From the sequence record NC_134264.1: DNA of 64,000 bases. One strand, written 5' to 3'. The DNA is from Escherichia phage Lindwurm. Both the position numbers and the translations under genes were made by a program. The notes beneath the pieces were generated by a model. The model did no database searches. It was not told the DNA's origin and saw only the letters and a list, made by a program, of their open reading frames with translations. How positions within the stretch are numbered: position 1 is the stretch's first letter; every line of letters begins with the position of its first letter. Of this stretch, positions 1 through 64,000 are shown piece by piece.

Positions 1-577
1 TACTACTTTCGTTGATAGATGTAAATAAGAATTTGATTTGACCCTGAGTTACTTTAACATTAGATTCTAGTATTAAGTGCATTCGGATACCTGGTTTTAG
101 CCCAGCCGAAGACGATGCATGAGCGATAAACCCTGCATCAAGGGGAAACATGTCCTCACTAATACTATTTAACATTCTAATAATATGTCGAGCCATGCCA
201 ACAAGATCAAACTTGTTACAACCACCTGTATCTACAATACCATCCACATCCATTGCAATTATATGACTTGGGTTAGATACATTAAAGTTGCCCTTCTTAC
301 GTCGCACATTATTTTTAGGTGCAAGACATCGACCTCGTACCGCAACGATATGAGGGTCAGACGTTAAACGTCTCATAAGAGGAAGCATTTCTACTAGGGT
401 TTGAGGATCAACTTCATCAATTACATCAAACTTGAAGGGCATTGAAGCTGGTTTACCTTCAGGATGCTTTGAAGAAAATCTTTTAGCAAAAAGATAGTCT
501 TCTGCTTTAACTTCTCGCCAATTGCCTGTGGCTAAATCGCGATGAAATCCTGCATGACCTTGTAGGATTGAGAACAC
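1..577 (-). CDS. hypothetical protein, C-terminal part beyond window edge
   Basis: Open reverse frame from GTG at 577 (AGGAG 7 nt upstream) to window start; contains IIAMDVDGIVDTGG motif; not in ORF track because it runs off the edge. Confidence 0.4.
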   Translation of the reverse strand, partial: MFSILQGHAGFHRDLATGNWREVKAEDYLFAKRFSSKHPEGKPASMPFKFDVIDEVDPQTLVEMLPLMRRLTSDPHIVAVRGRCLAPKNNVRRKKGNFNVSNPSHIIAMDVDGIVDTGGCNKFDLVGMARHIIRMLNSISEDMFPLDAGFIAHASSSAGLKPGIRMHLILESNVKVTQGQIKFLFTSINESS

Positions 578-1139
578 AACAATACTCCTGTGTTGGAAAT
601 GAAATAAGTTTTCTTTAGGACTATTCAGAAAGAATAGAACAACTGTTACTGTCAATTTCTCAACAAATTAATTGCAAATACTGAAGTGGGGTGGCAACTT
701 CCACTTTCACGCTGCGCTGCTGCTTTGCTATACCGCACAAATCCTTGAGGATGGCCGCTAAGCCAGATTTGCTCACCTAATGCTTCATATACTAGCTCAT
801 ACTAGATGCAATATAACTTACAGAATCACGTCTCGGAGTTTTTCACTCCTCCCGTCTCACTTCACAACCACCTCTATCTAGGTTGCTTCGAGGCCTTACC
901 AGGGTTCCTACGGGACGCAGATCGCTAAGTATTCTATTAACTATTTGTTTAAAAACTAACACGTAACAGTTAAAACAACCCTTAATGGGGCAGCCTAACT
1001 GTTCCGTATCGCGGATTGTAAACAAGAAAAATTAGCAAAATCAATTTTTACTAATGTCTCTCAATTCAATATAAATATTATATCAAGATTTTGGGCATCC
1101 TGCAAGTAAAATTTTCCGGATGGTGCTATCATTGGTCTT

Positions 1140-1172
1140 GAGTACGGATAAAACCGAGCCAAAATGACTCGG
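1140..1172 (-). terminator. rho-independent terminator of the minus-strand nrdD operon
   Basis: ACCGAG/CTCGGT stem read on minus strand followed by T-run. Confidence 0.5.
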
Positions 1173-1196
1173 TAATCAGAGTTCAGCTAATAAAAA

Positions 1197-1589
1197 TCAT
1201 TCATCATTTAATCCCGGAACATAGATCCCAACACGGTTTAATTGTTCTTTAGCTTCTTTGAGAATATCTGGAGTGTACTCCCAAATATCATCTTCCACCT
1301 GTAAAAGATGGGGCGAACAACCATCATCCGGCACACGACATATGGCCAAACCACGTGGATGGAACAAAGAGAAGTTTAGGGCAACAATCAAGCCCATAGC
1401 AGACAATTCATTCCAATCCAATTCCCATTCCCCCGCGTAGCCGGATAGGAAAACACCAACACAGGGATCATCTGTTTGCTGCTCAGGAAAAGTGAAGGAG
1501 GCTTGTCTTACCCCCAACCAACGTTGTAGCAGCTTCTCCGCACGTTTCACCAAACTAGGGTCAATCTGACGCCAATATACTTGTTCCAT
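1197..1589 (-). CDS. hypothetical protein, paralogue of adjacent 142-aa ORF
   Basis: 130-aa ORF; shares WxELDxMGL(I/V)xALN and G(I/Y)xxPGL blocks with 1599..2027. Confidence 0.55.
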   Translation of the reverse strand: MEQVYWRQIDPSLVKRAEKLLQRWLGVRQASFTFPEQQTDDPCVGVFLSGYAGEWELDWNELSAMGLIVALNFSLFHPRGLAICRVPDDGCSPHLLQVEDDIWEYTPDILKEAKEQLNRVGIYVPGLNDE

Positions 1590-1598
1590 TATGCCTCC

Positions 1599-2027
1599 TT
1601 AGGCAGTTAAACCTGGGATCATATACCCGAAACGTCGAAGTTTCTGAATCCCCTCATTTACTTCTTCCGGTGAGTAAGACCAACCATAACGTTCATTAAT
1701 CTGAAAACCAGGAGATTCACTAGTTTTATAGTTAACAACTAGGCGATGCTTAGCAGGCATAAACAGCTTATAGTTTAACGCAAAAACTAAGCCCATTTCG
1801 TCTAACTCTTTCCAGCCCACAATCTCTTCAAGATCCTCCTCTACCTGAACAATTAAACCAATACAGGGAGCCTCATCAATATCATCTTTAAAAGCAAAGG
1901 AGATTTCGTTATTCTCACACCATATTTTCAAAGAGTTAATAGCCTCATTATACAGGCTAGCCGGGAGAGTACGCCAAAAGTTAACTAAAATTGGGTTAGC
2001 TTCTTTAGAGAATACATTATTGAACAT
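1599..2027 (-). CDS. hypothetical protein, paralogue of adjacent 130-aa ORF
   Basis: 142-aa ORF, tandem with and similar to 1197..1589. Confidence 0.55.
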   Translation of the reverse strand: MFNNVFSKEANPILVNFWRTLPASLYNEAINSLKIWCENNEISFAFKDDIDEAPCIGLIVQVEEDLEEIVGWKELDEMGLVFALNYKLFMPAKHRLVVNYKTSESPGFQINERYGWSYSPEEVNEGIQKLRRFGYMIPGLTA

Positions 2028-2029
2028 AT

Positions 2030-2542
2030 TTACACCTTAAATTGTTGCAAGGATTTACACATTTCAAGATTTGGGCTAAATTCTAGCATATAGCTAACAG
2101 CTTTTAAATCTTGAAGATTTATCCCAGTCCTACCGTTGACTATAACCGTTGGATACTGATACATCATAGCACCCGCATCATCAAGCACACACCAATGTTT
2201 GAGCTTATGCTTTTCAACGAAGCGAAGAACAGAATTACCCCTAGATAATCCACCCCCAGTAAAATCCGTTGTACCAAGAAAACGATCGATAAGACCTAAT
2301 CCGGTCATAATCTGAATGTTCTCCATCTCATTTCTGACAGAGAACCAAGATGATACTCCAACAATCATTATTGGAGAAGGACGAATAAAGTCCTGAAAAG
2401 CCTTGAGAAGCGGTTTGAAAACCCAATCACTTCCAAAGAAAATCTTTTCATCATCAGGCGCATGATATTGGGAGATGCTCGAATTGAGCACCCCATCAAT
2501 GTCTAGAAAAATAATTGGAGTATTACTTATTTCCTGACACAT
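2030..2542 (-). CDS. HAD-superfamily phosphatase-like protein
   Basis: N-terminal FLDIDGVL (DxDGx) motif typical of HAD hydrolases. Confidence 0.55.
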   Translation of the reverse strand: MCQEISNTPIIFLDIDGVLNSSISQYHAPDDEKIFFGSDWVFKPLLKAFQDFIRPSPIMIVGVSSWFSVRNEMENIQIMTGLGLIDRFLGTTDFTGGGLSRGNSVLRFVEKHKLKHWCVLDDAGAMMYQYPTVIVNGRTGINLQDLKAVSYMLEFSPNLEMCKSLQQFKV

Positions 2543-3338
2543 AAGGTCTACCCTCTAAATGAGCTTCTACACGAGCAATAAAATCAGGATCACTGAAAGC
2601 ATCTACCGCACCTTTACTCCAGTAAGGGATACCGCGTTCTTCCAGCTGGTACATCTCACTACGAGTCATACCTTGATAGCTCGGTTCCGCCGCTAGGGCA
2701 CTATCATAGTAGTTAACAACCATTAGCTTGGCAGCAGTCAAATTAAGAACAGGAAATAATTCCCAGTAGAAGTTAATTACTTGGTTAGAGCAACCAACCA
2801 CAACGATCATATCTTGACTGGTAATACCATCAAAAACATTGTACATTTCTGCGTACGCTGGAGCATGCTCCCCAAAAAAGATTACATTAGGTTTAACCCA
2901 TTTATAATCGTCTGGATCAATAGAATTGTACCCTACATCAATAATCCGTTTATTGCTACTATTGTAGCTATCAGCTACAACAACCTCTTTTAAATATCCG
3001 TGAATGTGCAGAATGTCACTATGTGGAACGCCAGCACGCTCAATAAGGTCATCAACGTTGGTAGTCAAGTTTACTACTTGGCCTGGATATTGTTTATACC
3101 ATTCACCAATACGCAAATGCGCAAGATTGGGTTCAACAGTTTTTAGCTCTTCACGACGCTTGTTGTAAAACATATGGGTTTTATGATAAAAATTACCACG
3201 AAAGGCATGAATATTACATACCTCTTCTAGATCATAATCATCCCACAATGCTTTACCGCTAGCAGTATCAGTACGAAAAGCTCGTACACCACTTTCAACA
3301 CTCAAACCTGCACCACTAATAATAATTAATCTACGCAT
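2523..3338 (-). CDS. Sir2-family (sirtuin-like) NAD-dependent enzyme
   Basis: GAGLSVESGVRAFR, TTNVDDLIERAG, HIHG, PNVIFFGE and VVVGCS blocks match sirtuin core; no CxxC zinc ribbon. Confidence 0.7.
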   Translation of the reverse strand: MRRLIIISGAGLSVESGVRAFRTDTASGKALWDDYDLEEVCNIHAFRGNFYHKTHMFYNKRREELKTVEPNLAHLRIGEWYKQYPGQVVNLTTNVDDLIERAGVPHSDILHIHGYLKEVVVADSYNSSNKRIIDVGYNSIDPDDYKWVKPNVIFFGEHAPAYAEMYNVFDGITSQDMIVVVGCSNQVINFYWELFPVLNLTAAKLMVVNYYDSALAAEPSYQGMTRSEMYQLEERGIPYWSKGAVDAFSDPDFIARVEAHLEGRPYVSGNK

Positions 3339-3552
3339 TTTTCACCTGTTCTCTGAAGTTTTGCCCAATACTGTCTAATAGCTCAGCTAATTCTTTATTG
3401 CCTTTCTCCATTAAGGTATTAGCAATAACTTCTAGCATAGTAGCACAGGATTCAACACCATCCTTATAGCCAGTTTCCCACTGCTGCATTAATGCGTTTT
3501 CCAAAGCGTCGTTTAAACCCTTATCTGGTAGCATCGGCTTCGAGAATGCCAT
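3331..3552 (-). CDS. hypothetical protein
   Basis: 73-aa ORF in minus-strand operon, overlapping neighbours. Confidence 0.4.
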   Translation of the reverse strand: MAFSKPMLPDKGLNDALENALMQQWETGYKDGVESCATMLEVIANTLMEKGNKELAELLDSIGQNFREQVKNA

Positions 3553-3745
3553 AAAGTTTCTCCTCTAGTTCCATAACACGATTTTCATAAGAGGCACGCA
3601 ACTTTTCAATTGCCAGCGCACGCACTGTAACCTCATTAGAATTAATAGCTAATTGGGCCAGATCTTCTGTTTCCATACGTCCGTTGTAAATTAAGCGATA
3701 TTTAAGGTGTTTCACATTCTTAGTCATTATTAAACTCCACTGCAA
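3521..3745 (-). CDS. hypothetical protein
   Basis: 74-aa ORF in minus-strand operon. Confidence 0.4.
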   Translation of the reverse strand: MQWSLIMTKNVKHLKYRLIYNGRMETEDLAQLAINSNEVTVRALAIEKLRASYENRVMELEEKLYGILEADATR

Positions 3746-4100
3746 CTGTTTCTAGGTCTTCATCAGAAAAATTAGAGTATACATCTTTAAGGTATTGTTT
3801 AATGTCTTCAGTAATATCTTCGTATCCCTCAGGAATACGTTGGTATACTTTTAGTACTCTATTATAAACAAATTCAATATCATACTTTATTTCACCCTCA
3901 TCCTCGTCAAACAAGCAATCTGAGTTATACGGTGATACATCTAGATTTGTTTCTACCCAATCACCAATAATTGATGGATATCCAATACCCTCTAGATGGG
4001 AATAATCTCCAGTAGATGCAAAAATAGCTTCTCTAAGATCGTCTACGCCAAGATGGAAACCACCACATGTAGACTCAACTATATAGGGCTTTAATTCCAT
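3720..4100 (-). CDS. hypothetical acidic protein
   Basis: 126-aa ORF immediately downstream of nrdD; no radical-SAM CxxxCxxC so not NrdG. Confidence 0.45.
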   Translation of the reverse strand: MELKPYIVESTCGGFHLGVDDLREAIFASTGDYSHLEGIGYPSIIGDWVETNLDVSPYNSDCLFDEDEGEIKYDIEFVYNRVLKVYQRIPEGYEDITEDIKQYLKDVYSNFSDEDLETVAVEFNND

Positions 4101-4199
4101 ACCTTTCTCCTCTCAAATTTATAAATCTATTATATATAAATTTTTGGCTGAAAGCAAATAAAATAAAAGCCAGGTCGACTAGCAACCCGGCTGATTAGC

Positions 4200-6074
4200 T
4201 TATTTAGCTCGAATATCCTGATGTTTCACTCTGCCCATCACCTCGTGCTGTTTACCGGGGTTAAATGGACGAGCACCCGGATTTCCAAGATACCCACAAA
4301 CTCGACGAGTTACTTCAAGAGTTTCGGGGTCATGATTACCACAGATAGGGCACTTAAATCCATCTTCGGATGCTATTGTTTCACCTAAGAATCCACATTT
4401 ACCACAAGAATCCACCGGAGTATTAATACCGAAGTAATGAACCTTACTAGCAGCATAATTAATAACCCATTCCAATGCATCTGGGAATCGTTTCATATCC
4501 GGTAATTCTACATAGGAAATACACCCACCAGAAGCAATCGGAGTAAAGTTAGATTCATAATCAAATTTGACGTTAGGAGCAACTTTACGTTCCACATCAA
4601 GGTGGTGAGAGTTAGTGTAGTATCCTTTGGACAGAATATCTTCATGCTCCGGGAAATATTCACGGTCTAGACGACAAAAACGGTCACATAGGGATTCTGA
4701 TGGTGTAGCATACAGGCTATAACCTAACTTAGTCTCTTCCTTCTTTTGATCGACCCTATCTCGCATGTACTGCAATACACGCTGAACAAACTTGATGCAG
4801 GTCTCGGACATTGTATCTACATCTTTGCCAAACATGAACTGTAGCATTTCATGGCAACCAATATACCCTAGAGATACAGAAGCACGGTTATAGAAATGAT
4901 CGAATACATATTCATCAGGCCCCAAGCGTAACCCAAAGGCTCCTGACATATAGAGGATGGGTGCAGCTTTAGCTTGAATGTATTTTAAGCGATCAACTCT
5001 CCACTCCAACGCTTTTAATGCTGTATCCACACGTAGCTCAAGCAAATCAAAGAATAGGTCAATATTTCCCTCAGCTTCGATAGCAATTCTAGGCAAGTTT
5101 ACAGAAACAACACCTAAGTTATTACGACCGGCAGTTTCACCATCTTCTGTAGCAGCTAGGAATGAACGACAGCCCATAGAAACTTTATAGTCTCCAGTAA
5201 CTTCTACAACCTTGTCATAACTGATATAATCTGGATACATACGTTCAGCAGTACATTTCATAGCTAATTTCTTGATGTCATAATTAACATCTCCTGGTTT
5301 CATATTTACGCCATCACGAAGTACAAATACCAGTTTCGGGAAGATAGCTGTACGTTTATTGATACCTAAACCATCCATGCGTACTTTCAGTATTGCCCTC
5401 TGTACTAGACGTGCTTCCCAAGAAGTTCCTAGACCAAAACCAAAGGTAATAAATGGACTCTGACCATTAGAGTTGAACATGGTATTGATTTCATATTCTA
5501 AACCCTGACAAGCGTCATAGACTTCTTTTTCAGTCATCTCCGTAGCCATTACGGATGCTTTGGCTTCATCCTTAGTCCAACGTTTTGCAAACGCATGATT
5601 TTTATCATAGGATTTACGAACATAAGGGGCTAATACTTCATCAAGGCGATCTACAGAAGTACCACCATACTGATGGGAGCTAACCTGAGTGATAATCTGA
5701 GCAGTAATAGCCGCCGCAGTAGTAATAGAGTTTGGAGTGCTAATTTCAGCATTACCAACCTTCATACCATTCTTCAACATATCTTCCAGAGCTACCAGAC
5801 AACAGTTAGTCATGCCTAATGCAGCATAATCAGCATCATGGAAATGAATATCCCCAATCATATGAGCATTTCGAATCTGAATTGGCATTTCTTCTAGAAT
5901 CAGATACTTACTCAATTCACCTGCAAGCATATCCCTTTGTGTAGGGAAACGTTCTGAGGGTTTATTGGCATTATTAAATAGCAGCTCTTCATCTGCTGAC
6001 CCTTCGATAATCTCTTTGCAGTTTCTAATTAACGCCTGCATTTCTTTATATTTTAGTTCTTCGTTACGATTCAT
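4200..6074 (-). CDS. nrdD: anaerobic ribonucleoside-triphosphate reductase (class III)
   Basis: 624 aa; C-terminal glycyl-radical motif RVCGYLG and CxxC zinc site (CGKC...CPIC). Confidence 0.9.
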   Translation of the reverse strand: MNRNEELKYKEMQALIRNCKEIIEGSADEELLFNNANKPSERFPTQRDMLAGELSKYLILEEMPIQIRNAHMIGDIHFHDADYAALGMTNCCLVALEDMLKNGMKVGNAEISTPNSITTAAAITAQIITQVSSHQYGGTSVDRLDEVLAPYVRKSYDKNHAFAKRWTKDEAKASVMATEMTEKEVYDACQGLEYEINTMFNSNGQSPFITFGFGLGTSWEARLVQRAILKVRMDGLGINKRTAIFPKLVFVLRDGVNMKPGDVNYDIKKLAMKCTAERMYPDYISYDKVVEVTGDYKVSMGCRSFLAATEDGETAGRNNLGVVSVNLPRIAIEAEGNIDLFFDLLELRVDTALKALEWRVDRLKYIQAKAAPILYMSGAFGLRLGPDEYVFDHFYNRASVSLGYIGCHEMLQFMFGKDVDTMSETCIKFVQRVLQYMRDRVDQKKEETKLGYSLYATPSESLCDRFCRLDREYFPEHEDILSKGYYTNSHHLDVERKVAPNVKFDYESNFTPIASGGCISYVELPDMKRFPDALEWVINYAASKVHYFGINTPVDSCGKCGFLGETIASEDGFKCPICGNHDPETLEVTRRVCGYLGNPGARPFNPGKQHEVMGRVKHQDIRAK

Positions 6075-6103
6075 TACACCCTCCTTCTCTAACTAAGACT
6101 ACT

Positions 6104-6132
6104 ATTATAACTCATTCGAGGGCGGATGTCAA
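6104..6132 (-). promoter_or_regulatory. consensus sigma70 promoter for nrdD operon
   Basis: Minus strand reads TTGACA-17 bp-TATAAT upstream of nrdD start. Confidence 0.6.
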
Positions 6133-6183
6133 CAATATTTTACTATAAAGTTCTGTAACATGATCTGAGTCAAAAAATTTTAT

Positions 6184-6212
6184 TTGCCAACCTCTATTAA
6201 AAATTGTATAAT
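6184..6212 (+). promoter_or_regulatory. T5-type early promoter
   Basis: TTGCCA-17 bp-TATAAT with A/T-rich upstream tract. Confidence 0.5.
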
Positions 6213-6324
6213 CACGCACTCGTGTATGCGATATAAAATGATTATCTAGTATCACACATCTCCCGTTAAAAGCAAGCAAATTTTTTATTTAAATGCAATA
6301 TCATAGGCTTATTTAAAATTGTAG

Positions 6325-6353
6325 TTGCTTTTTACTGTATATATTGGTATAAT
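6325..6353 (+). promoter_or_regulatory. T5-type early promoter upstream of phoH
   Basis: TTGCTT-17 bp-TATAAT. Confidence 0.6.
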
Positions 6354-6426
6354 ATATTTGTAAGTTGATAAACAAGATCTTTTTGTTGATCCTCTGTTAG
6401 CGAAGTACACTATAGGAGTGTTATTT

Positions 6427-7179
6427 ATGGGAAAAGCACGTCAAAAAAGAGAGAACCGCAATGGTTCAAGAAAGTGTGGCAACAAATATGAGAATAACGT
6501 AATTCAGGCTGATTTTTCTAATGATTACGCTAACCCAGTTGCTAAATCCCTAGTAGGTAAAAACCGCGAGCAAAAATCATATATCAATATGATCAAGAAC
6601 AACACAGTGACTGTGGGTATCGGTGAGCCAGGTACTGGTAAAACCTTTATTCCGTCCGTTCTTGCAGCTCAGGAACTCGTAGACATTCACTCAGATATTG
6701 AGCAAGTGATCCTCGTACGTCCTAATGAACCTCTAGGTAAGTCTCTTGGTATGCTTCCTGGTGATCTAGCGGAAAAGCTAGAGCCTTGGTTGGAGCCAAT
6801 AGCTGATGGTATGAAATGGGCCATCGGCGATCATGCATATAAGGGATATGTCGAACGTCAGAAAATTAAATTTTTGGCTATCGAACATGCTCGTGGCAGA
6901 ACTTTCAACAACTCCTATGTAATTGTCGATGAAGCTCAGAATATTTCCGTTGAGGCAATGATTTGTCTCCTAACTCGTGTAGGACAAGACTGCCGTTTAA
7001 TTATCTGCGGAGATATAGCTCAGAAAGACATTAAAGGTGACTCAGGTCTAGCACTCCTTATGGAAGTCTATGAGAAATACGAAAATGCCCCATTCTCAAT
7101 GATCGAATTGATTGATAACGTTCGTTCTGTTGAGTCTAAAGCATTCTATGATATTTTTAAAGACATGGGGAAGGTGTAA
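6427..7179 (+). CDS. phoH: PhoH-like ATPase
   Basis: Walker A GEPGTGKT; PhoH-like length; AGGAG 8 nt upstream of ATG 6427. Confidence 0.8.
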   Translation: MGKARQKRENRNGSRKCGNKYENNVIQADFSNDYANPVAKSLVGKNREQKSYINMIKNNTVTVGIGEPGTGKTFIPSVLAAQELVDIHSDIEQVILVRPNEPLGKSLGMLPGDLAEKLEPWLEPIADGMKWAIGDHAYKGYVERQKIKFLAIEHARGRTFNNSYVIVDEAQNISVEAMICLLTRVGQDCRLIICGDIAQKDIKGDSGLALLMEVYEKYENAPFSMIELIDNVRSVESKAFYDIFKDMGKV

Positions 7180-7180
7180 T

Positions 7181-7402
7181 ATGGGAAACGTCGTTCATCT
7201 GAGCCGTAAAACTAAAATACATCGTACTTCACTGAGTGCTGCTAATATGATTACACGTAAGGAAGGGGAAGAAAGTCCTAAGACAACCCTAGCGTGGAAA
7301 ATTGTAACCTCAAATCCAAATAAACCATTCAATTATAACGAGCTGAGCACCTCCATAGATATTCTATTAAAAGAAGTAGCTAGAGCTAAAGTAATTGAAT
7401 AA
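7181..7402 (+). CDS. hypothetical protein
   Basis: 73-aa ORF from ATG 7181 with GGAAGG RBS; track ORF 7112 trimmed to this start. Confidence 0.4.
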   Translation: MGNVVHLSRKTKIHRTSLSAANMITRKEGEESPKTTLAWKIVTSNPNKPFNYNELSTSIDILLKEVARAKVIE

Positions 7403-7429
7403 GCTAAAAAGCTAGACTGGTAGTATACA

Positions 7430-7462
7430 GGGCCTGAGTATGAAAATACTCGGGCCTTTTCT
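7430..7462 (+). terminator. rho-independent terminator
   Basis: GGCCTGAGTA/TACTCGGGCC stem followed by TTTTCT. Confidence 0.6.
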
Positions 7463-7477
7463 ATCAGAAAATTTTAT

Positions 7478-7506
7478 TTGCCTAATGACCGATAATAAAG
7501 TAGAAT
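7478..7506 (+). promoter_or_regulatory. promoter upstream of nrdA
   Basis: TTGCCT-17 bp-TAGAAT. Confidence 0.5.
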
Positions 7507-7544
7507 ATTCCTTAAATCCTGATAACTATAAAAAGGAAAGCCAA

Positions 7545-9875
7545 ATGAGCCATCGCATTGAAAAAGTAATTAAACGTGACGGTACTGTAGAAGACTTTGC
7601 TCCTGAAAAACTCAATGGTTGGGCAGAGTATGGTTGCAAAACAGTTGATGTAAGTTGGTCAGCCATTACTATGGCTGCTCAAAAAACTCTGCCTAAAGGG
7701 GTTGTAGATTCCGACACTCTGATGGATGCATTAATTAAAGCTGCTGAAAGTCTTATCAAAGATAACCCAGCATACGATGTACCAGCAAAGGAATTACGTC
7801 TTGCGCAAATGCGTAAACGCCTTTATGACTCTTTCGAACCACCTTCTCTACGCTTCTTCCATGACCATATGGTTAGCGTAGGTGCATGGGAAGACATGAG
7901 TGCATGGATTACAGATGAGCAATTTGAAGCTCTGAATCAGGTTATCGACCATGATCGTGACCGTCTTTTTACTAGTGGTGGACTGAAGCAGTTCTTTGAT
8001 AAGTATTCCCGTCGTAACATAGCCACTGGTGAAATTTACGAAACTCCGCAGTTTGCCTACATGGGTATGGCAATGGCGATGCTATCTCAACCTAACTGGA
8101 CAATTCTAGATGCAATCGATCTCTACAACGCAATGTCACTCCACAAAATCAACGTTCCTACGCCGCCACTGGTTGGTCTGCGCTCTAGTGACCGTGGATT
8201 TGCTAGTTGCTGCCTCGTGGATTCCACTGACACGTTGGATTCAATCGACACCGCCGAGCACATCGTCTTCAAAATGGTCGCAGCCAGAGCGGGAATCGGG
8301 TATCATCTTGAAAGCCGATCAATTGCTGATCCGGTGCGAAATGGGGCATTCCCGCATTCCGGAAAACTGCCATATTATCGACACATTGACCGCTCAGTAA
8401 AGGCCAATACTCAGCAAACTCGTGGTGGTTCTGCTACAGTGTCTTATCCATACTTCGACCCTGAAATCATTCAATTGATGCAGGTTAAGCAACAACGTGC
8501 TACAGATGAGAATAAAATCGATAAGATGGATTATTCTCTGAGCTTTAACAATCTTTTGTTAAAACGTTATCTTAAAAACGAAGATATTACGCTAATGTCA
8601 TACTTCTATGCTCCAGAAGTTCATGAAGCGTTTTATAGTGATGACGAGGCTAAATTTGAAGAAATCTACGTGGCAGCGGAGAAACGTGTGGCATCTCTTA
8701 CAAAGATCGACCACGAAGGAAGAACAGTTCCTGCAGCTCCTAAAGTCTCTGCAAAAGAAATCCTAGATACTTGGCTACGTATCCGAATGGAAACAGGACG
8801 TATGTATGCTCATCACATCGGGGAATCTAACCGTCACGGTAACTTCCTTGATCCGATCCGTATGACAAACCTTTGTGTTGAAATTACTCAGCCTACACGC
8901 CCGTTCCATCATATCACGGAACTGTATAAGACAAAAGAGCAGCTTGATCAAATGAAGCCGGAGGATATCGGTGAAGTATCTCTGTGTAACTTAGGTGGTG
9001 TTGTACTTGGACGCATGGAATCTCTGGCTGAGTGGGAAAAAACTTGCTACATCCTTCTGAAATTCGTTGATACAATTATTGAAATTCAGGATTATCCATT
9101 CCCAACTATGGAGTATACGGCTAAGAAACGTCGTAATGTTGGTATTGGCCTGATGAACGCAGCAGGTGCAATGGCAGCAGAAGGTCTGGCTTACGAAGGT
9201 ATTGAAGCTCGTAACTGGATCCACCGTGAGGCTGAAAAACTGTCTTACTTCCTGCATAAAGCCTCTGTACGCCTAGCTAAAGAACAGGGCGCATGTGAGT
9301 GGTTTGATCGTACTAAACCGTCTAAAGGAATTCTGGTAATCGACACGTACAAGAAAACTGTTGATGAACTGGTATCCGTAGGTCTAGAAATGGATTGGGA
9401 GTCTCTGCGTGCAGATATTCTGAAATATGGTATGCGTAACTCTGTTCTGACTGCTCAGATGCCAGGAGAAAGTTCTTCTGTTCTGTTAGGTGTTACTAAC
9501 TCTATCGAACCACCTCGTAAGATTGTATCTATCAAGGGTAGTGCAGTAAATAAAGTAATTGCAATTGCTCCGGGTGCAACCGATTGGGAAACGTTAATGA
9601 GCTATAAACTGGCTTATGATGTAGATCGTATCGAGTGGATCAAGTGGGTAGCAACTATGCAGAAATTCTTCAGTCAGTCTATCAGTACGAATATGTATTA
9701 TGACTACACCAAGTTTGAGAATGAAATCATTCCTGGCCCAGTAGTAGTTCGTGATTTCATGACTGCTGTTAAGTATGGGTGGAAAACTTGGTATTATGCT
9801 AACTTCAATACCGCAAATGGTGGAGGTGCTGGAGAAGAAGCAGCCGGTTGTGCATCCGGTGGTTGTACTATTTAA
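7545..9875 (+). CDS. nrdA: ribonucleoside-diphosphate reductase alpha subunit
   Basis: ATP-cone start MSHRIEKVIKRDG; NLCVEI active-site block; ~776 aa; RBS AAAGGAAAG. Confidence 0.9.
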   Translation: MSHRIEKVIKRDGTVEDFAPEKLNGWAEYGCKTVDVSWSAITMAAQKTLPKGVVDSDTLMDALIKAAESLIKDNPAYDVPAKELRLAQMRKRLYDSFEPPSLRFFHDHMVSVGAWEDMSAWITDEQFEALNQVIDHDRDRLFTSGGLKQFFDKYSRRNIATGEIYETPQFAYMGMAMAMLSQPNWTILDAIDLYNAMSLHKINVPTPPLVGLRSSDRGFASCCLVDSTDTLDSIDTAEHIVFKMVAARAGIGYHLESRSIADPVRNGAFPHSGKLPYYRHIDRSVKANTQQTRGGSATVSYPYFDPEIIQLMQVKQQRATDENKIDKMDYSLSFNNLLLKRYLKNEDITLMSYFYAPEVHEAFYSDDEAKFEEIYVAAEKRVASLTKIDHEGRTVPAAPKVSAKEILDTWLRIRMETGRMYAHHIGESNRHGNFLDPIRMTNLCVEITQPTRPFHHITELYKTKEQLDQMKPEDIGEVSLCNLGGVVLGRMESLAEWEKTCYILLKFVDTIIEIQDYPFPTMEYTAKKRRNVGIGLMNAAGAMAAEGLAYEGIEARNWIHREAEKLSYFLHKASVRLAKEQGACEWFDRTKPSKGILVIDTYKKTVDELVSVGLEMDWESLRADILKYGMRNSVLTAQMPGESSSVLLGVTNSIEPPRKIVSIKGSAVNKVIAIAPGATDWETLMSYKLAYDVDRIEWIKWVATMQKFFSQSISTNMYYDYTKFENEIIPGPVVVRDFMTAVKYGWKTWYYANFNTANGGGAGEEAAGCASGGCTI

Positions 9876-9883
9876 TAAAAACA

Positions 9884-9910
9884 AGGAGATCTTCGGGTCT
9901 CCTTTTTCTT
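9884..9910 (+). terminator. rho-independent terminator
   Basis: GGAGATC-TTCG-GGTCTCC hairpin plus TTTTTCT. Confidence 0.65.
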
Positions 9911-9921
9911 TGAAATTTTAC

Positions 9922-9950
9922 TTGCTAATCGCTACCAGATTTGCTATAAT
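9922..9950 (+). promoter_or_regulatory. T5-type early promoter upstream of nrdB
   Basis: TTGCTA-17 bp-TATAAT. Confidence 0.6.
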
Positions 9951-9981
9951 ATTCCTGAAATAGTGAGAAAGAGGAAAATCA

Positions 9982-11127
9982 ATGACTACTTTACTAAACC
10001 TGAATTGGGATCATACTAACGCTGACCTTTTCCTGGGAGATTCTCTCGGTATCGCAGATTATGTACGTGTAGCACATCCAGAACTAGAGCGTCTGGCACT
10101 TCTGCAACGCTCTCAATTTTGGACTGAAACTGAAATCAGTCTGGAAGCAGATAAGAAACAATGGCCTAATCTCCCACGGGAAATTCAGGAAATTACACTC
10201 CTGAACTTAGCCTGGCAGACTCAAACAGATTCCTTTATCAGTCGTGCTCCTGAAGCAGCTATTATGCCGCTTGTAAGTCGTCCAGAATTGGAAGGTATGC
10301 TCAAGCAGTGGAGCTACTTCGAAGATCTGCATAGTCGTGCTTATAGCAATATTATTCGTAATGTGCTAACTGATCCAGCAGAATTTATTGATTCTGTAAC
10401 CAAAAACCAAGAAGCATTCGCACGCATCGCTGATTCTGTTGAACTATTCGATGAACTGTACCAGTTAGGTCAGTATTTCATCGCAGTACGCGATCATCGT
10501 GGCGACAATACATATCCAGAAACTGAGTTCCCTGAAGTTAAACGTGAAACTCAGGCTAAGCTATTAGATGCTTACTTTGCGATCTACGGTCTGGAAGCAA
10601 TGCAGTTTTACGCATCCTTTGCATGTACCTTTGCACTAGCAGAGAACGATATTCTGCAAGGTATTGCTAAAAATCTGCAATTAATCGCTAAAGATGAAGC
10701 TCTGCACACTCAGATGTCCAAAGCAATCATCCAGATTATGTTCCAGCAGTTTGACAAAGATCTGGTGGATGAAGCAGTGGCTAAAGCACCAGCACAGCTC
10801 CTGAAAACTCTGAAAACTGAAATTGAATGGGGTCATTTCATTTTCAAAGGTCGTAGTCTGATTGGCTTGAATGCAGAACTTCTAGAAGAATATCTGTACT
10901 TTGTGGGGCGTAATGCGTTTATGCACATTGGTGTAGAATGGCCTAGTCATTTACCAGTAATCACCAAAAACCCTATTCCGTGGATCATGAACTGGTTGGA
11001 TACCACTTCTTTACAGCCTGCTCCACAAGAAATCCAGATTGGTGCAGCCTACCGTGTAGGTCAGGTAACTGAGACCTCTACGGATACTCTAAAAGATCTG
11101 GGCAATGAATTTGGAGATTTCTTATGA
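9982..11127 (+). CDS. nrdB: ribonucleoside-diphosphate reductase beta subunit
   Basis: 381 aa; EALHTQ-type di-iron ligand blocks. Confidence 0.85.
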   Translation: MTTLLNLNWDHTNADLFLGDSLGIADYVRVAHPELERLALLQRSQFWTETEISLEADKKQWPNLPREIQEITLLNLAWQTQTDSFISRAPEAAIMPLVSRPELEGMLKQWSYFEDLHSRAYSNIIRNVLTDPAEFIDSVTKNQEAFARIADSVELFDELYQLGQYFIAVRDHRGDNTYPETEFPEVKRETQAKLLDAYFAIYGLEAMQFYASFACTFALAENDILQGIAKNLQLIAKDEALHTQMSKAIIQIMFQQFDKDLVDEAVAKAPAQLLKTLKTEIEWGHFIFKGRSLIGLNAELLEEYLYFVGRNAFMHIGVEWPSHLPVITKNPIPWIMNWLDTTSLQPAPQEIQIGAAYRVGQVTETSTDTLKDLGNEFGDFL

Positions 11128-11657
11128 TAACGGCATTATATGCAGTTGGGCCGAATGGGGAGTTCGGCCTCCGAGGTAAACTCCCCTGGGGTTCCTTCAG
11201 AGAAGAACTAGATGCTTTCTACTCTCAACTGGACGTGTTGAACCCAGATAACATCATCATTGGTGCGGGTACTTATTTAGCACTTCCAGAAGTTGTTCGG
11301 CAACGTATGATTGGAGAATCTGACCTCTTTATTCGTGCGGATCGTCCTCTGCCTGATGATATTAAACATGGTATCTATACCCCAATTTCAAAGATTGGGG
11401 ATACATTACCTACGTTCTTAAAAGATCAGCAGACAGTGGTTTTAGGTGGTGCAACATTACTGTACGAAATGTATATTCATGGACATATTGAAAGTGCTTT
11501 TGTATCCACAATCTTTAGTACTCAAAAACTAGAGGCAGATGTATATCTGGATAATACGATTCTAGATTACAACTATGAATCTACTCGTTTAGTTTACGCA
11601 ACTGGCGCAAACAGTGATAACAGCCTGCGATTTGTACAGGAATTGGTTACTTATTAA
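11124..11657 (+). CDS. dihydrofolate reductase-like protein
   Basis: N-terminal MITALYAV...GKLPW and GGATLLYE resemble DHFR; sits next to thyA. Confidence 0.6.
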   Translation: MITALYAVGPNGEFGLRGKLPWGSFREELDAFYSQLDVLNPDNIIIGAGTYLALPEVVRQRMIGESDLFIRADRPLPDDIKHGIYTPISKIGDTLPTFLKDQQTVVLGGATLLYEMYIHGHIESAFVSTIFSTQKLEADVYLDNTILDYNYESTRLVYATGANSDNSLRFVQELVTY

Positions 11658-12496
11658 TGCAACAATATTTAAAAATTCTAACAGATGTAATTTTACTGGG
11701 TGAACCACGTAACGATCGTACAGGGACAGGCACGGTTTCAATTTTTGATTCCTATGCTAAGTTCGACCTACGTGAAGGATTTCCCGCCGTAACCACTAAA
11801 CGTCTAGCTTGGAAATCAGTAGTTGGAGAACTCCTATGGTTTTTATCTGGATCTACAAATCTCCATGATCTGCGAGTATTCACATTTGGGCGTGACGAAG
11901 GACAGTGGACTATCTGGACTCCAAATTATGAAGACCAAGCTATAAGTATGGGCTATGACAACGGTAATCTAGGACCAGTATATGGTAAACAGTGGCGTAA
12001 CTTTGGCGGACGAGATCAGATTCTAGAACTCATTGAGGGTCTCAAGAATAATCCACATGGTCGTAGACACCTAGTATCTGCATGGAACGTAGCTGAACTG
12101 GATAAGATGGCATTACCACCATGTCACTATGGTTTCCAATGTTACGTAAGTAATGATGGATACTTAGACCTTAAATGGACACAACGTTCTGTAGACTGTT
12201 TTCTAGGCCTACCTTTCAATATTGCTAGTTATGCTTTATTAACACATATCCTAGCAAAATTGACTGGATTAAAACCTCGTTATCTCATCTTTAGTGGTGG
12301 AGATACACATATCTACAGTGATCATATAGAGCAAGTAGAGGAGCAAATGAAACGTAAACCACGTCCTTTGCCAACTCTAGTAATGCCAGAGTTTGTAGAT
12401 CTCTATGATTTATTAGAGAATAATACTGCGGCTTGGTCTTTCAAGCTGGAAGGGTATGATCCGCATCCAGCTCTTAAAGCTAAAATGTCCTCTTAA
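11657..12496 (+). CDS. thyA: thymidylate synthase
   Basis: PPCHYGFQCYV active-site block; 279 aa. Confidence 0.85.
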   Translation: MQQYLKILTDVILLGEPRNDRTGTGTVSIFDSYAKFDLREGFPAVTTKRLAWKSVVGELLWFLSGSTNLHDLRVFTFGRDEGQWTIWTPNYEDQAISMGYDNGNLGPVYGKQWRNFGGRDQILELIEGLKNNPHGRRHLVSAWNVAELDKMALPPCHYGFQCYVSNDGYLDLKWTQRSVDCFLGLPFNIASYALLTHILAKLTGLKPRYLIFSGGDTHIYSDHIEQVEEQMKRKPRPLPTLVMPEFVDLYDLLENNTAAWSFKLEGYDPHPALKAKMSS

Positions 12497-12502
12497 CTTA
12501 AG

Positions 12503-12526
12503 TAGCCCTTCGGGGCTATTATATTT
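12503..12526 (+). terminator. rho-independent terminator
   Basis: TAGCCC-TTCG-GGGCTA hairpin plus T-rich tail. Confidence 0.6.
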
Positions 12527-12536
12527 GAAATTGTAC

Positions 12537-12566
12537 TTGCTTATTAAGTACAATTTCAAATATAAT
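12537..12566 (+). promoter_or_regulatory. T5-type early promoter
   Basis: TTGCTT-18 bp-TATAAT. Confidence 0.55.
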
Positions 12567-12647
12567 ATACTCAATAAGTACAAAAGGATAATAAAATGAG
12601 TAGAGAAATTGAATTAGAACAAGCCCTTCTGAATTTACTCCAATTAC

Positions 12648-12980
12648 TTGCAGGGTGATAAAGAAACTATTACTAAGGAACAGGTATTATTAATACTAGA
12701 CTCTATCACTTCTAAATTCAGGACTTTAGAAGACTACTACTCTGTAGGCAATGGAGATGAGAAGGTAGAGTTATGTCTAAATCTCCTAGAAGATATGGGT
12801 TGGGATGAGGAAGATCAAGTAGGATATTTAGGTATATCTACAGAAATTCTAGAAAATACAGAGCATGAAAATATACTTGAAGTAAAGAGCAGAAGTGCTA
12901 TTCGGTATAATACTTATGGTACAGGTATTACAGGAATAAAAGCATTACTTAGTATAGATATAGGATGGTTAGATGAATAA
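12648..12980 (+). CDS. hypothetical protein (possible frameshifted 5' extension from ATG 12596)
   Basis: 110-aa ORF; good RBS+ATG at 12596 is in another frame and stops at 12658. Confidence 0.35.
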   Translation: MQGDKETITKEQVLLILDSITSKFRTLEDYYSVGNGDEKVELCLNLLEDMGWDEEDQVGYLGISTEILENTEHENILEVKSRSAIRYNTYGTGITGIKALLSIDIGWLDE

Positions 12981-13521
12981 AAAGTTACCTAGCCAAGAAA
13001 GATTAAAAGAATTATTAATCTATGATCCAGATACCGGTATATTTACTAATAAGGTAAGTCGTGGTAGGGGAGGAAAAGCAGGTTCACCCGCTGGATACCT
13101 AAGAAAAGATGGCTATATAACTATTAAGATAGATAAAATAGATTATTTAGCACATAGACTAGCCTTTCTATACATGACAGGATCAATACCAGATTTAATA
13201 GACCACAAAAATAGGATTAGGTCAGATAATAGGTGGATAAACCTAAGAGAAGCTACAAGCCAGTCTAATAATAGAAACTGTACCGCATCGAGTAAATCTG
13301 GATATCTAGGTGTACACTGGAACAAACAATTACAGAAATGGCAAGTACAGGTGATTGATAATAAAGGTAAAAATATTTATGGGGGTGTTTTTGACTACTT
13401 AGACCTAGAAAGTGCGGTCATAAAGGCTAATGAACTGAGAAAAACACTTCATGGTAGCGAAGCAGTTATAGAAGATTTCTATACTAACTATTACCCACCA
13501 GTAGAGGAACTTAATAAGTGA
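12973..13521 (+). CDS. HNH homing endonuclease with AP2-like DNA-binding domain
   Basis: IDHKNRIRSDNRWINLREATSQSNNRN HNH motif; GYLGVHW AP2-like block. Confidence 0.7.
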   Translation: MNKKLPSQERLKELLIYDPDTGIFTNKVSRGRGGKAGSPAGYLRKDGYITIKIDKIDYLAHRLAFLYMTGSIPDLIDHKNRIRSDNRWINLREATSQSNNRNCTASSKSGYLGVHWNKQLQKWQVQVIDNKGKNIYGGVFDYLDLESAVIKANELRKTLHGSEAVIEDFYTNYYPPVEELNK

Positions 13522-13994
13522 GCGTTTTCCACATTTACACAGATGGTGCTTGTAAGTCTAACCCAGGTCCAGGTGCTTGGGGTTTTATTGTCTATGATGA
13601 TAACGACGATCGTTTAGGTTCTAAATCTGGTTATAATCCTAAAACTACAAATAATGAGATGGAACTCACAGCTATTGTAGAAGCTCTACGTTGGTCTGTT
13701 AAAAAAGATAATAGACCAATTGCTATCTATACTGACTCTGCTTATTGCAAAAACGGCATGGAAAGTTGGATGTTTTCTTGGCAAAGGAAAGGCTGGAAGA
13801 AAGCAGATGGTGAAGTTCCTCTTAATCTAGAACTTTGGCAGGAAGCATTTAAATTAACACAGCAGTATATCAACTTTCATAATACTAATCCTACCTTTAT
13901 TAAGGTTAAAGGACATTCTGGTATTAGTGGTAATGAAGCTGTAGATGCATTGTGTAATACTGTTATTACTGAGCAAGAACTTGCCGAGATGTGA
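13518..13994 (+). CDS. rnh: ribonuclease H
   Basis: YTDGACKSNPGPGAWG, ELTAI, YTDS and HSG blocks of RNase HI. Confidence 0.85.
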   Translation: MSVFHIYTDGACKSNPGPGAWGFIVYDDNDDRLGSKSGYNPKTTNNEMELTAIVEALRWSVKKDNRPIAIYTDSAYCKNGMESWMFSWQRKGWKKADGEVPLNLELWQEAFKLTQQYINFHNTNPTFIKVKGHSGISGNEAVDALCNTVITEQELAEM

Positions 13995-14014
13995 TAAATA
14001 AATTAAAAATTTTC

Positions 14015-14043
14015 TTGCTTAAAGCCCTCTAATTTAGTATAAT
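14015..14043 (+). promoter_or_regulatory. T5-type early promoter
   Basis: TTGCTT-17 bp-TATAAT. Confidence 0.6.
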
Positions 14044-14070
14044 ATTCGTATTGAAAGTGAGGAGGGCTTT

Positions 14071-14355
14071 ATGCGGATTTATAACTCAAATTCATTAGGA
14101 TTTAAACCATTGAGAAAACGTGCACAATCACCTCGTCAAATAAGAAAGGCTAATATTGGTGAGCCAGAGACACGACTTCCACCTCCTCCAGAACAACGTT
14201 TAGTTTATCTGGACGAAGAATTAGCGGAACGCGAAAGAAAAGCTCAAGAAGAGATTGAGCGTAAGAAAATGTGTACTGCTCCAGCCTACTCCAAAGGGGC
14301 TTATCAGTATATCTATACAGCCGAGGAGGCTAAAGATGCGGGGCGTAAAAAATGA
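14071..14355 (+). CDS. hypothetical protein
   Basis: 94-aa ORF with GAGGAGGG RBS. Confidence 0.5.
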   Translation: MRIYNSNSLGFKPLRKRAQSPRQIRKANIGEPETRLPPPPEQRLVYLDEELAERERKAQEEIERKKMCTAPAYSKGAYQYIYTAEEAKDAGRKK

Positions 14356-14801
14356 AGATTACCGAATTTAAAGGTACTTATAGTTTCTTATCTAACTTTT
14401 ATTTATCACCAATCACTTTCGAATACCTAAACGAGATATGGCATGCTGATACTGTAGAACATGCTTTTCAGGCTATGAAATCCGACCAAAAAGATGATGT
14501 AGCTCATGTACTGCGCTCCCTAAATGCAGGAGTTGCCAAACGTAGAGGACGTAAATTAACTCTACGCTCTGACTGGGATAAGGTAAAAGATGATGTAATG
14601 CTAGAGCTTTTACGGTTAAAGTTTGCAATACCTGATTTGAGAGACAAACTGTTAGCAACAAAAAATGCAACTTTGATCGAAGGAAATACCTGGGGAGATA
14701 CATATTGGGGTGTTTGTCGAGGCATCGGGGATAATACTCTAGGTGTTCTTTTGATGCAGGTAAGGTCTGAAATTAAAAGAAGCTTACAGTTAATAAATTA
14801 A
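14352..14801 (+). CDS. NADAR (YbiA-like) domain protein
   Basis: YSFLSNFY, EHAFQAMK and GNTWGDTYWG blocks typical of NADAR/DUF1768. Confidence 0.65.
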   Translation: MKITEFKGTYSFLSNFYLSPITFEYLNEIWHADTVEHAFQAMKSDQKDDVAHVLRSLNAGVAKRRGRKLTLRSDWDKVKDDVMLELLRLKFAIPDLRDKLLATKNATLIEGNTWGDTYWGVCRGIGDNTLGVLLMQVRSEIKRSLQLIN

Positions 14802-14809
14802 AAATTCAT

Positions 14810-14838
14810 TTGCTAAACGCTTCAAATTCTCGTATAAT
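14810..14838 (+). promoter_or_regulatory. T5-type early promoter
   Basis: AAAAATTCATTTGCTA...CGTATAAT; TTGCTA-17 bp-TATAAT. Confidence 0.65.
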
Positions 14839-14876
14839 ATACTTCATAAATTGATAAACAAAAAGGAAAACAAATA

Positions 14877-15392
14877 ATGGCTAAGCAGAAAAACGCAAAA
14901 ACTCAAGCAGCTCCGGCAGTTAAAACTTTCCCGCAGACCGAGGCTAATCGCAAAGCTCGCCTGGAACGTCACCTGCGTAAGCATCCTACCGATACCCAGG
15001 CTGCGCAAGCACTGAATAATCCGGCTCCGATTCGTAAGAAGCCTAAAGCTAAAAATGCCGCCCGTAAATCCTACAAAATGGTTATGTATGTAGAAAATTA
15101 CGGACACAAATCTGTCCCAGTTTCCCTGAGCTTCAACGCTGGGGCTGAATTGTTCTCTCGTAATGGTATGTCTATGAAAGACTATGAGAAGGCAGTTAAC
15201 CAGAAGCGTAAACCAACAGCAGATGTATTGCGTGATACTCGTGGACAGTTTGGTTCTGTTAAGCCAAATATCCTTGGCGTAGAGTATAGTAAAGATAATG
15301 TTCGTGCTCTGTGTTACGGTGTAGGCATTAAATTCACTGGTGATTCTGCTCGTAAATCTGCTAAACCAGCTCGCAAGCGTAAAGCGAAGTAA
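14877..15392 (+). CDS. hypothetical basic protein
   Basis: 171 aa with Lys/Arg-rich termini; AAAGGAAAAC RBS. Confidence 0.55.
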   Translation: MAKQKNAKTQAAPAVKTFPQTEANRKARLERHLRKHPTDTQAAQALNNPAPIRKKPKAKNAARKSYKMVMYVENYGHKSVPVSLSFNAGAELFSRNGMSMKDYEKAVNQKRKPTADVLRDTRGQFGSVKPNILGVEYSKDNVRALCYGVGIKFTGDSARKSAKPARKRKAK

Positions 15393-15455
15393 CAGGTAAA
15401 TAGGGGCGAAAGCCCCTACAATCGACTAATTCTCTAACTAATCAAGGATATTTTT

Positions 15456-15671
15456 ATGTTCTCTAAGAAACCACGTTCTGTTACTGAAATCGTTGCTTCC
15501 TTTACCACTATCACTGATGAGCTTCAAGCTCGTATTGAGGCTGATCAAAAAATCGCTGCTGATATTCAGAAACAGCAGGAAGAACTCGCTTTAAAGTTGG
15601 CTGAAACCAACAAGAGTGAAAAATCTGCCCAAACTATTAAGGAAAATATCCTTAAACTGCTGGGCAAGTGA
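15456..15671 (+). CDS. hypothetical protein
   Basis: 71-aa ORF with AAGGA RBS. Confidence 0.5.
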   Translation: MFSKKPRSVTEIVASFTTITDELQARIEADQKIAADIQKQQEELALKLAETNKSEKSAQTIKENILKLLGK

Positions 15672-15712
15672 TTTAGATCAGGGGGCGAAAGCCTCTCTTA
15701 TTTGGAGAAACT

Positions 15713-15934
15713 ATGCGTAATTTTGTAGCAAAGAATGATTTTAACCGTGCTAGCACCCATAAGTCAGCTAGGGATTATACACGACTTTCTAGTCATGAGG
15801 TAATGGATCTAGCAGTGGATGAGTTAGACTTAGATGACCTCTATATGGAAGAAAACTGGGATGTCAGTGAGGATATGCTTCCTGGTTTTAAAGACCCCAA
15901 GAAGTGGGAGTCTATTAAAGAGACAGCTCTTTAA
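15713..15934 (+). CDS. hypothetical protein
   Basis: 73-aa ORF with GGAGA RBS. Confidence 0.5.
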   Translation: MRNFVAKNDFNRASTHKSARDYTRLSSHEVMDLAVDELDLDDLYMEENWDVSEDMLPGFKDPKKWESIKETAL

Positions 15935-15962
15935 TAGTTTTCTACACAATAAAGGATAAGTT

Positions 15963-16664
15963 ATGAAAGTAAAACCATTTGGTATGCTAGATATTGAATC
16001 TCTAGGAACTCCAGGAGATTGTGGTACTACTCATATCGCAATGCCTTCTTTCGCTTTTGTGGCTATGCATGGAATTGATAAAGACCCTGACTTAGTATTT
16101 GTTACTTTGGATGTGCAGGATCAGCTTAATTCTGGTGCCAAAGTTACAGCATCTACTCTAGCATTCTGGATGGATCAGGCTAAACATAGCCCGTCTGCTA
16201 TCCACATTATGGAAGCTATGAATGAGCGTAATCCAAAACTGATTGCCTTCCAAAATGGTAAACATCATTGCACTAATAAACTTGGCTCTAACCATGCTGC
16301 CTTCTCTATGGCTCAAAATATTATGGAGTTGGCTCTAGGCGAAAATGCTTTGTATTATGGCAATGGCCCAGAGTTTGATATGACTATCTACTCTGCAAAC
16401 ACTTTCCATGCTGGAACCAATGAAGAAATAGTTCCGTGGAAATTCTGGAACTTGGGTAATGTTAGATCTCTTCGTAATCTCTGGATGCAAACTGGCTATA
16501 GTTATAAAGCTCTAGAAACCGAAGGTATTAGCTGGGCAATAGCTAAAATGGAGAAGATGGACACCATTCGTTATGGGATCTATCCGGTTAAGCACGATCC
16601 AGCATTCGATGCCCTAGTTGAGAGCTATTGTGTTGCAGCTATGATCGAAAAAGTGAAAATTTGA
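15963..16664 (+). CDS. hypothetical protein with DEDDh 3'-5' exonuclease-like motifs
   Basis: LDIESLG (DxE) near N-terminus and HDPAFDAL (Hx4D) near C-terminus. Confidence 0.45.
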   Translation: MKVKPFGMLDIESLGTPGDCGTTHIAMPSFAFVAMHGIDKDPDLVFVTLDVQDQLNSGAKVTASTLAFWMDQAKHSPSAIHIMEAMNERNPKLIAFQNGKHHCTNKLGSNHAAFSMAQNIMELALGENALYYGNGPEFDMTIYSANTFHAGTNEEIVPWKFWNLGNVRSLRNLWMQTGYSYKALETEGISWAIAKMEKMDTIRYGIYPVKHDPAFDALVESYCVAAMIEKVKI

Positions 16665-16693
16665 TTTGCTTCCGGCTCCAAAATTCTGTATAA
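16665..16693 (+). promoter_or_regulatory. T5-type early promoter
   Basis: TTGCTT-17 bp-TATAAT. Confidence 0.65.
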
Positions 16694-16734
16694 TATATTC
16701 ATAAATTTGAGAAAACAATAAAAGGAAAACAAAT

Positions 16735-16917
16735 ATGCCAGTATCTAAAAATGTTCGTAAAAATGGTAAGAAAGCTACTCGTAATCTGGGTATCCGTCGT
16801 ATGGCTGAACGTCAATCAGGTATCCAGAAAATCTTTGATCTGCTAAATCGTGCTAATCCTAAAATTGATAACAGTAACGATACTGTTCTGCGCACTCTGC
16901 TGGCAATTGGTCTGTAA
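16735..16917 (+). CDS. small basic hypothetical protein
   Basis: 60-aa ORF with AAAGGAAAAC RBS. Confidence 0.5.
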   Translation: MPVSKNVRKNGKKATRNLGIRRMAERQSGIQKIFDLLNRANPKIDNSNDTVLRTLLAIGL

Positions 16918-16970
16918 TAGACCAAATTTAAACAAATTCAAATCTCAAACTTCATATAAGGAAGCAAATA

Positions 16971-17609
16971 ATGACTACTCGTATCTCTAAAACTCGCGCT
17001 CTGGCAACTATCAAATCTCTGGAAGCTAAAATCCGTAAAGCTACTGAACAGCAGCTTCTGATTGCTGTTGGTGAAGGTAAGGATAAAAACCAGGTTGTAG
17101 TTGGCGCTGCAATCGAAGTAGCTGATCTGTCTACCCGTATTAAGACTGATTTCCAATCTCTACTGGATATGATGTCTCAGCGTGATCGTATCAAATCTGC
17201 TCTGATTAAGAGCAATGCAGAAACAATCGTTAAGATTGGTTCTCGTAAAATGACTGTTGCGGAAGCAATTGAAGCTAAGCGTTCTATGGAGCTTAAAGCT
17301 CAACTGCTGGCTAACATGCGTAAGCAGTTCCATGCCGCTACGGTTAAATTTAATACGCAGAAAGCACAGTTTGATGCTAAATATGAGCGTTTACAGGATA
17401 GCATGGCTACCCGCGATAAGAAAACTTCCGAAGATGAAGTTAAAATGCAGCTCAACCTGCTGGAACTCAAGAATACTCCATTCTTGATTGATCCGCTGGA
17501 ACTGGAGAAGCTGATTAAGCAGCATGACGAGGAATACCAGGACTTTGCAACAAATGTTGACTTTGTTCTGTCCGAGTCTAACGCTTCTACCTTCATTGAA
17601 GTAGAGTAA
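16971..17609 (+). CDS. hypothetical protein
   Basis: 212-aa ORF with AAGGAAG RBS. Confidence 0.55.
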   Translation: MTTRISKTRALATIKSLEAKIRKATEQQLLIAVGEGKDKNQVVVGAAIEVADLSTRIKTDFQSLLDMMSQRDRIKSALIKSNAETIVKIGSRKMTVAEAIEAKRSMELKAQLLANMRKQFHAATVKFNTQKAQFDAKYERLQDSMATRDKKTSEDEVKMQLNLLELKNTPFLIDPLELEKLIKQHDEEYQDFATNVDFVLSESNASTFIEVE

Positions 17610-17992
17610 TAATTTAAAAGCTAGTAAATCGGTAGACGAAAGCCCAAGCATCTTACCTCGCACCAGTGGTTGAAATACGAGGTTAAATAAGACCGCTGAC
17701 CATACTATAAAGTATAATCTATTGGAGATTATGTTTATTACACCAGCCTTTTAAGCTGACACGTAAAAACAAAGCGTCGTTGATATTACCGACACAACTT
17801 CAAAGATCAACATTTAAGTATGAAAGCTGAAAAGTTTAAAGAACTCAAACTTCTAAACTTCTAAAGCTAAAAGATGCAAAGTATTCGTTGATGATTCAAA
17901 CCCTAGATCAAAGGTACATGGCTCATAAGATATGGCCTGTGGCGCCTCTAGGCTGTTTATCGGTTTACTAGTTTCACAATTTAAAAATGTAT

Positions 17993-18021
17993 TTGCTAAT
18001 CTACTAAATTATATGTATAAT
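17993..18021 (+). promoter_or_regulatory. T5-type early promoter
   Basis: TTGCTA-17 bp-TATAAT. Confidence 0.6.
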
Positions 18022-18051
18022 ATATTTTTAAATTGATGAAACGAGGCTATT

Positions 18052-18369
18052 ATGACTTTTCATATTTTGATTGATGATGTGCGTAATCTTCATGGAATGG
18101 ACATTATCATTCGAACCCCAGAAGCCGCTGTAGAGTTTCTGAATAAAACTGATACCACAGGCCATTTCGTTTATATGGATAATGACTTGGCTGTAGATGG
18201 TATGGAAGGTTATCAAATTCTTCGTTTACTCTTAGAATTTGGGCAGAGACCAAAGAAAGTGGTACTAGTAACCTCGAACCCAGTAGCTAAGCAAAATATG
18301 CGTAATGATTTGCTTGACTTAGGGTATAAAGAAAATCCCAATCGTGTTGAATATGATTGGCAGGAGTAA
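18052..18369 (+). CDS. hypothetical protein
   Basis: 105-aa ORF with GAGG RBS. Confidence 0.5.
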   Translation: MTFHILIDDVRNLHGMDIIIRTPEAAVEFLNKTDTTGHFVYMDNDLAVDGMEGYQILRLLLEFGQRPKKVVLVTSNPVAKQNMRNDLLDLGYKENPNRVEYDWQE

Positions 18370-18374
18370 AAAGA

Positions 18375-18824
18375 ATGAAGGCAGCTTTGCTTTTAGTAGC
18401 TGCCCTTACCTTCAGCTTTAGTAGTCAGGCATCGCACGATGCAAAAGAAATAGATTGCATTGCTAAAAATATCTATTTCGAGAGTCGTGGTGAGGGCATA
18501 AAGGGAATGACGGCGATTGCACATGTTACTAAAAACCGTGTAAACTCCGGTAAATTCCCAGATTCCTACTGTAAAGTAGTATATCAGTCTAACCAGTTCT
18601 CTTGGGTATCTAAGAGACCAAAAGTTGATAAAACTGATGAGGCTTGGCAAACCGCTAAGAATTTAGCTAGAGTGATATACTACGTTGATTTACCACAAGA
18701 TCCTACATATGGAGCACTATACTTCCATAGTGGTAAAGATAAACCTTACTGGACAAAGAAGTTTAAGAAAACAACTAAGATTAAGGGACATACGTTTTAT
18801 AAACCTGTTGTCACTAAAACTTAA
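18375..18824 (+). CDS. secreted cell-wall hydrolase (SleB-like)
   Basis: Signal peptide MKAALLLVAALTFSFSSQA; NIYFESRGEG...AIAHV...NR hydrolase block. Confidence 0.6.
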   Translation: MKAALLLVAALTFSFSSQASHDAKEIDCIAKNIYFESRGEGIKGMTAIAHVTKNRVNSGKFPDSYCKVVYQSNQFSWVSKRPKVDKTDEAWQTAKNLARVIYYVDLPQDPTYGALYFHSGKDKPYWTKKFKKTTKIKGHTFYKPVVTKT

Positions 18825-18832
18825 AAATTTAC

Positions 18833-18861
18833 TTGCTTAAATACTTAAATTTCCGTATAAT
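18833..18861 (+). promoter_or_regulatory. T5-type early promoter
   Basis: TTGCTT-17 bp-TATAAT. Confidence 0.65.
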
Positions 18862-18892
18862 ACTTCCATAAATTAATGAGAGGAAGCGAAAT

Positions 18893-19063
18893 ATGAAATC
18901 AGTTGTAATTATTGGTGTTAACACTCGCGGTATTCGTACTACGAAAACTGTTAAAACTTCTAACGTTGCTGAAATCACTACGAACCCTAAAAAGTTTGAT
19001 TTCGCCAAAGTCTCAGCAGTTATGACAGAACAATCTTTTAACCAAGCGTTAGGAATGAAATAA
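18893..19063 (+). CDS. small hypothetical protein
   Basis: 56-aa ORF (below track cutoff) with GAGAGGAAG RBS; stop overlaps next start (TAATG). Confidence 0.4.
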   Translation: MKSVVIIGVNTRGIRTTKTVKTSNVAEITTNPKKFDFAKVSAVMTEQSFNQALGMK

Positions 19064-19617
19064 TGGAAGAGAATATTTTAGATGTTTTGCGTAGAGCTTT
19101 GCAGGATTCTAAGTTTAATGGTTCTGATAAAGAAGTCGCTAAAAGCTATCAGACCATAGTTGGGGATCTTCAGCGTATTGATAAAGACTTCATCACTTCA
19201 GAACAATTTGTGTCTTATCTCAAAGCTCAACTAAAAAGCATTAACCAGATGAAAGCTAAACTTCATGGTCAAGATCTTGATAGTTATAGCTTGCAGTCTG
19301 CTCAGTATGAATACATTCTAAATAAGTGGTTGCAGGAGTATCTGCCCCCTCAGTTGTCTGATACTGAGATTCGTAAATACTTTGCAGAATTAGTTAAGCT
19401 AAACCCCGGAATTACAAAGGGTATGCTGATGAAAGCGATTAAGGAAGAATTTCCTGGGCGTTATGATGGTGGTACTGCTGCTCAGATTGCTGGCGAATTT
19501 AACCAAGCAGATAGTTTAGTAAACTTAATAAAAGTTGCTAAACAGGATATTTCAGAAGGTAAATCATATACGCAAGAAGAAGCACTTGCTAAATTAAAGT
19601 CCGATAGATTAAACTAA
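19063..19617 (+). CDS. GatB/YqeY-domain protein
   Basis: EYLPPQLSDTEI and GMLMKAIKEEFPGRYDG resemble the YqeY C-terminal domain. Confidence 0.5.
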   Translation: MEENILDVLRRALQDSKFNGSDKEVAKSYQTIVGDLQRIDKDFITSEQFVSYLKAQLKSINQMKAKLHGQDLDSYSLQSAQYEYILNKWLQEYLPPQLSDTEIRKYFAELVKLNPGITKGMLMKAIKEEFPGRYDGGTAAQIAGEFNQADSLVNLIKVAKQDISEGKSYTQEEALAKLKSDRLN

Positions 19618-19625
19618 AAATTTAT

Positions 19626-19654
19626 TTGCTAAATGCCTTTAAATTCTGTATAAT
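19626..19654 (+). promoter_or_regulatory. T5-type early promoter driving ORF-free RNA region
   Basis: TTGCTA-17 bp-TATAAT; no ORF follows for ~0.8 kb. Confidence 0.6.
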
Positions 19655-20451
19655 ATATTCATAAATTAGAGAACAGCGAGCCGATTACGCTGAGTGCAGA
19701 ATCCCAACCGGAGCGCATTGAATAGAGTCGGTGGGTTAGTTGTAAAACTAGTACACAGGGGGCGGCAATCCCGGTTAGTGGCTAGAACGTGTAAAATGAG
19801 GCGTCTGAAACCTCTCCCCTAAACTCTTCTCTAATTTATAAATAGTGGGGTGTGGAAATCACTTATGTAGTAACACTGCCGTACTAGTATAATTGGTATT
19901 ATCAAGCCGTAACTGGTGGAAGATGTAGGTTCGAATCCTACGGTCGGTAAGAACTGGATAACTGGTGCTTTTAATGTAAAAGCTTCCGAGGTTAGTTGCG
20001 CACTGCCTAAACCACGCGGTAGTTGGTTCCAGACTAACCAACCAGTCTGCTGAATAGTTTTATTACGATTTAACTATGTCCAGGCTAAAGAAGAACTTTA
20101 GAAGGTATTCTAGGATAGTGAAGTTCTTTCTCCATATCGGAGTAGTTTTTCAAGCTATCCCCAAAGTGGGAAATGCTGACATGAGAGATGTCACTAATGG
20201 TGCACAATAGCACAGGTAATTCGCGATAACTCCTGTTGAGTAGCAGCAAAAGGCGGGAAGTCATGACCCCAAGCCTAACCGAGTCCTCAATATACCGCAG
20301 GACATAACCACTAAGTCACCCTGACTTAAACTGGAAAATAATAGACGTTACCGTATTTTGTCTTGAAATACTTAATGAGTGAGACTTATGACTCTCCCGG
20401 TATCGTCTGTATTTTTAAGAGTTTTTACAAGAGTTCTTAAAAATACTTAAA

Positions 20452-20525
20452 CGGGGTGTAGTCTAAGGGAGAGGCAGGAGTCTTCTAAATTCCTTTATGC
20501 AGGTTCGAATCCTGTCACCTCGGCC
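20452..20525 (+). tRNA. tRNA-Arg (anticodon TCT)
   Basis: 7-bp acceptor CGGGGTG/CACCTCG; T-arm GCAGG-TTCGAAT-CCTGT; loop cTTCTaa; CCA encoded. Confidence 0.75.
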
Positions 20526-20560
20526 AATTTTATTAACTGTAACTAAAACAAAGGAAACAT

Positions 20561-21508
20561 ATGTTTAATACTAAAAATATGAAAGAACTGACTTCTGAGC
20601 AGAAAGTAATTCGTACTATTAAACGTTGGGGTATTGGTGCTGTAGTTGGTTTAGCAGGCTTGATTCTAGCTTTTAATTCGTATACCATTGTTTCTGATGG
20701 TACGGTTAAAACCCAGACTTTCCTGGGTAAAGTAGACCCTAATCCAGTATTACCTGGTTTCCATCTTGTAAACCCGTTTGCATCTTTCGATACTTTTAGT
20801 ACAAAAGATATTGCTGTAAAATTAGATAAACTTCAGGTTCCTAGTCAGGATAAGTTTAAATCCACTGTTGACCTGACTGTTATGTTGCAGTTTGATGGTT
20901 CTAAGGCACCGATTAACCGTATTAACGCAGGTACTCAGGATCAGGCACTAGACAAGTATGTAACTGAAAAATTACTGTCTACTATTCGTGAGTTTGGTAA
21001 GTCTGTACCTAAAGCACAAGATTTGTTTGATGCTAAAATTCAGGCTCAATTGCAAACTGCAATTCAACAAGAAGTTGAAGAGTATGCACGCCCATATGGT
21101 TATACAGTTAAGCAGGTATTCCTTCAGGATATTACTTTGCCACCGGTAATCATGGAACAGGTACAGAATACCAAAGTTCGTGAAGAGCAAGTTAATGCTG
21201 CGAAAGCTGAACTGGCTCGTGTTGAACAAGAAGCACAGCAGAAGGTTAAACAAGCAGAAGCAGATCGTGAAGCTCGCAACAACCAAGCTATTGCTAATGA
21301 ACGTGACGCAGATGCTAAACTGTACGCAGCTAAGAAAGAAGCTGAAGCTAACGCCGCATTGCAACGTACCATTACTCCTGAGATGATTCGTTGGAAACAA
21401 CTGGAAGTTGAGATGATTCGTGCTCAGAAATATCAAGGTGGTGTACCTCAGACTGTGGTAGGTACTGGCTACGATGGTCAAATGATCATGGATATGCGTA
21501 ACAAATAA
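20561..21508 (+). CDS. SPFH/band-7 (prohibitin/HflK-like) membrane protein
   Basis: N-terminal TM helix, SPFH-like core and long Ala/Gln/Glu-rich coiled coil. Confidence 0.6.
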   Translation: MFNTKNMKELTSEQKVIRTIKRWGIGAVVGLAGLILAFNSYTIVSDGTVKTQTFLGKVDPNPVLPGFHLVNPFASFDTFSTKDIAVKLDKLQVPSQDKFKSTVDLTVMLQFDGSKAPINRINAGTQDQALDKYVTEKLLSTIREFGKSVPKAQDLFDAKIQAQLQTAIQQEVEEYARPYGYTVKQVFLQDITLPPVIMEQVQNTKVREEQVNAAKAELARVEQEAQQKVKQAEADREARNNQAIANERDADAKLYAAKKEAEANAALQRTITPEMIRWKQLEVEMIRAQKYQGGVPQTVVGTGYDGQMIMDMRNK

Positions 21509-21531
21509 TAGTTACACGTAATCTTCGAACC

Positions 21532-21568
21532 AAGCCCGCGTTTCCTCCGAGAGCGCAGGCTTTTCTGT
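21532..21568 (+). terminator. rho-independent terminator
   Basis: AGCCCGCG...CGCAGGCT stem followed by TTTTCTG. Confidence 0.5.
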
Positions 21569-21582
21569 ATTTAAGGCAAAAT

Positions 21583-21622
21583 AAAAAGCCCCTAAGTCTT
21601 TCGACTAGGGGCTTTATTGTTT
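21583..21622. terminator. bidirectional terminator
   Basis: Perfect 9-bp stem AGCCCCTAG/CTAGGGGCT flanked by A-run and T-run. Confidence 0.65.
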
Positions 21623-21628
21623 GGTTCC

Positions 21629-21823
21629 TTAGAACCATATACTCTTGTTACAGCAACCACCCATACGGGAGGCCAATCTTGACTGAAAATCTACTCTAGG
21701 GGGCAGGATAAGAGTAGGCTTAAAGGCAAACGGATTGAACGCCGGTATTTGCGTAAACATTGCTGGAGAGCAACAACGTGCTACAGGCATTGGGCAGCAC
21801 GAAACAGGTTTTCTGCAACACAT
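21629..21823 (-). CDS. small Cys-rich protein
   Basis: 64 aa with CC pairs (MCCRKPVSCC...ARCC...GGCCNK); strong AAGGAG RBS. Confidence 0.5.
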   Translation of the reverse strand: MCCRKPVSCCPMPVARCCSPAMFTQIPAFNPFAFKPTLILPPRVDFQSRLASRMGGCCNKSIWF

Positions 21824-21832
21824 AATTTCTCC

Positions 21833-22249
21833 TTAGGAGTTATTACCACCATTTTGAGCTTTTGCAATTTGGCTTTGGCAGAAGCTATTAAACTTACCCA
21901 TAAGTGATACAAGCTGTTTCCCATCCTCTGTCTTTGCGAAGTCTTCGAAAAGGGCTAGTACTGCCTGTCCTTCCGCGGAAACCTGTGGTTGTTGGGTTTG
22001 TTGCTGAACTTGCTGCTGAGGCACCTGTTGCTGCATTTGTTGGGGCATTTGCGACTGCCCGCTCATTTGCTGCATCATTTGCATAGGACTCACACTTCCA
22101 GGGTTTTGCTGGAGTTGTTGCTGCATCTGTTGCGCTTCTGCTAAACGCTGTTGCAATTGTTGTAAGTAGGGGTTATCCAGACCCGGAATGGGCTGCTGGG
22201 AGCCCATACTTTGATTAAGTCCGTTATTTACAAAACCATATTTACTCAT
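21833..22249 (-). CDS. Gln-rich low-complexity protein
   Basis: 138 aa with long Q-rich tracts. Confidence 0.5.
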   Translation of the reverse strand: MSKYGFVNNGLNQSMGSQQPIPGLDNPYLQQLQQRLAEAQQMQQQLQQNPGSVSPMQMMQQMSGQSQMPQQMQQQVPQQQVQQQTQQPQVSAEGQAVLALFEDFAKTEDGKQLVSLMGKFNSFCQSQIAKAQNGGNNS

Positions 22250-22270
22250 AATGGGCTCCTCCCCTTAATA

Positions 22271-23257
22271 TTAAGCCGGCAGTTTAGCCTGCAGACCAGC
22301 CAGAGTCTGAGTGATAGTACCAAGACTTAAAGCGATTTGATTAATTACCTGACCGTTAGCACCGCTACCCGCAGCGATTGCTTCACGTAGGCGACACGCA
22401 TCTAACTCATCCTGGATACGCGCAGTAGTTACACCGGCGATCGCAGTCTGAAGTTCACAGCAACATTCAGCAATCTGACGTTCCAGAGAGTTCTGGTTAG
22501 CACACATCTGAGCCTGAACAGCGGCAAACTGGTTATTAGTTTGTAAAGTCTGCTGGAAAGCGATCTGTGCAGAATCAAACTTATCTTGTGCACGAGCTAT
22601 CTGATTAGCTGCGAAAGATTGATCAATCTGGCGAGAAAGATCGAACTGGCCCTGAATAACGTTGCGAGTTTCCTGGCAGATCTGATTAGACAGATTAGCA
22701 CCTGTACCATAGATCGTAGTTAGTACAGACTGAGTATCACGGCTCTGGTTTTGGGATGTCTGGCTAAAACCATTGTTAACTGCGCTTAAAACAGCTCCAG
22801 TGCCCTGGTTAGCTTCTGTACGAGTAGTGTTAATAGCTGCTAGAATACTAGCGGTATCTTGGTTCTGAAGTACTGCATCAACTGCGGTACCTTCACCAAC
22901 TACACCACGCCCACCGAATCCACCGAAACCACCGAATCCGCCTGTTAATAGAGCACCGATTAGGATAGCTCCGAATAGTCCCATACCTTCACCACCGAAA
23001 GCACCTGCGTTTGCTGGGTAACCACCCAGTAGGCCAGGAAAGCCACTAGTGAATACGTTTACTGGTTCTTGCATTTTATGTTTTCCATATTTATGACAAT
23101 GTTCATCATCGTCATCTTCTTCATCGTCGTGTTCGCGATGTTTCTCTTCGTAGGCTCTGACCTTCTCCCACTTTTTCTTATCTGATTCCTCGTGACGGTG
23201 CAGTTCTGCTGCAACGCTAGCGACGGTCTCAGGACTCTTAGCTACTTCTTCTGTCAT
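22271..23257 (-). CDS. acidic / Gly-rich / Gln-Asn-rich protein
   Basis: Start MTEEVAK at 23257 with AGGAGG RBS; DDEEDDDDE tract, GGFGGFGGFGGRG tract, Q/N-rich C-terminus. Confidence 0.55.
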   Translation of the reverse strand: MTEEVAKSPETVASVAAELHRHEESDKKKWEKVRAYEEKHREHDDEEDDDDEHCHKYGKHKMQEPVNVFTSGFPGLLGGYPANAGAFGGEGMGLFGAILIGALLTGGFGGFGGFGGRGVVGEGTAVDAVLQNQDTASILAAINTTRTEANQGTGAVLSAVNNGFSQTSQNQSRDTQSVLTTIYGTGANLSNQICQETRNVIQGQFDLSRQIDQSFAANQIARAQDKFDSAQIAFQQTLQTNNQFAAVQAQMCANQNSLERQIAECCCELQTAIAGVTTARIQDELDACRLREAIAAGSGANGQVINQIALSLGTITQTLAGLQAKLPA

Positions 23258-23464
23258 TTTTTGACACCTCCTAGTATATAGAAAATGTGTGTCTCTTTGA
23301 TCACTCATCCATAACATATACTTTACACTACCCCAGCGAAAATGTCAAGGGGTCTTTAAAAATTGCCCCCGGATTTTTAGTGGGGTCACAAATTTTGGTC
23401 CTCACTACTTATCTGCTACCCTTAAATGCCCTATGATTTTCCTCTAAAAAGTTAAAAAATTTAA

Positions 23465-23493
23465 TTGCTTGAATGCTATATTCTCTGTATAAT
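23465..23493 (+). promoter_or_regulatory. T5-type early promoter
   Basis: TTGCTT-17 bp-TATAAT. Confidence 0.65.
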
Positions 23494-23523
23494 ATATCTA
23501 TAAATTTGAGAGAGGAACCAAAT

Positions 23524-24042
23524 ATGAATGTTGATGAGCTAACACAGCACCTCTTATCTAGAGGATTTGATACAGATAAATATCATTGCTGGTTAAGTAC
23601 GGAAGGATGGCTAACAGTCCCGTTGTATGACTTCTCTGGGATGTTGAGGGGCTATCAAACTTATAATCCTTCTGCTCCAAAAGGTCATGGTAAGTGCCCC
23701 TTTGAAGCTAAATACTTTACTTATTCTACTACCCAGTGTGTATGGGGACTAGAAACTCTCAATGGAGATGAAAAAGTAGTATTGATTGCTGAATCTGTAT
23801 TTAAGGCAGTTGCGTTACATAACGCTGGTTATCCAGCCCTAGCAATGTTGGGTTCTTCTCCAGGAAAAGCGTTATTAAAGCAACTGAAATTACTACCTTT
23901 TAAATTGATAGCTGTCGGGGACAATGATCCTGCGGGTGAAAAATTTGCTAGAAAATTAAACGGCTTTGTTTCTCCTGTAGATGTAGATGAGATGTCTACC
24001 GAAAACTTGAAAAATTTTCTTGCTATGAAGCTAAATTTCTAA
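23524..24042 (+). CDS. TOPRIM-domain protein (DnaG-primase-like)
   Basis: VVLIAESVFKAVALHNAGYPALAMLGSS and LIAVGDNDPAGEKFARKL match TOPRIM E...DxD motifs. Confidence 0.5.
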   Translation: MNVDELTQHLLSRGFDTDKYHCWLSTEGWLTVPLYDFSGMLRGYQTYNPSAPKGHGKCPFEAKYFTYSTTQCVWGLETLNGDEKVVLIAESVFKAVALHNAGYPALAMLGSSPGKALLKQLKLLPFKLIAVGDNDPAGEKFARKLNGFVSPVDVDEMSTENLKNFLAMKLNF

Positions 24043-24048
24043 TATAAT
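24020..24048 (+). promoter_or_regulatory. T5-type promoter preceding tRNA genes
   Basis: TTGCTA-17 bp-TATAAT overlapping 3' end of preceding ORF. Confidence 0.55.
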
Positions 24049-24063
24049 ATATCTTATAAATTC

Positions 24064-24152
24064 GGAAGAATAGCATAACGGTATTGCAGCAGATTGCTAA
24101 TCTGTCGGTTTGAAATATAGCCTTGTGGGTTCGATTCCCACTTCTTCCGCCA
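24064..24152 (+). tRNA. tRNA-Ser (anticodon GCT)
   Basis: Acceptor GGAAGAA/TTCTTCC; T-arm GTGGG-TTCGATT-CCCAC; loop ttGCTaa; long variable arm; CCA. Confidence 0.8.
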
Positions 24153-24158
24153 GATTTT

Positions 24159-24236
24159 GGTTCTCAAGCTCATATGGTATGAGCACCCAGCTCATAACTG
24201 GAAGGTACGTAGGTTCGAATCCTCGGGGAGCCACCA
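24159..24236 (+). tRNA. tRNA-Met-like (anticodon CAT), imperfect T-stem
   Basis: Acceptor GGTTCTC/GGGAGCC; D-stem GCTC/GAGC; loop ctCATaa; T-stem has 2 mismatches; CCA. Confidence 0.5.
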
Positions 24237-24254
24237 ATTAAATAGAGGTCACAA

Positions 24255-24443
24255 ATGGATCTATATATAGTTTATGTTGTGTTTATTCAAGATAGAGAAT
24301 ACCCGGATGAATATAAAAAAGGATATAGGTTAGCCAGAGCTACCTCTGAAGCCCAAGCTATGGATAAAGTGGCAGATTATATGATTACGGTAGAAAACGT
24401 ACACTATATCGACTACCTTGAAGCCTCAAAAGTAATTGACTAA
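24255..24443 (+). CDS. hypothetical protein
   Basis: 62-aa ORF after tRNA pair. Confidence 0.4.
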   Translation: MDLYIVYVVFIQDREYPDEYKKGYRLARATSEAQAMDKVADYMITVENVHYIDYLEASKVID

Positions 24444-24452
24444 GGAGACTAT

Positions 24453-24638
24453 ATGTCCAAGTTTCAAGAACTCAAGCAAGAGCTAGAAGAGTGTGCCTGC
24501 CCTGAGTGTAGGGGAATTGGTGAAAGTTCTGATGCAGAAGCAGGAGATACTTTTTGCAATATCTGGGTTTGCCCAAATTGCAATGGTACAGGTATTAATC
24601 CTAACTGTGGTATTTCCCTAGATATTGAACGAGGATAA
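24453..24638 (+). CDS. small Cys-rich zinc-ribbon-like protein
   Basis: CACPEC...CNIWVCPNC pairs; AAGGAG RBS. Confidence 0.45.
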   Translation: MSKFQELKQELEECACPECRGIGESSDAEAGDTFCNIWVCPNCNGTGINPNCGISLDIERG

Positions 24639-24738
24639 TACCTGTGAAACTAAAAGATTACTATATTGGTTGGTTTGTGGGACTAGTAGTAGGATTTTCA
24701 CTAGGCTATAATATGTATCAACTAATAAACTGATTACA

Positions 24739-24815
24739 TGGGGGTGTAATCGAATTGGCATAGGTACTGGACTTAAAATTCAGGTTTTGTGGGTTCGAAT
24801 CCCACCACCCCTACC
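24739..24815 (+). tRNA. tRNA-like gene (anticodon TAA, weak D-arm)
   Basis: Acceptor GGGGGTG/CACCCCT; T-arm GTGGG-TTCGAAT-CCCAC; loop cTTAAaa; no clean D-stem; CCA. Confidence 0.5.
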
Positions 24816-24991
24816 AAATTAAGGAAATAAGATGTATAGACATCCACCTCCGCCAACACGTCGTTCTAGAGAAGTTATTCTCATGGAGTTGACTAAAAAC
24901 TTCAAGGCAACTCTTGAAGATAGAGATCTAGGCACGGATGAAGACATTGATTTTATTTGTAGACTATTAAAGATGAAACTGGAGAAACAAC

Positions 24992-25198
24992 ATGGCTAAT
25001 CCTGAAATTACCGCACAACGTTTCATGCTTAAAGGTATGATTGCTGAGGCGGGTTTAACTCAAGAGGTTGCAGATTTTCATAAGCAATTTCTTGATATTA
25101 TAACTCTAGCTAAAGAAACTGGAGAAAAAGAACATGGAGCGGCAATTATGGCTATATCTCTTATTAGTCTAGACTTGGCTGAAGAATCTGGAGTTTAG
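24992..25198 (+). CDS. hypothetical protein
   Basis: 68-aa ORF. Confidence 0.45.
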   Translation: MANPEITAQRFMLKGMIAEAGLTQEVADFHKQFLDIITLAKETGEKEHGAAIMAISLISLDLAEESGV

Positions 25199-25228
25199 AT
25201 CCTCCAAACAGAATTTTTAAAAATGTAC

Positions 25229-25258
25229 TTGCCTTTTGCTTTAAATTTCTGGTATAAT
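25229..25258 (+). promoter_or_regulatory. T5-type early promoter
   Basis: TTGCCT-18 bp-TATAAT. Confidence 0.55.
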
Positions 25259-25288
25259 AGTTATATAAATTGATGAAGGAGTTAACGA

Positions 25289-25564
25289 ATGCAAAATCGT
25301 GTTATAGCAGCTGGTATTGAAAGTGCAATCTGTAAATCCTGGGAAGGCTGGGAAGGTGAGATTGAATGGCTTTATTTCTACGATGTAGAGCTTCTGCCGG
25401 AAATTAAAGCTAAATGTGTTGAAGCTGGCATGTCTCCAGATGCAAGAGCTGATATTGATATTTCAATGTCTGAACTTAAAGGTCGTGTAATCACTGTTAG
25501 TGATGAGGGCGAAGAAGTTTTTGAACTTCCGTTCTCCTTAACTGTCACTCCTAAGTTCGACTAA
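25289..25564 (+). CDS. hypothetical protein
   Basis: 91-aa ORF with AAGGAG RBS. Confidence 0.45.
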   Translation: MQNRVIAAGIESAICKSWEGWEGEIEWLYFYDVELLPEIKAKCVEAGMSPDARADIDISMSELKGRVITVSDEGEEVFELPFSLTVTPKFD

Positions 25565-25600
25565 CTAATACAGCATTGGGCAAGTTCTTTAAAATTTGAC

Positions 25601-25629
25601 TTGCCCAATACTATAAAACTTGGTATAAT
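25601..25629 (+). promoter_or_regulatory. promoter preceding tRNA cluster
   Basis: TTGCCC-17 bp-TATAAT. Confidence 0.5.
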
Positions 25630-25762
25630 ATTTATCTAATTTGGAAAGTTCTTTTTAAGGTAGTTCTTACTTTAGCAGAGTAAATTTTTGGCAGATGGCC
25701 CCCACCATTTTACCGATAACTCCTAGTCAGTGCGGTAACACTGGCTACCTTAAAGAGAATTT

Positions 25763-25850
25763 GGGCGTTTATTCCGTAAGTGGTAGCGGAGGGGACTGTA
25801 AATCCCTGGTCATTGCGACTCGAGTGGTTCGACTCCATTAACGCCCACCA
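25763..25850 (+). tRNA. tRNA-Tyr (anticodon GTA)
   Basis: Acceptor GGGCGTT/AACGCCC; stem GGGGA/TCCCT; loop ctGTAaa; long variable arm; CCA. Confidence 0.8.
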
Positions 25851-25857
25851 ATTTAAT

Positions 25858-25932
25858 GCACCTATCGTCTAGCGGTTAGGACACCACTCTTTCACAGTGG
25901 GAACACGAGTTCGATCCTCGTTGGGTGTGCCA
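25858..25932 (+). tRNA. tRNA-Glu (anticodon TTC)
   Basis: T-arm ACGAG-TTCGATC-CTCGT; stem CCACT/AGTGG; loop ctTTCac; CCA. Confidence 0.8.
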
Positions 25933-25941
25933 ATTAATAAT

Positions 25942-26012
25942 TGGGGTACGCATAGGTTGCAAATGGGCCTCCAAAACCCATGAAAAGGTTTCGAATACCT
26001 TTACCCCTGCCA
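25942..26012 (+). tRNA. tRNA-Trp-like (anticodon CCA), compact
   Basis: T-arm AAGGT-TTCGAAT-ACCTT; loop ctCCAaa with C-A closing mismatch; 3-bp D-stem; CCA. Confidence 0.5.
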
Positions 26013-26018
26013 AAATTT

Positions 26019-26093
26019 GCACCTTTAGCTGAGATGGATTAGCGCTTGCCTGAAGAGCTTGAGAGGTTCGTTCGATTCGAACAGGGTGCACCA
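26019..26093 (+). tRNA. tRNA-Phe-like (anticodon GAA)
   Basis: Acceptor GCACCTT/AGGGTGC; D-stem GCTG/TAGC; T-arm GTTCG-TTCGATT-CGAAC; loop ctGAAga; two U-U in anticodon stem. Confidence 0.55.
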
Positions 26094-26110
26094 ATTTGAG
26101 GGAGCTGCTG

Positions 26111-26383
26111 ATGCATCCTGAAAACTTCTTTATTTACTGCGCTGATAAGTCGCTGAAACGTAGAATTAACAAAGTCTATCATTATCGTGCTAGTCAACAG
26201 CCTTATGTATATGCTTTTGATGATGATCACATTCCACTAGAACAATTATCTTGTGATTACATGATATTGAAGAACTTTGACGAGACAAAGATCTCAAGCG
26301 TTCATAATCGACAGAATCCATTAACGTGGAAATATAAGAAGAAAAAGAAAGGCATCAAATTTTTAAAAAATGTAGTTGCTTAG
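26111..26383 (+). CDS. hypothetical protein
   Basis: 90-aa ORF from ATG 26111 with GAGGGA RBS. Confidence 0.45.
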   Translation: MHPENFFIYCADKSLKRRINKVYHYRASQQPYVYAFDDDHIPLEQLSCDYMILKNFDETKISSVHNRQNPLTWKYKKKKKGIKFLKNVVA

Positions 26384-26404
26384 TTTCCAAAAGTTCTGTA
26401 TAAT
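26376..26404 (+). promoter_or_regulatory. T5-type promoter preceding tRNA genes
   Basis: TTGCTT-17 bp-TATAAT. Confidence 0.6.
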
Positions 26405-26452
26405 AATTACATAAATTGAACTGGAGAAGCAACATGATAGAATAAGATAAAT

Positions 26453-26528
26453 CGACCGTTGGCTGAATGGCTTAGGCGAAGGATTGCAAATCCTTTTTAT
26501 GTGAGTTCAAATCTCATGCGGTCGTCCA
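26453..26528 (+). tRNA. tRNA-Cys (anticodon GCA)
   Basis: Acceptor CGACCGT/GCGGTCG; stem AAGGA/TCCTT; loop ttGCAaa; T-arm GTGAG-TTCAAAT-CTCAT; CCA. Confidence 0.8.
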
Positions 26529-26536
26529 AATTTTTA

Positions 26537-26619
26537 GGGTCGTTAGCCAAGTGGTTTGGCGGCGGATTGTTAATCCGTGTCGAAAGACAACGTAGGTTCG
26601 AATCCTACACGGCCCGCCA
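26537..26619 (+). tRNA. tRNA-Asn (anticodon GTT) with 13-nt variable region
   Basis: Acceptor GGGTCGT/ACGGCCC; D-stem GCCA/TGGC; loop ttGTTaa; T-arm GTAGG-TTCGAAT-CCTAC; CCA. Confidence 0.6.
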
Positions 26620-26721
26620 AATTCTGTGTAGAGTTAAGTAAACCGGTAGCCAACCAGCTATCATTGCTGATATCGAATTCAGCCACAGATACCGTTTTCA
26701 TTAATAACTGAGGAAACAAGC

Positions 26722-26907
26722 ATGTCCAAGAATGTAATTGCGCAGCTAGAAGTTCATCGTGATAGCACTATCAACAATATTGAAGTTGAGAAGAAATACA
26801 TCGAAGAACTTAAACATGATATACTGGTAAGTCTCAACCGTCTTAACGTACGAAAAGAGTTTCTTAAGGAACTTAATGCAGCTATTGAAAAACTCAAAGC
26901 TGAGTAA
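26722..26907 (+). CDS. hypothetical protein
   Basis: 61-aa coiled-coil-like ORF with GAGGAAAC RBS. Confidence 0.45.
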   Translation: MSKNVIAQLEVHRDSTINNIEVEKKYIEELKHDILVSLNRLNVRKEFLKELNAAIEKLKAE

Positions 26908-26916
26908 ATGAATTAT

Positions 26917-26993
26917 GCGACCGGGGCTGGCTTGGTAATGGTACTCCCCTGTCACGGGAGGGAATGTGGGTTCAAATCCCATCGGTCGCGCCA
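26917..26993 (+). tRNA. tRNA-Asp (anticodon GTC)
   Basis: Acceptor GCGACCG/CGGTCGC; stem CTCCC/GGGAG; loop ctGTCac; T-arm GTGGG-TTCAAAT-CCCAT; CCA. Confidence 0.8.
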
Positions 26994-27019
26994 AACTAAA
27001 CTAGCACGAGAAATATGCT

Positions 27020-27367
27020 ATGATTAATGCTAAAGAAGAATTGTTACTTGCCCTAAAGAATACTAATTCTGAAGTTAAGTGTATTAAGATAGAATTCGGT
27101 TATTATGGTGACAAAGAAGTTTGGGTATTGCCCGTAGGTTATACAGAAAAAGATATTGAAGATTTTCTAAATAATCTAGACTTTAAATATGATTCTGGTT
27201 ATGGTGGGCAATTGCTTTATGGTAACGTGTGGTTTACTGATGGAACTTGGTTAGAACGTGGTGAATACGACGGTTCTGAGTGGTGGGAATATAAGGCTAC
27301 GCCAGCAATCCCAGAAGAATGCCGAACAATTAATGGTGAAGTAGATCGTACTTTACTATTAAATTAA
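27020..27367 (+). CDS. hypothetical protein
   Basis: 115-aa ORF. Confidence 0.5.
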   Translation: MINAKEELLLALKNTNSEVKCIKIEFGYYGDKEVWVLPVGYTEKDIEDFLNNLDFKYDSGYGGQLLYGNVWFTDGTWLERGEYDGSEWWEYKATPAIPEECRTINGEVDRTLLLN

Positions 27368-27489
27368 CAAAATTTCAGTGCAGAACACGGAGCTAGCAAT
27401 TCGGAAGTGCTGACTCATGATAAGCTGCCTATGTACTTGCGAAGCGGTCGTGTCCAAGACTCGGACTCTTGCACTGAAAACAATCAAAC

Positions 27490-27610
27490 ATTCTAGCGTG
27501 GTTGATGGGGAAACCAGCTTGGCGAGGGCAGAAGCTCGTTCGATTCGAGTGAAAGAATGGTTCTCGTAAGTCCGCACAAGTGATAACAGGTTCGAGTCCT
27601 GTCTAGAATG
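27490..27610 (+). ncRNA. oversized tRNA-like element (~121 nt)
   Basis: Perfect 7-bp acceptor ATTCTAG/CTAGAAT and T-arm ACAGG-TTCGAGT-CCTGT enclosing ~95 nt with an inner T-arm-like hairpin. Confidence 0.4.
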
Positions 27611-27769
27611 ACACTATAAAGTTTACTTATTATGTAGGTTCCGGTAGACCGGCGGGTCTATTCTGGCATTTAAGAGAGGTCTCGCAAGCCTCTTTGTCAG
27701 CAGTGGGGTTGGTAGCCTCCAGGTGGCCTACACAATAAGTAAATTTATTAAAAATTCATTTGCTATTCT

Positions 27770-27798
27770 GCTTAATTCTCTGTATAATATATCTTATA
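27770..27798 (+). promoter_or_regulatory. T5-type early promoter
   Basis: TTGCTA-17 bp-TATAAT. Confidence 0.6.
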
Positions 27799-27820
27799 AA
27801 GTGAAGAGAAGGAAAGCTAA

Positions 27821-28018
27821 ATGAAGAAAGTTTTATTACTATCCGTATTCCTACTTACTGGTTGTTTTAAATTTGACTCAACCATTAATAAAGAGTATGA
27901 ATTTGCTAAAAATTTCTGTGGCGGAGAGAGTAATATAAAGAATTTCTACATATATAGTACGATTCCTAGTACCGTTTATTGTGTAGACGGACGAATTATT
28001 AATATTCCTCCACAATAA
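27821..28018 (+). CDS. small lipoprotein
   Basis: MKKVLLLSVFLLTGC signal peptide with lipobox LTGC. Confidence 0.5.
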   Translation: MKKVLLLSVFLLTGCFKFDSTINKEYEFAKNFCGGESNIKNFYIYSTIPSTVYCVDGRIINIPPQ

Positions 28019-28027
28019 AAGAATTAA

Positions 28028-28103
28028 CAGTGCGTAGCGCAGTTGGTAGCGTGGGAGCCTTGGATGCTTCGGGTCGCAGGTTCGAGTCCTGCCGCACTGA
28101 CCA
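28028..28103 (+). tRNA. tRNA-Pro (anticodon TGG)
   Basis: Acceptor CAGTGCG/CGCACTG; T-arm GCAGG-TTCGAGT-CCTGC; loop ctTGGat; CCA. Confidence 0.8.
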
Positions 28104-28109
28104 AACAAT

Positions 28110-28187
28110 TGCGGGTTAGATCTCTGGTAGAGATCACTAGTCTCATAAGCTAGAAAGAGGTAGGTTCGATTCCTGCACCCGCTTCCA
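28110..28187 (+). tRNA. tRNA-Met/Ile2 (anticodon CAT)
   Basis: Stem CTAGT/GCTAG; loop ctCATaa; T-arm GTAGG-TTCGATT-CCTGC; first acceptor pair mismatched; CCA. Confidence 0.65.
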
Positions 28188-28207
28188 TTTTAATAGAGGA
28201 TTTCGAA

Positions 28208-28375
28208 ATGAAAGTATTTCGATTAGTAGTAAGTGACAAACGTTCAGGTAAGAATACATCAAAATCCTTACTTGCTCATTACGGTAAAAATTGGGATGAA
28301 GTAATGGTAGAGTTTAGTACTAATCACCCTTACTTAAAAGTCCACTCTATTAAAGAAGTGTATAATGGTTACTAA
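28208..28375 (+). CDS. small hypothetical protein
   Basis: 55-aa ORF between tRNAs, hand-translated, AGAGGA RBS. Confidence 0.4.
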   Translation: MKVFRLVVSDKRSGKNTSKSLLAHYGKNWDEVMVEFSTNHPYLKVHSIKEVYNGY

Positions 28376-28376
28376 T

Positions 28377-28455
28377 AGATCGCTAGCTCAATAGGTTTAG
28401 TAGCATCCGACTTTTAATCGGAAGGTTCTGGGTTCGAGTCCCAGGCGATCTACCA
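28377..28455 (+). tRNA. tRNA-Lys (anticodon TTT)
   Basis: Acceptor AGATCGC/GCGATCT; stem TCCGA/TCGGA; loop ctTTTaa; T-arm CTGGG-TTCGAGT-CCCAG; CCA. Confidence 0.8.
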
Positions 28456-28473
28456 ATTTCAAGAAAAATGCAG

Positions 28474-28502
28474 TTGCTTAATGCTTAATTTCTTGTTATA
28501 AT
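28474..28502 (+). promoter_or_regulatory. T5-type promoter driving ORF-free segment and tRNAs
   Basis: TTGCTT-17 bp-TATAAT. Confidence 0.6.
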
Positions 28503-28834
28503 ATTTATATAAATTGATGCGAAAATAGCTGCCTAGATATCAGGTGTATGACGTCTACACTAGCAGAGCTACCGAAAAAGAGATCCTCAGGATAAACGTC
28601 GTAGCAAAATTAGTCTGATATCCATCAATTTAGTTCACTAAGGTATTAGCTTGACCTAGGACTGGCTGCCAAAAAGCACGATCCCTACGATTCGGGAGAA
28701 GTTCTAGATTAGTCCACTAGATTCAGCGGCAACTGAATAGTGTATCGGGTTTGCGAGATGACGCGGTTCCTTCCGCTCGAAGCGAAGGTGCTGTAGTTAC
28801 GCCGAGCTAATAGCCTTAGTAAACTAAAGAATTT

Positions 28835-28908
28835 GGGGATATAGTTTAATGGTAGAACATCTGCTTTGCACGCAGAAGACGAGGGTTCAACTCCCTCTTT
28901 CTCCACCA
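28835..28908 (+). tRNA. tRNA-Ala (anticodon TGC)
   Basis: Stem TCTGC/GCAGA; loop ttTGCac; T-arm GAGGG-TTCAACT-CCCTC; one acceptor mismatch; CCA. Confidence 0.7.
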
Positions 28909-28913
28909 AATTT

Positions 28914-28998
28914 GGGGCTATGCTGGAACTGGTAGACAATACGGCCTTAGATTCCGTAGCTTAAATGCGTGGGAGTTCGAGTCTCCCTAGCCCCACCA
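28914..28998 (+). tRNA. tRNA-Leu (anticodon TAG)
   Basis: Acceptor GGGGCTA/TAGCCCC; loop ctTAGat; long variable arm; T-arm GGGAG-TTCGAGT-CTCCC; CCA. Confidence 0.75.
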
Positions 28999-29014
28999 AC
29001 TTATAGGGTAATGT

Positions 29015-29599
29015 ATGCAGTTTGTACCAATAAAAGATGCACCAGGGTATTTAGTAAATGAAACAGGGGATGTGTTATCTACATTTACTAATAAAATTTT
29101 ATCAAGATATATAGTTGATGGATACCCTGCTGTAAAATTACAGATAAATGGTAAGCAAACTTCGGTACTTATACACCGAATTATTTCTCATGTATTTGGG
29201 GACTTATATAATCTATTTGACCCTGAATTAGAAGTAGATCACAAGGATAGAGATAGGCTGAATCTATCTAAAGATAATCTTCAAGTTTTGTCAAAAATAG
29301 AACATCAGAAGAAAACTAATAAAGATAATGGATGGTCTGATAGTAGAGTACCTTGCCCCTTATGTGGAAATCTAATGCTTCAGAGATCAGTAACATGTAC
29401 AAATTGTAAGCCAAAACCTACAGGAAAGTTAATAAAACCAGAATTGTCCTTAGAAGACATAACTGAAAAGGTTTTATTAATGGGGTGGGTTAAGGCAGCT
29501 AAAGATCTAGAAGTATCAGAGTCCACTTTACGTAGACGATATACTAAACTAACCGGATTAAGCCCAAAAGTATTAACAGAACAACGGAAAAGCAAATAG
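29015..29599 (+). CDS. HNH homing endonuclease
   Basis: IKDAPGYLVNETGDV N-terminal motif; VDHKDRDRLNLSKDNLQVL...EH HNH core; C-terminal HTH-like segment. Confidence 0.7.
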   Translation: MQFVPIKDAPGYLVNETGDVLSTFTNKILSRYIVDGYPAVKLQINGKQTSVLIHRIISHVFGDLYNLFDPELEVDHKDRDRLNLSKDNLQVLSKIEHQKKTNKDNGWSDSRVPCPLCGNLMLQRSVTCTNCKPKPTGKLIKPELSLEDITEKVLLMGWVKAAKDLEVSESTLRRRYTKLTGLSPKVLTEQRKSK

Positions 29600-29679
29600 A
29601 CTGGTGACTAAACCCGATTGGAAATCGGTTGAGTGGTAGCAATACCGCCTTATGGGTTCAACTCCCATCTTTTCCGCCA
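29586..29679 (+). tRNA. tRNA-Ser (anticodon GGA)
   Basis: Acceptor GGAAAAG/CTTTTCC; stem CCGA/TCGG; loop ttGGAaa; long variable arm; T-arm ATGGG-TTCAACT-CCCAT; CCA. Confidence 0.7.
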
Positions 29680-29691
29680 AACAATTTATAC

Positions 29692-29786
29692 GGTAGGTCA
29701 ATCCAACGGCTGGCGCTGGACTCCGACTTGAAATCGGTTGATCGTAGTGATACGGTGTAAGGGTTCGATCCCCTTACCTACCTCCA
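29692..29786 (+). tRNA. tRNA-Ser (anticodon TGA)
   Basis: Acceptor GGTAGGT/ACCTACC; loop ctTGAaa; long variable arm; T-arm AAGGG-TTCGATC-CCCTT; CCA. Confidence 0.75.
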
Positions 29787-29791
29787 AATCT

Positions 29792-29923
29792 TGAAGTATG
29801 CCGGAATCGGTAGACGGGGCTGCCTAAAAGGTTTATAGAGAACATCCACTCTCTACAACATACCTCATAAAGCGGCTGAGATAAATGGTCTATCTCGTGA
29901 AGGTTCAAGTCCTTCTGCTTCTT
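29792..29923 (+). ncRNA. oversized tRNA-like element (~132 nt)
   Basis: Perfect T-arm GAAGG-TTCAAGT-CCTTC and 6/7-bp acceptor enclosing hairpins AGAG..CTCT and GAGATA..TATCTC; no CCA. Confidence 0.35.
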
Positions 29924-30152
29924 GATACACCTATGGCTCAAAGTGTAACGGTGCTATTTGATACTCTTAGTAAGACTTTCCCGACATGCGTTCGGGAGTA
30001 AGCTGCTAAGGCTAGAGTAGAAGAGTTTCGGAGAGCCGCCACAATTGAAAATTCGTACTCGTCTTGAGCTGCGTGCAATAGGAGATAACTTGATTAGTAT
30101 TCTAGAACATGCTAATTGAGGAAGGTTTCGCTAACCCTGCGAGTTTTCAATT

Positions 30153-30229
30153 GTGGCTATATCATAATTGGTTAATGATCCTGATTGTGAATCAGGCCTA
30201 TGTGGATTCGAATTCCACTAGCCACCCCA
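30153..30229 (+). tRNA. tRNA-His (anticodon GTG)
   Basis: Acceptor GTGGCTA/TAGCCAC; D-stem TCAT/ATGA; stem CCTGA/TCAGG; loop ttGTGaa; CCA. Confidence 0.8.
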
Positions 30230-30287
30230 AATTAACTTAAATAGGGAATAAAATATAGCTGATTTCTGCAAACAATGCTCCGTTGAT

Positions 30288-30452
30288 ATGTGGGGTAGAG
30301 ATACTGGTGATCTTTCTGGTTTGATTACAGAAGCTGAGGTCAAAGAAGGTTATGGTGCAGTTGTGATTTGCGAAGGATGCGGAGTTATTCGAGTAGATCA
30401 TGAAGGCAAACGTTTAGAAGAACAGGAAAACTTAGGAGAAACAAATGAGTAA
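30288..30452 (+). CDS. small hypothetical protein
   Basis: 54-aa hand-translated ORF; no clear RBS. Confidence 0.3.
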   Translation: MWGRDTGDLSGLITEAEVKEGYGAVVICEGCGVIRVDHEGKRLEEQENLGETNE

Positions 30453-30681
30453 TGCTTTAATTAGTGAAATTATGTTAACACGTCTTGCAGAACTGCAAAC
30501 TCTTCGAGATGAATCTCAGAATAACTTAGCGTACCATAAACAAATGGTAGATACTCTTACTACTCGTATTGATACTTACGAGCGTGATATTGCAGCATTA
30601 CAAGCTCTATTCTCTGTACCAGCACCAGATACGTTAGAACAGCCTGCTGTTTCTCAGCCAGTAGAAACAGCATCTAGTTAA
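30445..30681 (+). CDS. hypothetical protein
   Basis: 78-aa ORF with GGAGAAAC RBS. Confidence 0.45.
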   Translation: MSNALISEIMLTRLAELQTLRDESQNNLAYHKQMVDTLTTRIDTYERDIAALQALFSVPAPDTLEQPAVSQPVETASS

Positions 30682-30690
30682 TAGCATTCT

Positions 30691-30766
30691 TGGGATGTAG
30701 ATCAATTGGCAGATCGTCGGCCTCTGACTCCGAAGGTTCCACGTTCGATCCGTGGCATCCCAGCCA
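30691..30766 (+). tRNA. tRNA-Gln (anticodon CTG)
   Basis: Acceptor TGGGATG/CATCCCA; D-stem GATC/GATC; loop ctCTGac; T-arm CCACG-TTCGATC-CGTGG; CCA. Confidence 0.7.
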
Positions 30767-30772
30767 AACAAT

Positions 30773-30848
30773 TGGAGAGTAGTGTAACGGTTAGCACAAC
30801 GGCCTTTGACTCCGTTAATGGTAGGTTCGATTCCTCCTTCTCCAGCCA
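30773..30848 (+). tRNA. tRNA-Gln (anticodon TTG)
   Basis: Acceptor TGGAGAG/TTCTCCA; loop ctTTGac; T-loop TTCGATT; CCA. Confidence 0.7.
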
Positions 30849-30856
30849 AGTAATAA

Positions 30857-30932
30857 GCGGTTAAGCACACGGGTTGTGTCGCAGGCCTTCCAAGCCTAGC
30901 TGAGTAGGGTTCGATTCCCTCTAGCCGCTCCA
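30857..30932 (+). tRNA. tRNA-Gly (anticodon TCC)
   Basis: Acceptor GCGGTTA/TAGCCGC; stem AGGC/GCCT; loop ctTCCaa; T-loop TTCGATT; CCA. Confidence 0.65.
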
Positions 30933-30948
30933 ACTTTAAGGAAACATT

Positions 30949-31200
30949 ATGCACGTTTTTGAGTTTCGTAATAAAAGTACCGATAAACGAGTTATTGTTA
31001 TTGGAGAAACATACCGAGCATACGAACAAACTGACGGATCTGTTATACTGAATGATGAGAAAGGGGGTTTTAGCTTTTATCCAGAAGAACCTTATGAAGA
31101 GTTTCGAAAACAATTTAACCTAGACTGGAGAAAGCATTTAAACACTGTTGCTTCATCTGTAGTATTGCCAACTACCAGTACTGTGCTCTCTAATGGCTGA
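30949..31200 (+). CDS. hypothetical protein
   Basis: 83-aa ORF with AAGGAAAC RBS. Confidence 0.45.
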   Translation: MHVFEFRNKSTDKRVIVIGETYRAYEQTDGSVILNDEKGGFSFYPEEPYEEFRKQFNLDWRKHLNTVASSVVLPTTSTVLSNG

Positions 31201-31357
31201 TAACCTAAAAGTCAAGATCGATAAACAAAAGAAACGTGTAGAAGTAGAGATTGGTGAAGAACGTGTAGCCTTCACCTTTGAATTTCTACAACAAATGGCA
31301 ATGACAGTTATGACTGATAAGTCTCCTGTTATTGAAAAAGAAATCCCGTTGAAATAA
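31193..31357 (+). CDS. small hypothetical protein
   Basis: 54-aa hand-translated ORF, start overlapping stop of preceding gene. Confidence 0.35.
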   Translation: MADNLKVKIDKQKKRVEVEIGEERVAFTFEFLQQMAMTVMTDKSPVIEKEIPLK

Positions 31358-31365
31358 CGGGTTCT

Positions 31366-31452
31366 GCTGGGTTGGCAGAATGGTTGAATGCACCTGATTT
31401 GTAATCAGGAGGAGTAATCCCACTGCAGGTTCGAATCCTGTGCCCAGCACCA
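31366..31452 (+). tRNA. tRNA-Thr (anticodon TGT) with ~15-nt variable region
   Basis: Acceptor GCTGGGT/GCCCAGC; stem CCTGA/TCAGG; loop ttTGTaa; T-arm GCAGG-TTCGAAT-CCTGT; CCA. Confidence 0.6.
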
Positions 31453-31466
31453 ATTTAAGGACTAGT

Positions 31467-31634
31467 ATGTTTAAACTACTAGTAGTTATCTGGTATAGTC
31501 AATCAAACAGAGCTAATACCTCCCACGTTATAGACTTTAATACTAAAAACGAAGCTGAAAAAGCATACGCTAATTTAATAGAACGTAATAAAGAATCTCG
31601 TAGTATAGTTTATGAAGTGACTAAACTCTATTAA
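31467..31634 (+). CDS. small hypothetical protein
   Basis: 55-aa ORF from ATG 31467 with AAGGA RBS. Confidence 0.35.
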   Translation: MFKLLVVIWYSQSNRANTSHVIDFNTKNEAEKAYANLIERNKESRSIVYEVTKLY

Positions 31635-31642
31635 AAATTCAT

Positions 31643-31671
31643 TTGCTTTCTCTCTTATTTCTTGTTATAAT
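31643..31671 (+). promoter_or_regulatory. T5-type early promoter
   Basis: TTGCTT-17 bp-TATAAT. Confidence 0.65.
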
Positions 31672-31701
31672 ATTTATATAAATTAATGAGAGGGAAACCA
31701 A

Positions 31702-31995
31702 ATGAAACGTTATCTTTCTGTTGTGTTCCAAACTGGTGGTCAACGCTATACCTATGAATTTCCTAGCTCTTGGAAGATCAAAGAAGGTGATCAAGTAGTA
31801 GTGTTAACACCGCGTGAGGGTTTCAAGGTAGTAACGGTTAAGCAAGTATTTCCAAAAGAGCATGAACCAGCTAAAGGCATTCGCTATAAGATGATTCATG
31901 GTGTAGTTCGTCAAGTACCACGAGCGGAAGTCGAAATCAAAGTAGATAAAGATGGTAAACTTAAATATACCTCTTGCTTAGACGAGTTGCTATAA
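31702..31995 (+). CDS. hypothetical protein
   Basis: 97-aa ORF with GAGAGGGAAAC RBS. Confidence 0.5.
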   Translation: MKRYLSVVFQTGGQRYTYEFPSSWKIKEGDQVVVLTPREGFKVVTVKQVFPKEHEPAKGIRYKMIHGVVRQVPRAEVEIKVDKDGKLKYTSCLDELL

Positions 31996-32201
31996 TGAGG
32001 ATTACTTTCACAGAAAAGATCATGAGTAATGGTGTTATGATCATTACCGCATGGGATGGTAGTCAGTGGTGTAGTGTTTCAGGTATTAAGCCTGAAAAAC
32101 AAACACTAGAAAATATCTCAAAGATTAAGCGAATAATGGCAGAACGTGCACGACTTCCAGGTGCGCCTAGAAATGGCAAACGTTCTGCTGTAAAATGTTA
32201 A
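31995..32201 (+). CDS. hypothetical protein
   Basis: 68-aa ORF; ATG overlaps preceding stop (TAATG). Confidence 0.45.
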   Translation: MRITFTEKIMSNGVMIITAWDGSQWCSVSGIKPEKQTLENISKIKRIMAERARLPGAPRNGKRSAVKC

Positions 32202-32202
32202 T

Positions 32203-32279
32203 ACTTCGGTAGCTTAGCGATCTAAAGCACTCGGCTGATAACCGAGAGATCGGGGGTTTAAATCCCTCCCGGAGTACCA
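32203..32279 (+). tRNA. tRNA-Ile (anticodon GAT)
   Basis: Acceptor ACTTCGG/CCGGAGT; stem CTCGG/CCGAG; loop ctGATaa; T-arm GGGGG-TTTAAAT-CCCTC; CCA. Confidence 0.8.
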
Positions 32280-32375
32280 AATTTAGGAATTAAGACTATG
32301 CGTCCAGGAAAGTTTAAAAAAGCTAATTGGACTAAAGAGTATAAAGAATACTTACTTAGTCTAGTAAAACATAAT

Positions 32376-32451
32376 AGTTAGTTGGCAGAGCGGTTATGCA
32401 CCTCCTTCATACGGAGCGATTACAGTGGTTCAAATCCACTACTAACTACCA
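32376..32451 (+). tRNA. tRNA-Met (anticodon CAT)
   Basis: Acceptor AGTTAGT/ACTAACT; loop ttCATac; T-arm AGTGG-TTCAAAT-CCACT; CCA. Confidence 0.75.
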
Positions 32452-32488
32452 TTAAAATAGCTAGAGATAGCTAAATTTAGGAGCAGCT

Positions 32489-32683
32489 ATGTTAACAATT
32501 AAAATAATGTCAGCCAAGAATGGGGAACAGATTCATACAGGCAAAAGTGTAAGCTTTAATCCTAGAAATAAAAGATTGGCTATAGTTGGAGTAGACCAAG
32601 CCATCTTTTTAAAAGAAGATGAAGTAGCATATGTCATGAACCAAACTGGTAAGACAGTTTCCGTATACTATGGAAAAGTATAA
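32489..32683 (+). CDS. hypothetical protein
   Basis: 64-aa ORF with AGGAG RBS. Confidence 0.45.
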   Translation: MLTIKIMSAKNGEQIHTGKSVSFNPRNKRLAIVGVDQAIFLKEDEVAYVMNQTGKTVSVYYGKV

Positions 32684-32725
32684 AGAATAAAAAGCTGAGC
32701 CAAATTCTAACATCGGGGAGATCTA

Positions 32726-33094
32726 ATGAAAGCATATCAAAATCTTAAATCTGGCGTAATTAACCTTGTTCATGAAAATCAGATTATTCAGCTATACTCC
32801 GACAACGGTGAACTTAAACAGAAAGTTCTAGTTGAAGATCTAGAAGGTATCACACCGCAATTCGATCCTGAATCCTTCCGTGAAGTTAAGGTGGAAGTCG
32901 TCCCTCAAATCGAAGGTGGTCAGCACCTAAATGTCAATGTGTTAAGCCGTGATCAGCTTTTGGATGCGCAGAAACATCCTGAAAAATATCCTCAGTTGAC
33001 CATCCGTGTCTCTGGCTACGCTGTTCGATTTAATGCACTGACTCGTGAACAACAGAACGACGTTATTAGTCGTACATTTACTCAGGCAATGTAA
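32726..33094 (+). CDS. autonomous glycyl-radical cofactor (GrcA/YfiD-like)
   Basis: [11 protein letters not shown] and [27 protein letters not shown] match the GrcA glycyl-radical domain. Confidence 0.75.
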
Positions 33095-33175
33095 TGGGGT
33101 TTGGATACGATTTCTCCCAGCTACGCAAGGTAGTCGAGCAAACTCCGTTTATCTCCCAAGTTTTAGGAGAAATGT

Positions 33176-33481
33176 GTGGATCGAGCATTAAGACGCCATC
33201 ACCGGCAACGTGTGAAGAACAACCGTAAGAAGTATTGGACAGTCTTTCCACATGAAGAAAGCCCTAAGCGGTTAGGTATTATCACTACTACTCCTTGCAT
33301 CTGTTCTTGTTGGATGTGTGGGAACCCTCGCAAATATTATAAGAATAGTAAAGCAGGTATGAAAACCTCGGAGATCAGGAAAATGGAAGCGATGATTGCG
33401 GACATCACCTATACTGGTGGTATTTCAAATGATGAATTTGATGGCTTCGTAGCGTTCGAAGATGAACGCCCCGATCTGTAA
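33176..33481 (+). CDS. Cys-rich hypothetical protein
   Basis: 101 aa with CICSCWMCGNP cluster. Confidence 0.45.
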   Translation: MDRALRRHHRQRVKNNRKKYWTVFPHEESPKRLGIITTTPCICSCWMCGNPRKYYKNSKAGMKTSEIRKMEAMIADITYTGGISNDEFDGFVAFEDERPDL

Positions 33482-33492
33482 TTAATAACAAA

Positions 33493-33526
33493 CCCCAGCT
33501 ATTGAATAAGTAGTCTGGGGTTTTTC
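33493..33526 (+). terminator. rho-independent terminator
   Basis: CCCCAG...CTGGGG stem followed by TTTTT. Confidence 0.65.
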
Positions 33527-33602
33527 TGTATAAAGGTACATAATATATGTATAATAAAATTCATCCACATTAGGTTAATTTAAAAGACTTAATGGAGGTA
33601 AT

Positions 33603-33950
33603 ATGAGCCGTACTTATCGTAAACAATCTGGTGATCAGTGGTGGAAGTCTAAAGAACAATTCTCTCAAGAATATTCTTTCCTCAAAGAAAATGGCTACTG
33701 GATTCGTGTTATTTATGCCAAATCCTGGGACGACATCAAAAAAGAAATGAAGGAAGCAACCATTCGTAATGAGAAAAAGGATGGTTATAACTGGAATTCT
33801 ATTAGTAAGAATGTTAAGTGGCATTCTAATAAAATGGTTCGTCAAGGGAATCGTCAAGAACTCCACCGCGTGATGAAAGATCCAGAAAATTATGATTATA
33901 ATCGCGATCATGACATGCGTAAACGTGGGTTATGGTGGTGCTATGACTAA
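33603..33950 (+). CDS. hypothetical protein
   Basis: 115-aa ORF with GGAGG RBS. Confidence 0.5.
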   Translation: MSRTYRKQSGDQWWKSKEQFSQEYSFLKENGYWIRVIYAKSWDDIKKEMKEATIRNEKKDGYNWNSISKNVKWHSNKMVRQGNRQELHRVMKDPENYDYNRDHDMRKRGLWWCYD

Positions 33951-33966
33951 ATTCTGAAATAATTCA

Positions 33967-33995
33967 TTTGCTAAACCTCTCTTTTCTTGCTATAA
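33967..33995 (+). promoter_or_regulatory. T5-type early promoter
   Basis: TTGCTA-17 bp-TATAAT. Confidence 0.65.
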
Positions 33996-34026
33996 TATGT
34001 TTATAAATTGATGAGAGAGGTTTGAA

Positions 34027-34308
34027 ATGAAAACTCGTCTAGACTGTGCTGTTCATGTTCTTGAACATGATGTTGCGGGAACCTGTATGTCTTACCACGA
34101 AGCAGGTCGTTTAATTAAAGAACGTGTGGCAGATGTGTGCGGATTGAAGATTACTGCTGAGGAAGCTGATGATCTTTTAGGTCAAGCACTGGAGAAAACC
34201 GAAATGTTTCTCTGTGATTCTTGTTCTTGGTGGTGTGAAGCCCACGAACGTTCTTTCAACGATTATGATGTATGTCGTGATTGTAGTGGGGAGGATGAAG
34301 ATGAATAA
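34027..34308 (+). CDS. Cys-rich hypothetical protein
   Basis: 93 aa; CDSCSWWC...CRDC; acidic tail GEDEDE overlaps next gene's RBS. Confidence 0.5.
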   Translation: MKTRLDCAVHVLEHDVAGTCMSYHEAGRLIKERVADVCGLKITAEEADDLLGQALEKTEMFLCDSCSWWCEAHERSFNDYDVCRDCSGEDEDE

Positions 34309-34600
34309 GTTTATTATTGCACTGATGATATCCGCAGTTAGTTTCGGTTCTCTGGCGTCTACCAAAGTTTCTATGAAAAATGGTAATGTTAAAGTCCAAC
34401 AGAACGGCATTATTACCGAGTATGGTAAAGTTCGTGATGTTAAGGAACGTAATGGTAAAGTAGAAATATATACTAATAAAAACTTCTCTACTCCAGCCGT
34501 TACTATTAGCAAACGCGGTGAAATAACCACTCAACGTACTAATAGTTCTGATTCTTTTACTTGTCGTTATGATTGCGACTTTGAAGGTGAAGATGAATAA
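34301..34600 (+). CDS. secreted small protein
   Basis: Signal peptide MNKFIIALMISAVSFGSLAST; acidic tail EGEDE overlaps next start. Confidence 0.5.
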   Translation: MNKFIIALMISAVSFGSLASTKVSMKNGNVKVQQNGIITEYGKVRDVKERNGKVEIYTNKNFSTPAVTISKRGEITTQRTNSSDSFTCRYDCDFEGEDE

Positions 34601-35012
34601 TTTAGACCCTAGAATTAAATTTGCAATTACAGAAATCCAAGATCAAATTGATGAGGACTTCACTGTTTGGTCAAGGTCTGGTAATGGAGAATATTGCCAG
34701 CTTTATAGCATGAAAATGGGTATTTCAATTGAGCTTAACATCAACTCTGAAGGTAGAGTAGAAGCCCAACCCATGTTCAGTATTCCAGGCTTCTCAGGAT
34801 TTGTTGCAGGTATAAAATTGTGTCTACCAAATAACCATCTTCATCGAGTTATTTGTCAGTTAGAGACTATTAAGCATTTCTTGCCAGAAGGTAACATTAA
34901 TGACTACTACCATGAAGTTGTAGCAGCTCATATGATGAAAGAAAGTAAACGTCGGAGAGAAGAACGTGAAAAGACTAAACATCAACAGCACAGTGCAGAT
35001 CCCAGCAACTAA
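34593..35012 (+). CDS. hypothetical protein
   Basis: 139-aa ORF from ATG 34593 with GAAGG RBS. Confidence 0.5.
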   Translation: MNNLDPRIKFAITEIQDQIDEDFTVWSRSGNGEYCQLYSMKMGISIELNINSEGRVEAQPMFSIPGFSGFVAGIKLCLPNNHLHRVICQLETIKHFLPEGNINDYYHEVVAAHMMKESKRRREEREKTKHQQHSADPSN

Positions 35013-35358
35013 GGATGTTTTAACATTCCTACGTAGTGAGAATACTCAGTTTTGGCATGACTATATTCAGGAAAATAAAAATAACCCAGATGTAGTTGCC
35101 TTTGCCAAAAAACGTATTGGTGAATATAAAGATCCAGAGATTAAAGATGGGATGATTACCATGCAGTTATGGGTAGCTATGAAAACCTTTGGACCCACTA
35201 TGAGTCTAGGATTTACTCCACTGTTTACTAATATTCTAATTAATGAAAAGGATCTGAAATTATTATCTCTCCATTTGCTCTTTGGTTCGTCATTGGATCT
35301 GTGGTTGCTATTTACAGCTTGGTTGATGATCTGTATATTTCTAAGAATAAAGATGTAA
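34966..35358 (+). CDS. hypothetical protein (3' part uncertain)
   Basis: 130-aa ORF; hydrophobic C-terminus may be a frame artefact. Confidence 0.35.
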   Translation: MKRLNINSTVQIPATKDVLTFLRSENTQFWHDYIQENKNNPDVVAFAKKRIGEYKDPEIKDGMITMQLWVAMKTFGPTMSLGFTPLFTNILINEKDLKLLSLHLLFGSSLDLWLLFTAWLMICIFLRIKM

Positions 35359-35653
35359 TATTATACGTTATACATAAAACTCGACCGTTAGATCTGCCCC
35401 CTCTTGATGATAAAACATTACTCAGATGTGCTAGATCTATGATATTTATTGTGGATATTCTTCTAGGCCCAACATCTGTGTTTTTCTTTTATAGAAAGAC
35501 TCGTAATATGAAAAAATTTAAAGCTGAAATGCAGAATACCTAAAGAACTCGCGTAGGACCGAGTTGCGTCACCTGCAACTGTTACGGATAAGGGAGTCGT
35601 GCCCCTTAGTGCGGTAAGTGGTGAGTTGGTCGCTGACCTTAACTGGAGATTAT

Positions 35654-35998
35654 ATGACTATAGTACTAATTCTTGTTACCACCTGGTTTTTAATCGGCGC
35701 TGTGTATGCAGTAGCTATACTTAGACACTTAGATGAATATTCTGCTGAATGGTTCATTAAACACCTTCGTATAGACAACAAAGAGCACGAGTTTGAAAAC
35801 GAAAAACAAAGAAAAGCAGTTGAAGAAATGACAGGCGAAGAATGTTTATTCTACATGCGTGCAATAGGATTCTTAGGATTATTTGGTGCTGGCCCACTAG
35901 GTTTTACCATAGCCCCTTATAAAGAAACAGTAGACGATATTAAGTTATGGAGAAATGCAGGGGTACTACGCAAAGCTAGAGAAACCAATATTACATAA
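35654..35998 (+). CDS. membrane protein
   Basis: Start MTIVLILVTTWFLIGAVYAVA (TM helix) with GGAG RBS. Confidence 0.5.
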   Translation: MTIVLILVTTWFLIGAVYAVAILRHLDEYSAEWFIKHLRIDNKEHEFENEKQRKAVEEMTGEECLFYMRAIGFLGLFGAGPLGFTIAPYKETVDDIKLWRNAGVLRKARETNIT

Positions 35999-36042
35999 GA
36001 TTGATACTAAATCAACTTACTAGCAAAAGCAAATAATGACAA

Positions 36043-36078
36043 AGCCCAGCCTGCACTTTTGCGACTGGGCTATTTTTA
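36043..36078 (+). terminator. rho-independent terminator
   Basis: GCCCAG...CTGGGC stem followed by TATTTTTA. Confidence 0.6.
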
Positions 36079-36092
36079 TAATAAAATTTTAG

Positions 36093-36121
36093 TTGCTTAG
36101 ATGCCCAAACTTTTGTATAAT
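36093..36121 (+). promoter_or_regulatory. T5-type early promoter
   Basis: TTGCTT-17 bp-TATAAT. Confidence 0.65.
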
Positions 36122-36152
36122 ATGTTTATAGATTGAGGCAAGAGGATTAAAT

Positions 36153-36851
36153 ATGAGGATTATTTCTAAGTTCGCCGATGTGTATGATTTGCAGAACAGT
36201 TTGTTCGACCCAGATCGTGTGTGGGAACGTAAAACTGAGGAGTTACTGGTTAAAGTAACTGATGATGCAGAAAAGAACATTGTGCATACTCGCCAGGTAT
36301 TTCGTGATGGTTCGCTATCTTTTCGTGGTGATTTCGAATATTTTGTAAACCCACTATTTGTTGCAGGTGAAGTTTACTGGTTACACGAGCTGTACTGCTG
36401 GCATCCAGCGTTTAGCTTCAAAACGTTCAACCTCGACACTATGTTCGATAAAATGGAAGAGATGGGATTGCATGCTCGCTCTTACTTAATGGATAAGAGT
36501 CGTGGAGATGTTCGTGAAACAATGCGTGATTTGCTCGCTGAAGCAAAACCTAAAGCAGAACGTATCTTATCCGAACTGCGTGTACCGATTGCATATGTGA
36601 AAGGTATTAAAAAGAACGATAACGATGATGTTCGTAACTTCGTGATTCAGACTAACATTCGTTTCCATCAGTCAGGTATTCCGTGGCAGGAAATTGAAAG
36701 TAACTTATACCGTTTACACCAAGTTCTCGAACAGTATATCTTCGGTGTACTAGGAACTGGTGAGCCTGATATGATTAAAGTATCAGATAAAGACAGGTTA
36801 GCAGCGCATGGATTTGATACAAAAACTTCTTTCAGGAATATGGCACGGTAA
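36153..36851 (+). CDS. hypothetical protein
   Basis: 232-aa ORF with AGAGGA RBS. Confidence 0.55.
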   Translation: MRIISKFADVYDLQNSLFDPDRVWERKTEELLVKVTDDAEKNIVHTRQVFRDGSLSFRGDFEYFVNPLFVAGEVYWLHELYCWHPAFSFKTFNLDTMFDKMEEMGLHARSYLMDKSRGDVRETMRDLLAEAKPKAERILSELRVPIAYVKGIKKNDNDDVRNFVIQTNIRFHQSGIPWQEIESNLYRLHQVLEQYIFGVLGTGEPDMIKVSDKDRLAAHGFDTKTSFRNMAR

Positions 36852-37257
36852 GTGGTATATCCTGGGAGCAGGTCTAGCGATAGGCATCGGGTTCGGTGCT
36901 TATCACTTAGTAGATAAAGTGGAGACTTTAGCGGGAGATCTTGCAGTAGCTACTAAAAAGATTTCTTCTCTAGAGACTTCCCTTAATAATGTGAAAGCTG
37001 AAAGCGAACTTCGTGAGACTAGAATGAATCAGTATTTCACGATGAATAATATTTCTCAAGCAGACTTAGATAAGAAAATTGGTCAGCTTGATAAAGCACT
37101 TAACCGCCAAGATATTATAGCTGCAAAGCCTGGATTGGTAACATTAATTGCTAAAAAGCAGAGTAAGGAGTTCGAGGAAAGATTAGCATGTTTAACTGGA
37201 AACTTGGAATACTGCTCGCAGCCGCAATCACAATCACAGGCTGTGCACAAGAAATAG
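36808..37257 (+). CDS. i-spanin-like membrane protein
   Basis: N-terminal TM helix then coiled-coil periplasmic domain. Confidence 0.4.
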   Translation: MDLIQKLLSGIWHGKWYILGAGLAIGIGFGAYHLVDKVETLAGDLAVATKKISSLETSLNNVKAESELRETRMNQYFTMNNISQADLDKKIGQLDKALNRQDIIAAKPGLVTLIAKKQSKEFEERLACLTGNLEYCSQPQSQSQAVHKK

Positions 37258-37541
37258 AGCCAGAACCCACACACGAGTTACCAACAGCTCATGTAGATTG
37301 GCCTAAAGGACTTCAACCTTGTAGCTTTGACTTTAAGTTTGAAAAGAAATTAGCTACAAATGGAGAAGATGGCGTAGTAGTTGTTGTACCATATAAAGAT
37401 TGGAATATGTTGGCAAAATGCCGTGAGGCAGAATATTCATATATTTCACGACTGACAAGTATGGTTTGCTTCTATCGTCAAGATTTGCAAGAAAAACGTT
37501 GTTTAGTATATTATCCACCAATTAACAATAGGAAAGATTAA
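37188..37541 (+). CDS. lipoprotein (o-spanin-like)
   Basis: Lipobox LAAAITITGC; start overlaps 3' end of preceding TM/coiled-coil gene. Confidence 0.4.
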   Translation: MFNWKLGILLAAAITITGCAQEIEPEPTHELPTAHVDWPKGLQPCSFDFKFEKKLATNGEDGVVVVVPYKDWNMLAKCREAEYSYISRLTSMVCFYRQDLQEKRCLVYYPPINNRKD

Positions 37542-38293
37542 TGTCAGTATTAGTCGGTTTACATGGTGAAGCTGGTTCGGGAAAAGATACAGTTGCAAAA
37601 TTAATTATCGATTGGTGTAATGACACGTATCCAACGTGTTTATCCCGTCGTTATAGTTTTGCTAAGCCCGTTTATGAACTTGCATCCGTAATCCTCGGTG
37701 TAACTCCAGAGTTTCTAGGAGAGCGCAGAGGAAAAGAGATTGACCAATGGTTTACGGTCACACAATCTCAATTGGAGCGAGCCAGAGATGTGTGGTTTAA
37801 GTACGGTATCGATAAGTTTGAAGACTTCTCGTACGTTTGGCCTATTTTTGAGGAAAAATATCTTAATCCTCAACAACTTATCTCAGAGAGTAAAGAAGAT
37901 GGACTTTATAGTTTATTTATTTCTCCGAGAAAAATGTTACAGCTCGTAGGAACAGAGCTAGGAAGGCAGCTGGTGCATGAACGCATTTGGCTCATAATTC
38001 TGGAGCAATCCATCGCTAAAGACGACCCAGACGTCGCCGTAATAACAGATGTTAGATTCCCCAATGAAGGAGAGTTACTCAGAGAAACAAACCATTTAGA
38101 TATGGATTCTTTGATAGTAAATGTAGTACCCGCTGAGCAGAAGTTCACTATTAAATCAGATCATCCATCTGAAAGTGGTATTCCTGCAAAATATATTACT
38201 CACGAATTAGTTAATAAATTCGATGGTATCAATAACCTTAAACTAGAAGTTTATAACTTCTGTGACTTAGAGCTAGAACCACTAGTTGGATAA
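37541..38293 (+). CDS. deoxynucleoside monophosphate kinase
   Basis: P-loop GLHGEAGSGKDT; 250 aa, the size of the T5 dNMP kinase. Confidence 0.7.
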   Translation: MSVLVGLHGEAGSGKDTVAKLIIDWCNDTYPTCLSRRYSFAKPVYELASVILGVTPEFLGERRGKEIDQWFTVTQSQLERARDVWFKYGIDKFEDFSYVWPIFEEKYLNPQQLISESKEDGLYSLFISPRKMLQLVGTELGRQLVHERIWLIILEQSIAKDDPDVAVITDVRFPNEGELLRETNHLDMDSLIVNVVPAEQKFTIKSDHPSESGIPAKYITHELVNKFDGINNLKLEVYNFCDLELEPLVG

Positions 38294-38305
38294 TCAAGGA
38301 TCGCT

Positions 38306-38905
38306 ATGACTAATAAAAAAGAAGAAAAGACTAACCTGTTTCACTCCATTCGCCAATCTAACGAGTATACCTTTTTCTTTGATGAAGAATTAGGCCCGCC
38401 GGATGAATACCGTGATTTATCAATGGTACTTATGCAGGCACATGAGGATGACGAAATTAATCTGATGATTAATGGCCCGGGTGGTTATGTTGATACTGCT
38501 GCACAGTTATCTAACTTAATTGCTAATTGCCGTGGAACAGTTATAGGACATCTGGTTGGTCCTAGTGCTTCTGCTTACTGCACAATTTTCCTATCCTGCC
38601 ATGGGTGGGTAGTACATCCACATGCTACGCTAATGGGACACACGTTCTCTGGCGGATTCTGTGAGAAGGGTCAAGAAATCAAGAAAGCCTATGAATCTTA
38701 CAACAAGTTCGTAGAAGATATGATGCTAGATGTCTACTATCCGTTCTTCTCAATAGACGAAATCGACGAGATGGTAAAAGACAACAAAAATATCTATCTA
38801 GATAGCAAAGAAATTCATAAGCGTATTGAAATCTTGGCAAAATATCGATCTGAGCAATATAATAAAGCCCAGTTACCTCAATCAGAAGAGCATAACGAAG
38901 AGTAA
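38306..38905 (+). CDS. ClpP-like serine protease
   Basis: NGPGGYVDTAAQ and GPSASAYC...H blocks resemble ClpP Ser/His. Confidence 0.6.
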   Translation: MTNKKEEKTNLFHSIRQSNEYTFFFDEELGPPDEYRDLSMVLMQAHEDDEINLMINGPGGYVDTAAQLSNLIANCRGTVIGHLVGPSASAYCTIFLSCHGWVVHPHATLMGHTFSGGFCEKGQEIKKAYESYNKFVEDMMLDVYYPFFSIDEIDEMVKDNKNIYLDSKEIHKRIEILAKYRSEQYNKAQLPQSEEHNEE

Positions 38906-38914
38906 GTAATTTTA

Positions 38915-38946
38915 AGCCAGGGTTTAACGACCCTGGCTTTTCTTTT
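38915..38946 (+). terminator. rho-independent terminator
   Basis: GCCAGGG...CCCTGGC stem followed by TTTTCTTTT. Confidence 0.65.
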
Positions 38947-39061
38947 ATCTAAAATTCTTCTTGACAACGACAAAATTTTATGCTCCAGAAGTGATCTTTA
39001 AAAACACATTGTAATTTTCCTCCAAAATTAGTATAATGGTACTGGTTAGAGGAGGTTACAA

Positions 39062-39718
39062 TTGGAAAAGTTCTTACAATTATTAACGGTACTGCTCCAA
39101 GAAGCGAAAGATCCAGCATCGCTTCTTAAACGTCTGCTAACTATCTTAGTTGCTGTCATTATTTTCTTATTTGTTAGTAATACTAGCGAGGTGATGTCAT
39201 TCTTAAAGACTTTCTCCACGTCTGCGGTTCTACAGGATGTTCAAACTCAAAGGATAGATAACTTTCCTAATGTAGCTAGAGAGAAGAGCATGGTACTCTT
39301 TTCTCAAACGGGTGCGGATGCTGTTTTTGTCGTCAAGTATAAACCCGATGCCATTAATGATTATTCTAACATTATTGCATGGGAAAGCAATGCGCAATTA
39401 GATAGGGCTGACTTGGCCGATAAAGCGGTAAATAAAACGTCTGAGCTATATAGACGTCACTTGGAAGGCTTTAACTACGCATCGGATTTAAGTGTAAAAG
39501 TAAATAAATACATGGGGTTAAATATACCTGCGTTTAAGAACGTTACTTTTAATTACATATACACTTGTCCGTATTTCAATCTAAACAATATCTATGCTGG
39601 ATATATTGGTATTGCTTGGAAAGATAATCCTGTAGATGCAGCCGATTCTGAGAAATTTAACGAGTATTTAACAAAGCTCTGTTCCCCACAACAGAGATCT
39701 TTAGGTAGATCAATATGA
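39062..39718 (+). CDS. holin-like membrane protein
   Basis: TTG start after AGAGGAGG RBS; N-terminal TM; directly upstream of endolysin; 218 aa. Confidence 0.55.
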   Translation: MEKFLQLLTVLLQEAKDPASLLKRLLTILVAVIIFLFVSNTSEVMSFLKTFSTSAVLQDVQTQRIDNFPNVAREKSMVLFSQTGADAVFVVKYKPDAINDYSNIIAWESNAQLDRADLADKAVNKTSELYRRHLEGFNYASDLSVKVNKYMGLNIPAFKNVTFNYIYTCPYFNLNNIYAGYIGIAWKDNPVDAADSEKFNEYLTKLCSPQQRSLGRSI

Positions 39719-40128
39719 GTTTTAAATTTGGTAAAAATAGCGAAAAACAATTAGCTACTGTTAAGCCAGAGCTACAAAAAGTAGCTCGTAGAGCTTTAGA
39801 ATTATCTCCATATGATTTCACGATCGTACAGGGTATTCGTACAGTAGCACAAAGTGCCCAGAATATTGCTAATGGTACTTCATTTTTAAAAGATCCTAGT
39901 AAAAGCAAGCATATTACTGGGGATGCCCTTGATTTTGCTCCATACATTAATGGCAAAATTGATTGGAATGATTTAGAAGCATTTTGGGCAGTTAAAAAGG
40001 CTTTTGAACAAGCTGGTAAAGAACTGGGCATTAAACTTCGCTTTGGTGCTGATTGGAATGCTTCGGGAGATTATCACGATGAAATAAAACGTGGTACCTA
40101 TGATGGCGGTCATGTCGAACTAGTTTAA
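39715..40128 (+). CDS. endolysin (L-alanyl-D-glutamate peptidase type)
   Basis: 137 aa; HITGDALDF and C-terminal GGHVE resemble Zn-binding H/D/H of T5-type endolysin. Confidence 0.65.
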   Translation: MSFKFGKNSEKQLATVKPELQKVARRALELSPYDFTIVQGIRTVAQSAQNIANGTSFLKDPSKSKHITGDALDFAPYINGKIDWNDLEAFWAVKKAFEQAGKELGIKLRFGADWNASGDYHDEIKRGTYDGGHVELV

Positions 40129-40138
40129 TTAATAACTG

Positions 40139-40163
40139 AGGCGGGAATATTCCCGCCTTTTTA
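40139..40163 (+). terminator. rho-independent terminator
   Basis: GGCGGGA-ATAT-TCCCGCC hairpin plus TTTTT. Confidence 0.7.
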
Positions 40164-40205
40164 GGCAAAGGGGGCTTTAATAATTTTTGAAGATAGGAGA
40201 AAGCC

Positions 40206-40622
40206 ATGTTTGCAGAACTATTCACTATGATGCTGCTAGGTATCTGGAAAATAAGTCTAGTAGTATTCGTTTTAATGATAGTCTTTACTATCCTTGCATT
40301 AACTACCCGAAATAGCTTATTAATAAAGGTTATTCACGGACTAGAGTATATAATTATGGGTTCATTCGGCGTTTGTAAATGCAATTGCCATAGAGATACG
40401 AAATATTGTTGGTTATGGATGGAACTAGAGAATCCTATATCCATAGCTTTGGCTGTTTCATTCGGTATGATTCTTATGGCCCTTACTCTAGCATTAATAC
40501 CTTTGATGTTAGCTGGGGGAGTTACAGCGTATTTCACCCTTTTCTCCCCGATACTTATGTACTCAATTTACCCAATAACTATGTATCTAGTTAGGAAAAG
40601 ATTTATACATGTAGTAGATTAA
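40206..40622 (+). CDS. multi-pass membrane protein
   Basis: 138 aa with several hydrophobic segments. Confidence 0.5.
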   Translation: MFAELFTMMLLGIWKISLVVFVLMIVFTILALTTRNSLLIKVIHGLEYIIMGSFGVCKCNCHRDTKYCWLWMELENPISIALAVSFGMILMALTLALIPLMLAGGVTAYFTLFSPILMYSIYPITMYLVRKRFIHVVD

Positions 40623-40635
40623 GATAAAAAAGTAG

Positions 40636-40664
40636 TTGACTTTTAGCCCTAGTTATTATATAAT
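40636..40664 (+). promoter_or_regulatory. sigma70-type promoter
   Basis: TTGACT-17 bp-TATAAT. Confidence 0.6.
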
Positions 40665-40697
40665 ATATACATAAATTAGTTAAGAGAGGTATATATT

Positions 40698-41129
40698 ATG
40701 TCTGATCGCTTCTATACTCAAATGGCGGAACATTTTCGTATACCACATTACGAGCTAAACATTGCACTCCGTGATCATGACTCTCCTGAGTACAAAAAGC
40801 TCGAAAAGAAAGCGGAAAAATCTATTGATACAAAGGTAGGTGCATCTATGTCTAAGGGCAAAAAGTTAACTCGTCTTGATCTTAATAAAATTTTAACTGA
40901 ACTTTTGGGTACTGATATTGAAGGTGCTAAATTACCACTTCTTGTACTAGAGACTATGATTAAAAAGGTCAAAAATAAAGAATATAAGAAGGTAGAAGTC
41001 CCGGAAGGCAGATTAAAGGCTCCTTATCAGGAAGCATTAACCGAGTGTTTGGGTGTAAATCTTGATCTGAGCACCGCAACCGTAAAAACTATGAAAAACT
41101 TCTTAGAGGCCATTAATAACTATGAGTAA
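40698..41129 (+). CDS. hypothetical protein
   Basis: 143-aa ORF with AGAGAGG RBS. Confidence 0.5.
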   Translation: MSDRFYTQMAEHFRIPHYELNIALRDHDSPEYKKLEKKAEKSIDTKVGASMSKGKKLTRLDLNKILTELLGTDIEGAKLPLLVLETMIKKVKNKEYKKVEVPEGRLKAPYQEALTECLGVNLDLSTATVKTMKNFLEAINNYE

Positions 41130-41412
41130 ATTAGTATATCTATTGAAAGGTTCCACTTGCAATCCTTGCAAAATGTTTGAGCCAGTATTTGATAAAGTAG
41201 TCAATGACTATAATTTGGAAATCCATAAAGAGACTGATAATACAGAATTAATGCAGAAATTTGGTGTGCGCCAAGTTCCTGTAGTAGTTCTGGCGGATCG
41301 CTTACCTAATGGTCGAGTAGAAGCCAATCATATTCTGATTGGACGTCAGCTTCGTAAAGAAACTATGCACGAAGCTATTAAAAATTTCCTGGATGATAAT
41401 CCAGAGGACTAA
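41122..41412 (+). CDS. thioredoxin/glutaredoxin-like protein
   Basis: CNPC redox motif near N-terminus; 96 aa. Confidence 0.55.
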   Translation: MSKLVYLLKGSTCNPCKMFEPVFDKVVNDYNLEIHKETDNTELMQKFGVRQVPVVVLADRLPNGRVEANHILIGRQLRKETMHEAIKNFLDDNPED

Positions 41413-41419
41413 TAAACAA

Positions 41420-41450
41420 AGCCTGATCTTAGCTGATCAGGCTTTTATTT
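41420..41450 (+). terminator. rho-independent terminator
   Basis: GCCTGATC...GATCAGGC stem followed by TTTTATTTT. Confidence 0.65.
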
Positions 41451-41453
41451 TAC

Positions 41454-41482
41454 TTGCTTTTTGCTAAAAATTTTGGTATAAT
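41454..41482 (+). promoter_or_regulatory. T5-type early promoter
   Basis: TTGCTT-17 bp-TATAAT. Confidence 0.6.
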
Positions 41483-41509
41483 ACTTATATAAATTGATCG
41501 GAGGATTAA

Positions 41510-41755
41510 ATGTTAGCGGAACAAGCAAAGCGTTTAGCCAGGATAAATAGAGCTGCACTTCTTAAGAGCAGAAAGAAACCATATAAGTATGTTAAAAAGA
41601 GAATAGTTTCTTCTGTGGAGATTGGAGGTTCTTTTGTACAGTTTAATCGTGATGAAATTAGTTATGAAGCTATAAAAGCCCTCTATAAGGAGGGTTATAC
41701 TCTCCAACTATCTAATGATTATGGCACAACTATTTTAACTGTTATTTGGGAATAA
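41510..41755 (+). CDS. hypothetical protein
   Basis: 81-aa ORF with GGAGGA RBS. Confidence 0.45.
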   Translation: MLAEQAKRLARINRAALLKSRKKPYKYVKKRIVSSVEIGGSFVQFNRDEISYEAIKALYKEGYTLQLSNDYGTTILTVIWE

Positions 41756-41757
41756 TT

Positions 41758-42621
41758 ATGAAAAAAGAATTTAATGTACATAAAACTCTAGTAGTGCCTG
41801 ATGATGCCAACCTGTTTTTCGTTGGTGATATTCATGGATGCAATGATTTGCTAGAAGATGCGTTGAAATTAGCAGGGTATAATGGCAAAAAAGATTGCTT
41901 AGTATGTGTTGGTGACTTAATTGACCGAGGCACACAAAACCTACAAGTTTTAGCCAAATTCCTGTATAATCCACATTTTATCAGTGTCCGTGGTAATCAT
42001 GACCAATTTATGATTGCAGGAGATTGGGCTAATTGGATGTATAATGGTGGTCTGTGGGCCATGAATGAGCTGGATGCAGACACCATTAAAAATATTGCCG
42101 AAGATATGGCTGAAAAAATGCCAGTATTCCTAACTGTTAGACATCGTGGTAAGAAGTATGGTGTTGTTCACGGTGGCGTACCTTTTACGTACAAAGAATG
42201 TGGTAATGAAGTAGAAACCCCAGTATGGGATAATCTTATTGCACAAGTAGAAGCAGCTAAGGAAGACCCACATGACCACCCTGGATACCATGTTGAACCA
42301 TATTTATGGGATCGAGATGTAATCCAAGAAATAGGCTTCCACTTGTCCAAAAATGGCGAGGAACACCCATATTTCCAGCGTTACGCAGGATTTAAAGAAA
42401 AATACACGGTAGAAGTACCAGAAGTTAAGGGGGTAGATTTCGTATTTCACGGACATACTGGAGTTCCTTACCCACTTCTTTATAAAAACCGTGTCTATCT
42501 TGATACCGGCGGTGTTTTCAACGGGCAGTTGACGGTTGCGCAAGTTAATGATGAAACGGGCAAAATCACCACATTTACTACACTCCGGGAAGATAGCTGT
42601 GGTGTACAGAGGATTCTATAA
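41758..42621 (+). CDS. Ser/Thr protein phosphatase (calcineurin-like metallophosphoesterase)
   Basis: GDIHG, GDLIDRG and GNHD signature blocks. Confidence 0.75.
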   Translation: MKKEFNVHKTLVVPDDANLFFVGDIHGCNDLLEDALKLAGYNGKKDCLVCVGDLIDRGTQNLQVLAKFLYNPHFISVRGNHDQFMIAGDWANWMYNGGLWAMNELDADTIKNIAEDMAEKMPVFLTVRHRGKKYGVVHGGVPFTYKECGNEVETPVWDNLIAQVEAAKEDPHDHPGYHVEPYLWDRDVIQEIGFHLSKNGEEHPYFQRYAGFKEKYTVEVPEVKGVDFVFHGHTGVPYPLLYKNRVYLDTGGVFNGQLTVAQVNDETGKITTFTTLREDSCGVQRIL

Positions 42622-42863
42622 TGGAACGTGAAGAACGTTATGTAGTTATAAAGCTGTCTGATATTGAGAAAGCCATAGAATTAGGGCATATCACTCAAAG
42701 CAACTTTACCACTTTGGAACATATCCTATCTAAACTACAGTATAGTCGAGCGCAACGTGGTAAGGAGGATCTCAAAACCGTCGTGGTAGAGCATGATTGG
42801 CCAGAGTACGAAGAAGTCTGGAAGATGCTGGAGAATCGTGTTGAATTTGAACAAGCACGATAG
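42621..42863 (+). CDS. hypothetical protein; TAG followed in-frame by 41 further codons
   Basis: 80-aa ORF ending TAG at 42861; same frame stays open to 42989. Confidence 0.5.
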   Translation: MEREERYVVIKLSDIEKAIELGHITQSNFTTLEHILSKLQYSRAQRGKEDLKTVVVEHDWPEYEEVWKMLENRVEFEQAR

Positions 42864-43096
42864 GAAGAGATTAACAAAGGCTACCAAGAAGCGAAAGAGC
42901 ACTATGAGGTTTATGATGAAATATTCAAACTTCGTGGTATTAGTAGTTATTGTCAGGGTTGGAATAAATATGCGGAGGAAGTTCTGTAATGAGAAGGACA
43001 CGCTAAGAAATTGATGCCGAAGTTCTTCATGGCATTGCAGTTTGTGTTGGGCTAGCTTTGTTGATGGCCTTACCGTTTATTTTATAAGGATTAAAT

Positions 43097-43687
43097 ATGA
43101 AAGTTAAATTCTGGTCAGACTTGCATCTAGACCACCCTGGAGCGTTACGTTTCCGTCCGTGGTTTAAGAACATGAAAGAGCACGATGAGTATATTCTAGA
43201 CACTTTGTCCAAGCATATTGGTAAACGAACAAAACTTATTTTGCTAGGAGATATTGCAGTAGGCCGTGAGGGACTGGCTAAATTAAAGTCAGTTATCCAC
43301 AATGTTCCTAATCAACTCATTATGGGTAATCATGATGCGGAACGTCAAGGACTGAGCATTAGGGACTTAGCAGAAGTTTATGATGATATTCAGGCTCTAG
43401 GTAAACAGACTGGAGGTGGCAAAAAGTTTTGGCTATCTCACTGCCCTTTGCATCCTAATGAACTTCGTGGCAAACTAAATATCCACGGACACGTACATAC
43501 TACTTCTTTACGTGATCCACGTTATATCAATGTCTCATTTGAAATGAGTAAAACTCCAATTCCACTAGAGGATATTGTGTCTGGTAAGTTTACTAGCTAT
43601 GATAGAGTAGTTAATTGTACTACCGGCGAAGTATTACAAATAGGGGAAGATGTAGCTGCTGTATTACGTGGTGATATAAATGTCTGA
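43097..43687 (+). CDS. metallophosphoesterase
   Basis: DLHLD, GDIAVG, GNHD and GHVH blocks. Confidence 0.65.
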   Translation: MKVKFWSDLHLDHPGALRFRPWFKNMKEHDEYILDTLSKHIGKRTKLILLGDIAVGREGLAKLKSVIHNVPNQLIMGNHDAERQGLSIRDLAEVYDDIQALGKQTGGGKKFWLSHCPLHPNELRGKLNIHGHVHTTSLRDPRYINVSFEMSKTPIPLEDIVSGKFTSYDRVVNCTTGEVLQIGEDVAAVLRGDINV

Positions 43688-43802
43688 GTATATAGCTGAG
43701 GCTATTATTAAACGAATCATACAAGCGATAGCAATACTTATAATCATTTGTATTGCTGTTGGCGCAGGATTAGGCATTTTAATTAAAAGTTTTATTTGCT
43801 AA
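43680..43802 (+). CDS. small membrane peptide
   Basis: 40-aa hydrophobic hand-translated ORF. Confidence 0.3.
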   Translation: MSEYIAEAIIKRIIQAIAILIIICIAVGAGLGILIKSFIC

Positions 43803-43824
43803 AATGCTTAAGTTTCTGTATAAT
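43796..43824 (+). promoter_or_regulatory. T5-type early promoter
   Basis: TTGCTA-17 bp-TATAAT. Confidence 0.65.
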
Positions 43825-43854
43825 TACTTTATAAATTGATGAGAAGGAATCAAA

Positions 43855-44286
43855 ATGAACAAAGTTGATAAAGCTCTAGTTTTCGCAGCAGCAGATAAGT
43901 TTGAACAAGTTAAGGCAACTTTCCGAACCTTGTTCCAGTCTTACGTTCAGGATAAGTCTAATCCTATCTCTGAACGTTTGATGGTCTGGGAATGTCATGC
44001 TTGCAATGCCCTATTAATTGCGGATTATCGTAGCGATATAGATAAAGATCTGTGCGAAATCCTTATCGCTGAGGAGGCAGAACGTTATCAGTTAATATCT
44101 TTCCAAGATTTGGCGGACCATATCATTCCTGATGATCTTTGGGATAAATACTACGGTGATCCTGAAGATGAAGGAATGACTCCAGAAGCCTGTATTGAGC
44201 TGATCTGCAAAGATCATCCTGAAATTGCAGAGAAATTTGAAAAAGTTTTTGCTTCTGAGTTCTCCGGCGTTGTTAACGATTGGTAA
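43855..44286 (+). CDS. hypothetical protein
   Basis: 143-aa ORF with GAAGGAA RBS. Confidence 0.5.
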   Translation: MNKVDKALVFAAADKFEQVKATFRTLFQSYVQDKSNPISERLMVWECHACNALLIADYRSDIDKDLCEILIAEEAERYQLISFQDLADHIIPDDLWDKYYGDPEDEGMTPEACIELICKDHPEIAEKFEKVFASEFSGVVNDW

Positions 44287-44303
44287 GTAATTAAAAAATT
44301 CAG

Positions 44304-44332
44304 TTGCTTTAAGCCTTAAAATTCTGTATAAT
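44304..44332 (+). promoter_or_regulatory. T5-type early promoter
   Basis: TTGCTT-17 bp-TATAAT. Confidence 0.65.
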
Positions 44333-44364
44333 AAGTTTATAAATTAATGAGAGAGGAAATTCTA

Positions 44365-44616
44365 ATGGAAAACATGACTAAAAATGAAATGGCTAACGTT
44401 CTGGCAATTCTCCTCGACATGCAGGGTTTTGAGGGTCAGCTCATGAAGATGTCTATTCCGGCAATGAAAAAGATGTATGATTCTCTGAATAAGAATGCTA
44501 TGGCGTTCAACCTTGCAAAACAGGAAGCACGTTTTGCGAAAGAACATCAGGCAACTGCTGAACGTCGTGCAGCATCTTTTGAGCGTGAAGTTAAGCAACT
44601 GAAAGGTAAGAAATAA
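44365..44616 (+). CDS. hypothetical protein
   Basis: 83-aa ORF from ATG 44365 with GAGAGAGG RBS. Confidence 0.45.
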   Translation: MENMTKNEMANVLAILLDMQGFEGQLMKMSIPAMKKMYDSLNKNAMAFNLAKQEARFAKEHQATAERRAASFEREVKQLKGKK

Positions 44617-44777
44617 TGGAGAATAAACTAGCATTAGTAGCAATAATGGTAGTTTTTCAGGCGATATTTTTGGGACTTATTCACAATAAAGTTTCTAAAC
44701 TAGAAAACTCAGCAAAAGAACTGAAAGTAGAAATGTGTAAATTAGTCCCGGATAACGAAAAATGTAGGGGTATTTAA
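44616..44777 (+). CDS. small membrane protein
   Basis: 53-aa hand-translated ORF, overlapping both neighbours. Confidence 0.35.
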   Translation: MENKLALVAIMVVFQAIFLGLIHNKVSKLENSAKELKVEMCKLVPDNEKCRGI

Positions 44778-45058
44778 TGTTAACTGAAATTCTCATTGGA
44801 CTACTAGTTCTTATGACACTAGTAGCGATTGGTGGGGTTATTGGTATTGTAAGCATACGAAAAAACATGGAGAGTATGCTTACTACTAATAGTGGACTTC
44901 ACTGCCGCTTAATAGAACAAGAACAGGATATTGAACTAGCACAAAGACGCTCAGATATTCTAAAAGAAAAACTAAACAATATTGAAGCAATAGCTGGGAA
45001 TACAAAATTACCTAATAAAGTAATGCGTGCACAGATAATTACGGAGATTAAAAAATGA
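44777..45058 (+). CDS. membrane protein
   Basis: 93 aa, N-terminal TM helix. Confidence 0.45.
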   Translation: MLTEILIGLLVLMTLVAIGGVIGIVSIRKNMESMLTTNSGLHCRLIEQEQDIELAQRRSDILKEKLNNIEAIAGNTKLPNKVMRAQIITEIKK

Positions 45059-45300
45059 TGATGTTTATTCTAGCGTTTTATCTAATTGTGGTTGGCGTAC
45101 TGGTTACTAAATACCACACATGGACGCCAAAGAATGTTGTTAAGGTAGCTTTATTTGTTATTCCAGTTCCACTTATTATCTTTTCTATGTTACTGGTGAT
45201 GTTAGTTGGTAAAGTAACAAAAACCGATATTAAACGTATTGCCGATGAATTGCAACAGTCTTGTGACATGGTAGAGGACATTCTTAAAGATGAAGCTTAA
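45055..45300 (+). CDS. membrane protein
   Basis: 81 aa, two hydrophobic segments. Confidence 0.45.
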   Translation: MMMFILAFYLIVVGVLVTKYHTWTPKNVVKVALFVIPVPLIIFSMLLVMLVGKVTKTDIKRIADELQQSCDMVEDILKDEA

Positions 45301-45616
45301 TTTTAATGAATTAAATACCTTACATGAGATATTACAGTTTGTGAATAATAATATTAGTATTCCAGATGATACACTAGAAGTTCTCATGTTAATCGAGAAA
45401 AAGGTAGGGATTGAAATTGAGGACTCTTGGAAACCACTTTCTGTATTAACACCTCTTAATATGAAAGTGATAGTTAAAAATATTGATACTGGTGAAGAGT
45501 GTGAAATGATTCGTAAAGAACTAGCTGATAGCTATTCACCAAAGTCTGTAGTAATGTATCATAATGACATACCTAAGATCCTACAGACAGCTAATTACGT
45601 ATGGCGTCTCCCATGA
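45290..45616 (+). CDS. hypothetical protein
   Basis: 108-aa ORF. Confidence 0.45.
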   Translation: MKLNFNELNTLHEILQFVNNNISIPDDTLEVLMLIEKKVGIEIEDSWKPLSVLTPLNMKVIVKNIDTGEECEMIRKELADSYSPKSVVMYHNDIPKILQTANYVWRLP

Positions 45617-45715
45617 TTGATTTAGTACCAATTACTGCAGGGCTAATAGCACTATTAGTGCTTGCAGTTTTTATTATTGTGGAGCAGGCCAAAGTAATAA
45701 GGAGACTTAAAAACA

Positions 45716-45916
45716 ATGATAAAACGTCTTGTTTATCAGGCACCAAAGATTGTAACTGAGTATTTTGTATTACTGCCTCAGATTGTATTTCTAACAGCAT
45801 TATTTAATATACTTTTTCGACATCTAGGAATAACGGAAAATATCTTCTACACTTCTGAACTACTTCCTTTTATGTACGAAGGCATTATCGTGGCAATTAA
45901 CGGAGTTCGTAAATGA
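45716..45916 (+). CDS. small membrane protein
   Basis: 66-aa hydrophobic ORF. Confidence 0.35.
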   Translation: MIKRLVYQAPKIVTEYFVLLPQIVFLTALFNILFRHLGITENIFYTSELLPFMYEGIIVAINGVRK

Positions 45917-46374
45917 CAGCATTACAACAACTACAGAATTACTGGTTTGATAATCAATTTAACGATCTCTTCATCCAGTTGTTTGTCGAAACGAACGGAC
46001 GCTTCAACTACCGATTCTTTAATAAGTTTCACGAAACAAAATTCTCGCATACAGAAATTAATGCAGCAATCCAAGACCTAACTGGTTCTAAAGTAATTCA
46101 ATATCGTGAAGTAGACTTCACACCAGATTGTTTTGGATTTGAATTGTTTAAGAAAGCATATAAATTTGGTAAGTTTGAGGATGCTCGTCAATGGGTTCAT
46201 GATTTCTGGTACAACACTGATATTGTTCCTAGTCGTGTACTGATTCTTAACTGGATTGCTAAACAACATCCACCTAAAGCTCAATCGTCCTTCTTACCAA
46301 CTGACACAGGAAACCTCTACCATGACAGAAAAGAAAAATCCATTGCTGGAGCAGATGAAGGAATGGGAGAGTAA
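45913..46374 (+). CDS. hypothetical protein
   Basis: 153-aa ORF. Confidence 0.5.
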   Translation: MTALQQLQNYWFDNQFNDLFIQLFVETNGRFNYRFFNKFHETKFSHTEINAAIQDLTGSKVIQYREVDFTPDCFGFELFKKAYKFGKFEDARQWVHDFWYNTDIVPSRVLILNWIAKQHPPKAQSSFLPTDTGNLYHDRKEKSIAGADEGMGE

Positions 46375-46693
46375 TATTGAATCTGGTCTAGTAGACGGTG
46401 AAGATATTGTTAACTCCATGTTAGAAGTAACAATAGATAATGTTAACCCTATTTTGGCTGGGGAAGCTTCTGATCTTATAGGACTTTCTAGTACTTTCGA
46501 TTCTTTGGCTAGATTAGCTTTAGATGATGAAGAGATAACCAAAGAAGATCTCGCCTCAGCTATGAATATGGCTATTAACGCTTACATTGGCAAACGTACC
46601 GATGAACTCGACAAACAAATCAAAAAGCGTGATACAACATTAAATCTTATGGAAACGGCCACTATTTTAAGAAGTGGTAAACAACTTCATTAA
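46322..46693 (+). CDS. hypothetical acidic protein
   Basis: Start MTEKKNPLLEQ at ATG 46322 with AGGA RBS. Confidence 0.45.
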   Translation: MTEKKNPLLEQMKEWESNIESGLVDGEDIVNSMLEVTIDNVNPILAGEASDLIGLSSTFDSLARLALDDEEITKEDLASAMNMAINAYIGKRTDELDKQIKKRDTTLNLMETATILRSGKQLH

Positions 46694-46699
46694 TTCTAG

Positions 46700-46731
46700 G
46701 GGCCAGGACTTAATTGTTCTGGCCTTTTGTG
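46700..46731 (+). terminator. rho-independent terminator
   Basis: GGCCAG...CTGGCC stem followed by TTTTGTG. Confidence 0.6.
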
Positions 46732-46747
46732 TATCAAGGAATATAAT

Positions 46748-46945
46748 ATGAAAGCACTAGATAATTACTTAAAGGCTAAATATAGTCCTATAGAAGATCA
46801 ATCTGCTGTAACTTGTGAAATAAGTCGAGATAATACAGTACGATTAGCTCAAAAAGGCGGAGGAACATCTGCCAGTATTATTTGGCTATCCGAAGAACAA
46901 GCAAAAGACTTGTACCATAAACTAGACAAGTTATTTAACAAGTAG
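46748..46945 (+). CDS. hypothetical protein
   Basis: 65-aa ORF with AAGGA RBS. Confidence 0.4.
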   Translation: MKALDNYLKAKYSPIEDQSAVTCEISRDNTVRLAQKGGGTSASIIWLSEEQAKDLYHKLDKLFNK

Positions 46946-46946
46946 T

Positions 46947-47393
46947 ATGAGAGAAAAAGTAAATGAATTACTAATCGAGGAAGCTAACAACTTCCCAATA
47001 AATAGGTTCATCAAATCTGATGGATCTATTAATAGAACTAAGATTAAGCAGCTACATCCCGACTTTCAGCAAGAAGCACTAAACCTTATATTTATCAAGA
47101 AAGCTGTTGCAGTTCATGGAGCTTTCTTTGGGTATGAGCGTGTAAATTATAAAACAATGCAACAGCAAGTCGAGATCTACTGTCCAGATCATGAAGGGTA
47201 TTATTGGCAAACTGCTAGATCTCATTTAGAAGGGCATGGTTGTAGACTGTGTGCACACAAGGTTGTGCAGCGTGTCACGGATTATGGAACTTATACCGTG
47301 CCAGCATGTTATCATAAATTTGTAATTGACGATAATCATATAGTTTGGTATAATAAGTTTTCAAAGTTAAGAATGGAGATAAATAGTGAGTAG
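46947..47393 (+). CDS. hypothetical Cys/His-rich protein
   Basis: 148 aa with CPDHEGYYW...HLEGHGCRLCAH cluster. Confidence 0.5.
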   Translation: MREKVNELLIEEANNFPINRFIKSDGSINRTKIKQLHPDFQQEALNLIFIKKAVAVHGAFFGYERVNYKTMQQQVEIYCPDHEGYYWQTARSHLEGHGCRLCAHKVVQRVTDYGTYTVPACYHKFVIDDNHIVWYNKFSKLRMEINSE

Positions 47394-47667
47394 CTATATT
47401 ATATGGTCAAATCCATTGGCAGCACTTAGTAACAAACTATTTAAAACAACGTGGGGCTATAATGAAATAGAATTAAGCAGTCGCCCAATACCAAATACAT
47501 GCTCTCTAGTCCCAGATCTGTATAAAGTAGTAATAAATAACGTAGAATATTTGGTTGACGAATTTGATAGAAGGTATATACTAGAGAGTATTTATGATAA
47601 CAATACATCAATGAATGAACTGATAGATCATGCCCAAATGTGTGATAAAAGCTGGATGTTAATATGA
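47386..47667 (+). CDS. hypothetical protein
   Basis: 93-aa ORF. Confidence 0.45.
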   Translation: MSSYIIWSNPLAALSNKLFKTTWGYNEIELSSRPIPNTCSLVPDLYKVVINNVEYLVDEFDRRYILESIYDNNTSMNELIDHAQMCDKSWMLI

Positions 47668-47897
47668 AAATCATAGCAATTATTTTAGTAGTTATGTTAT
47701 TCATCGTAGTACTTGTATCTTTTGCTATTATGCGTAGAGCTAGAGAACTAGCAGAAGATCTAATAAAATTACGTGGTGAGTTAGCTGCTCTTAAACTACA
47801 ACGAGAGAGCTTAAAAGTATTCGTAGCTCAAGGTAGCGTAGAGCATACAGCGGAAGACTTCATCGTATATCTTAAACGTTACATTGGAATTAAATAA
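47664..47897 (+). CDS. small membrane protein
   Basis: 77 aa, N-terminal TM helix. Confidence 0.4.
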   Translation: MKIIAIILVVMLFIVVLVSFAIMRRARELAEDLIKLRGELAALKLQRESLKVFVAQGSVEHTAEDFIVYLKRYIGIK

Positions 47898-48082
47898 TGG
47901 AAACTCTTTTTCTTTTAATGCTCGTAGGTTCCTTGCTGGTTATACTAGCACTTCTACTAATCTGCAATATCCTTAATAATAAGAATCTAGAGCTAAAGTG
48001 TGAGAACCAAATCCTTAATCGTGAACTTAAACAATATAATCTAGCAGCCCATAAACTGTTAGACAAACTGGAGAATATATAA
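47897..48082 (+). CDS. small membrane protein
   Basis: 61 aa, N-terminal TM helix. Confidence 0.4.
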   Translation: METLFLLMLVGSLLVILALLLICNILNNKNLELKCENQILNRELKQYNLAAHKLLDKLENI

Positions 48083-48696
48083 TGTTTACACAACAACCTA
48101 TTCAAGTAGTACTAGACCATGAACTGAACACATGGGATTATAGCTTTAAAGATTTAACTGCTACTGTACAATTCAAATCTATGAAGCTAACATTTGCGCA
48201 CACTGACCTTAGAGCCTGTAAAGATCTTGAGGATAAGCTCGAAGATGCTCGTAAGATTTTTGGTAAGGCTCGCATCCCAGCTGATAATCTAATTAACGCA
48301 TTAATCGATGCAGGGTACAAACTTGTGAAGACTGAGGTGAACCGCCCTAGTACTCCAGTAACTATTAGAGATCCGTGGCAGTCAGGGACAATCTCAATGC
48401 TGAATAACTCGGATAAAAGATTAATGTCGGATATGCACAATGTTCCCTGTGGGGGTGTGGTAAGTAGTACGCAGTCATATAAGTTTGTGGAAGATTACGG
48501 CCCTTCTGTGCAGTTGAAACATACTCAAGAAGCCTTTGAATCTGATATGCGGAGCGTAGCACCTGTGGATGCTGGAGTTTCTAGAAGTTCTGTTTGTACT
48601 ATTCATTTTAATAATCCTAGTAAACATGGAAGTCTAGAAGATGCTATTATGGAGGCGTTGGGAGCTGCTATTAATGAAGATAAGAGGGATAATTAA
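48082..48696 (+). CDS. hypothetical protein
   Basis: 204-aa ORF. Confidence 0.5.
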   Translation: MFTQQPIQVVLDHELNTWDYSFKDLTATVQFKSMKLTFAHTDLRACKDLEDKLEDARKIFGKARIPADNLINALIDAGYKLVKTEVNRPSTPVTIRDPWQSGTISMLNNSDKRLMSDMHNVPCGGVVSSTQSYKFVEDYGPSVQLKHTQEAFESDMRSVAPVDAGVSRSSVCTIHFNNPSKHGSLEDAIMEALGAAINEDKRDN

Positions 48697-49427
48697 TGAA
48701 AGATTTGGCTGTAAAGTTTAAGAATATTCTAGCCCTCGCTAAGGGGGCTGATCATCGCTGTTTCTCTGATTTAACCACTGAAGAGAAACATGCAGTAATG
48801 TTTGTTTGCGAAATGTTCCCAGCTAGATGGGAGGGTGGTAAGATTAAGTATGATAACAAAGCAGCAAAAGCTGACCTTGCTTATTCTTACGTTGATATGA
48901 ATAAACTCCTCAAGTCTTTAGACCCCACTGCTAAAGGTCACATGGGAAACTATATTCATGTTATCATTGATGAACCTCTCCCGGCTTATAGAGAAACATC
49001 CGCTAGAGAAGCATTAGAAGCATATCCAGAACAATTATACATCCCACCTAAGAAATGTAAGTTCGATTATCTTCCGGCGTTAGCATTTGAAACTAGTATC
49101 ACGTTTGAAGATATTTATAGAACGATTGGAGCTGTAGTAGCACGGATTGCAGTGGCACATCATCGTGGCATAGAACTTACTACAGCGGAAGATTATATCC
49201 TATACGCTATCCATGATGAAAAGGACTCCTTCAAACGTCTAATGGATGCTCTAGGATTAGGCAGTCTCACTGCGCTTGTGCTTAACCAGGCTCCTAGAAC
49301 CAAGCGTTATGCAAAGGGATCTATTACTCTTGAAGAAACAGGATCTACATCTTCATTCCTTGCTACATATATTTATTTAGCATCTAAAGGAATCTATCTA
49401 AAGGCTAGAAAGAATGTCACTATATAA
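48696..49427 (+). CDS. hypothetical protein
   Basis: 243-aa ORF. Confidence 0.5.
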   Translation: MKDLAVKFKNILALAKGADHRCFSDLTTEEKHAVMFVCEMFPARWEGGKIKYDNKAAKADLAYSYVDMNKLLKSLDPTAKGHMGNYIHVIIDEPLPAYRETSAREALEAYPEQLYIPPKKCKFDYLPALAFETSITFEDIYRTIGAVVARIAVAHHRGIELTTAEDYILYAIHDEKDSFKRLMDALGLGSLTALVLNQAPRTKRYAKGSITLEETGSTSSFLATYIYLASKGIYLKARKNVTI

Positions 49428-49770
49428 AGTATATATTCTTGCGAACAGGGATCTGACAAAGATCCCTAAGAGAACAAAGATCGGTATTAGCATGAATCCA
49501 CATAATAGGATTCAAACTCTAAACTTAGATAAGATAGTCTATCGAGGTTTTGACGATTTATACGTATATGGGATCTATGAAACCCATAACCCTAGAGATC
49601 TAGAAGCCGCTGCTCATATCTACTTTAAGAAATACCGCTGTAATTTAAAGGGATTCGAAGGATGTACAGAGTTCTTTGATATTCACCCACAACTTGCAGA
49701 ACGATTCCTATTAAATACAGGAGCCAAAAAGATTTACGATCCCAATACCAATCTCGAAGGAGATGTATAA
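49414..49770 (+). CDS. T5orf172 / GIY-YIG-like nuclease-domain protein
   Basis: KVYILANRDL...KIGISMNPHNR resembles the GIY-YIG-like T5orf172 signature. Confidence 0.5.
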   Translation: MSLYKVYILANRDLTKIPKRTKIGISMNPHNRIQTLNLDKIVYRGFDDLYVYGIYETHNPRDLEAAAHIYFKKYRCNLKGFEGCTEFFDIHPQLAERFLLNTGAKKIYDPNTNLEGDV

Positions 49771-49787
49771 ACATTAACAAAATCTTC

Positions 49788-49817
49788 TTGACAACTCATT
49801 GCGGCACATGTTATAAT
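49788..49817 (+). promoter_or_regulatory. consensus sigma70 promoter facing ORF-free repeat region
   Basis: TTGACA-18 bp-TATAAT; nothing coding for ~1.7 kb downstream. Confidence 0.55.
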
Positions 49818-50120
49818 AATCTCATAGATTAAAAACAACTCTTGTTTTGAACTCTAGGGGCGATGATTATTACACTTAGTATTACGTCTATACGTTGCGA
49901 CAGCATGAGTATAGATCTAATTACTAAGTCTTCAGTAATACTCACGCGCCCCACGAGTAAGCTCTCATGAAATGGGGCTACTTTACTTTTAATTTACCTT
50001 ATAATATTTAAAGACAATATCTGTGTTCAAGATGATACACCTGTTGCCACCCTCCATCTCTAGGATCACATACACTTTCCTAGAAACTCCAGAGTTCTCA
50101 CGAAATATCACACTTCTAGT

Positions 50121-50191
50121 GGGCGGTTCTCCTAAGTTTCTAGGAACATATACTAGGCGGTTAATACAGGGCGGTTATGGGGAGGGCGGTT
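50121..50191. repeat. four direct copies of GGCGGTT
   Basis: GGGCGGTT at 50121, 50156, 50169 and 50184. Confidence 0.7.
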
Positions 50192-50235
50192 ATTTCTAGG
50201 AGACATTTTTTGAAAACACTTTTCCAGAAATTACT

Positions 50236-50836
50236 GTCGGATTTGCACATTGTGTTTCTAGAAATTTATGGTCGGATTTGCACAATTGCCTAAGTTTTTA
50301 GGAACATATAATCTCCTGAAAATGGCAGCATTATTTCGGGCCGAAGGCCCATGATTGCCTGAGTTTTTAGAGCCACAAGAATTTTCACTTGTCAAGCTAT
50401 TTTGCCCCATTTTGCTAATAAAATTTTACTTTATCTCGCCCCAAGCCCAATTAACCTAAATTATCTCAACTCTTCCCCAAAAACGCAGCAAATCAGGCGT
50501 TGCACGCCACACATGCTGCCCCCCTAGCTTCTCCCCTAATTTTCTCTCGCTCTCTCAACTTCTCCCCAAATCCACACAACCCACACCCTCCAATCGAAGT
50601 CACAAAAATCTTGTCGGTTTCGCACATCTTAATCCTAGAAAAACCATGTCGGATTTGCACATACCCCACAGGATTCGAACGCAGTTCGAGATTGCTGGAG
50701 TTTTTGGGAAAACTCCTTGTCGGATTTGCACACTATAAAAATTTTTCGGGTCGGATTTGCACACTACCAAAAATTGTCGGATTCGCACATACACGCCCGC
50801 ACGTAACACCCGTGGAGCAATGTCGGTTTTGCACAA
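50236..50836 (+). repeat. eight dispersed copies of 14-mer GTCGG(A/T)TT(T/C)GCACA
   Basis: Copies at 50236, 50270, 50612, 50647, 50718, 50749, 50775 and 50821. Confidence 0.8.
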
Positions 50837-50838
50837 AA

Positions 50839-50860
50839 GCGCAGGGCAATTGCCCTGCGC
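50839..50860. repeat. perfect 22-bp palindrome GCGCAGGGCAATTGCCCTGCGC
   Basis: Read directly; self-complementary. Confidence 0.8.
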
Positions 50861-50867
50861 TAAATAC

Positions 50868-51040
50868 GAATGATAATAAGAATCAATCTCATTTAGAAAG
50901 TGGAATGAGAATGATAATAATTCGCATTTAGAAAATGAAATGAGAATCAATCTCATTTAAGAAGTGAAACGATTCTCATTTAGAAAGTGGAATGCAAATG
51001 ATAATGATTTGCATTTAAGAATGGAAGTGAGAAACACTGT
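50868..51040. repeat. array of AATGAGAAT / ATTCTCATT-type palindromic half-sites
   Basis: Repeated TCTCATTTAGAAAGTGGAATG and ATGCAAAT...ATTTGCAT units. Confidence 0.65.
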
Positions 51041-51048
51041 TATTTAAG

Positions 51049-51141
51049 TTATCCACAGACTTATTAACAGCACGATTTGACTTGACAAAATCCTAGCCAT
51101 TTTGAGGCGTTATCAACAGACTTATCCACAGCTTATCCTAC
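51049..51141 (+). promoter_or_regulatory. DnaA-box cluster
   Basis: Perfect TTATCCACA at 51049 and 51122; 8/9 TTATCAACA at 51110; 7/9 at 51133. Confidence 0.65.
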
Positions 51142-51158
51142 TGTATAAATATACAGTA
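51139..51158. promoter_or_regulatory. LexA (SOS) box-like palindrome
   Basis: TACTGTATAAATATACAGTA, 19/20 to consensus TACTGTATATATATACAGTA. Confidence 0.6.
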
Positions 51159-51348
51159 GTCCTATGTAGTGAATAATTCTAATATAGCGTTAAAACGTCC
51201 TAGATCGCATTCTAACGCGTTTAATTTTGGTGGGGATACTAAAACAAGGGCAAAATTGGAGGAGGCTTGAAAATTAGTTAGCCCGCTAACGATCACACAA
51301 GGCGACACGTAACACCCTAACCATTAGCAGGCTAACCATCGCGGGCGC

Positions 51349-51369
51349 GGTTAAATGAGAATGATTCTC
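51349..51369. repeat. 21-bp palindrome AAATGAGAAT-G-ATTCTCATTT
   Basis: Perfect 10-bp arms; same half-site family as the 50868-51040 array. Confidence 0.7.
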
Positions 51370-51524
51370 ATTTGAGAGTTGGGGGCACTTCCTGATAGTT
51401 GCGCCCCGTGATTATTATAGTAGTGGGCAACCGTTACGCTTTGCCCACTCCCGCCACTCATCTTGATGCCTAGACTTGCGACGGCGTACTAAAAACCGCT
51501 TGTACCAGTGATTAAACCATCGTT

Positions 51525-51728
51525 TCATAAACCCTCCTCCGGTAGTCGATGCGTGATTTTTTCCTCTTCCCCGTAGGAATCCACCAAATGCTGATAATAA
51601 CCATCGTGATCATAAATCACTTTATCATACTCGCCACGCTCGACCGCTCGCCGATTCTCCGGCGTATCAGGCACGTAAAAAACGTCAACCATTGTACTAG
51701 TTTTGGTCACAACAATTTTATTGCTCAT
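51525..51728 (-). CDS. hypothetical protein
   Basis: 67-aa ORF, last gene of minus-strand operon. Confidence 0.45.
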   Translation of the reverse strand: MSNKIVVTKTSTMVDVFYVPDTPENRRAVERGEYDKVIYDHDGYYQHLVDSYGEEEKITHRLPEEGL

Positions 51729-51782
51729 AATAACTCCTAGTAAATATATATAATCTCATTGCAATACGCCAAAACTATATAG

Positions 51783-51998
51783 TTACTCATATTCTAGCTC
51801 GAAAATACTCTCACCATATAATTTGATTAAATCAATTAAATAAAACGCTGTGCCAGTATTATTATTTCTTCTTATAAATCTATGATGCGCGTCTTTAAAT
51901 ACAGTGAATACATCACCTGTTTTACCTACTCCCCATAAATCCTGTGTTAATTTTACCCGTTTAACCTTTAGCAACATATTCCAAGTAATTTCATTCAT
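51783..51998 (-). CDS. hypothetical protein
   Basis: 71-aa ORF; overlaps upstream stop. Confidence 0.45.
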   Translation of the reverse strand: MNEITWNMLLKVKRVKLTQDLWGVGKTGDVFTVFKDAHHRFIRRNNNTGTAFYLIDLIKLYGESIFELEYE

Positions 51999-52339
51999 TG
52001 CGCCACCTTTCGAAACGCTGTTTCAATACTATCCGCAGTGGATTGAATATATGCGCCTTTCATTATCAGGCGCTCAGTACATACCTTGCGGAAAATATTA
52101 ATAAAATCATCTTCATTTTCTGCAATTAATGCTTCCCCCATAACTTGAACGTCACAAGATGCAAAGGTCAAAAATTGAAACGCTAGTTCACGGGCAACGA
52201 CCGCATTGATTTTATAATGCGCCTTGCCCTCATAAATATTAATAACGCCCTTATAAGCTGGTGAAAGCTGATTTAAATAGTTTGCTAATAATGCCGGGCG
52301 GCAATTAGCAACAAAACGATTGCCCTCATAAATAACCAT
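51995..52339 (-). CDS. hypothetical protein
   Basis: 114-aa ORF. Confidence 0.5.
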   Translation of the reverse strand: MVIYEGNRFVANCRPALLANYLNQLSPAYKGVINIYEGKAHYKINAVVARELAFQFLTFASCDVQVMGEALIAENEDDFINIFRKVCTERLIMKGAYIQSTADSIETAFRKVAQ

Positions 52340-52466
52340 TCGACAACCTCCCGATTAGGTATCCAGATAAAAGCATAAAAATCCCCAATGAAATGGGGTC
52401 ATTTTTGAATAAGGTGGCGGTAAAACCGCCAACCATTGCAAGGGCAATAACGATAACGCTTTTCAT
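52326..52466 (-). CDS. small membrane peptide
   Basis: 46-aa hydrophobic hand-translated ORF; ATGA overlap with upstream stop. Confidence 0.35.
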   Translation of the reverse strand: MKSVIVIALAMVGGFTATLFKNDPISLGIFMLLSGYLIGRLSNGYL

Positions 52467-52675
52467 AGTACCCCACGAAACGCAGCGTAAAAGGTGGCAA
52501 AATGTTTAACCGTTTCAGCGATCACGTTGCCGCGCTTATCAAATTTTTTCTCGGTAACACGAAAAGCGTTTTTATTACGTGCTACATATTCGATTTTACA
52601 ATCTTCCCGCTCGAACGTGTTAGCATCCACCAGCTTAAAGCCTTTCGAACGTGCAAGAGAAACGTTGCGGATCAT
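52463..52675 (-). CDS. hypothetical protein
   Basis: 70-aa ORF with AGGAGAA RBS. Confidence 0.45.
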   Translation of the reverse strand: MIRNVSLARSKGFKLVDANTFEREDCKIEYVARNKNAFRVTEKKFDKRGNVIAETVKHFATFYAAFRGVL

Positions 52676-52677
52676 TT

Positions 52678-52827
52678 TTATTCTCCTTTACCAGTCATGC
52701 AGCCCAGCAGATAAGAAAATACAGCGATACCCGCGCCGATAATAACCGCGTGAACGCCGAAAGCTATTGCAAACAAAGATAAAATAGCGCCCAAGATACC
52801 CGCTAAAATAGCTCGAAAAATAACCAT
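52678..52827 (-). CDS. small membrane peptide
   Basis: 49-aa hydrophobic hand-translated ORF with AGGAGG RBS. Confidence 0.35.
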   Translation of the reverse strand: MVIFRAILAGILGAILSLFAIAFGVHAVIIGAGIAVFSYLLGCMTGKGE

Positions 52828-52876
52828 TTGTGATAGCCTCCTAGTTAGTGGGGCGAAAGTAACGCCCCGTTATTAA

Positions 52877-53107
52877 TTACATTAAAACAATTTTTGCCGC
52901 TTGTTTTTTGGTACAGTGTTCCGCTTTCAGGGTATCCAGCAAAAAGCCAGCCGTTTGCTGATCGATTTTATCGGCGTTATATAGTTCCTGTATGGTGTTA
53001 TAAGTTTTAGCAATACCGAACTCCTGCACCATTTCATGAATGATGACGCGGTTAGATACCCAGCCTTGCGCGGTAAACAGATGACTAGCAGAAGAATAAG
53101 CAACCAT
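52877..53107 (-). CDS. hypothetical protein
   Basis: Start MVAYSSASHL at 53107 with GGAGG RBS; track ORF extends to 53140. Confidence 0.4.
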   Translation of the reverse strand: MVAYSSASHLFTAQGWVSNRVIIHEMVQEFGIAKTYNTIQELYNADKIDQQTAGFLLDTLKAEHCTKKQAAKIVLM

Positions 53108-53213
53108 TTTAAGCCTCCAAATTTTTGGGAAAATTTTCAACCGTCCTCAAACGGTGTAAAGGCATTATAGCAAAAAAGGCCACCATAAAAGGCGACCTTT
53201 ACAAAACTTTACA

Positions 53214-53732
53214 TTAAACTACTTGTAAGGATTCAACATTGAAACATCGTTTCAATTCGTCATGTAAAACAGCGTATTCATCCCATCGGGTACTATCAGG
53301 GATATAAACAAGCTGTTTTAATCGGTTTGCATATATTACCGCTTTGTTATCAATTATCTCGACGCCACCATATTTAATAATTAATTTCATGACGGAATTA
53401 ATAGGATCGCCGCCGTTTACATATGTGCCGGATTTACTTAGCTGATAATGATAAAGGCTCGCATATACGTTTTCATTTTCATACCATTCGCCAGTTTCTT
53501 CGTCTTCGTAACCATCGCTACCAAAACGAGAAGCGTTATCAATAGCCATTTCATGGGCGAAAGCGTCCAGATCACAACCAGCGGGAACAAAATGTTCTTC
53601 CGTCCAACCTTCCCCGCAATAGCCAGTATGACAATCGACTAAAATGATCATATCGTGTTTAGCCGTGCTCACTTCCCCTAGCGAGAAGCCGTATTTTTCT
53701 TCTAACATAATTAGTCTTCTATTAATTAACAA
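53214..53732 (-). CDS. hypothetical protein
   Basis: 172-aa ORF with Cys/His cluster DCHTGYCGEGW. Confidence 0.5.
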   Translation of the reverse strand: MLINRRLIMLEEKYGFSLGEVSTAKHDMIILVDCHTGYCGEGWTEEHFVPAGCDLDAFAHEMAIDNASRFGSDGYEDEETGEWYENENVYASLYHYQLSKSGTYVNGGDPINSVMKLIIKYGGVEIIDNKAVIYANRLKQLVYIPDSTRWDEYAVLHDELKRCFNVESLQVV

Positions 53733-53772
53733 GGGAATAGTAAAGCGGGGAAATAATCCCCGCTAGATATTA

Positions 53773-54759
53773 TTACTCGTTTTCGGTGTTAGTGGTAAAA
53801 GTAGAGATATCGATACCTTTTACCATTTCATCGATCATCTCAGCGATGTTAAAACTTTGCACCATTTCTAACATTGCCGCTTCCATAGCCGCCCCTGCTA
53901 CCGCTTTCGCTTTCTGGTTAGTCGGGGCGTACTGGTCAACCGCTACACTCAGCAGGTTAGCGATCACTACACGACCAATCGGCGTATCAATATAGCCTTT
54001 GATCATAAACGGTGCTTTTTTAGCCGCTACTTTCGTGATTTGAGTTAGTGCAATTTTACCAGCTTCCAGTTTTGCAGCGTTTACAACAGCGGATTTATTA
54101 GCGGCAACGATATTAGCGATCTTGGTCATGGTATTTTTTCCTTTGTTTTCAGTAGTTTGAGTATTAACGCTTTGAGTGTTAGAGCTTACAACCTGTTTTT
54201 CAATATTGTCAATACTTTCTTCCCTTTCGAAAGAAAATCCGGCGTCAACAATATCGCCTTCATATACACGATCATATAATTCCGGTGGCAATAAAAAATT
54301 ACCGTTATCATCAAAAGCCAATATAGCTGCATAACGATAGCCATCATAATCTGAACGATTCCACCCAACTGATAAATGACGCCAAAATGAATCGAGAAAA
54401 TTTTCTACATCATAAAGATCATTATCATTAGCCTTATAGTTTTCTATCGAGAAAACTTCTAAGCCCGCCCCAGTATCGTAGGCTTTTACTGTGCTACCTT
54501 TTACTATTACAAAATCAGCGTCCGGCCCCCGACTAGTGAGCAATTGATAATCCTGATTATATAAAACAAGCGTTGCCCCTTGTTTATATAACGGTAGAAA
54601 ACTATTCATATTATATGCATCATAATCATCAAGAAAATTATGATGAATAGTTTCAACCTTGTTAATAAAATGTTTAATGCTGGTTGACTTGCTACCATCC
54701 AGCAGGTTGCGCAATGCACCTTTTAAAACGGTGGCGTTATCAGGTTTATACAGCCTCAT
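53773..54759 (-). CDS. hypothetical protein
   Basis: 328-aa ORF, first gene of minus-strand operon. Confidence 0.55.
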   Translation of the reverse strand: MRLYKPDNATVLKGALRNLLDGSKSTSIKHFINKVETIHHNFLDDYDAYNMNSFLPLYKQGATLVLYNQDYQLLTSRGPDADFVIVKGSTVKAYDTGAGLEVFSIENYKANDNDLYDVENFLDSFWRHLSVGWNRSDYDGYRYAAILAFDDNGNFLLPPELYDRVYEGDIVDAGFSFEREESIDNIEKQVVSSNTQSVNTQTTENKGKNTMTKIANIVAANKSAVVNAAKLEAGKIALTQITKVAAKKAPFMIKGYIDTPIGRVVIANLLSVAVDQYAPTNQKAKAVAGAAMEAAMLEMVQSFNIAEMIDEMVKGIDISTFTTNTENE

Positions 54760-55023
54760 TTGTTCGGCCTCCTCGTTAATCGGTGAGTGAATGATAAAGG
54801 TAATTTTCTAGCATAGGCAAATATTATTTTACCTTTTTATTTTCCTTGCCTAGCGCCTATTTTTATGATAACCGCGCAGCGATGTAGTAAAGAGCAAAAC
54901 ACGGCGAAGCCACCAGGCCGTCGCATTGAGGCTTTGCTTTAATATTACCTAACAGCGTTTAGCTCGTTAGAACGCGATTTAGGCCGCTTAAAATTGATTG
55001 CAGTCGTTAACACTACCTTTTTA

Positions 55024-55043
55024 CCCTGTATATTTATACAGTA
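55024..55043. promoter_or_regulatory. LexA (SOS) box-like palindrome
   Basis: CCCTGTATATTTATACAGTA fits CTGT-N8-ACAG with AT-rich spacer. Confidence 0.55.
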
Positions 55044-55051
55044 GGATAACC

Positions 55052-55133
55052 TGTGGATAAGTCTGTGTAAAAGTCCTTATATTGCCGCCTATCGTGTCAA
55101 GTTATTTTGTGCTGTGGATAACATTGTGGATAA
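55052..55133 (-). promoter_or_regulatory. DnaA-box cluster
   Basis: Three perfect TGTGGATAA boxes at 55052, 55113 and 55125. Confidence 0.65.
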
Positions 55134-55174
55134 CTTAAATGATAGTGGTTCTCACTTAGGCCGATAGTTTCTTA

Positions 55175-55222
55175 TAGTTATTATTTACTGTAGTTATTAT
55201 TTATTATAATTATTATTTCTCA
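55175..55222 (+). repeat. three tandem 16-bp AT-rich iterons
   Basis: TAGTTATTATTTACTG / TAGTTATTATTTATTA / TAATTATTATTTCTCA. Confidence 0.65.
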
Positions 55223-55416
55223 TTAATTTATAGGTATATTATATATCATTAAATAGTTAGCTGGCTAATGAGATTTTCCGTGATTAATAGTCTGCTAATA
55301 ATTTAATCCGGTACAATCCACCAGCATGATTATCATCCTAGCAATTATTAGTCTGCTATCTTTCCGATACACACTAACAAATAAAAGTCAATTAATTTAT
55401 TTCATAAAATAAGTAG

Positions 55417-55502
55417 TTATCCACTGGAAAACAAAAGTCAAGTGGATAACTAGGAAAATTTCATTTTTGCTTTTGGGGATAAGTTATCAACAAGGCTAGA
55501 AT
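55417..55502. promoter_or_regulatory. additional imperfect DnaA boxes
   Basis: TTATCCACt at 55417, AGTGGATAA at 55441, TTATCAACA at 55494. Confidence 0.45.
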
Positions 55503-55895
55503 GCGCCTAAAACGCTCCAGAACGCGATAAAGTTTTTAGCCATCCCATCATAAGGGGATAAGCCGTTTATCGCTACCACGAGCTTTTTAGATTTTGTCAA
55601 GTAGGGCAAAGCAAATATAAATGAAAAAATTACTTGCCTATATGCTATGTTTTGTGGTATTCGCGCGCCCGTTTCTTTTAATTTTAGGCCGTCGCCGGAC
55701 GTGGTGCGGTGGATCGTGTCTTTACGTTTCTTTACAAAAATAAGGTTGCGCCATTTTTAGTATTTGCTATTATTTATCTCGTAGGGCGGCAATGACGAAC
55801 TACACGGCGGGAAGTTTACCGCCACGCTCTTTAAAAATTGGGTATATCTTAAAGCCTATCGGCGGTAAACTTATACATTATAAGGAATCGACGAT

Positions 55896-56099
55896 ATGAA
55901 ACAAACGCTTTTGATCACTGGCAAGCCTAGCAAGGCACTAGATAGCAAAACAAAAAATTTGTTGACAGTAGCGCAAAGATCGGTAAAATATCGATTTAAG
56001 CAATACAAGAAAGGCCGCCAGCAAGGTCTAGAAATGATCTGGCGAAACATTATGATTGACTTGAAAGAAAATCATAAAAAATCTCAAAAAATTGTTTGA
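55896..56099 (+). CDS. small basic hypothetical protein
   Basis: 67-aa ORF with AAGGAA RBS. Confidence 0.4.
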   Translation: MKQTLLITGKPSKALDSKTKNLLTVAQRSVKYRFKQYKKGRQQGLEMIWRNIMIDLKENHKKSQKIV

Positions 56100-56326
56100 C
56101 ACCCTAGCCGATAGGCTTTAAGATGTACCCAGTTCGATAAGAGCGATAACTTGATAAAATTTGACGGTCGGTGCTTACCATAATGCATCCCGCCCCCTAA
56201 CTGGGATATAGCGGCCTACGTGGAGTTCTTTAAATTGGTTAAACTGGCGAGCGGATTGTTACTTATTACCTGCTACTTTCTAGCAGGTAATGCGGAACAA
56301 TCCCCAAATAACTAGGAGTTTATACT

Positions 56327-56578
56327 ATGCAAAACGTTATTACCGCGCCGAAAGTTGGTCAATCCGTCTTCATTCCTTTCGTTACTAAAACGGATGAATT
56401 AACCGGAAAAGCCGAACGTATTAAAGGTGCGGCGCTTATGCCGTTCGATACAATCGACGCGGTATATGCTGAAAATGAACGCAGTAACAACGGCAAGCCG
56501 ATTTATAACGTTCGCGTTAAATCCGGCGACGTTGTAAAGGTTGTTCAACGCAACGAAAAATGGGAAGCTGTATTGTAA
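56327..56578 (+). CDS. hypothetical protein
   Basis: 83-aa ORF with TAGGAGTTTATACT RBS context. Confidence 0.5.
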   Translation: MQNVITAPKVGQSVFIPFVTKTDELTGKAERIKGAALMPFDTIDAVYAENERSNNGKPIYNVRVKSGDVVKVVQRNEKWEAVL

Positions 56579-56679
56579 TGTAGTGTTAACTTTATATTCC
56601 CCTGAAATATGGGGAATATATGGATTAACATTTAGTTAATCATTAAATCCCTTAAATTAAACTAATAGGAGTTTTTACC

Positions 56680-57087
56680 ATGACTAACGCTAAAACCGCA
56701 AAATTTGCATGGAATGAAGAAAATACCCAAAAAGCTGTTTCTATGTACCAGCAGTTAATCAATGAAAACGGTTTAGATTTTGCAAATAGCGACGGCTTAA
56801 AAGAGATTGCGAAAGCAGTAGGCGCGGCTTCTCCCGTATCCGTTCGGTCAAAATTGACCAGTGCAAAAGCCTATCAAAAAAGCGATAAGCCGCGCAAAGT
56901 TGGCGGCGGTAGTTCTATTCGTAAGGCTCACTATGTGCGCGTTATTGCAAAACACGCTATCGATTCCGGCATTATCAAAGACGCCGATGATCTGGCAAGC
57001 CTTGAAAGTGCTAAACTTGAAACGCTGGACGCCGTAGCGCAACTGTTAGGCGTTGCCGATGAAGTGAAACAGGCCGCAGGGGAATAA
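56680..57087 (+). CDS. A2: A2-like pre-early DNA-binding protein
   Basis: 135 aa (size of T5 A2); sits immediately upstream of A1-like gene. Confidence 0.5.
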   Translation: MTNAKTAKFAWNEENTQKAVSMYQQLINENGLDFANSDGLKEIAKAVGAASPVSVRSKLTSAKAYQKSDKPRKVGGGSSIRKAHYVRVIAKHAIDSGIIKDADDLASLESAKLETLDAVAQLLGVADEVKQAAGE

Positions 57088-57465
57088 TAGTTATATCTTG
57101 CCCCCTTCTAGTTAGGGGGCAATAATATAACTGTTTAGCGATAGTTATTTTCTTCCCTTAAATCAGGAGTTTTAAAAATGATTTTCTTCCCTACTGAATC
57201 CTTAATTCTAGGCTTATTTATTATGGCGGCCTCGTTATTGTTCTCTTATTTTCAAAATGATTTAGATTCATATTATTTTAAACGTAAATCTAAATTAGCG
57301 AAGCGTTTAGGTCTGATTTGTTTTATTGCCGCCGTTGCTTGTGGTGTTAGTTCTAGCCTAGTGCCTTTAAATTAATGTTGCAAATTATAACGCCTATTAT
57401 TCGAGGCGTTATATTTGGCAATATTGCCGTTATTAACCTAATCCCTTTAATGGAGTTTTATTACT

Positions 57466-59136
57466 ATGATTATTTCCGCAGAAAAACAAACCGTTATCCT
57501 GAAAATGGCCGCTGATTTCAATTTCTACGGTAAACGCCTGCGCGCCACTAAATTGGAAGTTTGTGACGATATTTCGAAAGCGGTATACGATACTACTAAA
57601 CACTCCACCGCTATCTGCGACTGGCTGGAAGCAAATAAACCAGCGAAACCAAAAGTAGCAAAAGTAGCAAAAGCCATTAAAAACGATGAGCGCCCCGAAG
57701 CGGCTGGGATTGTTTCTAGTACCGTGGAACAGTGGGAAGTAAAACAAGGTAAACGTTTTATTATTACGTCGATTCAGAATAATACTTTCCCGCATAAAAA
57801 CTTTTTAGCCTCACTGGAGCAATTTGCTAAATATATCGGCGCTGATTTGCTTGTTTCTAAGTATATTTATAATAAAAACGGCTTTCAAAATGGGGAAGGT
57901 GCCGACGGAATCATATTTGATTCCGTGTTTGATAAATATATTTGCAGCAAAAACGTGTTTTTGAATAACCGCCGTTTCGCTTTCATGGCTGAAATTAATG
58001 TTTTGCCCACCGCAGATTATCCGCTTTCAGGATTCGCAGAAACTGCAACGGCTTTAAATATTGAGGGGCTGGCAATTGGTCACGCTAAAATTACCGCTGA
58101 AAGCGTGCCAGCTTTAAAAGGTGAAGTAGTGCGCCGTATGTATTCAACCGGAACGGCAACACTCAAAAACTACATTCAGCAGAAAGCAGGACAGAAAGCG
58201 GAAGCACTTCATAATTTTGGTGCGCTGATTGTCGAGTTTGACGATGATGGTGAGTTTTTTGTTCGCCAGCTTGAAACAATGGACGAAAGCGGCATGTTTT
58301 ACGATTTGAATATTTGCGCCACTCCTTCAGGATGTTTTGAAACGTCGGGGCATGTTTTAGGCTTGCAGTATGGCGATATTCATGCAGAAAAACTAGATGA
58401 GGCTTGCGCTCAAGCGTCTTGGGGTCATGGGGATACTTATGGGCTTGTGGATATTCTCAAACCAAAATATCAGTTTGTACATGATGTGCATGATTTTACA
58501 TCCCGCAATCACCATAACCGCGCATCCGGTGTATTCCTAGCGAAACAGTATGCCGCCGGACGTGATAAGGTTATTGATGATCTTATCGATACGGGTCGCG
58601 TGCTGGAATCGATGGAACGTGATTTTAGTCAAACGATCATTGTCGAATCGAATCACGATTTGGCGCTATCCCGTTGGCTTGATGATCGTAATGCTAACAT
58701 TAAGGACGATCCCGCAAACGCGGAACTATATCACCGCCTGAATGCGGCTATTTACGCGGCAATCGGTGAACACGACGAAACGTTTAACGTGCTAGATTAT
58801 GCGCTGCGCAAGGTTGCAGGTTGTGAATTTAACGCCATTTTCCTGACAACTGACCAATCGTTTAAAATTGCAGGCATTGAATGCGGCGTACACGGTCACA
58901 ACGGCATTAACGGCAGTCGTGGCAATCCTAAGCAGTTTAAGAAACTGGGTAAATTGAACACGGGGCACACCCATACCGCTAGCATTTATGGCGGCGTATA
59001 TACCGCTGGCGTAGCTGGTAGTCTGGATATGGGTTACAACGTTGGCGCGTCAAGCTGGACGCAGACGCATTTAATTACCTATGCAAACGGTCAGCGCACT
59101 TTGATTGACTTTAAGAATGGTAAATTCTTTGCGTAA
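57466..59136 (+). CDS. A1: A1-like pre-early protein with metallophosphoesterase motifs
   Basis: 556 aa (size of T5 A1); GDIH and VHDVHD blocks. Confidence 0.65.
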   Translation: MIISAEKQTVILKMAADFNFYGKRLRATKLEVCDDISKAVYDTTKHSTAICDWLEANKPAKPKVAKVAKAIKNDERPEAAGIVSSTVEQWEVKQGKRFIITSIQNNTFPHKNFLASLEQFAKYIGADLLVSKYIYNKNGFQNGEGADGIIFDSVFDKYICSKNVFLNNRRFAFMAEINVLPTADYPLSGFAETATALNIEGLAIGHAKITAESVPALKGEVVRRMYSTGTATLKNYIQQKAGQKAEALHNFGALIVEFDDDGEFFVRQLETMDESGMFYDLNICATPSGCFETSGHVLGLQYGDIHAEKLDEACAQASWGHGDTYGLVDILKPKYQFVHDVHDFTSRNHHNRASGVFLAKQYAAGRDKVIDDLIDTGRVLESMERDFSQTIIVESNHDLALSRWLDDRNANIKDDPANAELYHRLNAAIYAAIGEHDETFNVLDYALRKVAGCEFNAIFLTTDQSFKIAGIECGVHGHNGINGSRGNPKQFKKLGKLNTGHTHTASIYGGVYTAGVAGSLDMGYNVGASSWTQTHLITYANGQRTLIDFKNGKFFA

Positions 59137-59203
59137 TTAAATTGATAAGCTGGGAATATTCCCAGCTTAAATACCTTATTAAATTAATTGGAGTTTTATA
59201 GAT

Positions 59204-59596
59204 ATGAAAAAGCAAAATATTCCATTCGATCGCGCTCAGTCCTCAATTGTTCTAGTTTATTCTAATGGCGAACGTTACCACGTCGAGGCGGGGCACGTTA
59301 TTGATGAATTATTAGATTTCAATGATGCGATGCAGGTTACAACATTTGCATATATGCAGGGCAAACTAACCAGCCATATTAAAGCAAAAGGCGTTTATGT
59401 TGACACGATGAAACAAGAAACAATCATTATTGACGCAGTAAAATCCGGCCTAGCCTTTGCAGTTGTCGCGCCTTGCCCCGCTTGCCTTGATGATCAATTG
59501 ATTTCTGCAAAAGTATATACTTGTGCGGGGATTCGTTCCAGCGTATCCGGCGAAGATATTAGTTTTATCGCTGATGCGTTGGCTTATGGTCTTTAA
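59204..59596 (+). CDS. hypothetical protein
   Basis: 130-aa ORF with TTGGAGTTTTA RBS context. Confidence 0.5.
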   Translation: MKKQNIPFDRAQSSIVLVYSNGERYHVEAGHVIDELLDFNDAMQVTTFAYMQGKLTSHIKAKGVYVDTMKQETIIIDAVKSGLAFAVVAPCPACLDDQLISAKVYTCAGIRSSVSGEDISFIADALAYGL

Positions 59597-59676
59597 TAGT
59601 TGATTTATTATTACCCGCTTATAAATAGCGGGTAATGCTGGATAAACTAAATCCCTTTAATGGAGAACGTAACAAA

Positions 59677-60411
59677 ATGAATCAAGTTAAAACGAATATT
59701 ACCCGTAATTTCCCGCATATTTCCCGCGTCATGATTTGGGATCTGGACGGCACTATCATTAATTCTTTCCATCGTGTAGCGCCTTGCTTTGATAGCGAGG
59801 GCAATTTAGATTTAAATAAGTATAAAAATGAGGCTTGCAAACATCATTTAATAATGCAAGATACCTTATTGCCATTAGTTGAATATATGCGCCAGTGCAT
59901 GAATGATGCAAATACTTTAAACGTTATTTGTACCGCTCGACTGATGAGCAAGTCAGACTATTATTTCTTGCGCAAACAAGGCTTGCGCGGTCGTGATAAA
60001 AGCAATATCCGTGTATTTTCCCGCGATACACTACACAAGTATTTTGAGGCTGATAAAGTTAGCGAGATATACCACAGCAAAGACGCAGTATACAAATCTT
60101 ATTATTTTGAATTATTTAAACAGCTATATCCGAACGCTGATTTCACAATGATTGATGATCATAAAGGTGTGCTATCAGCGGCGGCGTCATACGGATTTAA
60201 AACGCTGGACGCACAAGCCGTTAACGATATTCTATCAATCGGCGTGGCATTGATAGGCGGAACCTTTATTGATGAATCTCTCGATGATGATAATGATTAT
60301 CAGTTCCTAGCTGACCGATTGAAATTATGTTGGGAAAGTATGACCGAGGAAGAACGCGCAGAATATAGTTGCAGCCCTCAACAATATATTGAGAAATTAA
60401 AAGTTGCGTAA
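59677..60411 (+). CDS. dmp: HAD-family 5'-deoxynucleotidase (Dmp-like)
   Basis: 244 aa from ATG 59677; WDLDGTII HAD motif; RBS context AATCCCTTTAATGGAG shared with A1. Confidence 0.6.
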   Translation: MNQVKTNITRNFPHISRVMIWDLDGTIINSFHRVAPCFDSEGNLDLNKYKNEACKHHLIMQDTLLPLVEYMRQCMNDANTLNVICTARLMSKSDYYFLRKQGLRGRDKSNIRVFSRDTLHKYFEADKVSEIYHSKDAVYKSYYFELFKQLYPNADFTMIDDHKGVLSAAASYGFKTLDAQAVNDILSIGVALIGGTFIDESLDDDNDYQFLADRLKLCWESMTEEERAEYSCSPQQYIEKLKVA

Positions 60412-60568
60412 TAATTAAAGTTGAAATAGTCACGGTGTGTAATGATAACATGCCGTGACTATTAGCTTGCTAAGTACCGGGCGGTAATGAGACTCATTCT
60501 CATCTGGGAGGCCACTGGACACACCTCCATGTGTAATCTTATGAAATTTGGCAAAAGTCAAATTAGCG

Positions 60569-60778
60569 CTATTTACGGACTGACTGCCTGAGAATGGACT
60601 GCCATAGAGGGTCAGTCTTAACAAGATTATTGATGTACTCAATAGCTTCATCAAATCTCATAAATCCTTCTGGGATTTCCGAAGACTTAGGAAAAACTGA
60701 GAGCATCTCCTGGGTGAGACCTCTCTTTTCAATTTCTTCCTTAGTTAATTTAAACTGCTCATAGTTATTCTTCACCAC
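60569..60778 (-). CDS. hypothetical protein
   Basis: 69-aa ORF. Confidence 0.4.
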   Translation of the reverse strand: MVKNNYEQFKLTKEEIEKRGLTQEMLSVFPKSSEIPEGFMRFDEAIEYINNLVKTDPLWQSILRQSVRK

Positions 60779-60989
60779 TCACCTTAGCCCGAAATCTCTT
60801 CCGCGACGCCCGAGATCCATCCGACCACTCCCGCTCAAACTCCGCACGTTTCTCGTCAAACTTCCGCTCCCTTTCCGCAATCTCCCGCGTCACCCCCGCA
60901 ATATATTCCCGATGCTTGTTAATTGCCGCAGTCGTCCCGAAAACTCCCGCGAGTATCCCGATAATAAAAGCAATTATAATACTAAACAT
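60765..60989 (-). CDS. small membrane protein
   Basis: 74 aa, N-terminal TM helix. Confidence 0.4.
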   Translation of the reverse strand: MFSIIIAFIIGILAGVFGTTAAINKHREYIAGVTREIAERERKFDEKRAEFEREWSDGSRASRKRFRAKVSGEE

Positions 60990-61398
60990 TATTTATATTC
61001 CCGCAACTTACGTTCAATACGAGCTAAGTGGTTATCCAAGACACACTGCCCTAGAATTACCACAACTAATAAAACAATAATTATTACTCCCATTAAATCC
61101 ACCCCGCCATAGCTGCTAACCAAAAACCTACGAAGATTAGGAATAATACAAAACCAAATCCGTAAATATTAATCCACGCTTCGTACACTTCTCCGCGTCT
61201 GTTCTTTCTTTTATTTGACATATCTTTCGTGCCCCCGTAAATGTGGTATTTTAAAATATTTTATAATTTGTGCATAACCAACCATGCTTGTGACTTCCTA
61301 GAAGGACTTCTACTTTTCTTACATAGTGGTTTCTGCCAATATACCATCCAAGAAATAAAAAATTTAGTTTACTTGGATGTCTTTTTGCTTTATACTAA

Positions 61399-61665
61399 TT
61401 ACAGGTAGTTAGATTGCTCTAGTTTAAATTTACAATCACCATATTTAAGGTCAAACTGACTGAGATCCCACCACCCAAACTTAGTACGGAGCTGTACTAC
61501 TGGGAAGCGATCTCCCTTAATACGAACTTTTTGAACCTTGAGACCGTAATGTTCTTCTCCCGCACCACCAAAAGATTTTACAAATCCCGTGCAAAATGGT
61601 TTGGGAGCAGGTGCACAACCAGATAACATAACTGCGGCAACTAGTGCAATAACAAACTTTTTCAT
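61399..61665 (-). CDS. llp: lipoprotein (Llp-like receptor-blocking lipoprotein)
   Basis: Lipobox MKKFVIALVAAVMLSGC; divergent from and adjacent to receptor-binding protein gene. Confidence 0.55.
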   Translation of the reverse strand: MKKFVIALVAAVMLSGCAPAPKPFCTGFVKSFGGAGEEHYGLKVQKVRIKGDRFPVVQLRTKFGWWDLSQFDLKYGDCKFKLEQSNYL

Positions 61666-61750
61666 ATTTATCTCTCCATTTCTAATTTATGAATCTATTA
61701 TAGCAAAATAGAGGGATGAAAGCAAATACATTTTTATAATAGGAGATTAT

Positions 61751-63508
61751 ATGGGTTTTTTCGCTGGAAAATATAGCGATGGTAAGACCGTACTATCTTT
61801 AAATACTGAATCTGGTGGTGACATTAATCGTCACTATAGTCCAAATAATAATAGTATTTTTCATAGTGATATGCCATTTGTCCTAGTTGATGGTACTTAT
61901 GAGGCTGGGTTAGGCGATGCCGGAAATGGGTTTTTTGTATGTCAGATGCCCTCTGACATAATAAATATTAAATCTAATGACCCAGGTAGAGTTATACTAA
62001 CTGCCATTGAGATTAATGGTACTCATAGGGCTTTTCTTAATGGTACTCAGAGTAAGGTGGGTCAAACTATAGTTGCCACTCAAGCAGACCCCTTTAGATC
62101 TTTTGCTAGCGTTTCCCAGACTAGTGGATTTGCATTTGGTAATAGCCTGGCATCTGGAACATATAACTATAACTCATCTATAGGTCATGAAGAATCTATC
62201 TCTAGAAACGGTACTGGTGGAACCACCCTACATAGCACTTATCATGGTATAGTTAGGCCAGGTGCAGGAGCTCCAGTAGGTATTACTGTTGCAGAAGCTT
62301 TTGCACAGCTGGGTTTTCCTACTAATAGTAGTACAGTACCCATAGATGGTAATAACCAATATTACTGGGACCCAGGATGGATGTCTCCTTTAGGATCAGC
62401 ATACAGAGGACACGATTGGTTTTATGTTTGTAGCTCTAACATACGTGGGTATGGTGGAGTAAGACAAGGTCTTCCTGGTAATGTAAACACTATGTATCAT
62501 GATGGGGGTAATAGATTTGTTTGTAGGGGTTCTACAACCAATTTAGCTAATCAATCTGGTAATGCTACAATATTACAGGATTGGTATAACATAACTCCTA
62601 CTAAGGTTATTTGGTACGTTTTGAATTTAAGATATTCTAATGGTAATATGGGTATCTCTGGTAATCCTTTTACTGGTTCAGATATTCTTATCTCTCCCTC
62701 TAATTTTACTATAAAAGGGGTTAGTCTTCCTAATACTGGGTATAAGTTTATTAACCAGAATGCTTTTGGTAACTTAGGTTATAGGCCAGATATGGAATAC
62801 GTCGGAAATAACGCAGCGTACACTGGAGCCTTCGGAGATACCACTGCAAGGTGTGAACTTGTAGGCTCTAGTAATGGAAGTTTATGGTCTCCTGTAGACT
62901 ATGGAGGGGCTAAGTCTCAAATTAGTATTTACAAATTCGGAGCAGGTAAGCAATGGTACGTAAACTCAAGTAATAACACTATTGGTAACGAACATGGTAT
63001 TGTTTGGGGGCCTTCTTCAGTTCCTCTGAGACTTTTTAGTGGAAATGTTGGTAGTTCTTACATGGGGGATGATATTACTCCTTACTATCCAGGAACTGGA
63101 GATAGATATGTGGCTTTATCTACTATTGGACTAGGAATTCCAGGAGGTAATGCTACCATTATTCTTACTACTGAAGTTATATCTGGTAATCTTAATTGTG
63201 CTGGTGTTCCAGCTAATACATGGAATAACGGTGTATTTCAGGTGCAGGGAAGAAGGGCTTATATCTATAGTAATGGAGATGCAATATTCCACCAGATTTT
63301 AACATTACCTGTAGGTTACTTAGTACCCTTTCATACTACATCTGCATTTAGATACACACCTAATAATGCACTAAGTAGAAATAGTTTCATATATACAGTT
63401 AAAAATCTAGGAAATGGAAATGTAGAGTTAGGGGTAGTTATGCACGTAAGTTTAGGTAGTGCAGTTTTCCTACCTAGATTAAGAGTAACAGTTCAACGCC
63501 TTACCTAA
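61751..63508 (+). CDS. oad: receptor-binding tail protein (pb5/Oad-like)
   Basis: 585-aa Gly/Asn/Ser/Thr-rich protein next to divergent lipoprotein gene; AGGAGA RBS. Confidence 0.5.
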
Positions 63509-63518
63509 AGGAGGAAAT

Positions 63519-64000
63519 ATGGCAAATGATGTATTAGTACCAGATCTTATGTCCCCTGAAGGGATGGATGTAATTGAAGCTTATTTACAGTGTGGCAGCG
63601 ATGTGCCTTCTGCCGCACGTAGTCTTGGGATGTCCGAAATTGCCTTCCGAGATATTATGAATCGTAGTGAAGTTAAGAACTACTTAAATGATATTTTTAT
63701 GGAGAGTGGATTCCGTAACAGAGATCGTTTGTTTGGTGTTCTAGATGAAGTTATCAAGCGTAAGCTGGAGGAACTAGAAGAAACCGGCATGGGTTCTGAC
63801 CAGGATATTATGGACATTCTCTGGAAGGCACACAAGATGAAGATGGAAGAAATGAAAATGATGGTAGAACTGGAGAAAGTGAAGGCAGCAGCCCGTACTC
63901 CAGCCAATCAGACCAACATCCAGAATAATATTATTGCTGGAGCTGGGGATCAAAACTACATGGACTTAATTACTTCCCTAGCTACTGGAGGTAAGAAGTA
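63519..64000 (+). CDS. terminase small subunit-like protein, N-terminal part
   Basis: AAGGAGG RBS; HTH-like region then coiled coil; runs off window end. Confidence 0.4.

What the first reader, a model, noticed from the sequence alone, without database searches (positions are those of the whole stretch)
49788..51500. 1.7 kb ORF-free repeat array downstream of a consensus promoter
A TTGACA-18-TATAAT promoter points into a region with no credible ORF. It holds four GGCGGTT repeats, eight copies of the 14-mer GTCGG(A/T)TT(T/C)GCACA, a perfect 22-bp palindrome, a pyrimidine-rich strand-asymmetric stretch (50440-50600) and an array of AATGAGAAT/ATTCTCATT palindromic half-sites ending in a perfect 21-bp palindrome. 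This resembles the repeat-rich injection-stop region at the inner edge of the T5 first-step-transfer DNA, but the specific repeat families may be protein-binding arrays.
Basis: partly seen in the sequence, partly recalled or inferred. Interest (0 to 1): 0.65.

Follow-up and report, generated by a model that had tools for sequence, protein, structure and literature searches.

The report
T5-type injection-stop repeat region
This gene-free, repeat-packed stretch is the already-described "injection stop signal" region at the inner edge of the terminal repeat of a T5-like phage. Two parts look undescribed in the papers and T5 records I could check: a conserved promoter driving a long-hairpin RNA, and a block of iron-regulator (Fur)-like binding sites at the point where DNA entry pauses.

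Summary
The window is a T5-like phage read in reverse of the T5 map. Region 49788-51500 is the orthologue of T5 "Repeat Region 3", which holds the injection stop signal (iss).

- **Feature mapping.** The eight 14-mers are T5 DRD1-8. The 24-bp palindrome is palJ, at the major 7.9% nick. The AATGAGAAT array is DRC1-4 with palE-I. The C-rich stretch holds DRA2/3.
Paired DnaA boxes lie at 51049-51130. The terminal-repeat boundary, placed by homology at about 50370, splits the region.
- **Verdict on the main finding.** Interpretation supported; the region is already known. How injection stops is still unknown.

Two parts are absent from the three T5 records and from the papers I could read.

- **Hairpin RNA cassette.** The consensus promoter is conserved from coliphages to Klebsiella, Erwinia and Vibrio T5-like phages. 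It is always followed by a roughly 100-nt hairpin whose sequence differs completely between lineages but whose fold is kept (z -5 to -7.5).
- **Fur-like sites.** The DRC palindromes match the Fur-box consensus as well as genuine E. coli Fur operators do, with the typical 6-bp phasing. They sit at the reported stop point.

Both are sequence-level leads. Neither binding nor expression has been shown.

The parts
49788..49817 (+). Sigma-70 promoter: -35 TTGACA, 18-nt spacer, TGn-TATAAT extended -10. It points toward the terminal repeat and lies about 580 bp outside it.
   Evidence: It scores 12/12. The hexamers and the TG are conserved while the spacer varies in IMG/VR T5-like loci. The same holds in Klebsiella, Vibrio and Erwinia T5-like phages. 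It is not annotated in three T5 records.
49824..49995 (+). Predicted structured RNA of about 165 nt. It has a small 5' hairpin, a long imperfect hairpin (49857-49952), a 3' terminator-like hairpin (49960-49979) and a U-rich tail.
   Evidence: MFE is -55 kcal/mol, z = -6.9. At least 7 classes of unrelated sequence keep the same fold, z -5 to -7.5. The T5 class shows 3 compensatory and 3 wobble changes against 1 break. A terminator-like site follows. There is no Rfam family and no conserved small ORF.
50028..50050 (.). Conserved block TTCAAGATGATACACCTGTTGCC, role unknown.
   Evidence: It is nearly invariant in the alignment of T5-like loci.
50122..50191 (+). Four GGCGGTT repeats (three in T5). 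They lie outside the terminal repeat.
   Evidence: T5 copies are at NC_005859 10398-10434. They also occur in the Klebsiella and Erwinia phages. A related GGGCGGT motif lies about 45 bp inside the left terminus.
50235..50284 (+). Two 14-mer iterons, equivalent to T5 DRD8 and DRD7, in unique DNA just outside the terminal repeat.
50163..50437 (.). The most conserved block of the region. It contains the palindrome GGGCCGAAGGCCC and the inferred inner boundary of the terminal repeat at about 50370, which is the right-end cut site of the genome.
   Evidence: Conservation is 0.87-1.0 across 17 loci. The T5 left-terminal-repeat end (10219) and the MM-1 end (10407) both map to 50370.
50440..50600 (+). 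C-rich, strand-asymmetric stretch holding T5 direct repeats DRA2 and DRA3.
   Evidence: GC skew is -0.63. DRA2/3 map to 50445-50483. This is among the less conserved parts of the repeat region: two 25-nt bins fall to about 0.6 while most of the stretch stays at 0.75-0.92.
50612..50835 (+). Six 14-mer iterons, equivalent to T5 DRD6 to DRD1.
   Evidence: The iteron sequence differs in Vibrio phages while its position is kept.
50838..50861 (.). Perfect 24-bp palindrome, equivalent to T5 palJ. It carries the site of the T5 major single-strand nick at 7.9%.
   Evidence: I15. The nick annotated at T5 9748/9749 and at AY587007 9661-9668 maps to 50838-50846.
50868..51020 (.). Array of 19-bp and 25-bp AT-rich palindromes, equivalent to T5 DRC1-4, palE-I and DRE. 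They are Fur-box-like. The published first-step-transfer shear point (AY587007 9618) maps to about 50887, inside this array.
   Evidence: - Mapping.
- Match to the Fur consensus is 13-15/19, with hits offset by 6 bp. Genuine fhuA, fepA-fes, fepD-entS and fepB-entC operators score 13-16/19.
- In 1000 composition-preserving shuffles, P(max >= 15) = 0.007.
- The two classes of E. coli genome matches inspected lie upstream of iroN and iroB.
- Shear point: Davison 2020.
51025..51156 (.). IRC'-spacer-IRD' with four DnaA-type boxes in two pairs, each pair separated by 3 bp. Consensus TTATCCACA is at 51049 and 51122. Variants TTATTAACA and TTATCAACA are at 51061 and 51110. palD lies at 51139-51158.
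   Evidence: It forms a 132-nt inverted repeat with 55026-55157 (79% complementary). Published DnaA-box description.
51338..51377 (.). GGGCGCGGTT followed by the perfect 21-bp palindrome AAATGAGAATGATTCTCATTT. It lies in a 116-bp segment absent from T5 but present in MM-1 and others.
   Evidence: alignment columns 333-448. It scores 14/19 against the Fur consensus. A similar unit lies at 60466-60510 near the left terminus.
51415..51728 (-). Last pre-early genes of the terminal repeat (37-aa and 67-aa ORFs). They converge on the repeat region.
   Evidence: ORFs. phrog_6973 matches at E = 3e-42. The 67-aa ORF aligns with T5.017.

Best explanation
Region 49788-51500 is the T5-type 'Repeat Region 3': the untranslated cis-acting region that spans the inner end of the long terminal repeat and contains the injection stop signal.

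**Orientation.** The window reads in reverse of the T5 map, so DNA enters the cell from the right of the window (left terminus at about 60521) toward the left.

**Proposed sequence of events.**
1. The pre-early genes enter first.
2. Transfer pauses when the DnaA-box inverted repeat (51025-51156) and the adjacent palindrome array (50868-51020) reach the cell. The T5 shear point maps to about 50887.
3. The nick/palJ site, the eight iterons, the repeat boundary (about 50370), the GGCGGTT repeats and the promoter-hairpin cassette stay in the tail or capsid until the A1 and A2 proteins release the block.

**Most likely mechanism.** The stop is a nucleoprotein block built by abundant host DNA-binding proteins on these arrays. 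DnaA has been proposed in the literature. Fur is a new candidate for the palindromes. The block may be looped to the partner inverted repeat 3.9 kb away.

**Other roles inferred.**
- The highly conserved block around 50370 is the site where the genome end is cut at packaging.
- The consensus promoter is the first sigma-70 promoter on second-step DNA. It makes a hairpin RNA of about 165 nt, of unknown role, transcribed toward the repeat.

**Shown versus inferred.** Orthology, repeat anatomy, conservation, Fur- and DnaA-box similarity and the RNA fold are shown here. The pause point and the A1/A2 dependence come from the T5 literature. Protein binding, RNA expression and the stop mechanism itself are inferred.
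For: - **Relatedness.** The region is 87-92% identical over most of its length to many T5-like phages.
- **Annotated equivalents.** It aligns to T5 and MM-1. T5 annotates iss, the repeat end and the nick in the aligned segment. The named T5 repeats map one-to-one.
- **Literature.** The description and the DnaA model are in Davison 2020. Two later papers say the mechanism and the role of the repeats remain untested.
- **Partner repeat.** A 132-nt inverted repeat lies 3.9 kb away.
- **Conservation.** The non-coding region is more conserved than the flanking genes.
- **Architecture across hosts.** It is kept in Klebsiella, Erwinia and Vibrio relatives.
- **Fur-like quality and phasing.**, with reference PMC2189734. 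The inspected E. coli matches lie at the iroN and iroB promoters.
- **Promoter and hairpin.**
Against: - No experiment defines which element stops DNA. T5 ejects its whole genome in vitro with FhuA alone (cited).
- A protein complex inside the cell does not obviously stop DNA that is being pushed in.
- The repeat boundary in this phage is placed by homology only, because the assembly carries a single collapsed copy of the repeat.
- Fur-likeness is not universal. Vibrio phage D138 has a different AT-rich repeat in that position.
- The palindromes are copies of one unit, so the statistics overstate independence.
- Strand evidence for an RNA is modest: 80 G-U pairs on the + strand against 62 on the - strand.
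- The 3' terminator is weak.
Confidence: 0.9

Rival explanations
1. The stop signal acts from the phage side. A structure on the DNA still in the virion cannot pass the portal or tail until A1/A2 act. Candidates are a packaged protein bound to the iterons or GGCGGTT repeats, or a cruciform formed by the long inverted repeat at 49857-49952. On this view the palindromes and DnaA boxes serve another purpose.
For: - The inverted repeat is conserved as a structure while its sequence is free. That fits a shape-based DNA element as well as it fits an RNA.
- G-U counts give little strand preference.
- The iterons and the best-conserved block lie just beyond the shear point.
- Tail length would put roughly 0.5-0.75 kb of DNA between cell and capsid. 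This figure is from my own recollection of T5 dimensions and was not checked.
Against: - A conserved consensus promoter and a terminator-like hairpin flank the inverted repeat, which argues for transcription.
- The + strand folds better in all 17 variants.
- Whole-genome ejection occurs in vitro with the receptor alone.
Confidence: 0.15
2. The region is mainly a packaging or genome-end processing site. The conserved block at the repeat boundary, the GGCGGTT repeats and the iterons would be recognition sites for terminase or the nicking enzyme. The inward-pointing promoter and inverted repeat would help duplicate the terminal repeat, loosely as proposed for T7 concatemer junctions. This is compatible with a separate injection-stop role for the inner part.
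For: - The highest conservation straddles the boundary.
- A GGGCGGT motif plus a related palindrome also lies about 45 bp inside the left terminus.
- The major nick maps to palJ.
- The T7 parallel (repeat arrays, a promoter and a hairpin near the terminal repeat) is from my own knowledge and was not tested here.
Against: - No terminase-binding data exist.
- The promoter direction relative to packaging differs from T7.
- The iterons lie on both sides of the boundary, and most are well inside the repeat.
Confidence: 0.3
3. The region is a replication origin of the iteron and DnaA-box type, with the promoter providing transcriptional activation or a primer RNA.
For: DnaA boxes, same-orientation iterons, AT-rich repeats and an adjacent strong promoter are all present. 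Davison notes the resemblance to oriC.
Against: - Electron-microscopy studies placed T5 origins near the middle of the genome, and the replication genes are not on first-step DNA.
- No initiator gene lies next to the region. The neighbouring ORF is a truncated homing endonuclease.
- The local skew change coincides with the switch in gene orientation.
Confidence: 0.08
4. The region encodes small proteins, as some automated annotations of relatives suggest with 30-50-aa 'hypothetical proteins'.
For: Record PV577657 annotates about 13 tiny CDSs across the region. A 35-aa ATG ORF overlaps the hairpin.
Against: - No frame is conserved between relatives.
- There are no PHROG hits.
- Curated T5 records annotate no gene here.
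- Open frames on the + strand follow from the scarcity of stop codons in C-rich sequence.
Confidence: 0.03

Closest known systems
Phage T5 injection stop signal, 'Repeat Region 3' (T5 records NC_005859 and AY587007; Davison 2020, bioRxiv 10.1101/866236)
   Same: It is orthologous and collinear, with the same position across the inner end of the terminal repeat. It has the same DRD iterons, the palJ/nick site, the DRC palindromes, IRD'-spacer-IRC' with paired DnaA boxes, the partner inverted repeat in Repeat Region 2, and DRA in the C-rich stretch.
   Different: - It has 8 rather than 9 DRD copies.
- A 116-bp segment carrying a perfect 21-bp palindrome replaces T5 palC and its surroundings.
- There are four rather than three GGCGGTT repeats.
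- The hairpin downstream of the promoter belongs to a different sequence class.
E. coli Fur operator clusters (fhuA, fepA-fes, fepD-entS, fepB-entC, iroN)
   Same: Matches to GATAATGATAATCATTATC reach 13-16/19. Overlapping sites are offset by exactly 6 bp, and the sites occur in clusters. The iroN upstream sequence was one of the few matches found in 5,426 E. coli genomes.
   Different: The array does not overlap a demonstrated promoter. It is a long array of 19-bp and 25-bp palindromes with a G in place of the consensus T in the core (TGAGAAT). Binding by Fur is untested. It is absent from at least one Vibrio T5-like lineage.
oriC-type and plasmid iteron origins (DnaA boxes plus iterons)
   Same: It has paired high-affinity DnaA boxes, arrays of same-orientation short repeats and AT-rich DNA.
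   Different: There is no adjacent initiator gene and no evidence of initiation here. Published mapping puts T5 origins elsewhere.
T7/T3 concatemer-junction region (own knowledge, not tested)
   Same: It is a terminal direct repeat flanked by arrays of short repeats, with a promoter reading toward the repeat and an inverted repeat nearby.
   Different: The T5 repeat is 10 kb rather than 160 bp. The promoter is a host sigma-70 type, and its orientation relative to packaging differs. No sequence similarity was examined.

Membership tests
T5-type injection stop signal / Repeat Region 3 | Lies at the inner end of the long terminal repeat, between the last pre-early gene and the first early gene | tested here: met
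   The annotated repeat ends of T5 (10219) and MM-1 (10407) both map to window 50370. The left terminus maps to about 60521. Placement is by homology only, because the assembly has one copy of the repeat.
T5-type injection stop signal / Repeat Region 3 | Large untranslated region | tested here: met
T5-type injection stop signal / Repeat Region 3 | IRD'-spacer-IRC' of about 131 bp with DnaA boxes in pairs 3 bp apart, plus an inverted partner in Repeat Region 2 | tested here: met
   The boxes are at 51049/51061 and 51110/51122. The 132-nt inverted repeat pairs with 55026-55157.
T5-type injection stop signal / Repeat Region 3 | DRD iterons, DRC/DRE palindromes and palJ with the major nick site, in the T5 order | tested here: met
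   One-to-one mapping. The nick itself cannot be seen in sequence.
T5-type injection stop signal / Repeat Region 3 | DNA transfer pauses here at about 8% of the genome until A1 and A2 are made | not testable with these tools
   A1, A2 and dmp homologues are present in the repeat. The pause is known only from T5 and BF23 experiments.
Fur operator | Match to the 19-bp Fur consensus at the level of genuine operators | tested here: met
   The window scores 15, 15, 14, 14, 13, 13, 13 and T5 up to 16. Genuine operators score 13-16. Hits are enriched about 135-fold over the rest of the window.
Fur operator | Overlapping sites offset by 3 or 6 bases | tested here: met
   Hit pairs at array offsets 7/13, 48/54, 77/83 and 135/141. 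The property is described in PMC2189734.
Fur operator | Overlaps and represses a promoter | tested here: inconclusive
   Only 9/12 promoter-like matches occur inside the array.
Fur operator | Bound by Fe-Fur | not testable with these tools
   This needs a gel shift, a footprint or a Fur titration assay.
Small RNA gene | Conserved promoter and terminator flanking a structured segment | tested here: met
   The promoter is conserved across six lineages. The terminator-like hairpin is weak.
Small RNA gene | Structure supported beyond chance and by covariation | tested here: met
   z is -5 to -7.5 in every class. There are 3 compensatory pairs within the T5 class, but these come from one lineage split, and a DNA-level inverted repeat would give the same pattern.
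Small RNA gene | Belongs to a described RNA family | tested here: not met
   The Rfam 15 scan gave only a sub-threshold PrrF match elsewhere in the region.
Small RNA gene | Transcript detected | not testable with these tools
   No expression data are available. No paper describing it was found.
Iteron/DnaA replication origin | Adjacent initiator gene and evidence of initiation | tested here: not met
   The neighbour is a truncated homing endonuclease. The literature places T5 origins mid-genome.

The most novel reading that the evidence does not exclude
The palindrome array at the point where T5-type DNA entry pauses is a genuine Fur operator array next to the DnaA boxes. On this reading the host iron regulator, alone or with DnaA, takes part in or gates the two-step injection.

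Separately, the conserved promoter just outside the repeat makes a family-wide hairpin RNA, variable in sequence and constant in fold. It would be the first transcript of the second-step DNA, with a role in takeover, anti-defence or end processing.
Probability: 0.2. Interest if true: 0.8.

Novelty: already known. Interest (0 to 1): 0.4.

Why it matters
Why T5 DNA stops after 8% and how it restarts has been open since 1968. Papers from 2023 and 2026 still state that the role of these repeats is untested.

Re-identifying the region adds nothing by itself. The comparison does sharpen the question in three ways.

- **What is conserved.** The DnaA boxes and, in most lineages, Fur-like palindromes are kept across phages of E. 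coli, Salmonella, Klebsiella, Erwinia and one Vibrio lineage. The iterons change with the phage. That pattern points to host proteins for the former and a phage protein for the latter.
- **A cheap test.** First-step transfer can be compared in fur or dnaA hosts, or under iron chelation.
- **An unannotated element.** The promoter-hairpin cassette is conserved across the T5-like family and deserves an RNA-seq check.

Tried and rejected
- **Rfam scan.** It gave only a PrrF match at 26.6 bits against a threshold of 90. I treat this as chance.
- **PHROG scan of the two longest frames and frame conservation.** Coding is rejected.
- **Small ORF in the hairpin.** Start type, position and peptide are not conserved, and it is absent in Vibrio SJ1 and L030. 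I judge it unlikely.
- **Antisense target for the hairpin RNA within the 64 kb.** Nothing exceeded 13 nt.
- **Best Fur-like site in the window, 17/19 at 60283.** It lies inside the dmp gene and encodes DDDNDYQ, so it is a coding coincidence.
- **The 14-mer as a weak DnaA box.** ATTTGCACA matches 8/9, but the likeness is not kept in Vibrio SJ1 iterons. I record it only as an observation.
- **A2 protein as the binder of the palindromes.** The same palindromes occur in the unrelated Phapecoctavirus ukendt. The A2 search found homologues only in T5-sized genomes of 104-128 kb among the rows listed. This is weak evidence against A2.
- **Strand test by G-U counts.** The result was 80 against 62, which is not decisive.
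- **Davison 2015 review.** It could not be retrieved, so I cannot exclude that it mentions Fur or the promoter.
- **First fold-shuffle script.** It timed out and was rewritten.
Full report
**What is there.**

- The promoter is a perfect TTGACA, 18-nt spacer, TATAAT with a TG extended -10 at 49788-49817.
- The 14-mer GTCGGWTTYGCACA occurs eight times, all on the + strand and only in this region. Shuffles expect none.
- Four GGCGGTT copies lie within 70 bp.
- The palindrome is a perfect 24-mer at 50838-50861.
- GC skew reaches -0.63 at 50400-50599.
- AATGAGAAT-type half-sites cluster at 50869-51005 and form a perfect 21-bp palindrome at 51353-51373.
- No frame is credible. The longest frames have no PHROG match and are not kept in related phages.

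Two pairs of DnaA boxes lie at 51049-51130. Genes converge on the region from both sides.

**Identity.**

The region is 87-92% identical to several hundred Salmonella and Escherichia T5-like phages.

The window runs in reverse of the T5 map and comes from an assembly with a single collapsed copy of the terminal repeat. Reading left to right it contains:
- the early genes;
- this region;
- the repeat with A2, A1 and dmp;
- the left terminus at about 60521;
- the receptor-binding genes that normally lie at the other end of the genome.

T5 record NC_005859 annotates the following:
- an 'injection stop signal (iss)' at 9140-10149;
- the left repeat end at 10219;
- a major single-strand interruption at 9748/9749.

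In the alignment these map to window 51542-50440, 50370 and 50838/50839. The repeat end annotated independently in phage MM-1 maps to the same base.

T5 record AY587007 annotates every repeat family, and each maps one-to-one:

|---|---|---|
| Eight 14-mers | DRD1-8 (T5 has a ninth) | 50235-50284 and 50612-50835 |
| 24-bp palindrome | palJ, overlapping 'major nick 1, 7.9%' | 50838-50861 |
| AATGAGAAT array | DRC1-4 with palE-palI | 50868-51020 |
| C-rich stretch | contains DRA2 and DRA3 | 50440-50600 |
| DnaA-box segment | IRC'-spacer-IRD' | 51025-51156 |

- The DnaA-box segment forms a 132-nt inverted repeat with 55026-55157 in Repeat Region 2, as Davison describes.
- The 21-bp palindrome sits in a 116-bp segment that T5 lacks and MM-1 has.
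- Only 50370-51500 is inside the repeat. The promoter, the hairpin, the GGCGGTT repeats and two iterons lie in unique DNA.

**What is known about function.**

- Davison 2020 (10.1101/866236) calls this Repeat Region 3. He notes that it is better conserved than the neighbouring genes.
- He places the first-step-transfer shear point at about 9618, which is window about 50887, inside the palindrome array.
- He proposes that membrane-bound DnaA holds the DnaA boxes and stops the DNA. Of the palindrome-rich DRE/DRC cluster he writes that it is 'impossible to guess' the functions.
- A 2023 BF23 paper says experimental study of these sites is lacking. A 2026 paper says the mechanism remains poorly understood.

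The main finding is therefore a correct re-identification of a known but mechanistically unsolved region.

**Conservation.**

- Across 17 distinct loci, the non-coding segment 50163-51400 is conserved at 0.56-1.0 per 25-nt bin, and at 0.75 or more in most bins.
- The peak (0.87-1.0) is at 50163-50437, which straddles the repeat boundary.
- Flanking genes drop to 0.1-0.3 and the hairpin to 0.35-0.6.
- The loci were selected by an exact 22-mer at 50338-50359, which inflates the peak locally.

The same order of elements is found in:
- a Klebsiella T5-like phage;
- Erwinia phage KEY;
- Vibrio phage SJ1.

That order is: promoter, long hairpin, GGCGGTT repeats, iterons, boundary block, C-rich stretch, iterons, palindromes, DnaA boxes.

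- The iteron sequence changes with lineage. An example is TAGAATCCGCACTCACA in SJ1.
- The DnaA boxes stay at consensus.

**Lead 1: the promoter drives a conserved hairpin.**

- **Promoter.** The -35, the TG and the -10 are kept while the spacer varies. This also holds in the Klebsiella, Erwinia and Vibrio phages.
- **Fold.** Downstream there is always a small 5' hairpin, then a long imperfect hairpin of about 100-140 nt. In the E. coli and Salmonella T5-like loci a short hairpin with a U-rich tail follows.
- **Sequence classes.** The long hairpin falls into at least seven classes with no alignable sequence. Some classes share the outer stem but have a different interior. Every class folds far better than shuffles, with z from -5 to -7.5.
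- **Covariation.** Within the T5 class, the two subtypes differ by three compensatory pairs and three wobble changes against one break.
- **Strand.** The + strand is more stable than the - strand in all 17 variants, but G-U counts (80 against 62) give only modest strand evidence. A DNA-level inverted repeat is not excluded.
- **Negative checks.** There is no Rfam family, no conserved ORF and no antisense target in the window.
- **Prior description.** The three T5 records annotate nothing there. In T5 the cassette is on the minus strand of NC_005859, about 10645-10879. Literature searches found no description.
- **Timing.** Because it lies about 0.4-0.6 kb beyond the repeat, it is on the first DNA to enter in the second step. 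Its function is unknown.

**Lead 2: the palindromes look like Fur boxes.**

| Sequence scored against GATAATGATAATCATTATC | Matches out of 19 |
|---|---|
| Window array | 15, 15, 14, 14, 13, 13, 13 |
| T5 array | 16, 15, 15, 14, 13 |
| E. coli fhuA operator | 14 |
| E. coli fepA-fes operator | 13 |
| E. coli fepD-entS operator | 16 |
| E. coli fepB-entC operator | 15 |

- Hits come in pairs offset by exactly 6 bp. This is the hallmark of Fur site clusters (PMC2189734).
- Hits of 14/19 or better are about 135 times denser in the array than in the rest of the window.
- In 1000 composition-preserving shuffles of the array, P(max >= 15) is 0.007, and seven hits of 13 or better never occur. The copies are repeats of one unit, so they are not independent.
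- A blind search of the array against 5,426 E. coli genomes gave only weak matches (E = 6). The two classes inspected lie 92 bp upstream of iroN and upstream of iroB. Both are Fur-repressed siderophore genes; that regulation is from my own knowledge.
- Fur-like sites occur in the same position in Klebsiella, Erwinia and Vibrio SJ1 phages. They are absent from Vibrio D138, which has a different AT-rich repeat there.
- The same palindromes also occur in a non-coding region of the unrelated Phapecoctavirus ukendt. The search for the A2 DNA-binding protein returned only T5-sized genomes among the rows listed. This favours a host factor over a T5-specific protein.
- No paper in the library links Fur with T5-like phages. 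The 2015 Davison review could not be read.

**How it most likely works.**

I am confident (0.9) that this is the T5 iss / Repeat Region 3 orthologue.

On mechanism, my best guess is that host DNA-binding proteins assemble on the DnaA boxes and the adjacent palindromes as they enter, and hold the DNA until A1 and A2 act. I give this modest confidence.

The boundary block would serve genome-end cutting. The promoter-hairpin cassette would be an early transcription unit.

The rivals are a phage-side block (packaged protein or cruciform), a mainly packaging role, a replication origin, and small genes. They are weighed in the rival section of this report.

**Verdict.**

The region itself is already known. 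The two leads are sequence-level only, but they make an old question testable, so I set interest at 0.4.

Noticed in passing
window 49414-49770 (+): The last ORF before the promoter (118 aa) matches only the first 102 of 236 positions of a homing-endonuclease family (phrog_18411, E = 2e-49). It appears to be a truncated homing endonuclease. The gene in this position differs between T5-like phages.
   Followed up: partly
window 60380-60640: [quoted passage not shown] The window therefore comes from an assembly in which the 10-kb terminal repeat is collapsed to one copy and the genome is circularly joined.
   Followed up: partly
window 60466-60510 and 51338-51377: A unit of GGGCG(C)GGT followed by an AATGAGA...TCTCAT palindrome occurs about 45 bp inside the left terminus and again at the inner edge of the repeat region. 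The GGCGGTT motif also occurs four times just outside the repeat. These may be end-recognition sites.
   Followed up: no
window 55026-55157: This is the partner inverted repeat in Repeat Region 2. It carries four consensus DnaA boxes on the - strand (55052, 55064, 55113, 55125) and is 79% complementary to 51025-51156.
   Followed up: partly
L140 1465-1585 (Escherichia phage ukendt, MN850565): An unrelated 151-kb Phapecoctavirus carries a cluster of the same palindromes (for example AAATGAGAATGATTATCATTT, 16/19 to the Fur consensus) inside a 1.2-kb non-coding region.
   Followed up: partly
L144 4390-4620 (Vibrio phage D138): Between the iterons and the DnaA boxes, where other T5-like phages have Fur-like palindromes, this phage has four copies of a different AT-rich repeat (TATTATTGTAYTATTATA...).
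   Followed up: no
window 49818-49830: A 13-bp palindrome lies over the predicted transcription start and covaries between lineages: AATCTCATAGATT here and AACTCTATGAGTT in T5. It could be an operator or a 5' stem.
   Followed up: no
window 60283-60302: The best Fur-consensus match in the window (17/19, with a perfect TGATAATGATTATCA core) lies inside the dmp gene and encodes DDDNDYQ. It is probably a coding coincidence.
   Followed up: partly
window 50236-50835: The 14-mer iteron contains ATTTGCACA, one mismatch from the DnaA-box consensus TTWTNCACA. One copy (50827) matches exactly. The likeness is not kept in Vibrio SJ1 iterons.
   Followed up: partly
T5 records: The three T5 genome records place the end of the left terminal repeat differently. 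Two agree once a roughly 80-bp coordinate offset is allowed for (10219 and 10139). The st0 deletion-mutant record ends it at the nick (9749).
   Followed up: no
window 50832-50968 (-): There is a sub-threshold Rfam match to PrrF, a Fur-regulated Pseudomonas sRNA (26.6 bits, gathering score 90, E = 0.13), over the palindrome array. It is most likely chance.
   Followed up: no

What the first reader, a model, noticed from the sequence alone, without database searches (positions are those of the whole stretch)
49788..61300. Probable collapsed terminal repeat joining late-region end to early-region start
The block carrying the dmp, A1 and A2 homologues and the repeat array (~10.5 kb, close to the 10.1 kb T5 terminal repeat) lies between the early region and an llp/oad/terminase-like late-region start. 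In a linear T5-type genome these sit at opposite ends, so this order implies a circularly permuted or concatemer-derived assembly with the two repeat copies collapsed. The block also looks more GC-rich and lacks the T5-type early promoter family.
Basis: inference. Interest (0 to 1): 0.5.

Follow-up and report, generated by a model that had tools for sequence, protein, structure and literature searches.

The report
Collapsed T5-type long terminal repeat
This stretch is the single assembled copy of the ~10.15-kb terminal repeat of a T5-like phage, joined on both sides to DNA that lies at opposite ends of the real linear genome; this is a routine, well-documented assembly outcome and not a new biological feature.

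Summary
The window comes from a Tequintavirus (T5-like phage), about 93-95% identical to its nearest database relatives. The block does carry dmp, A1, A2 and the injection-stop repeat array. It sits between early genes and llp/oad/terminase.

Six records hold, or annotate, both repeat copies: two T5 sequences, L6jm, MM-2, BF23 and Kenya-K15/K37. Mapping their physical ends places the repeat at window 50370-60520/60521 (10,151-10,152 bp), not 49788-61300. Both cut-site motifs are present once each and are essentially identical to those relatives.

The interpretation, one repeat copy in a permuted assembly, is supported by topology and by literature on close relatives: twofold coverage, pulsed-field gel (PFGE) sizing and PhageTerm. 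Read depth cannot be checked here. About 82% of deposited T5-like genomes show the same layout.

The GC enrichment is marginal. The absence of the early promoter family is confirmed.

It has the same architecture in all 35 T5-like loci examined, but at least eight unrelated sequence versions, with compensatory changes.

The parts
50370..60521 (.). Single assembled copy of the long direct terminal repeat, which is the first-step-transfer (pre-early) region. It runs in reverse orientation relative to T5. On the T5 model it is 10,152 bp; on the L6jm/MM-2 model it ends at 60520.
   Evidence: The ends of T5, L6jm and MM-2 map to exactly 50370 and 60520/60521; Kenya-K15 and K37 map within 30 nt. There is no second copy in the window.
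60513..60549 (-). Late-region/repeat junction motif AAATTTCATAAGATTACACATGGAGGTG|TGTCCAGTG. The homologue of the physical left end of the virion DNA is base 60521 (T5) or 60520 (L6jm, MM-2).
   Evidence: The motif matches with 0 mismatches in all 7 fetched loci that span this junction. The annotated right-repeat starts of T5 and MM-2 and the L6jm record start fall at the bar.
50363..50395 (-). Repeat/early-region junction motif TTGACAAGTGAAAATTCTTGTGGCTC|TAAAAAC. The homologue of the physical right end is base 50370.
   Evidence: The motif occurs once in the window, with 0 expected by chance. It is present with at most 2 mismatches in 34 of 44 loci. The annotated repeat ends of T5 (10219), AY587007 (10139), L6jm (10386), MM-2 (10299) and BF23 (9743, set by PhageTerm) all fall exactly after its 26th base.
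59677..60411 (+). dmp (deoxynucleoside-5'-monophosphatase) homologue. Its stop codon lies 109-110 nt from the left-end homologue, as in L6jm and T5.
   Evidence: phrog_415, E = 2.7e-57; maps to T5 124-858.
59204..59596 (+). T5.002 homologue. The T5.003 homologue is absent between this gene and A1.
   Evidence: phrog_4576, E = 1.7e-82; alignment gap against L6jm and T5.
57466..59136 (+). A1 (DNA transfer protein) homologue.
   Evidence: phrog_1745, E = 5.5e-243; maps to T5 1706-3376.
56680..57087 (+). A2 (DNA-binding protein) homologue.
   Evidence: phrog_1725, E = 4.3e-52; maps to T5 3727-4134.
54760..56326 (.). Untranslated divergent pre-early promoter region, corresponding to T5 repeat regions 1-2. 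It holds the inverted-repeat arm 55026-55157 with four DnaA-type boxes (55052, 55064, 55113, 55125, minus strand) and the P-H22 homologue TTGACA-16-TAAAAT at 55962-55989 (+). The small T5.008 homologue at 55896-56099 overlaps it.
   Evidence: description of IRCspacerIRD in 10.1101/866236.
51525..54759 (-). Leftward-transcribed pre-early ORFs: the T5.011 homologue at 53773-54759, a phrog_6741 ORF at 53214-53732 that T5 lacks, and T5.012-T5.017 homologues down to 51525.
50130..51542 (.). Injection-stop-signal region, corresponding to T5 repeat region 3. It holds the inverted-repeat arm 51025-51156 with the DnaA-type box pairs TTATCCACA-gac-TTATTAACA and TTATCAACA-gac-TTATCCACA. It also holds eight 16-nt DRD repeats at 50234-50835, two of which lie outside the repeat end. 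The homologue of the T5 7.9% nick falls between 50838 and 50839 on the + strand (AAAA|GCGC), inside the 24-nt perfect palindrome 50838-50861.
   Evidence: T5 annotation: iss (injection stop signal) at 9140-10149, nick at 9748/9749. Repeat region 3 overruns the repeat by 270 bp in T5.
49788..49990 (+). OUTSIDE the repeat (unique, early side). A perfect sigma-70 promoter (TTGACA-18-TGTTATAAT, 49788-49817) is followed by a predicted ~165-nt RNA. The RNA has a small 5' hairpin (49832-49848), a long hairpin (49857-49952), and a terminator-like hairpin with a U-run ending near 49990.
60569..61266 (-). OUTSIDE the repeat (unique, late side). Small membrane-protein ORFs homologous to T5.159-162 and L6jm ORF156-159.
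61399..64000 (.). Late-region end: llp (Cor-type receptor-blocking lipoprotein) at 61399-61665 (-), oad/pb5 (receptor-binding protein) at 61751-63508 (+), and the small terminase subunit from 63519 (+), which runs off the window.
   Evidence: phrog_1119 E = 1.8e-26 and phrog_4815 E = 3.4e-272; 95% identity to T5.156.

Best explanation
The window comes from a T5-like phage (Tequintavirus) whose virion DNA is linear with a ~10.15-kb direct repeat at each end. In this sequence the two copies are represented once, at window 50370-60520/60521, so the late-region end (llp, oad, terminase) and the early-region start are joined through it. This is the layout an assembler gives for a phage with direct terminal repeats, and also the layout of a replicative concatemer junction.

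The repeat is the first-step-transfer DNA. It carries the pre-early genes dmp, A1 and A2 under their own sigma-70 promoters. It also carries the injection-stop region with its paired DnaA-type boxes, 16-nt repeats and a conserved nick site.

Shown here: gene content, the repeat anatomy, the two junction motifs, and the topology.
Inferred: that the virion DNA of this particular phage is cut at those motifs, and that read depth is twofold across the block.
For: - The block is 90-93% identical over more than 90% of its length to 156 T5-like records.
- The physical ends of T5, L6jm and MM-2 map to exactly 50370 and 60520/60521; Kenya-K15 and K37 map within 30 nt.
- The right-end motif is present once in the window. 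The annotated repeat ends of five records, including BF23's PhageTerm-derived end, fall exactly at its 26th base.
- The left-end motif is conserved in all 7 junction-spanning loci.
- The 599 nt just outside the repeat gives 451 places in 440 records, so it is single copy even in two-repeat genomes. A1 gives 520 places in 442 records.
- T5 annotation places the early flank next to the left repeat only and the late flank next to the right repeat only.
- Literature: more than twofold coverage and pulsed-field gel (PFGE) confirmation in relatives about 95% identical to the window (PMC10783031). Assemblers place the first base of direct-terminal-repeat phages arbitrarily (PMC5557969). Many GenBank T5-likes have dmp/A1/A2 internal for this reason (10.1101/866236).
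Against: - No reads, depth or termini are available for this assembly, and the source contig was not found in IMG/VR, GTDB genomes or JGI metagenomes.
- One relative's record, Kenya-K36, annotates a repeat that begins 33 nt inside the T5 left end and runs about 600 nt past the conserved right-end motif, up to the first early ORF. Either some deposited boundaries are imprecise or the cut site can differ.
- The three T5 records annotate the left repeat as 10,219, 10,139 and 9,749 bp.
Confidence: 0.9

Rival explanations
1. The repeat is, roughly 49788-61300 (about 11.5 kb). On this reading it includes the promoter-hairpin locus on the early side and the small membrane-protein genes on the late side.
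For: The Kenya-K36 record annotates a repeat reaching the equivalent of window ~49,775-49,809 on the early side, and both copies in that record are identical.
Against: - T5 (two independent sequences), L6jm, MM-2 and BF23 all end the repeat exactly at the conserved motif, equivalent to window 50370.
- K36 itself carries that motif about 600 nt inside its annotated repeat.
- Window 49771-50369 is single copy in other two-repeat records.
- The late-side genes T5.159-162 lie outside the right repeat in T5, MM-2, K15 and K36.
Confidence: 0.04
2. The junction is biological rather than an assembler collapse. On this reading the sequenced DNA included replicative concatemers or circular forms in which unit genomes are joined through one repeat copy.
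For: The sequence alone cannot separate this from a collapse. PhageTerm describes direct terminal repeats as generated from concatemers by extension synthesis at staggered nicks, which implies a single-copy junction in the precursor.
Against: This is not exclusive of the main explanation, because the virion DNA would still carry two copies. Reads from virions alone give the same contig.
Confidence: 0.05
3. This phage has lost fixed ends. On this reading it packages by the headful mechanism, so the genome really is circularly permuted and has no defined terminal repeat.
For: No direct evidence. It simply cannot be excluded without reads.
Against: - Both terminus motifs match phages with mapped fixed ends: the 33-nt right-end and 37-nt left-end motifs are found with 0 mismatches, and the repeat's outer bases equal those of MM-2 and L6jm.
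- The complete two-step-injection apparatus is intact and in canonical order: dmp-A1-A2 next to the left end, the injection-stop region, DnaA-type boxes and the nick-site sequence. That apparatus needs a fixed left end.
Confidence: 0.01

Closest known systems
Terminal repeats of phage T5 (NC_005859: 1-10219 and 111532-121750; AY587007: 10,139 bp)
   Same: - The gene order dmp, T5.002, A1, T5.005, A2, T5.007, T5.008 is the same.
- The untranslated divergent promoter region and the T5.011-017 block are present.
- The injection-stop region has the 131/132-nt inverted repeat, paired DnaA-type boxes, DRD repeats overrunning the repeat end, and the GCGC nick site.
- The sequences at both cut sites match.
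- The neighbours are the same: T5.018 on the early side and T5.162/llp/oad/terminase on the late side.
   Different: - Identity to T5 is 84-90%.
- There is no T5.003 homologue and no hegG HNH endonuclease (T5.010).
- There is an extra 172-aa ORF (phrog_6741) and an extra small ORF next to the left end.
- There are eight DRD copies rather than nine.
- It is present once and internally, not at two record ends.
Salmonella phage L6jm (MN956514), Escherichia phage MM-2 (PV577658), BF23 (OR083247): T5-like records deposited with both repeats
   Same: The termini map to the same bases. L6jm is 93% identical across the block, and the outermost 30 nt of the repeat are identical to L6jm at the left end and to MM-2 at the right end.
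   Different: Those records are written in virion orientation with two copies (10,386, 10,299 and 9,743 bp). The window has one copy in permuted form.
Single-copy permuted deposits such as Stokescottia (OR896820), SCF (PP735124) and DaisyDussoix (MZ501058)
   Same: They have the same layout as the window: early genes, one repeat copy, then llp/oad. About 82% of A1-containing records hold one copy (442 records, 520 places).
   Different: Nothing of substance. The window is a further example of this layout.
phi29 pRNA (analogy for the side observation only; recalled from general knowledge, not tested here)
   Same: It is a small RNA gene beside a genome end, driven by a strong host-type promoter, whose secondary structure is conserved among relatives while the sequence is not.
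   Different: T5-like phages have a TerS/TerL terminase and no known RNA requirement. The fold here is one long hairpin, not a three-way junction. No experimental data exist for it.

Membership tests
T5-type long direct terminal repeat / first-step-transfer region (Tequintavirus, Demerecviridae) | dmp, A1 and A2 in that order, starting about 100 nt from the left physical end | tested here: met
   dmp 59677-60411, A1 57466-59136, A2 56680-57087. The dmp stop lies 109-110 nt from the left-end homologue.
T5-type long direct terminal repeat / first-step-transfer region (Tequintavirus, Demerecviridae) | A large untranslated injection-stop region at the inner end of the repeat, with the IRD'spacerIRC' / IRCspacerIRD inverted repeat, eight DnaA-type boxes in pairs 3 bp apart, and DRD repeats that overrun the repeat end | tested here: met
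   Arms at 51025-51156 and 55026-55157 (132 nt, 79% complementary). Boxes at 51049, 51061, 51110, 51122 (+) and 55052, 55064, 55113, 55125 (-). Eight DRD copies, two of them beyond 50370. Criteria taken from 10.1101/866236.
T5-type long direct terminal repeat / first-step-transfer region (Tequintavirus, Demerecviridae) | Conserved sequences at the two terminase cut positions | tested here: met
   Right-end motif at 50363-50395 and left-end motif at 60513-60549, each with 0 mismatches. Annotated ends of five or six relatives fall at the same base.
T5-type long direct terminal repeat / first-step-transfer region (Tequintavirus, Demerecviridae) | Unique early DNA adjoins only the left copy, and unique late DNA (T5.159-162, llp, oad, terminase) adjoins only the right copy | tested here: met
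   T5, MM-2, K15 and L6jm annotations. In the window both flanks adjoin the one copy.
T5-type long direct terminal repeat / first-step-transfer region (Tequintavirus, Demerecviridae) | The same sequence is physically present at both ends of virion DNA (twofold read depth, read termini, gel or restriction size) | not testable with these tools
   No reads or physical data exist for this assembly. Shown for close relatives in PMC10783031.
T5-type long direct terminal repeat / first-step-transfer region (Tequintavirus, Demerecviridae) | A site-specific single-strand nick (7.9% nick) within the injection-stop region | not testable with these tools
   The sequence context AAAA|GCGCAGGGCAATTGCCCTGCGC is conserved at 50835-50861. 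The nick itself is a property of virion DNA.
Headful-packaged, circularly permuted genome | No fixed termini, only a pac-initiated or random series of ends | not testable with these tools
   This needs read termini. The sequence evidence (intact fixed-end motifs, intact first-step-transfer apparatus) argues against it.
Any RNA family in Rfam 15 (for the hairpin RNA locus 49788-49990) | A match to a curated covariance model | tested here: not met
   Only tRNAs reach the gathering score in the window. In 49750-50400 the best E-values are 0.3-5, against unrelated families and far below their thresholds.

The most novel reading that the evidence does not exclude

It has a near-consensus sigma-70 promoter, a 5' mini-hairpin, a 95-130-nt long hairpin and a terminator. 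Its sequence has been replaced at least eight times, with compensatory changes. It is the first gene beyond the repeat and injection-stop region, so it would be the first early transcription unit to enter on second-step transfer. It points towards the terminase cut site about 380 nt away. It could act in repeat-end processing or packaging, in the early takeover, or as an anti-defence decoy.
Probability: 0.35. Interest if true: 0.55.

Novelty: already known. Interest (0 to 1): 0.12.

Why it matters
For this genome the consequence is practical. The true virion genome is about 10.15 kb longer than the assembly. The 16 or so pre-early genes are present in two copies. The record should start at the base homologous to window 60520/60521 and run in the opposite orientation, ending with a second copy that stops at 50370. 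Annotating it that way places dmp/A1/A2 and the injection-stop region where they act, at the end that enters the cell first.

It does not open a new question, because long terminal repeats of T5-like phages and their collapse in assemblies are textbook and well documented.

The conserved cut-site motifs compiled here could serve as a simple sequence rule for re-orienting the roughly 80% of deposited T5-like genomes that are permuted. The unannotated hairpin RNA gene next to the repeat is the only element here that might repay experimental work.

Tried and rejected
- **Source contig.** I looked for it to inspect its length and ends. Exact 39-42-nt patterns found only L6jm in IMG/VR, nothing in GTDB genomes and nothing in JGI metagenomes. 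The nearest phage records are only 93-96% identical.
- **GC-richness as a marker of the block.** Rejected, because the block lies within one SD of 10-kb windows of the same sequence.
- **A protein-coding reading of the hairpin locus.** Rejected. The 36-codon ORF in the window becomes 25 codons in the type B version through a -2/+1 indel pattern, and types C and D have no start codon. Yet the 3' flank is conserved at the nucleotide level. The 55-codon ORF over the invariant 20-mer is cut to 9 codons in T5.
- **RNAalifold on a MAFFT alignment of 13 hairpin variants.** I relied instead on per-type folding statistics and within-type comparisons.
- **Rfam**, at gathering and permissive thresholds: nothing relevant.
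- **A target of the hairpin RNA by complementarity within the window.** There was one 13-nt match against about 0.3 expected by my own estimate, so chance level.
- **A second repeat copy or fragment elsewhere in the 64 kb.** None found.
Full report
**What the window is.** Megablast of 49788-61300 finds 556 phage records, all T5-like. The best are Stokescottia and L6jm at 93% identity over 91-94% of the query. The early region is 94-96% identical to Kenya-K37, SCF and FFH1. The window also has the T5-type array of 21 tRNA genes. It is therefore a Tequintavirus that is not itself in the collections searched.

**Checking the observation.**
- To the right lie llp at 61399-61665 (-), oad/pb5 at 61751-63508 (+) and the start of the small terminase gene.
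- To the left the early operon ends at 49770.
- The repeat array is real. It has eight copies of TGTCGGATTTGCACA at 50234-50835, 75-nt and 25-nt repeats around 50850-51380, and a 132-nt inverted repeat at 51025-51156 / 55026-55157.
- The two arms carry eight DnaA-type boxes in pairs separated by 3 bp. This is exactly the anatomy Davison describes for the injection-stop region of 25 T5-like phages (10.1101/866236).

**Where the repeat really begins and ends.** T5 (NC_005859) annotates its repeats at 1-10219 and 111532-121750. L6jm holds two copies of 10,386 bp and MM-2 two copies of 10,299 bp.
- BLAST and MAFFT of their record ends against the window put the right physical end at window 50370 in all three. 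The left physical end falls at 60521 (T5) or 60520 (L6jm, MM-2).
- Kenya-K15 and K37, whose repeats were set with PhageTerm and coverage, fall within 10-30 nt.
- The right-end junction motif TTGACAAGTGAAAATTYYTGTGGCTC|TAAAAAC occurs once in the window, at 50363-50395 on the minus strand, with none expected by chance. It occurs in 34 of 44 fetched loci. The annotated repeat ends of T5, AY587007, L6jm, MM-2 and BF23 (PhageTerm, 9743) all lie exactly after its 26th base.
- The left-end motif AAATTTCATAAGATTACACATGRAGGTG|TGTCCASTG is intact at 60513-60549 and in all seven loci that span that junction.
- The repeat is therefore 50370-60520/60521, that is 10,151-10,152 bp.

- The early-side 599 nt (49771-50369) gives 451 places in 440 records, so it is single copy even in genomes deposited with two repeats. 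A1 gives 520 places in 442 records.
- The late-side margin holds homologues of the unique T5.159-162 genes.
- One outlier exists. The Kenya-K36 record annotates a repeat that starts 33 nt inside the T5 left end and runs about 600 nt past the conserved motif. I treat this as an imprecise or atypical boundary and list it as evidence against exactness.

**Interpretation.** In every record written in virion form, the sequence left of 50370 adjoins only the left repeat and the sequence right of 60521 adjoins only the right repeat. One copy flanked by both, as in the window, can only be a permuted representation with the two copies merged.
- PhageTerm's authors state that the region between the termini of a direct-terminal-repeat phage shows twice the coverage, and that assemblers place the first base arbitrarily (PMC5557969).
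- The Kenyan study reports more than twofold coverage over this region and pulsed-field gel (PFGE) confirmation for phages about 95% identical to the window (PMC10783031).
- Davison remarks that many GenBank T5-likes have dmp/A1/A2 in the wrong place because of the repeats.
- About 82% of A1-containing records hold a single copy.

It cannot be proven for this assembly without its reads.

**Secondary claims.**
- GC is 40.2% in the repeat, 39.1% in the window and 37.3% in the adjacent early region. 16% of 10-kb windows are at least as GC-rich, so this is not a distinguishing property.
- The early promoter family is real: AAAAATTnnTTGCTn-17-TATAAT followed by ATAAATTGA. It has 25 matches, of which 22 lie on the + strand between 6184 and 49788 and one lies upstream of llp. 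None lies within the repeat.
- The repeat has its own strong sigma-70 promoters in the divergent region 54760-56330, including the homologue of T5 P-H22.

**How the repeat works (established knowledge for T5, applied by homology).** The left copy enters first and transfer pauses at the injection-stop region. The pre-early genes, including A1 and A2, are then expressed and are required for the rest of the DNA to enter. The window keeps all parts in canonical order, including the nick-site sequence AAAA|GCGC at 50838/50839 inside a perfect 24-nt palindrome. Compared with T5 it lacks T5.003 and the hegG HNH gene, and it has an extra 172-aa ORF.

Window 49788-49817 is a perfect sigma-70 promoter (TTGACA-18-TGTTATAAT) directly after the last early ORF, pointing towards the repeat.
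- No conserved ORF follows it.
- The predicted ~165-nt transcript folds into a 5' mini-hairpin, a long hairpin (49857-49952) and a terminator-like hairpin. Its minimum free energy is -55 kcal/mol, z = -6.0, and none of 200 shuffles folds as well.
- All 35 loci recovered with the invariant downstream 20-mer AAGATGATACACCNGTTGCC (31 distinct sequences, including T5 at about 10,645-10,879 on the minus strand) have the same promoter-hairpin-terminator layout. The long hairpin exists in at least eight unrelated sequence versions.
- Nine representatives give z-scores from -2.7 to -7.0. In all nine the promoter-sense strand folds better than the antisense strand, with 3-7 G-U pairs.
- T5 and a close variant differ at 14 positions, six of which form three double compensatory pairs.
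- The mini-hairpin shows three more double changes between types A, E and F.
- The locus is unannotated in NC_005859, AY692264, AY587007 and BF23. It is absent from Rfam and is not mentioned in Davison's analysis of this region.
- Its function is unknown. My suggestions are repeat-end processing, a first early transcript, or a decoy, and all are speculative.

**Verdict.** The finding is a correct recognition of a known feature, with boundaries that need moving to 50370 and 60520/60521. It is already known and of low interest. The adjacent hairpin RNA locus is the only item worth follow-up.

Noticed in passing
window 49788-49990 (+); T5 NC_005859 about 10,645-10,879 (-): An unannotated, strongly promoted ~165-nt hairpin RNA gene sits just outside the terminal repeat. 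Its position and three-hairpin architecture are conserved in all 35 T5-like loci examined. There are at least eight unrelated sequence versions of the long hairpin, with compensatory changes within and between types. The sense strand is always more stable than the antisense strand. It is not in Rfam or in the four records checked: three T5 annotations and BF23.
   Followed up: partly
window 50029-50048 (+): The 20-mer AAGATGATACACCNGTTGCC, between the hairpin RNA terminator and the repeat end, is invariant across the seven divergent T5-like phages aligned (Tequintavirus, plus Epseptimavirus SB10/PYC03 in the fuller locus set) and retrieved 21 IMG/VR loci. The ORF that overlaps it is not conserved (9 codons in T5), so it looks like a DNA or RNA site of unknown function about 320 nt from the terminase cut position.
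   Followed up: partly
window 49414-49770 (+): A 118-aa ORF with a T5orf172/MUG113 (GIY-YIG-like) domain overlaps the end of the T5.018 homologue by 14 nt. It matches only the first 102 of 236 positions of the PHROG 'homing endonuclease' profile. It is present in relatives carrying hairpin types A and B (SCF, K15, K37, E22, phC11, SB10) and absent from T5 and L6jm.
   Followed up: partly
window 6184-49788 (+), 1105 and 4157 (-), 61725 (-): There is a tight family of 25 T5-type early promoters (AAAAATTnnTTGCTn-17-TATAAT-6-ATAAATTGAGAGG). Several sit directly in front of tRNA genes rather than ORFs, for example 24020 ahead of tRNA-Ser at 24064. The copy at 61725 (-) drives llp.
   Followed up: partly
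window 50234-50284 versus 50611-50835: The 16-nt DRD repeats of the injection-stop region straddle the repeat end, with six copies inside and two in unique DNA. The terminase cut site therefore lies inside a repeat array, as noted for T5, where the array overruns by 270 bp.
   Followed up: yes
window 50838-50861 and 59146-59169: There are two perfect 24-nt palindromes. The first (AGCGCAGGGCAATTGCCCTGCGCT) contains the homologue of the T5 7.9% nick site. The second (AAGCTGGGAATATTCCCAGCTT) lies just after A1, at the point where the T5.003 homologue is missing relative to T5 and L6jm.
   Followed up: partly
L043/L044 (OQ291033 Kenya-K36); L040 (AY692264): Public annotations of the repeat are inconsistent. 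K36's repeat (1-8641) starts 33 nt inside the T5 left end and runs about 600 nt past the conserved cut motif. AY692264 annotates the T5 left repeat only as far as the nick (1-9749), against 10,219 and 10,139 in the other two T5 records.
   Followed up: partly
hits (e.g. OR846838 'Listeria phage LM 4-11-1', OR849099, 'Campylobacter' and 'Klebsiella' phage records): Records named for Listeria, Campylobacter or Klebsiella hosts carry pre-early DNA 89-92% identical to this enterobacterial T5-like phage. Several are short unannotated fragments. They are probably contaminants or mislabelled.
   Followed up: no
window 53214-53732 (-), and the absence of T5.003 and T5.010 homologues: The gene content of the repeat differs from T5. 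There is an extra 172-aa ORF (phrog_6741, shared with L6jm and MM-2), no hegG HNH endonuclease, and no T5.003 homologue.
   Followed up: partly

What the first reader, a model, noticed from the sequence alone, without database searches (positions are those of the whole stretch)
51525..55133. Nine-gene operon of unknown function bracketed by LexA-box plus DnaA-box modules
The minus-strand operon 54759 to 51525 (proteins of 328, 172, 77, 49, 70, 46, 114, 71 and 67 aa, tightly coupled with overlapping stops and starts, none with a recognisable domain) is flanked by two near-identical regulatory modules. Upstream is a LexA-like palindrome at 55024-55043 abutting three perfect DnaA boxes; downstream is a 19/20 LexA consensus at 51139-51158 abutting two perfect DnaA boxes. 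Paired SOS and DnaA operator-like sites around a block of unknown genes in the pre-early region suggest a host-state-sensing (DNA damage and replication status) takeover or counter-defence module. I am not aware of this arrangement being described.
Basis: partly seen in the sequence, partly recalled or inferred. Interest (0 to 1): 0.8.

Follow-up and report, generated by a model that had tools for sequence, protein, structure and literature searches.

The report
T5 injection-stop repeats carry SOS boxes
This is the already described first-injected ("pre-early") segment of a T5-like phage, flanked by its known inverted repeats with DnaA boxes. What appears to be new is that each repeat ends in a near-perfect binding site for the host SOS repressor LexA, kept throughout the phage family, which offers a testable lead on how T5 pauses its DNA injection.

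Summary
The sequence observation is correct. CTGT-N8-ACAG palindromes sit at 51139-51158 (19/20 to the LexA consensus) and 55024-55043. Each abuts two pairs of DnaA boxes, and the two modules bracket a minus-strand gene block.

The setting is known. The window is a T5-like phage (Demerecviridae). [quoted passage not shown] The two modules are the published 131-bp inverted repeats IRC-spacer-IRD and IRD'-spacer-IRC'; the second is part of the injection stop signal (iss). Their eight DnaA boxes were described by Davison (2020), citing a 1987 paper.

The genes are not all unknown. One is the Ung-dependent nickase, and one is DUF7566 (T5.011, toxic). In T5 the genes hegG to 017 can be deleted.

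I found no mention of the LexA reading of the palindrome in the literature I could search. The iss-side copy is conserved next to DnaA boxes in every Demerecviridae lineage sampled, including Vibrio phages whose A2 protein is only 36-42% identical. The same composite recurs in unrelated uncultured phages but only at chance level in bacterial genomes.

The sites do not look like operators of the operon. They more likely dock host proteins on the entering DNA. Function is untested.

The parts
51025..51156 (.). iss-side inverted-repeat arm, equivalent to T5 IRD'-spacer-IRC'. It is part of the injection stop signal in the terminal repeat.
   Evidence: Inverted-repeat pair I1; alignment with the other arm. 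The homologous T5 stretch is annotated as the injection stop signal. 541 phage records match it, at 1215 places.
51139..51158 (.). Near-consensus LexA (SOS) box, TACTGTATAAATATACAGTA.
   Evidence: 1 mismatch to the 20-bp consensus. HI-like score 0.85, better than any of the E. coli sites I recalled (that site list is from memory). 33/35 unique iss-side homologues keep CTGT-N8-ACAG and 35/35 keep CTG-N10-CAG.
51049..51069 (+). Distal DnaA-box pair: TTATCCACA, a 3-bp gap, then TTATTAACA.
   Evidence: Paired boxes with 3-bp gaps match Davison's description.
51110..51138 (+). Proximal DnaA-box pair, TTATCAACA and TTATCCACA, followed by a third phased TTATCC that runs into the LexA box (12-bp period).
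   Evidence: Tandem repeat TTATCCACAGAC, period 12, 2.5 copies.
55026..55157 (.). Upstream inverted-repeat arm, equivalent to T5 IRC-spacer-IRD (Repeat Region 2), between the two divergent pre-early gene blocks.
   Evidence: Homologue in T5 at L001 about 6100-6230.
55024..55043 (.). LexA-like box, CCCTGTATATTTATACAGTA.
   Evidence: 3 mismatches, all outside the CTGT/ACAG core. HI-like score 3.96. 26/32 unique upstream homologues keep CTGT-N8-ACAG.
55052..55072 (-). Proximal DnaA-box pair: TTATCCACA and TTTTACACA.
55113..55133 (-). Distal DnaA-box pair: two perfect TTATCCACA.
53773..54759 (-). T5.011 homologue, 328 aa, DUF7566.
   Evidence: Pfam DUF7566 E 5e-115; phrog_4263. T5 011 is toxic and disorganises the nucleoid (Annor 2026).
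53214..53732 (-). 172-aa ORF (164 aa from its first ATG), phrog_6741. No counterpart at this position in the T5 annotation.
52877..53110 (-). 77-aa protein. By order and size it corresponds to T5.012.
   Evidence: phrog_5145; gene order and sizes versus T5. Homology to T5.012 was not aligned.
52678..52827 (-). 49-aa hydrophobic protein; by position the counterpart of T5.013 (annotated with two transmembrane domains).
   Evidence: Translation; phrog_5607. T5 013 is toxic and lytic.
52463..52675 (-). 70-aa Ung-dependent nickase of abasic sites ('T5.015' of the literature; T5.014 in NC_005859).
   Evidence: phrog_4227 E 1e-49; annotation of the T5 and phiR2-01 homologues.
52326..52466 (-). 46-aa hydrophobic protein.
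   Evidence: phrog_19184.
51995..52339 (-). 114-aa protein; same length and position as T5.015 of NC_005859.
   Evidence: phrog_4379.
51783..51998 (-). 71-aa protein with no family match.
51525..51728 (-). 67-aa protein; same length and position as T5.017.
   Evidence: phrog_6973.
54766..54844 (-). Promoter region homologous to the T5 promoter annotated upstream of T5.011 (TTGCCT-18-TATCAT with an A/T-rich upstream part).
   Evidence: 93% identical alignment to T5 6205-6505; T5 promoter feature at 6411-6489; promoter scan. Reported as experimentally characterised in T5.
54895..54915 (-). Conserved hairpin with T-run, between the upstream module and the 011 promoter.
   Evidence: Terminator scan; identical in T5.
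50500..51024 (.). Remainder of the iss-type repeat region: direct repeats and AATGAGAAT..ATTCTCATT palindromes.
   Evidence: Tandem repeats; Fur-box-like matches; T5 iss annotation.

Best explanation
What it is (near-certain). This is the right arm of the first-step-transfer (FST) DNA in the terminal repeat of a T5-like phage. It is a variable, dispensable block of pre-early host-takeover genes, flanked by the known ~131-bp inverted repeats IRC-spacer-IRD and IRD'-spacer-IRC'. Each repeat consists of two pairs of phased DnaA boxes and, at the end facing the genes, a near-consensus LexA operator.

How it most likely works (inferred). The repeats are cis-acting docking sites for host proteins that are already in the cell when the DNA arrives. 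They are not operators of the gene block. A DnaA oligomer would nucleate on the 12-bp-phased TTATCCACA array, and a LexA dimer would sit on an operator as good as or better than chromosomal SOS boxes. The copy that is universal in the family is the iss-side one, at the point where DNA transfer pauses at about 8% of the genome. I therefore propose that the LexA-DnaA complex is part of the injection-stop or anchoring structure, possibly also acting as a roadblock behind the operon's end. It would extend Davison's DnaA-only model. Release would depend on A1 and A2. The upstream inverted copy would be an auxiliary second docking point.
For: Identity. 527 T5-like phage records match the region. The T5 annotation shows the same gene order followed by the injection stop signal. 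Davison 2020 describes the inverted repeats and the eight paired DnaA boxes.

Site quality. 19/20 and 17/20 to the LexA consensus, with 0.01 such sites expected. HI-like scores are 0.85 and 3.96, and the next best site in the window scores above 10.

Conservation.
- Both boxes are present in T5 and in nearly all of 40 IMG/VR T5-like loci.
- Pooling the two paralogous copies, the CTGT and ACAG columns are 98.5% conserved, against 74% for the spacer and 68-75% for the flanks.
- The iss-side box, with DnaA boxes pointing at it, is present in Klebsiella, Yersinia, Pectobacterium, Pantoea and Proteus T5-likes. It is also present in Vibrio T5-likes (A2 36-42% identical) and in metagenomic relatives (A1 27-34% identical). 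In all of these it lies beyond the far end of the divergent gene block.
- BLAST of the module against Vibrio phages aligns only the DnaA-pair plus LexA core.

Host-factor reading rather than a family-specific phage protein.
- The pattern TTATCCACA-N(0-30)-CTGTAT-N4-ATACAG gives 79 stretches in viral contigs. A mis-spaced SOS box gives 3, a reversed 9-mer gives 4, and 298 Gb of bacterial genomes give 8.
- The hits include at least three phage groups with no T5 homologues detected in the fetched stretches.

Position.
- The box is not at the 011 promoter.
- The gene content between the modules is variable.
- Deleting hegG-017 leaves T5 viable but with smaller plaques.
- The iss mechanism is still open.
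Against: - There are no binding or genetic data for LexA, or for DnaA, on this DNA. Everything about function is inferred from sequence.
- At least the upstream copy seems dispensable. A contiguous hegG-017 deletion in T5 would remove it, though I did not see the deletion endpoints. 6 of 32 upstream copies have lost CTGT-N8-ACAG.
- A2 mutants still degrade host DNA yet do not complete transfer, so LexA cleavage cannot be sufficient for release.
- In T5 itself, three of the four iss-side DnaA boxes are non-consensus.
- In the unrelated phage groups the composite lies next to early-type promoters or terminase genes. That fits transcriptional or packaging roles equally well.
- All hosts involved share the same LexA motif, so no natural host-switch test was possible.
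Confidence: 0.4

Rival explanations
1. First reader's reading. The LexA and DnaA sites are operators that make expression of the bracketed operon depend on host DNA damage and replication status.
For: The sites are of operator quality. In the upstream module, a weak promoter-like TTTACA-17-TATCCT (55071-55043, minus strand) would start transcription inside the LexA box. On the other strand, TTAACA-16-TATATT (55007-55034) has its -10 inside the box. E. coli uvrB is co-regulated by LexA and DnaA (PMC6015884, listed).
Against: - The T5-homologous 011 promoter lies about 200 bp downstream of the box, with a conserved hairpin and T-run in between.
- The iss-side box lies after the last gene.
- The weak -35 is absent from the iss-side copy.
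- The modules persist while the genes between them change.
- Vibrio-type relatives lack the upstream LexA box.
Confidence: 0.12
2. The palindrome is the target of a phage protein, for example the essential DNA-binding dimer A2 or an A1-A2 nuclease as in Davison's restriction-site idea. On this reading it only happens to resemble an SOS box.
For: A2 and A1 are conserved in all Demerecviridae, as is the palindrome. A2 is a double-stranded-DNA-binding dimer required for the second step. The interior TATAWWTATA is more uniform than LexA binding alone would need.
Against: - The match is to the full 20-bp LexA consensus, not merely to a palindrome.
- The same box next to DnaA boxes recurs in phage groups with no A1/A2 homologue detected nearby.
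- The variants seen (CTGG, CCAG) are ones I recall natural LexA sites tolerating (tolerance from memory).
Confidence: 0.15
3. The repeat region serves genome-end biology, such as terminase recognition, generation of the terminal repeat or circularisation, and the host-factor sites are architectural elements for that.
For: The iss-side module lies near the inner boundary of the terminal repeat. In phage K16 the annotated DTR (1-9371) ends within about 2 bp of the outer limit of the 161-bp module query (K16 9213-9373). It is therefore also close to the right physical end of the virion DNA. In viral families A and C the composite is in the intergenic region beside terminase and portal genes.
Against: - The distance to the annotated repeat boundary ranges from about 0 to 1 kb.
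- The upstream copy is far from any end.
- Host DNA is degraded early, and the availability of LexA late in infection is doubtful (inference).
Confidence: 0.1
4. The palindrome is conserved only as part of a DNA structural element (a cruciform, or pairing between the two repeats), with no protein specificity.
For: It forms the inner end of a 132-nt inverted repeat in a region full of palindromes.
Against: - The arms are only 9 bp.
- Vibrio-type phages keep the box without the second repeat.
- Conservation is of the base identities that match LexA and DnaA consensus sequences, not merely of self-complementarity.
Confidence: 0.05

Closest known systems
T5 injection stop signal and the IRC-spacer-IRD / IRD'-spacer-IRC' inverted repeats with DnaA boxes (Davison 2020, bioRxiv 10.1101/866236, which credits Heusterspreute et al. 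1987, Wang et al. 2005 and Davison 2015)
   Same: This is the same element: a ~131-nt inverted-repeat pair in the terminal repeat, eight DnaA or DnaA* boxes in pairs with 3-bp gaps, flanking the rightward pre-early genes and adjoining the iss repeats.
   Different: The text I could read never mentions LexA or SOS (0 occurrences). It treats the repeats as DnaA-membrane anchors only.
E. coli uvrB promoter region with LexA and DnaA sites (PMC6015884)
   Same: LexA boxes and DnaA boxes lie side by side on one short stretch of DNA.
   Different: At uvrB they overlap mapped promoters and regulate a gene. Here the best copy lies after the last gene, in a non-coding cis-acting region. The composite is at chance level in bacterial genomes.
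LexA operators on mobile elements (phage GIL01 promoter P1, PMC4551915; from memory also CTXphi, coliphage 186 tum and colicin promoters)
   Same: A mobile element carries SOS boxes that match the host consensus.
   Different: Those are temperate or plasmid switches, with the box on a promoter. This is an obligately lytic phage with no such promoter context.
DnaA-box clusters outside oriC that bind or titrate DnaA (datA, DARS; my own knowledge)
   Same: Closely phased consensus DnaA boxes with no adjacent origin function.
   Different: This one is on phage DNA, combined with a LexA box, and located at a DNA-transfer boundary.
Transcription-driven genome entry of T7 (my own knowledge)
   Same: Entry is stepwise, and the leading DNA carries host-recognised signals. 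Viral family B places the composite just upstream of a run of TTGAC-type promoters at what looks like a leading end.
   Different: In T7 the signals are promoters for RNA polymerase. No repressor or initiator sites are known to take part.

Membership tests
T5-type FST right arm with IRC/IRD inverted repeats (injection stop signal region) | Lies in the terminal repeat of a Demerecviridae genome, between the A2-A1-dmp block and the unique early region. | tested here: met
   A2 at 56680-57087 and A1 at 57466-59136 on the other strand. Synteny with T5, K16 and phiR2-01.
T5-type FST right arm with IRC/IRD inverted repeats (injection stop signal region) | A ~131-bp inverted-repeat pair flanking the rightward pre-early genes. 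| tested here: met
   132-nt arms, 79% complementary, 3869 nt apart.
T5-type FST right arm with IRC/IRD inverted repeats (injection stop signal region) | Eight DnaA or DnaA* boxes in pairs separated by 3 bp. | tested here: met
   Pairs at 51049/51061, 51110/51122, 55052/55064 and 55113/55125.
T5-type FST right arm with IRC/IRD inverted repeats (injection stop signal region) | DNA transfer actually pauses here (functional iss). | not testable with these tools
   Needs shear or Southern mapping, or qPCR, of injected DNA.
Gammaproteobacterial LexA operator (SOS box) | CTGT-N8-ACAG palindrome with an A/T-rich centre, close to TACTGTATATATATACAGTA. | tested here: met
   1 and 3 mismatches. HI-like scores 0.85 and 3.96 (PWM built from sites I recalled).
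Gammaproteobacterial LexA operator (SOS box) | Overlaps or closely follows the promoter of the regulated gene. | tested here: not met
   The box is about 200 bp upstream of the 011 promoter, and the iss-side copy is after the last gene. Only weak promoter-like matches overlap the upstream box.
Gammaproteobacterial LexA operator (SOS box) | Bound by LexA and released on RecA-stimulated cleavage. | not testable with these tools
   Needs EMSA, footprinting or ChIP.
DnaA-box cluster / replication origin | Consensus TTATCCACA (TTWTNCACA) boxes, clustered and phased. | tested here: met
   5 of the window's 6 perfect boxes are here, against 0.61 expected. 12-bp period.
DnaA-box cluster / replication origin | Adjacent unwinding element and origin activity. 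| not tested
   Davison notes that T5 origins map near the genome centre and that replication genes are not yet injected.
SOS-controlled phage switch (GIL01, 186 or CTXphi type) | A LexA box on the promoter that decides lytic development of a temperate element. | tested here: not met
   The phage is T5-like and virulent. The box is not on a mapped promoter.

The most novel reading that the evidence does not exclude
The SOS box is a working part of the injection stop signal. On this reading, pre-existing LexA and DnaA clamp the entering DNA at the 8% boundary, which would explain why the pause needs no phage protein synthesis. A1/A2 action, with or without LexA cleavage after host-DNA breakdown, would release it. 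More broadly, a 'paired DnaA boxes plus consensus SOS box' cassette would be a recurrent device on the first-entering or end-proximal DNA of several unrelated phage groups (IMG/VR families A-C), and a previously unrecognised way for phages to use host DNA-binding proteins during genome entry.
Probability: 0.25. Interest if true: 0.85.

Novelty: new variant of a known kind. Interest (0 to 1): 0.5.

Why it matters
How T5 stops its DNA after 8% and restarts it minutes later has been open for about 60 years, and a 2026 paper still calls the mechanism poorly understood. The only molecular proposal, DnaA boxes binding membrane DnaA, is untested.

A family-wide operator for a second abundant host protein, at better-than-chromosomal quality and directly abutting those DnaA boxes, adds a concrete handle that is easy to manipulate. 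Useful tools already exist: lexA(Def), lexA(Ind-) and recA hosts, point mutations in a 16-bp core, and the published T5 engineering methods.

If the composite also works in the unrelated phage groups that carry it, it would point to a general entry-phase use of host repressor and initiator proteins. If LexA turns out to be irrelevant, the finding reduces to a correct re-description of a known T5 element.

Tried and rejected
- **Mistyped pattern.** My first collection scan used an 18-bp SOS core by mistake (CTGTAT-N6-ATACAG). It found 3 stretches, none T5-like. I kept it as a spacing control and repeated the scan correctly.
- **Cultured relatives of families A and B.** Searches found none. There was only a 59-bp match to non-coding DNA near the ends of Pseudomonas Bruynoghevirus genomes, and that stretch has no DnaA or LexA boxes.
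- **Literature.** No paper linked LexA or SOS boxes with T5, T5-like phages, Tequintavirus or Demerecviridae. Davison 2015 could not be fetched; Wang 2005 and Heusterspreute 1987 were not looked up.
- **Genome-wide screen.** The E. coli phage-resistance screen (PMC7553319) says nothing about lexA or dnaA.
- **DRT4 paper.** The DRT4/T5 paper is unrelated to this locus.
- **Third palindrome.** The CTGT-N8-ACAG at 39679 is not SOS-like (HI-like 25).
- **Host-switch test.** Testing phages whose hosts have a different LexA motif was not possible, because every host found is a gammaproteobacterium.

Full report
**1. What the window is**

The 4.5-kb region matches 527 phage records, the best at 92-93% identity. 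All are T5-like phages (Salmonella, Escherichia and Klebsiella members of Demerecviridae).

The T5 reference annotation shows the same layout inside the left terminal repeat, which 'comprises first-step-transfer (FST) DNA; enters host cell first'. One strand carries dmp, A1 and A2. The other carries T5.011-T5.017, followed by the feature 'injection stop signal (iss)'.

In the window this is inverted. A2 is at 56680-57087 (+) and A1 at 57466-59136 (+). The T5.011-017 equivalents run on the minus strand from 54759 to 51525. The iss-type repeats lie at about 50500-51400.

**2. Check of the observation**

- CTGT-N8-ACAG occurs at 51141-51156 and 55026-55041. A third site at 39679 is unrelated. The expected number is 0.78.
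- Against the 20-bp consensus TACTGTATATATATACAGTA, the two sites have 1 and 3 mismatches, where 0.01 such sites are expected per window.
- Five of the window's six perfect TTATCCACA boxes lie in the two modules (0.61 expected).
- With variant boxes, each module has two pairs with 3-bp gaps.
- The modules are inverted copies: 132-nt arms at 51025-51156 and 55026-55157, 79% complementary. The SOS-like core is the inner end of each arm.

- The 172-aa ORF uses a TTG start.
- Terminator-like hairpins followed by T-runs come after the first two genes, so 'one nine-gene operon' is uncertain.
- Two proteins do have family assignments. The 328-aa protein is DUF7566. The 70-aa protein belongs to PHROG 4227, the nickase that cuts abasic sites made by host Ung.

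**3. What is already known**

Davison's preprint 'Phage T5 two-step injection' (10.1101/866236) describes this arrangement:

- A 131-bp IRC-spacer-IRD in Repeat Region 2 and its inverted partner IRD'-spacer-IRC' in Repeat Region 3.
- Eight DnaA or DnaA* boxes 'always in pairs separated by 3 bp'; the first was noted in 1987.
- The proposal that membrane-bound DnaA holds these boxes and so stops injection.

Other papers add:

- A BF23 paper states that experimental studies of the functional role of these sites are lacking.
- A 2026 PNAS paper still calls the second-step mechanism poorly understood.
- Annor et al. 2026 (10.64898/2026.04.02.716235) report that 011, 013 and 015 are toxic in E. coli and that 015 is the Ung-dependent nickase. 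They note that a promoter upstream of 011 has been characterised experimentally. A T5 mutant lacking hegG through 017 is viable but makes smaller plaques.

So the operon, the bracketing repeats and the DnaA boxes are not new.

**4. What seems not to be known**

Davison's text contains no occurrence of 'LexA' or 'SOS', and neither does Annor et al.. Six full-text searches combining LexA or SOS-box terms with T5, T5-like, Tequintavirus or Demerecviridae returned nothing relevant. I could not read Heusterspreute 1987, Wang 2005 or Davison 2015, so prior mention there cannot be excluded.

**5. Is the palindrome a credible LexA site?**

On it the iss-side site has a heterology-index-like score of 0.85, better than every site in the list (minimum 2.25). 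The upstream site scores 3.96, in the range of strong operators. Nothing else in the window scores below 10.

**6. Conservation**

- T5 itself has CTGTATAAATATACAG at both positions.
- Nearly all of 40 A2-anchored T5-like loci from IMG/VR have the iss-side box, and most have the upstream one.
- I collected homologous modules by BLAST, not by motif, which gave 67 unique sequences. 33/35 iss-side copies keep CTGT-N8-ACAG and 35/35 keep CTG-N10-CAG. 26/32 upstream copies keep the core.
- Pooling the two long-diverged paralogous copies, the CTGT and ACAG columns are 98.5% conserved and the perfect DnaA boxes about 95%. The spacer is 74% and the flanks 68-75%.
- The exceptions are CTGG, CCAG or ACAA variants. 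From memory, CTGG and CCAG occur in natural LexA sites.

The strongest evidence comes from distant relatives. All of the following carry a box with 1-4 mismatches to the consensus, with TTATCCACA boxes pointing at it, beyond the far end of the gene block that diverges from A2:

- Klebsiella (A2 66% identical), Yersinia phiR2-01 (duplicated unit), Pectobacterium My1, Pantoea AAS21 and Proteus PM135.
- Four Vibrio phages of other subfamilies (A2 36-42% identical).
- Several metagenomic relatives (A1 27-34% identical).

In the Vibrio-type phages the A2-proximal region has DnaA-box clusters but usually no SOS box. This agrees with Davison's remark that some types carry only IRD'-spacer-IRC'. BLAST of the 161-bp module finds 541 phage records at 1215 places. 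Against Vibrio phages, only the DnaA-pair plus SOS-box core aligns.

**7. Is the composite specific?**

| Pattern or collection | Stretches found |
|---|---|
| TTATCCACA-N(0-30)-CTGTAT-N4-ATACAG, IMG/VR viral contigs | 79 |
| Same, SOS core mis-spaced by 2 bp | 3 |
| Same, DnaA box reversed | 4 |
| Same, DnaA box in the opposite orientation | 15 (mostly the same loci) |
| Correct pattern, 298 Gb of bacterial and archaeal genomes | 8 |

Of the eight genome hits, one is a T5-like contaminant contig, one matches family D, and the others show no extended SOS consensus.

About 23 of the 79 viral stretches show no T5 homologue in the fetched DNA. They fall into several sequence families:

- **Family A** has two tandem DnaA boxes on each side of the SOS box, in an intergenic region beside terminase and portal genes.
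- **Family C** is also next to a terminase gene.
- **Family B** (contigs of about 45 kb) has a 1.1-kb non-coding region. In order, it contains TATA-rich repeats, a T5-iss-like or Fur-box-like palindrome, two DnaA boxes, the SOS box and a run of TTGAC-type promoters leading into plus-strand genes.

This recurrence in phages without detectable A1/A2 favours host proteins as the readers of the motif, rather than a Demerecviridae-specific protein.

**8. Why the sites are unlikely to be operators of the gene block**

- The window aligns to T5 at 93% identity from the SOS box to the start codon. This places the T5-annotated 011 promoter at about 54844-54766. Its -35 is about 200 bp from the box, and a conserved hairpin with T-run (54915-54895) lies between them.
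- The iss-side box is beyond the last gene.
- The gene content between the modules varies widely among relatives, and in T5 it is dispensable.
- Only weak promoter-like matches overlap the upstream box: TTTACA-17-TATCCT on the minus strand and TTAACA-16-TATATT on the plus strand. The first is not shared by the iss-side copy.

**9. Mechanism I commit to, and its status**

*Shown:* identity of the element; quality, enrichment and conservation of the SOS-like box and DnaA boxes; and their position at the iss.

*Inferred:* that LexA and DnaA bind. For LexA in vitro I would put this at about 0.85, on sequence alone.

*Further inferred* (about 0.4 for a role in DNA entry, and less for any specific version): the complex is part of the pause or anchor structure at the 8% boundary. 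It would extend Davison's DnaA model by adding a second abundant protein that is already present in the cell. That fits a pause needing no phage protein synthesis.

A simple 'LexA cleavage releases the DNA' model is not sufficient, because A2 mutants degrade host DNA but do not complete transfer.

Rivals are a true SOS/DnaA-regulated promoter, an A2 or A1-A2 target, a packaging or terminal-repeat function, and a purely structural role. The A2 model (pLDDT 85.6) shows small helical DNA-binding domains of Myb/GcrA/MogR type with weak scores and is not LexA-like. That neither supports nor excludes A2 binding.

**10. Verdict**

The residual novelty is the family-wide, consensus-grade SOS box fused to the DnaA-box array, together with its recurrence in other phage groups. 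Its value is that it makes an old question directly testable.

Noticed in passing
window 50869-51372 (also 60486-60501): Fur-box-like palindromes. AATGATAATCATTATC with up to 3 mismatches gives 13 hits in the window against 1.8 expected. Nine of them cluster on both sides of the iss-side DnaA/LexA module; these are the AATGAGAAT..ATTCTCATT palindromes of the iss. Hits at 60283-60304 are inside the dmp-like ORF and are probably chance.
   Followed up: partly
IMG/VR loci L065, L095, L126, L127, L089 (family A); L066, L121, L123, L125, L130 (family B); L064, L128, L087 (family C): Uncultured phage contigs with no T5 homologue in the fetched DNA carry tandem TTATCCACA boxes fused to a CTGTAT-N4-ATACAG box. 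The composite sits in long non-coding regions beside terminase/portal genes, or between tail-fibre genes and a promoter-rich early region. No cultured relatives were found.
   Followed up: partly
window 55071-55043 (-), 54915-54895 (-), 55007-55034 (+): A weak promoter-like site would start transcription inside the upstream SOS box, and a hairpin with T-run that is conserved in T5 lies about 125 nt downstream. Together these could give a short SOS-controlled RNA. On the other strand, a promoter-like site has its -10 inside the box and points towards the 009/hdi/A2 side.
   Followed up: no
window 53764-53744 and 53200-53175 (-): Terminator-like hairpins with T-runs directly follow the 328-aa and 172-aa genes, so the 'nine-gene operon' may be three transcription units. 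T5 annotates a terminator after T5.011 as well.
   Followed up: partly
window 51110-51141: TTATC(A/C)ACAG(A)C repeats with a 12-bp period, and a third TTATCC overlaps the TAC of the SOS box. A DnaA filament and LexA would therefore touch or compete.
   Followed up: no
L043 ~8194-8230, L044 ~501-540, L048 ~7774-7800: Vibrio phages phi3 and Athena, and Pectobacterium My1, carry an extra upstream unit: TTATCCACA followed directly by CTGTATAWWYATACAT (an SOS box with one core mismatch) and then ..CTAAAAC. The basic DnaA-box/SOS-box unit therefore appears to be duplicated in tandem.
   Followed up: no
L086 7275-8134; L085 3222-3618; L096 2425-2821: Distant T5-like metagenomic relatives have dense clusters of perfect DnaA boxes, up to 10 in 860 bp, in the A2-proximal non-coding region, with no SOS box there.
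   Followed up: no
L133 (RZZU01000077.1, 3015 bp, labelled as a Clostridia MAG): This small contig, filed under a Clostridia metagenome-assembled genome, is a T5-like FST fragment carrying both modules in inverted orientation. It is probably a binning contaminant.
   Followed up: partly
L045 7028 and 7129 (Yersinia phage phiR2-01): The iss-side SOS-box unit is duplicated 101 bp apart, giving three SOS-like boxes per terminal repeat. This is consistent with the IRD' duplication Davison mentions.
   Followed up: no
[not shown]
   Followed up: partly
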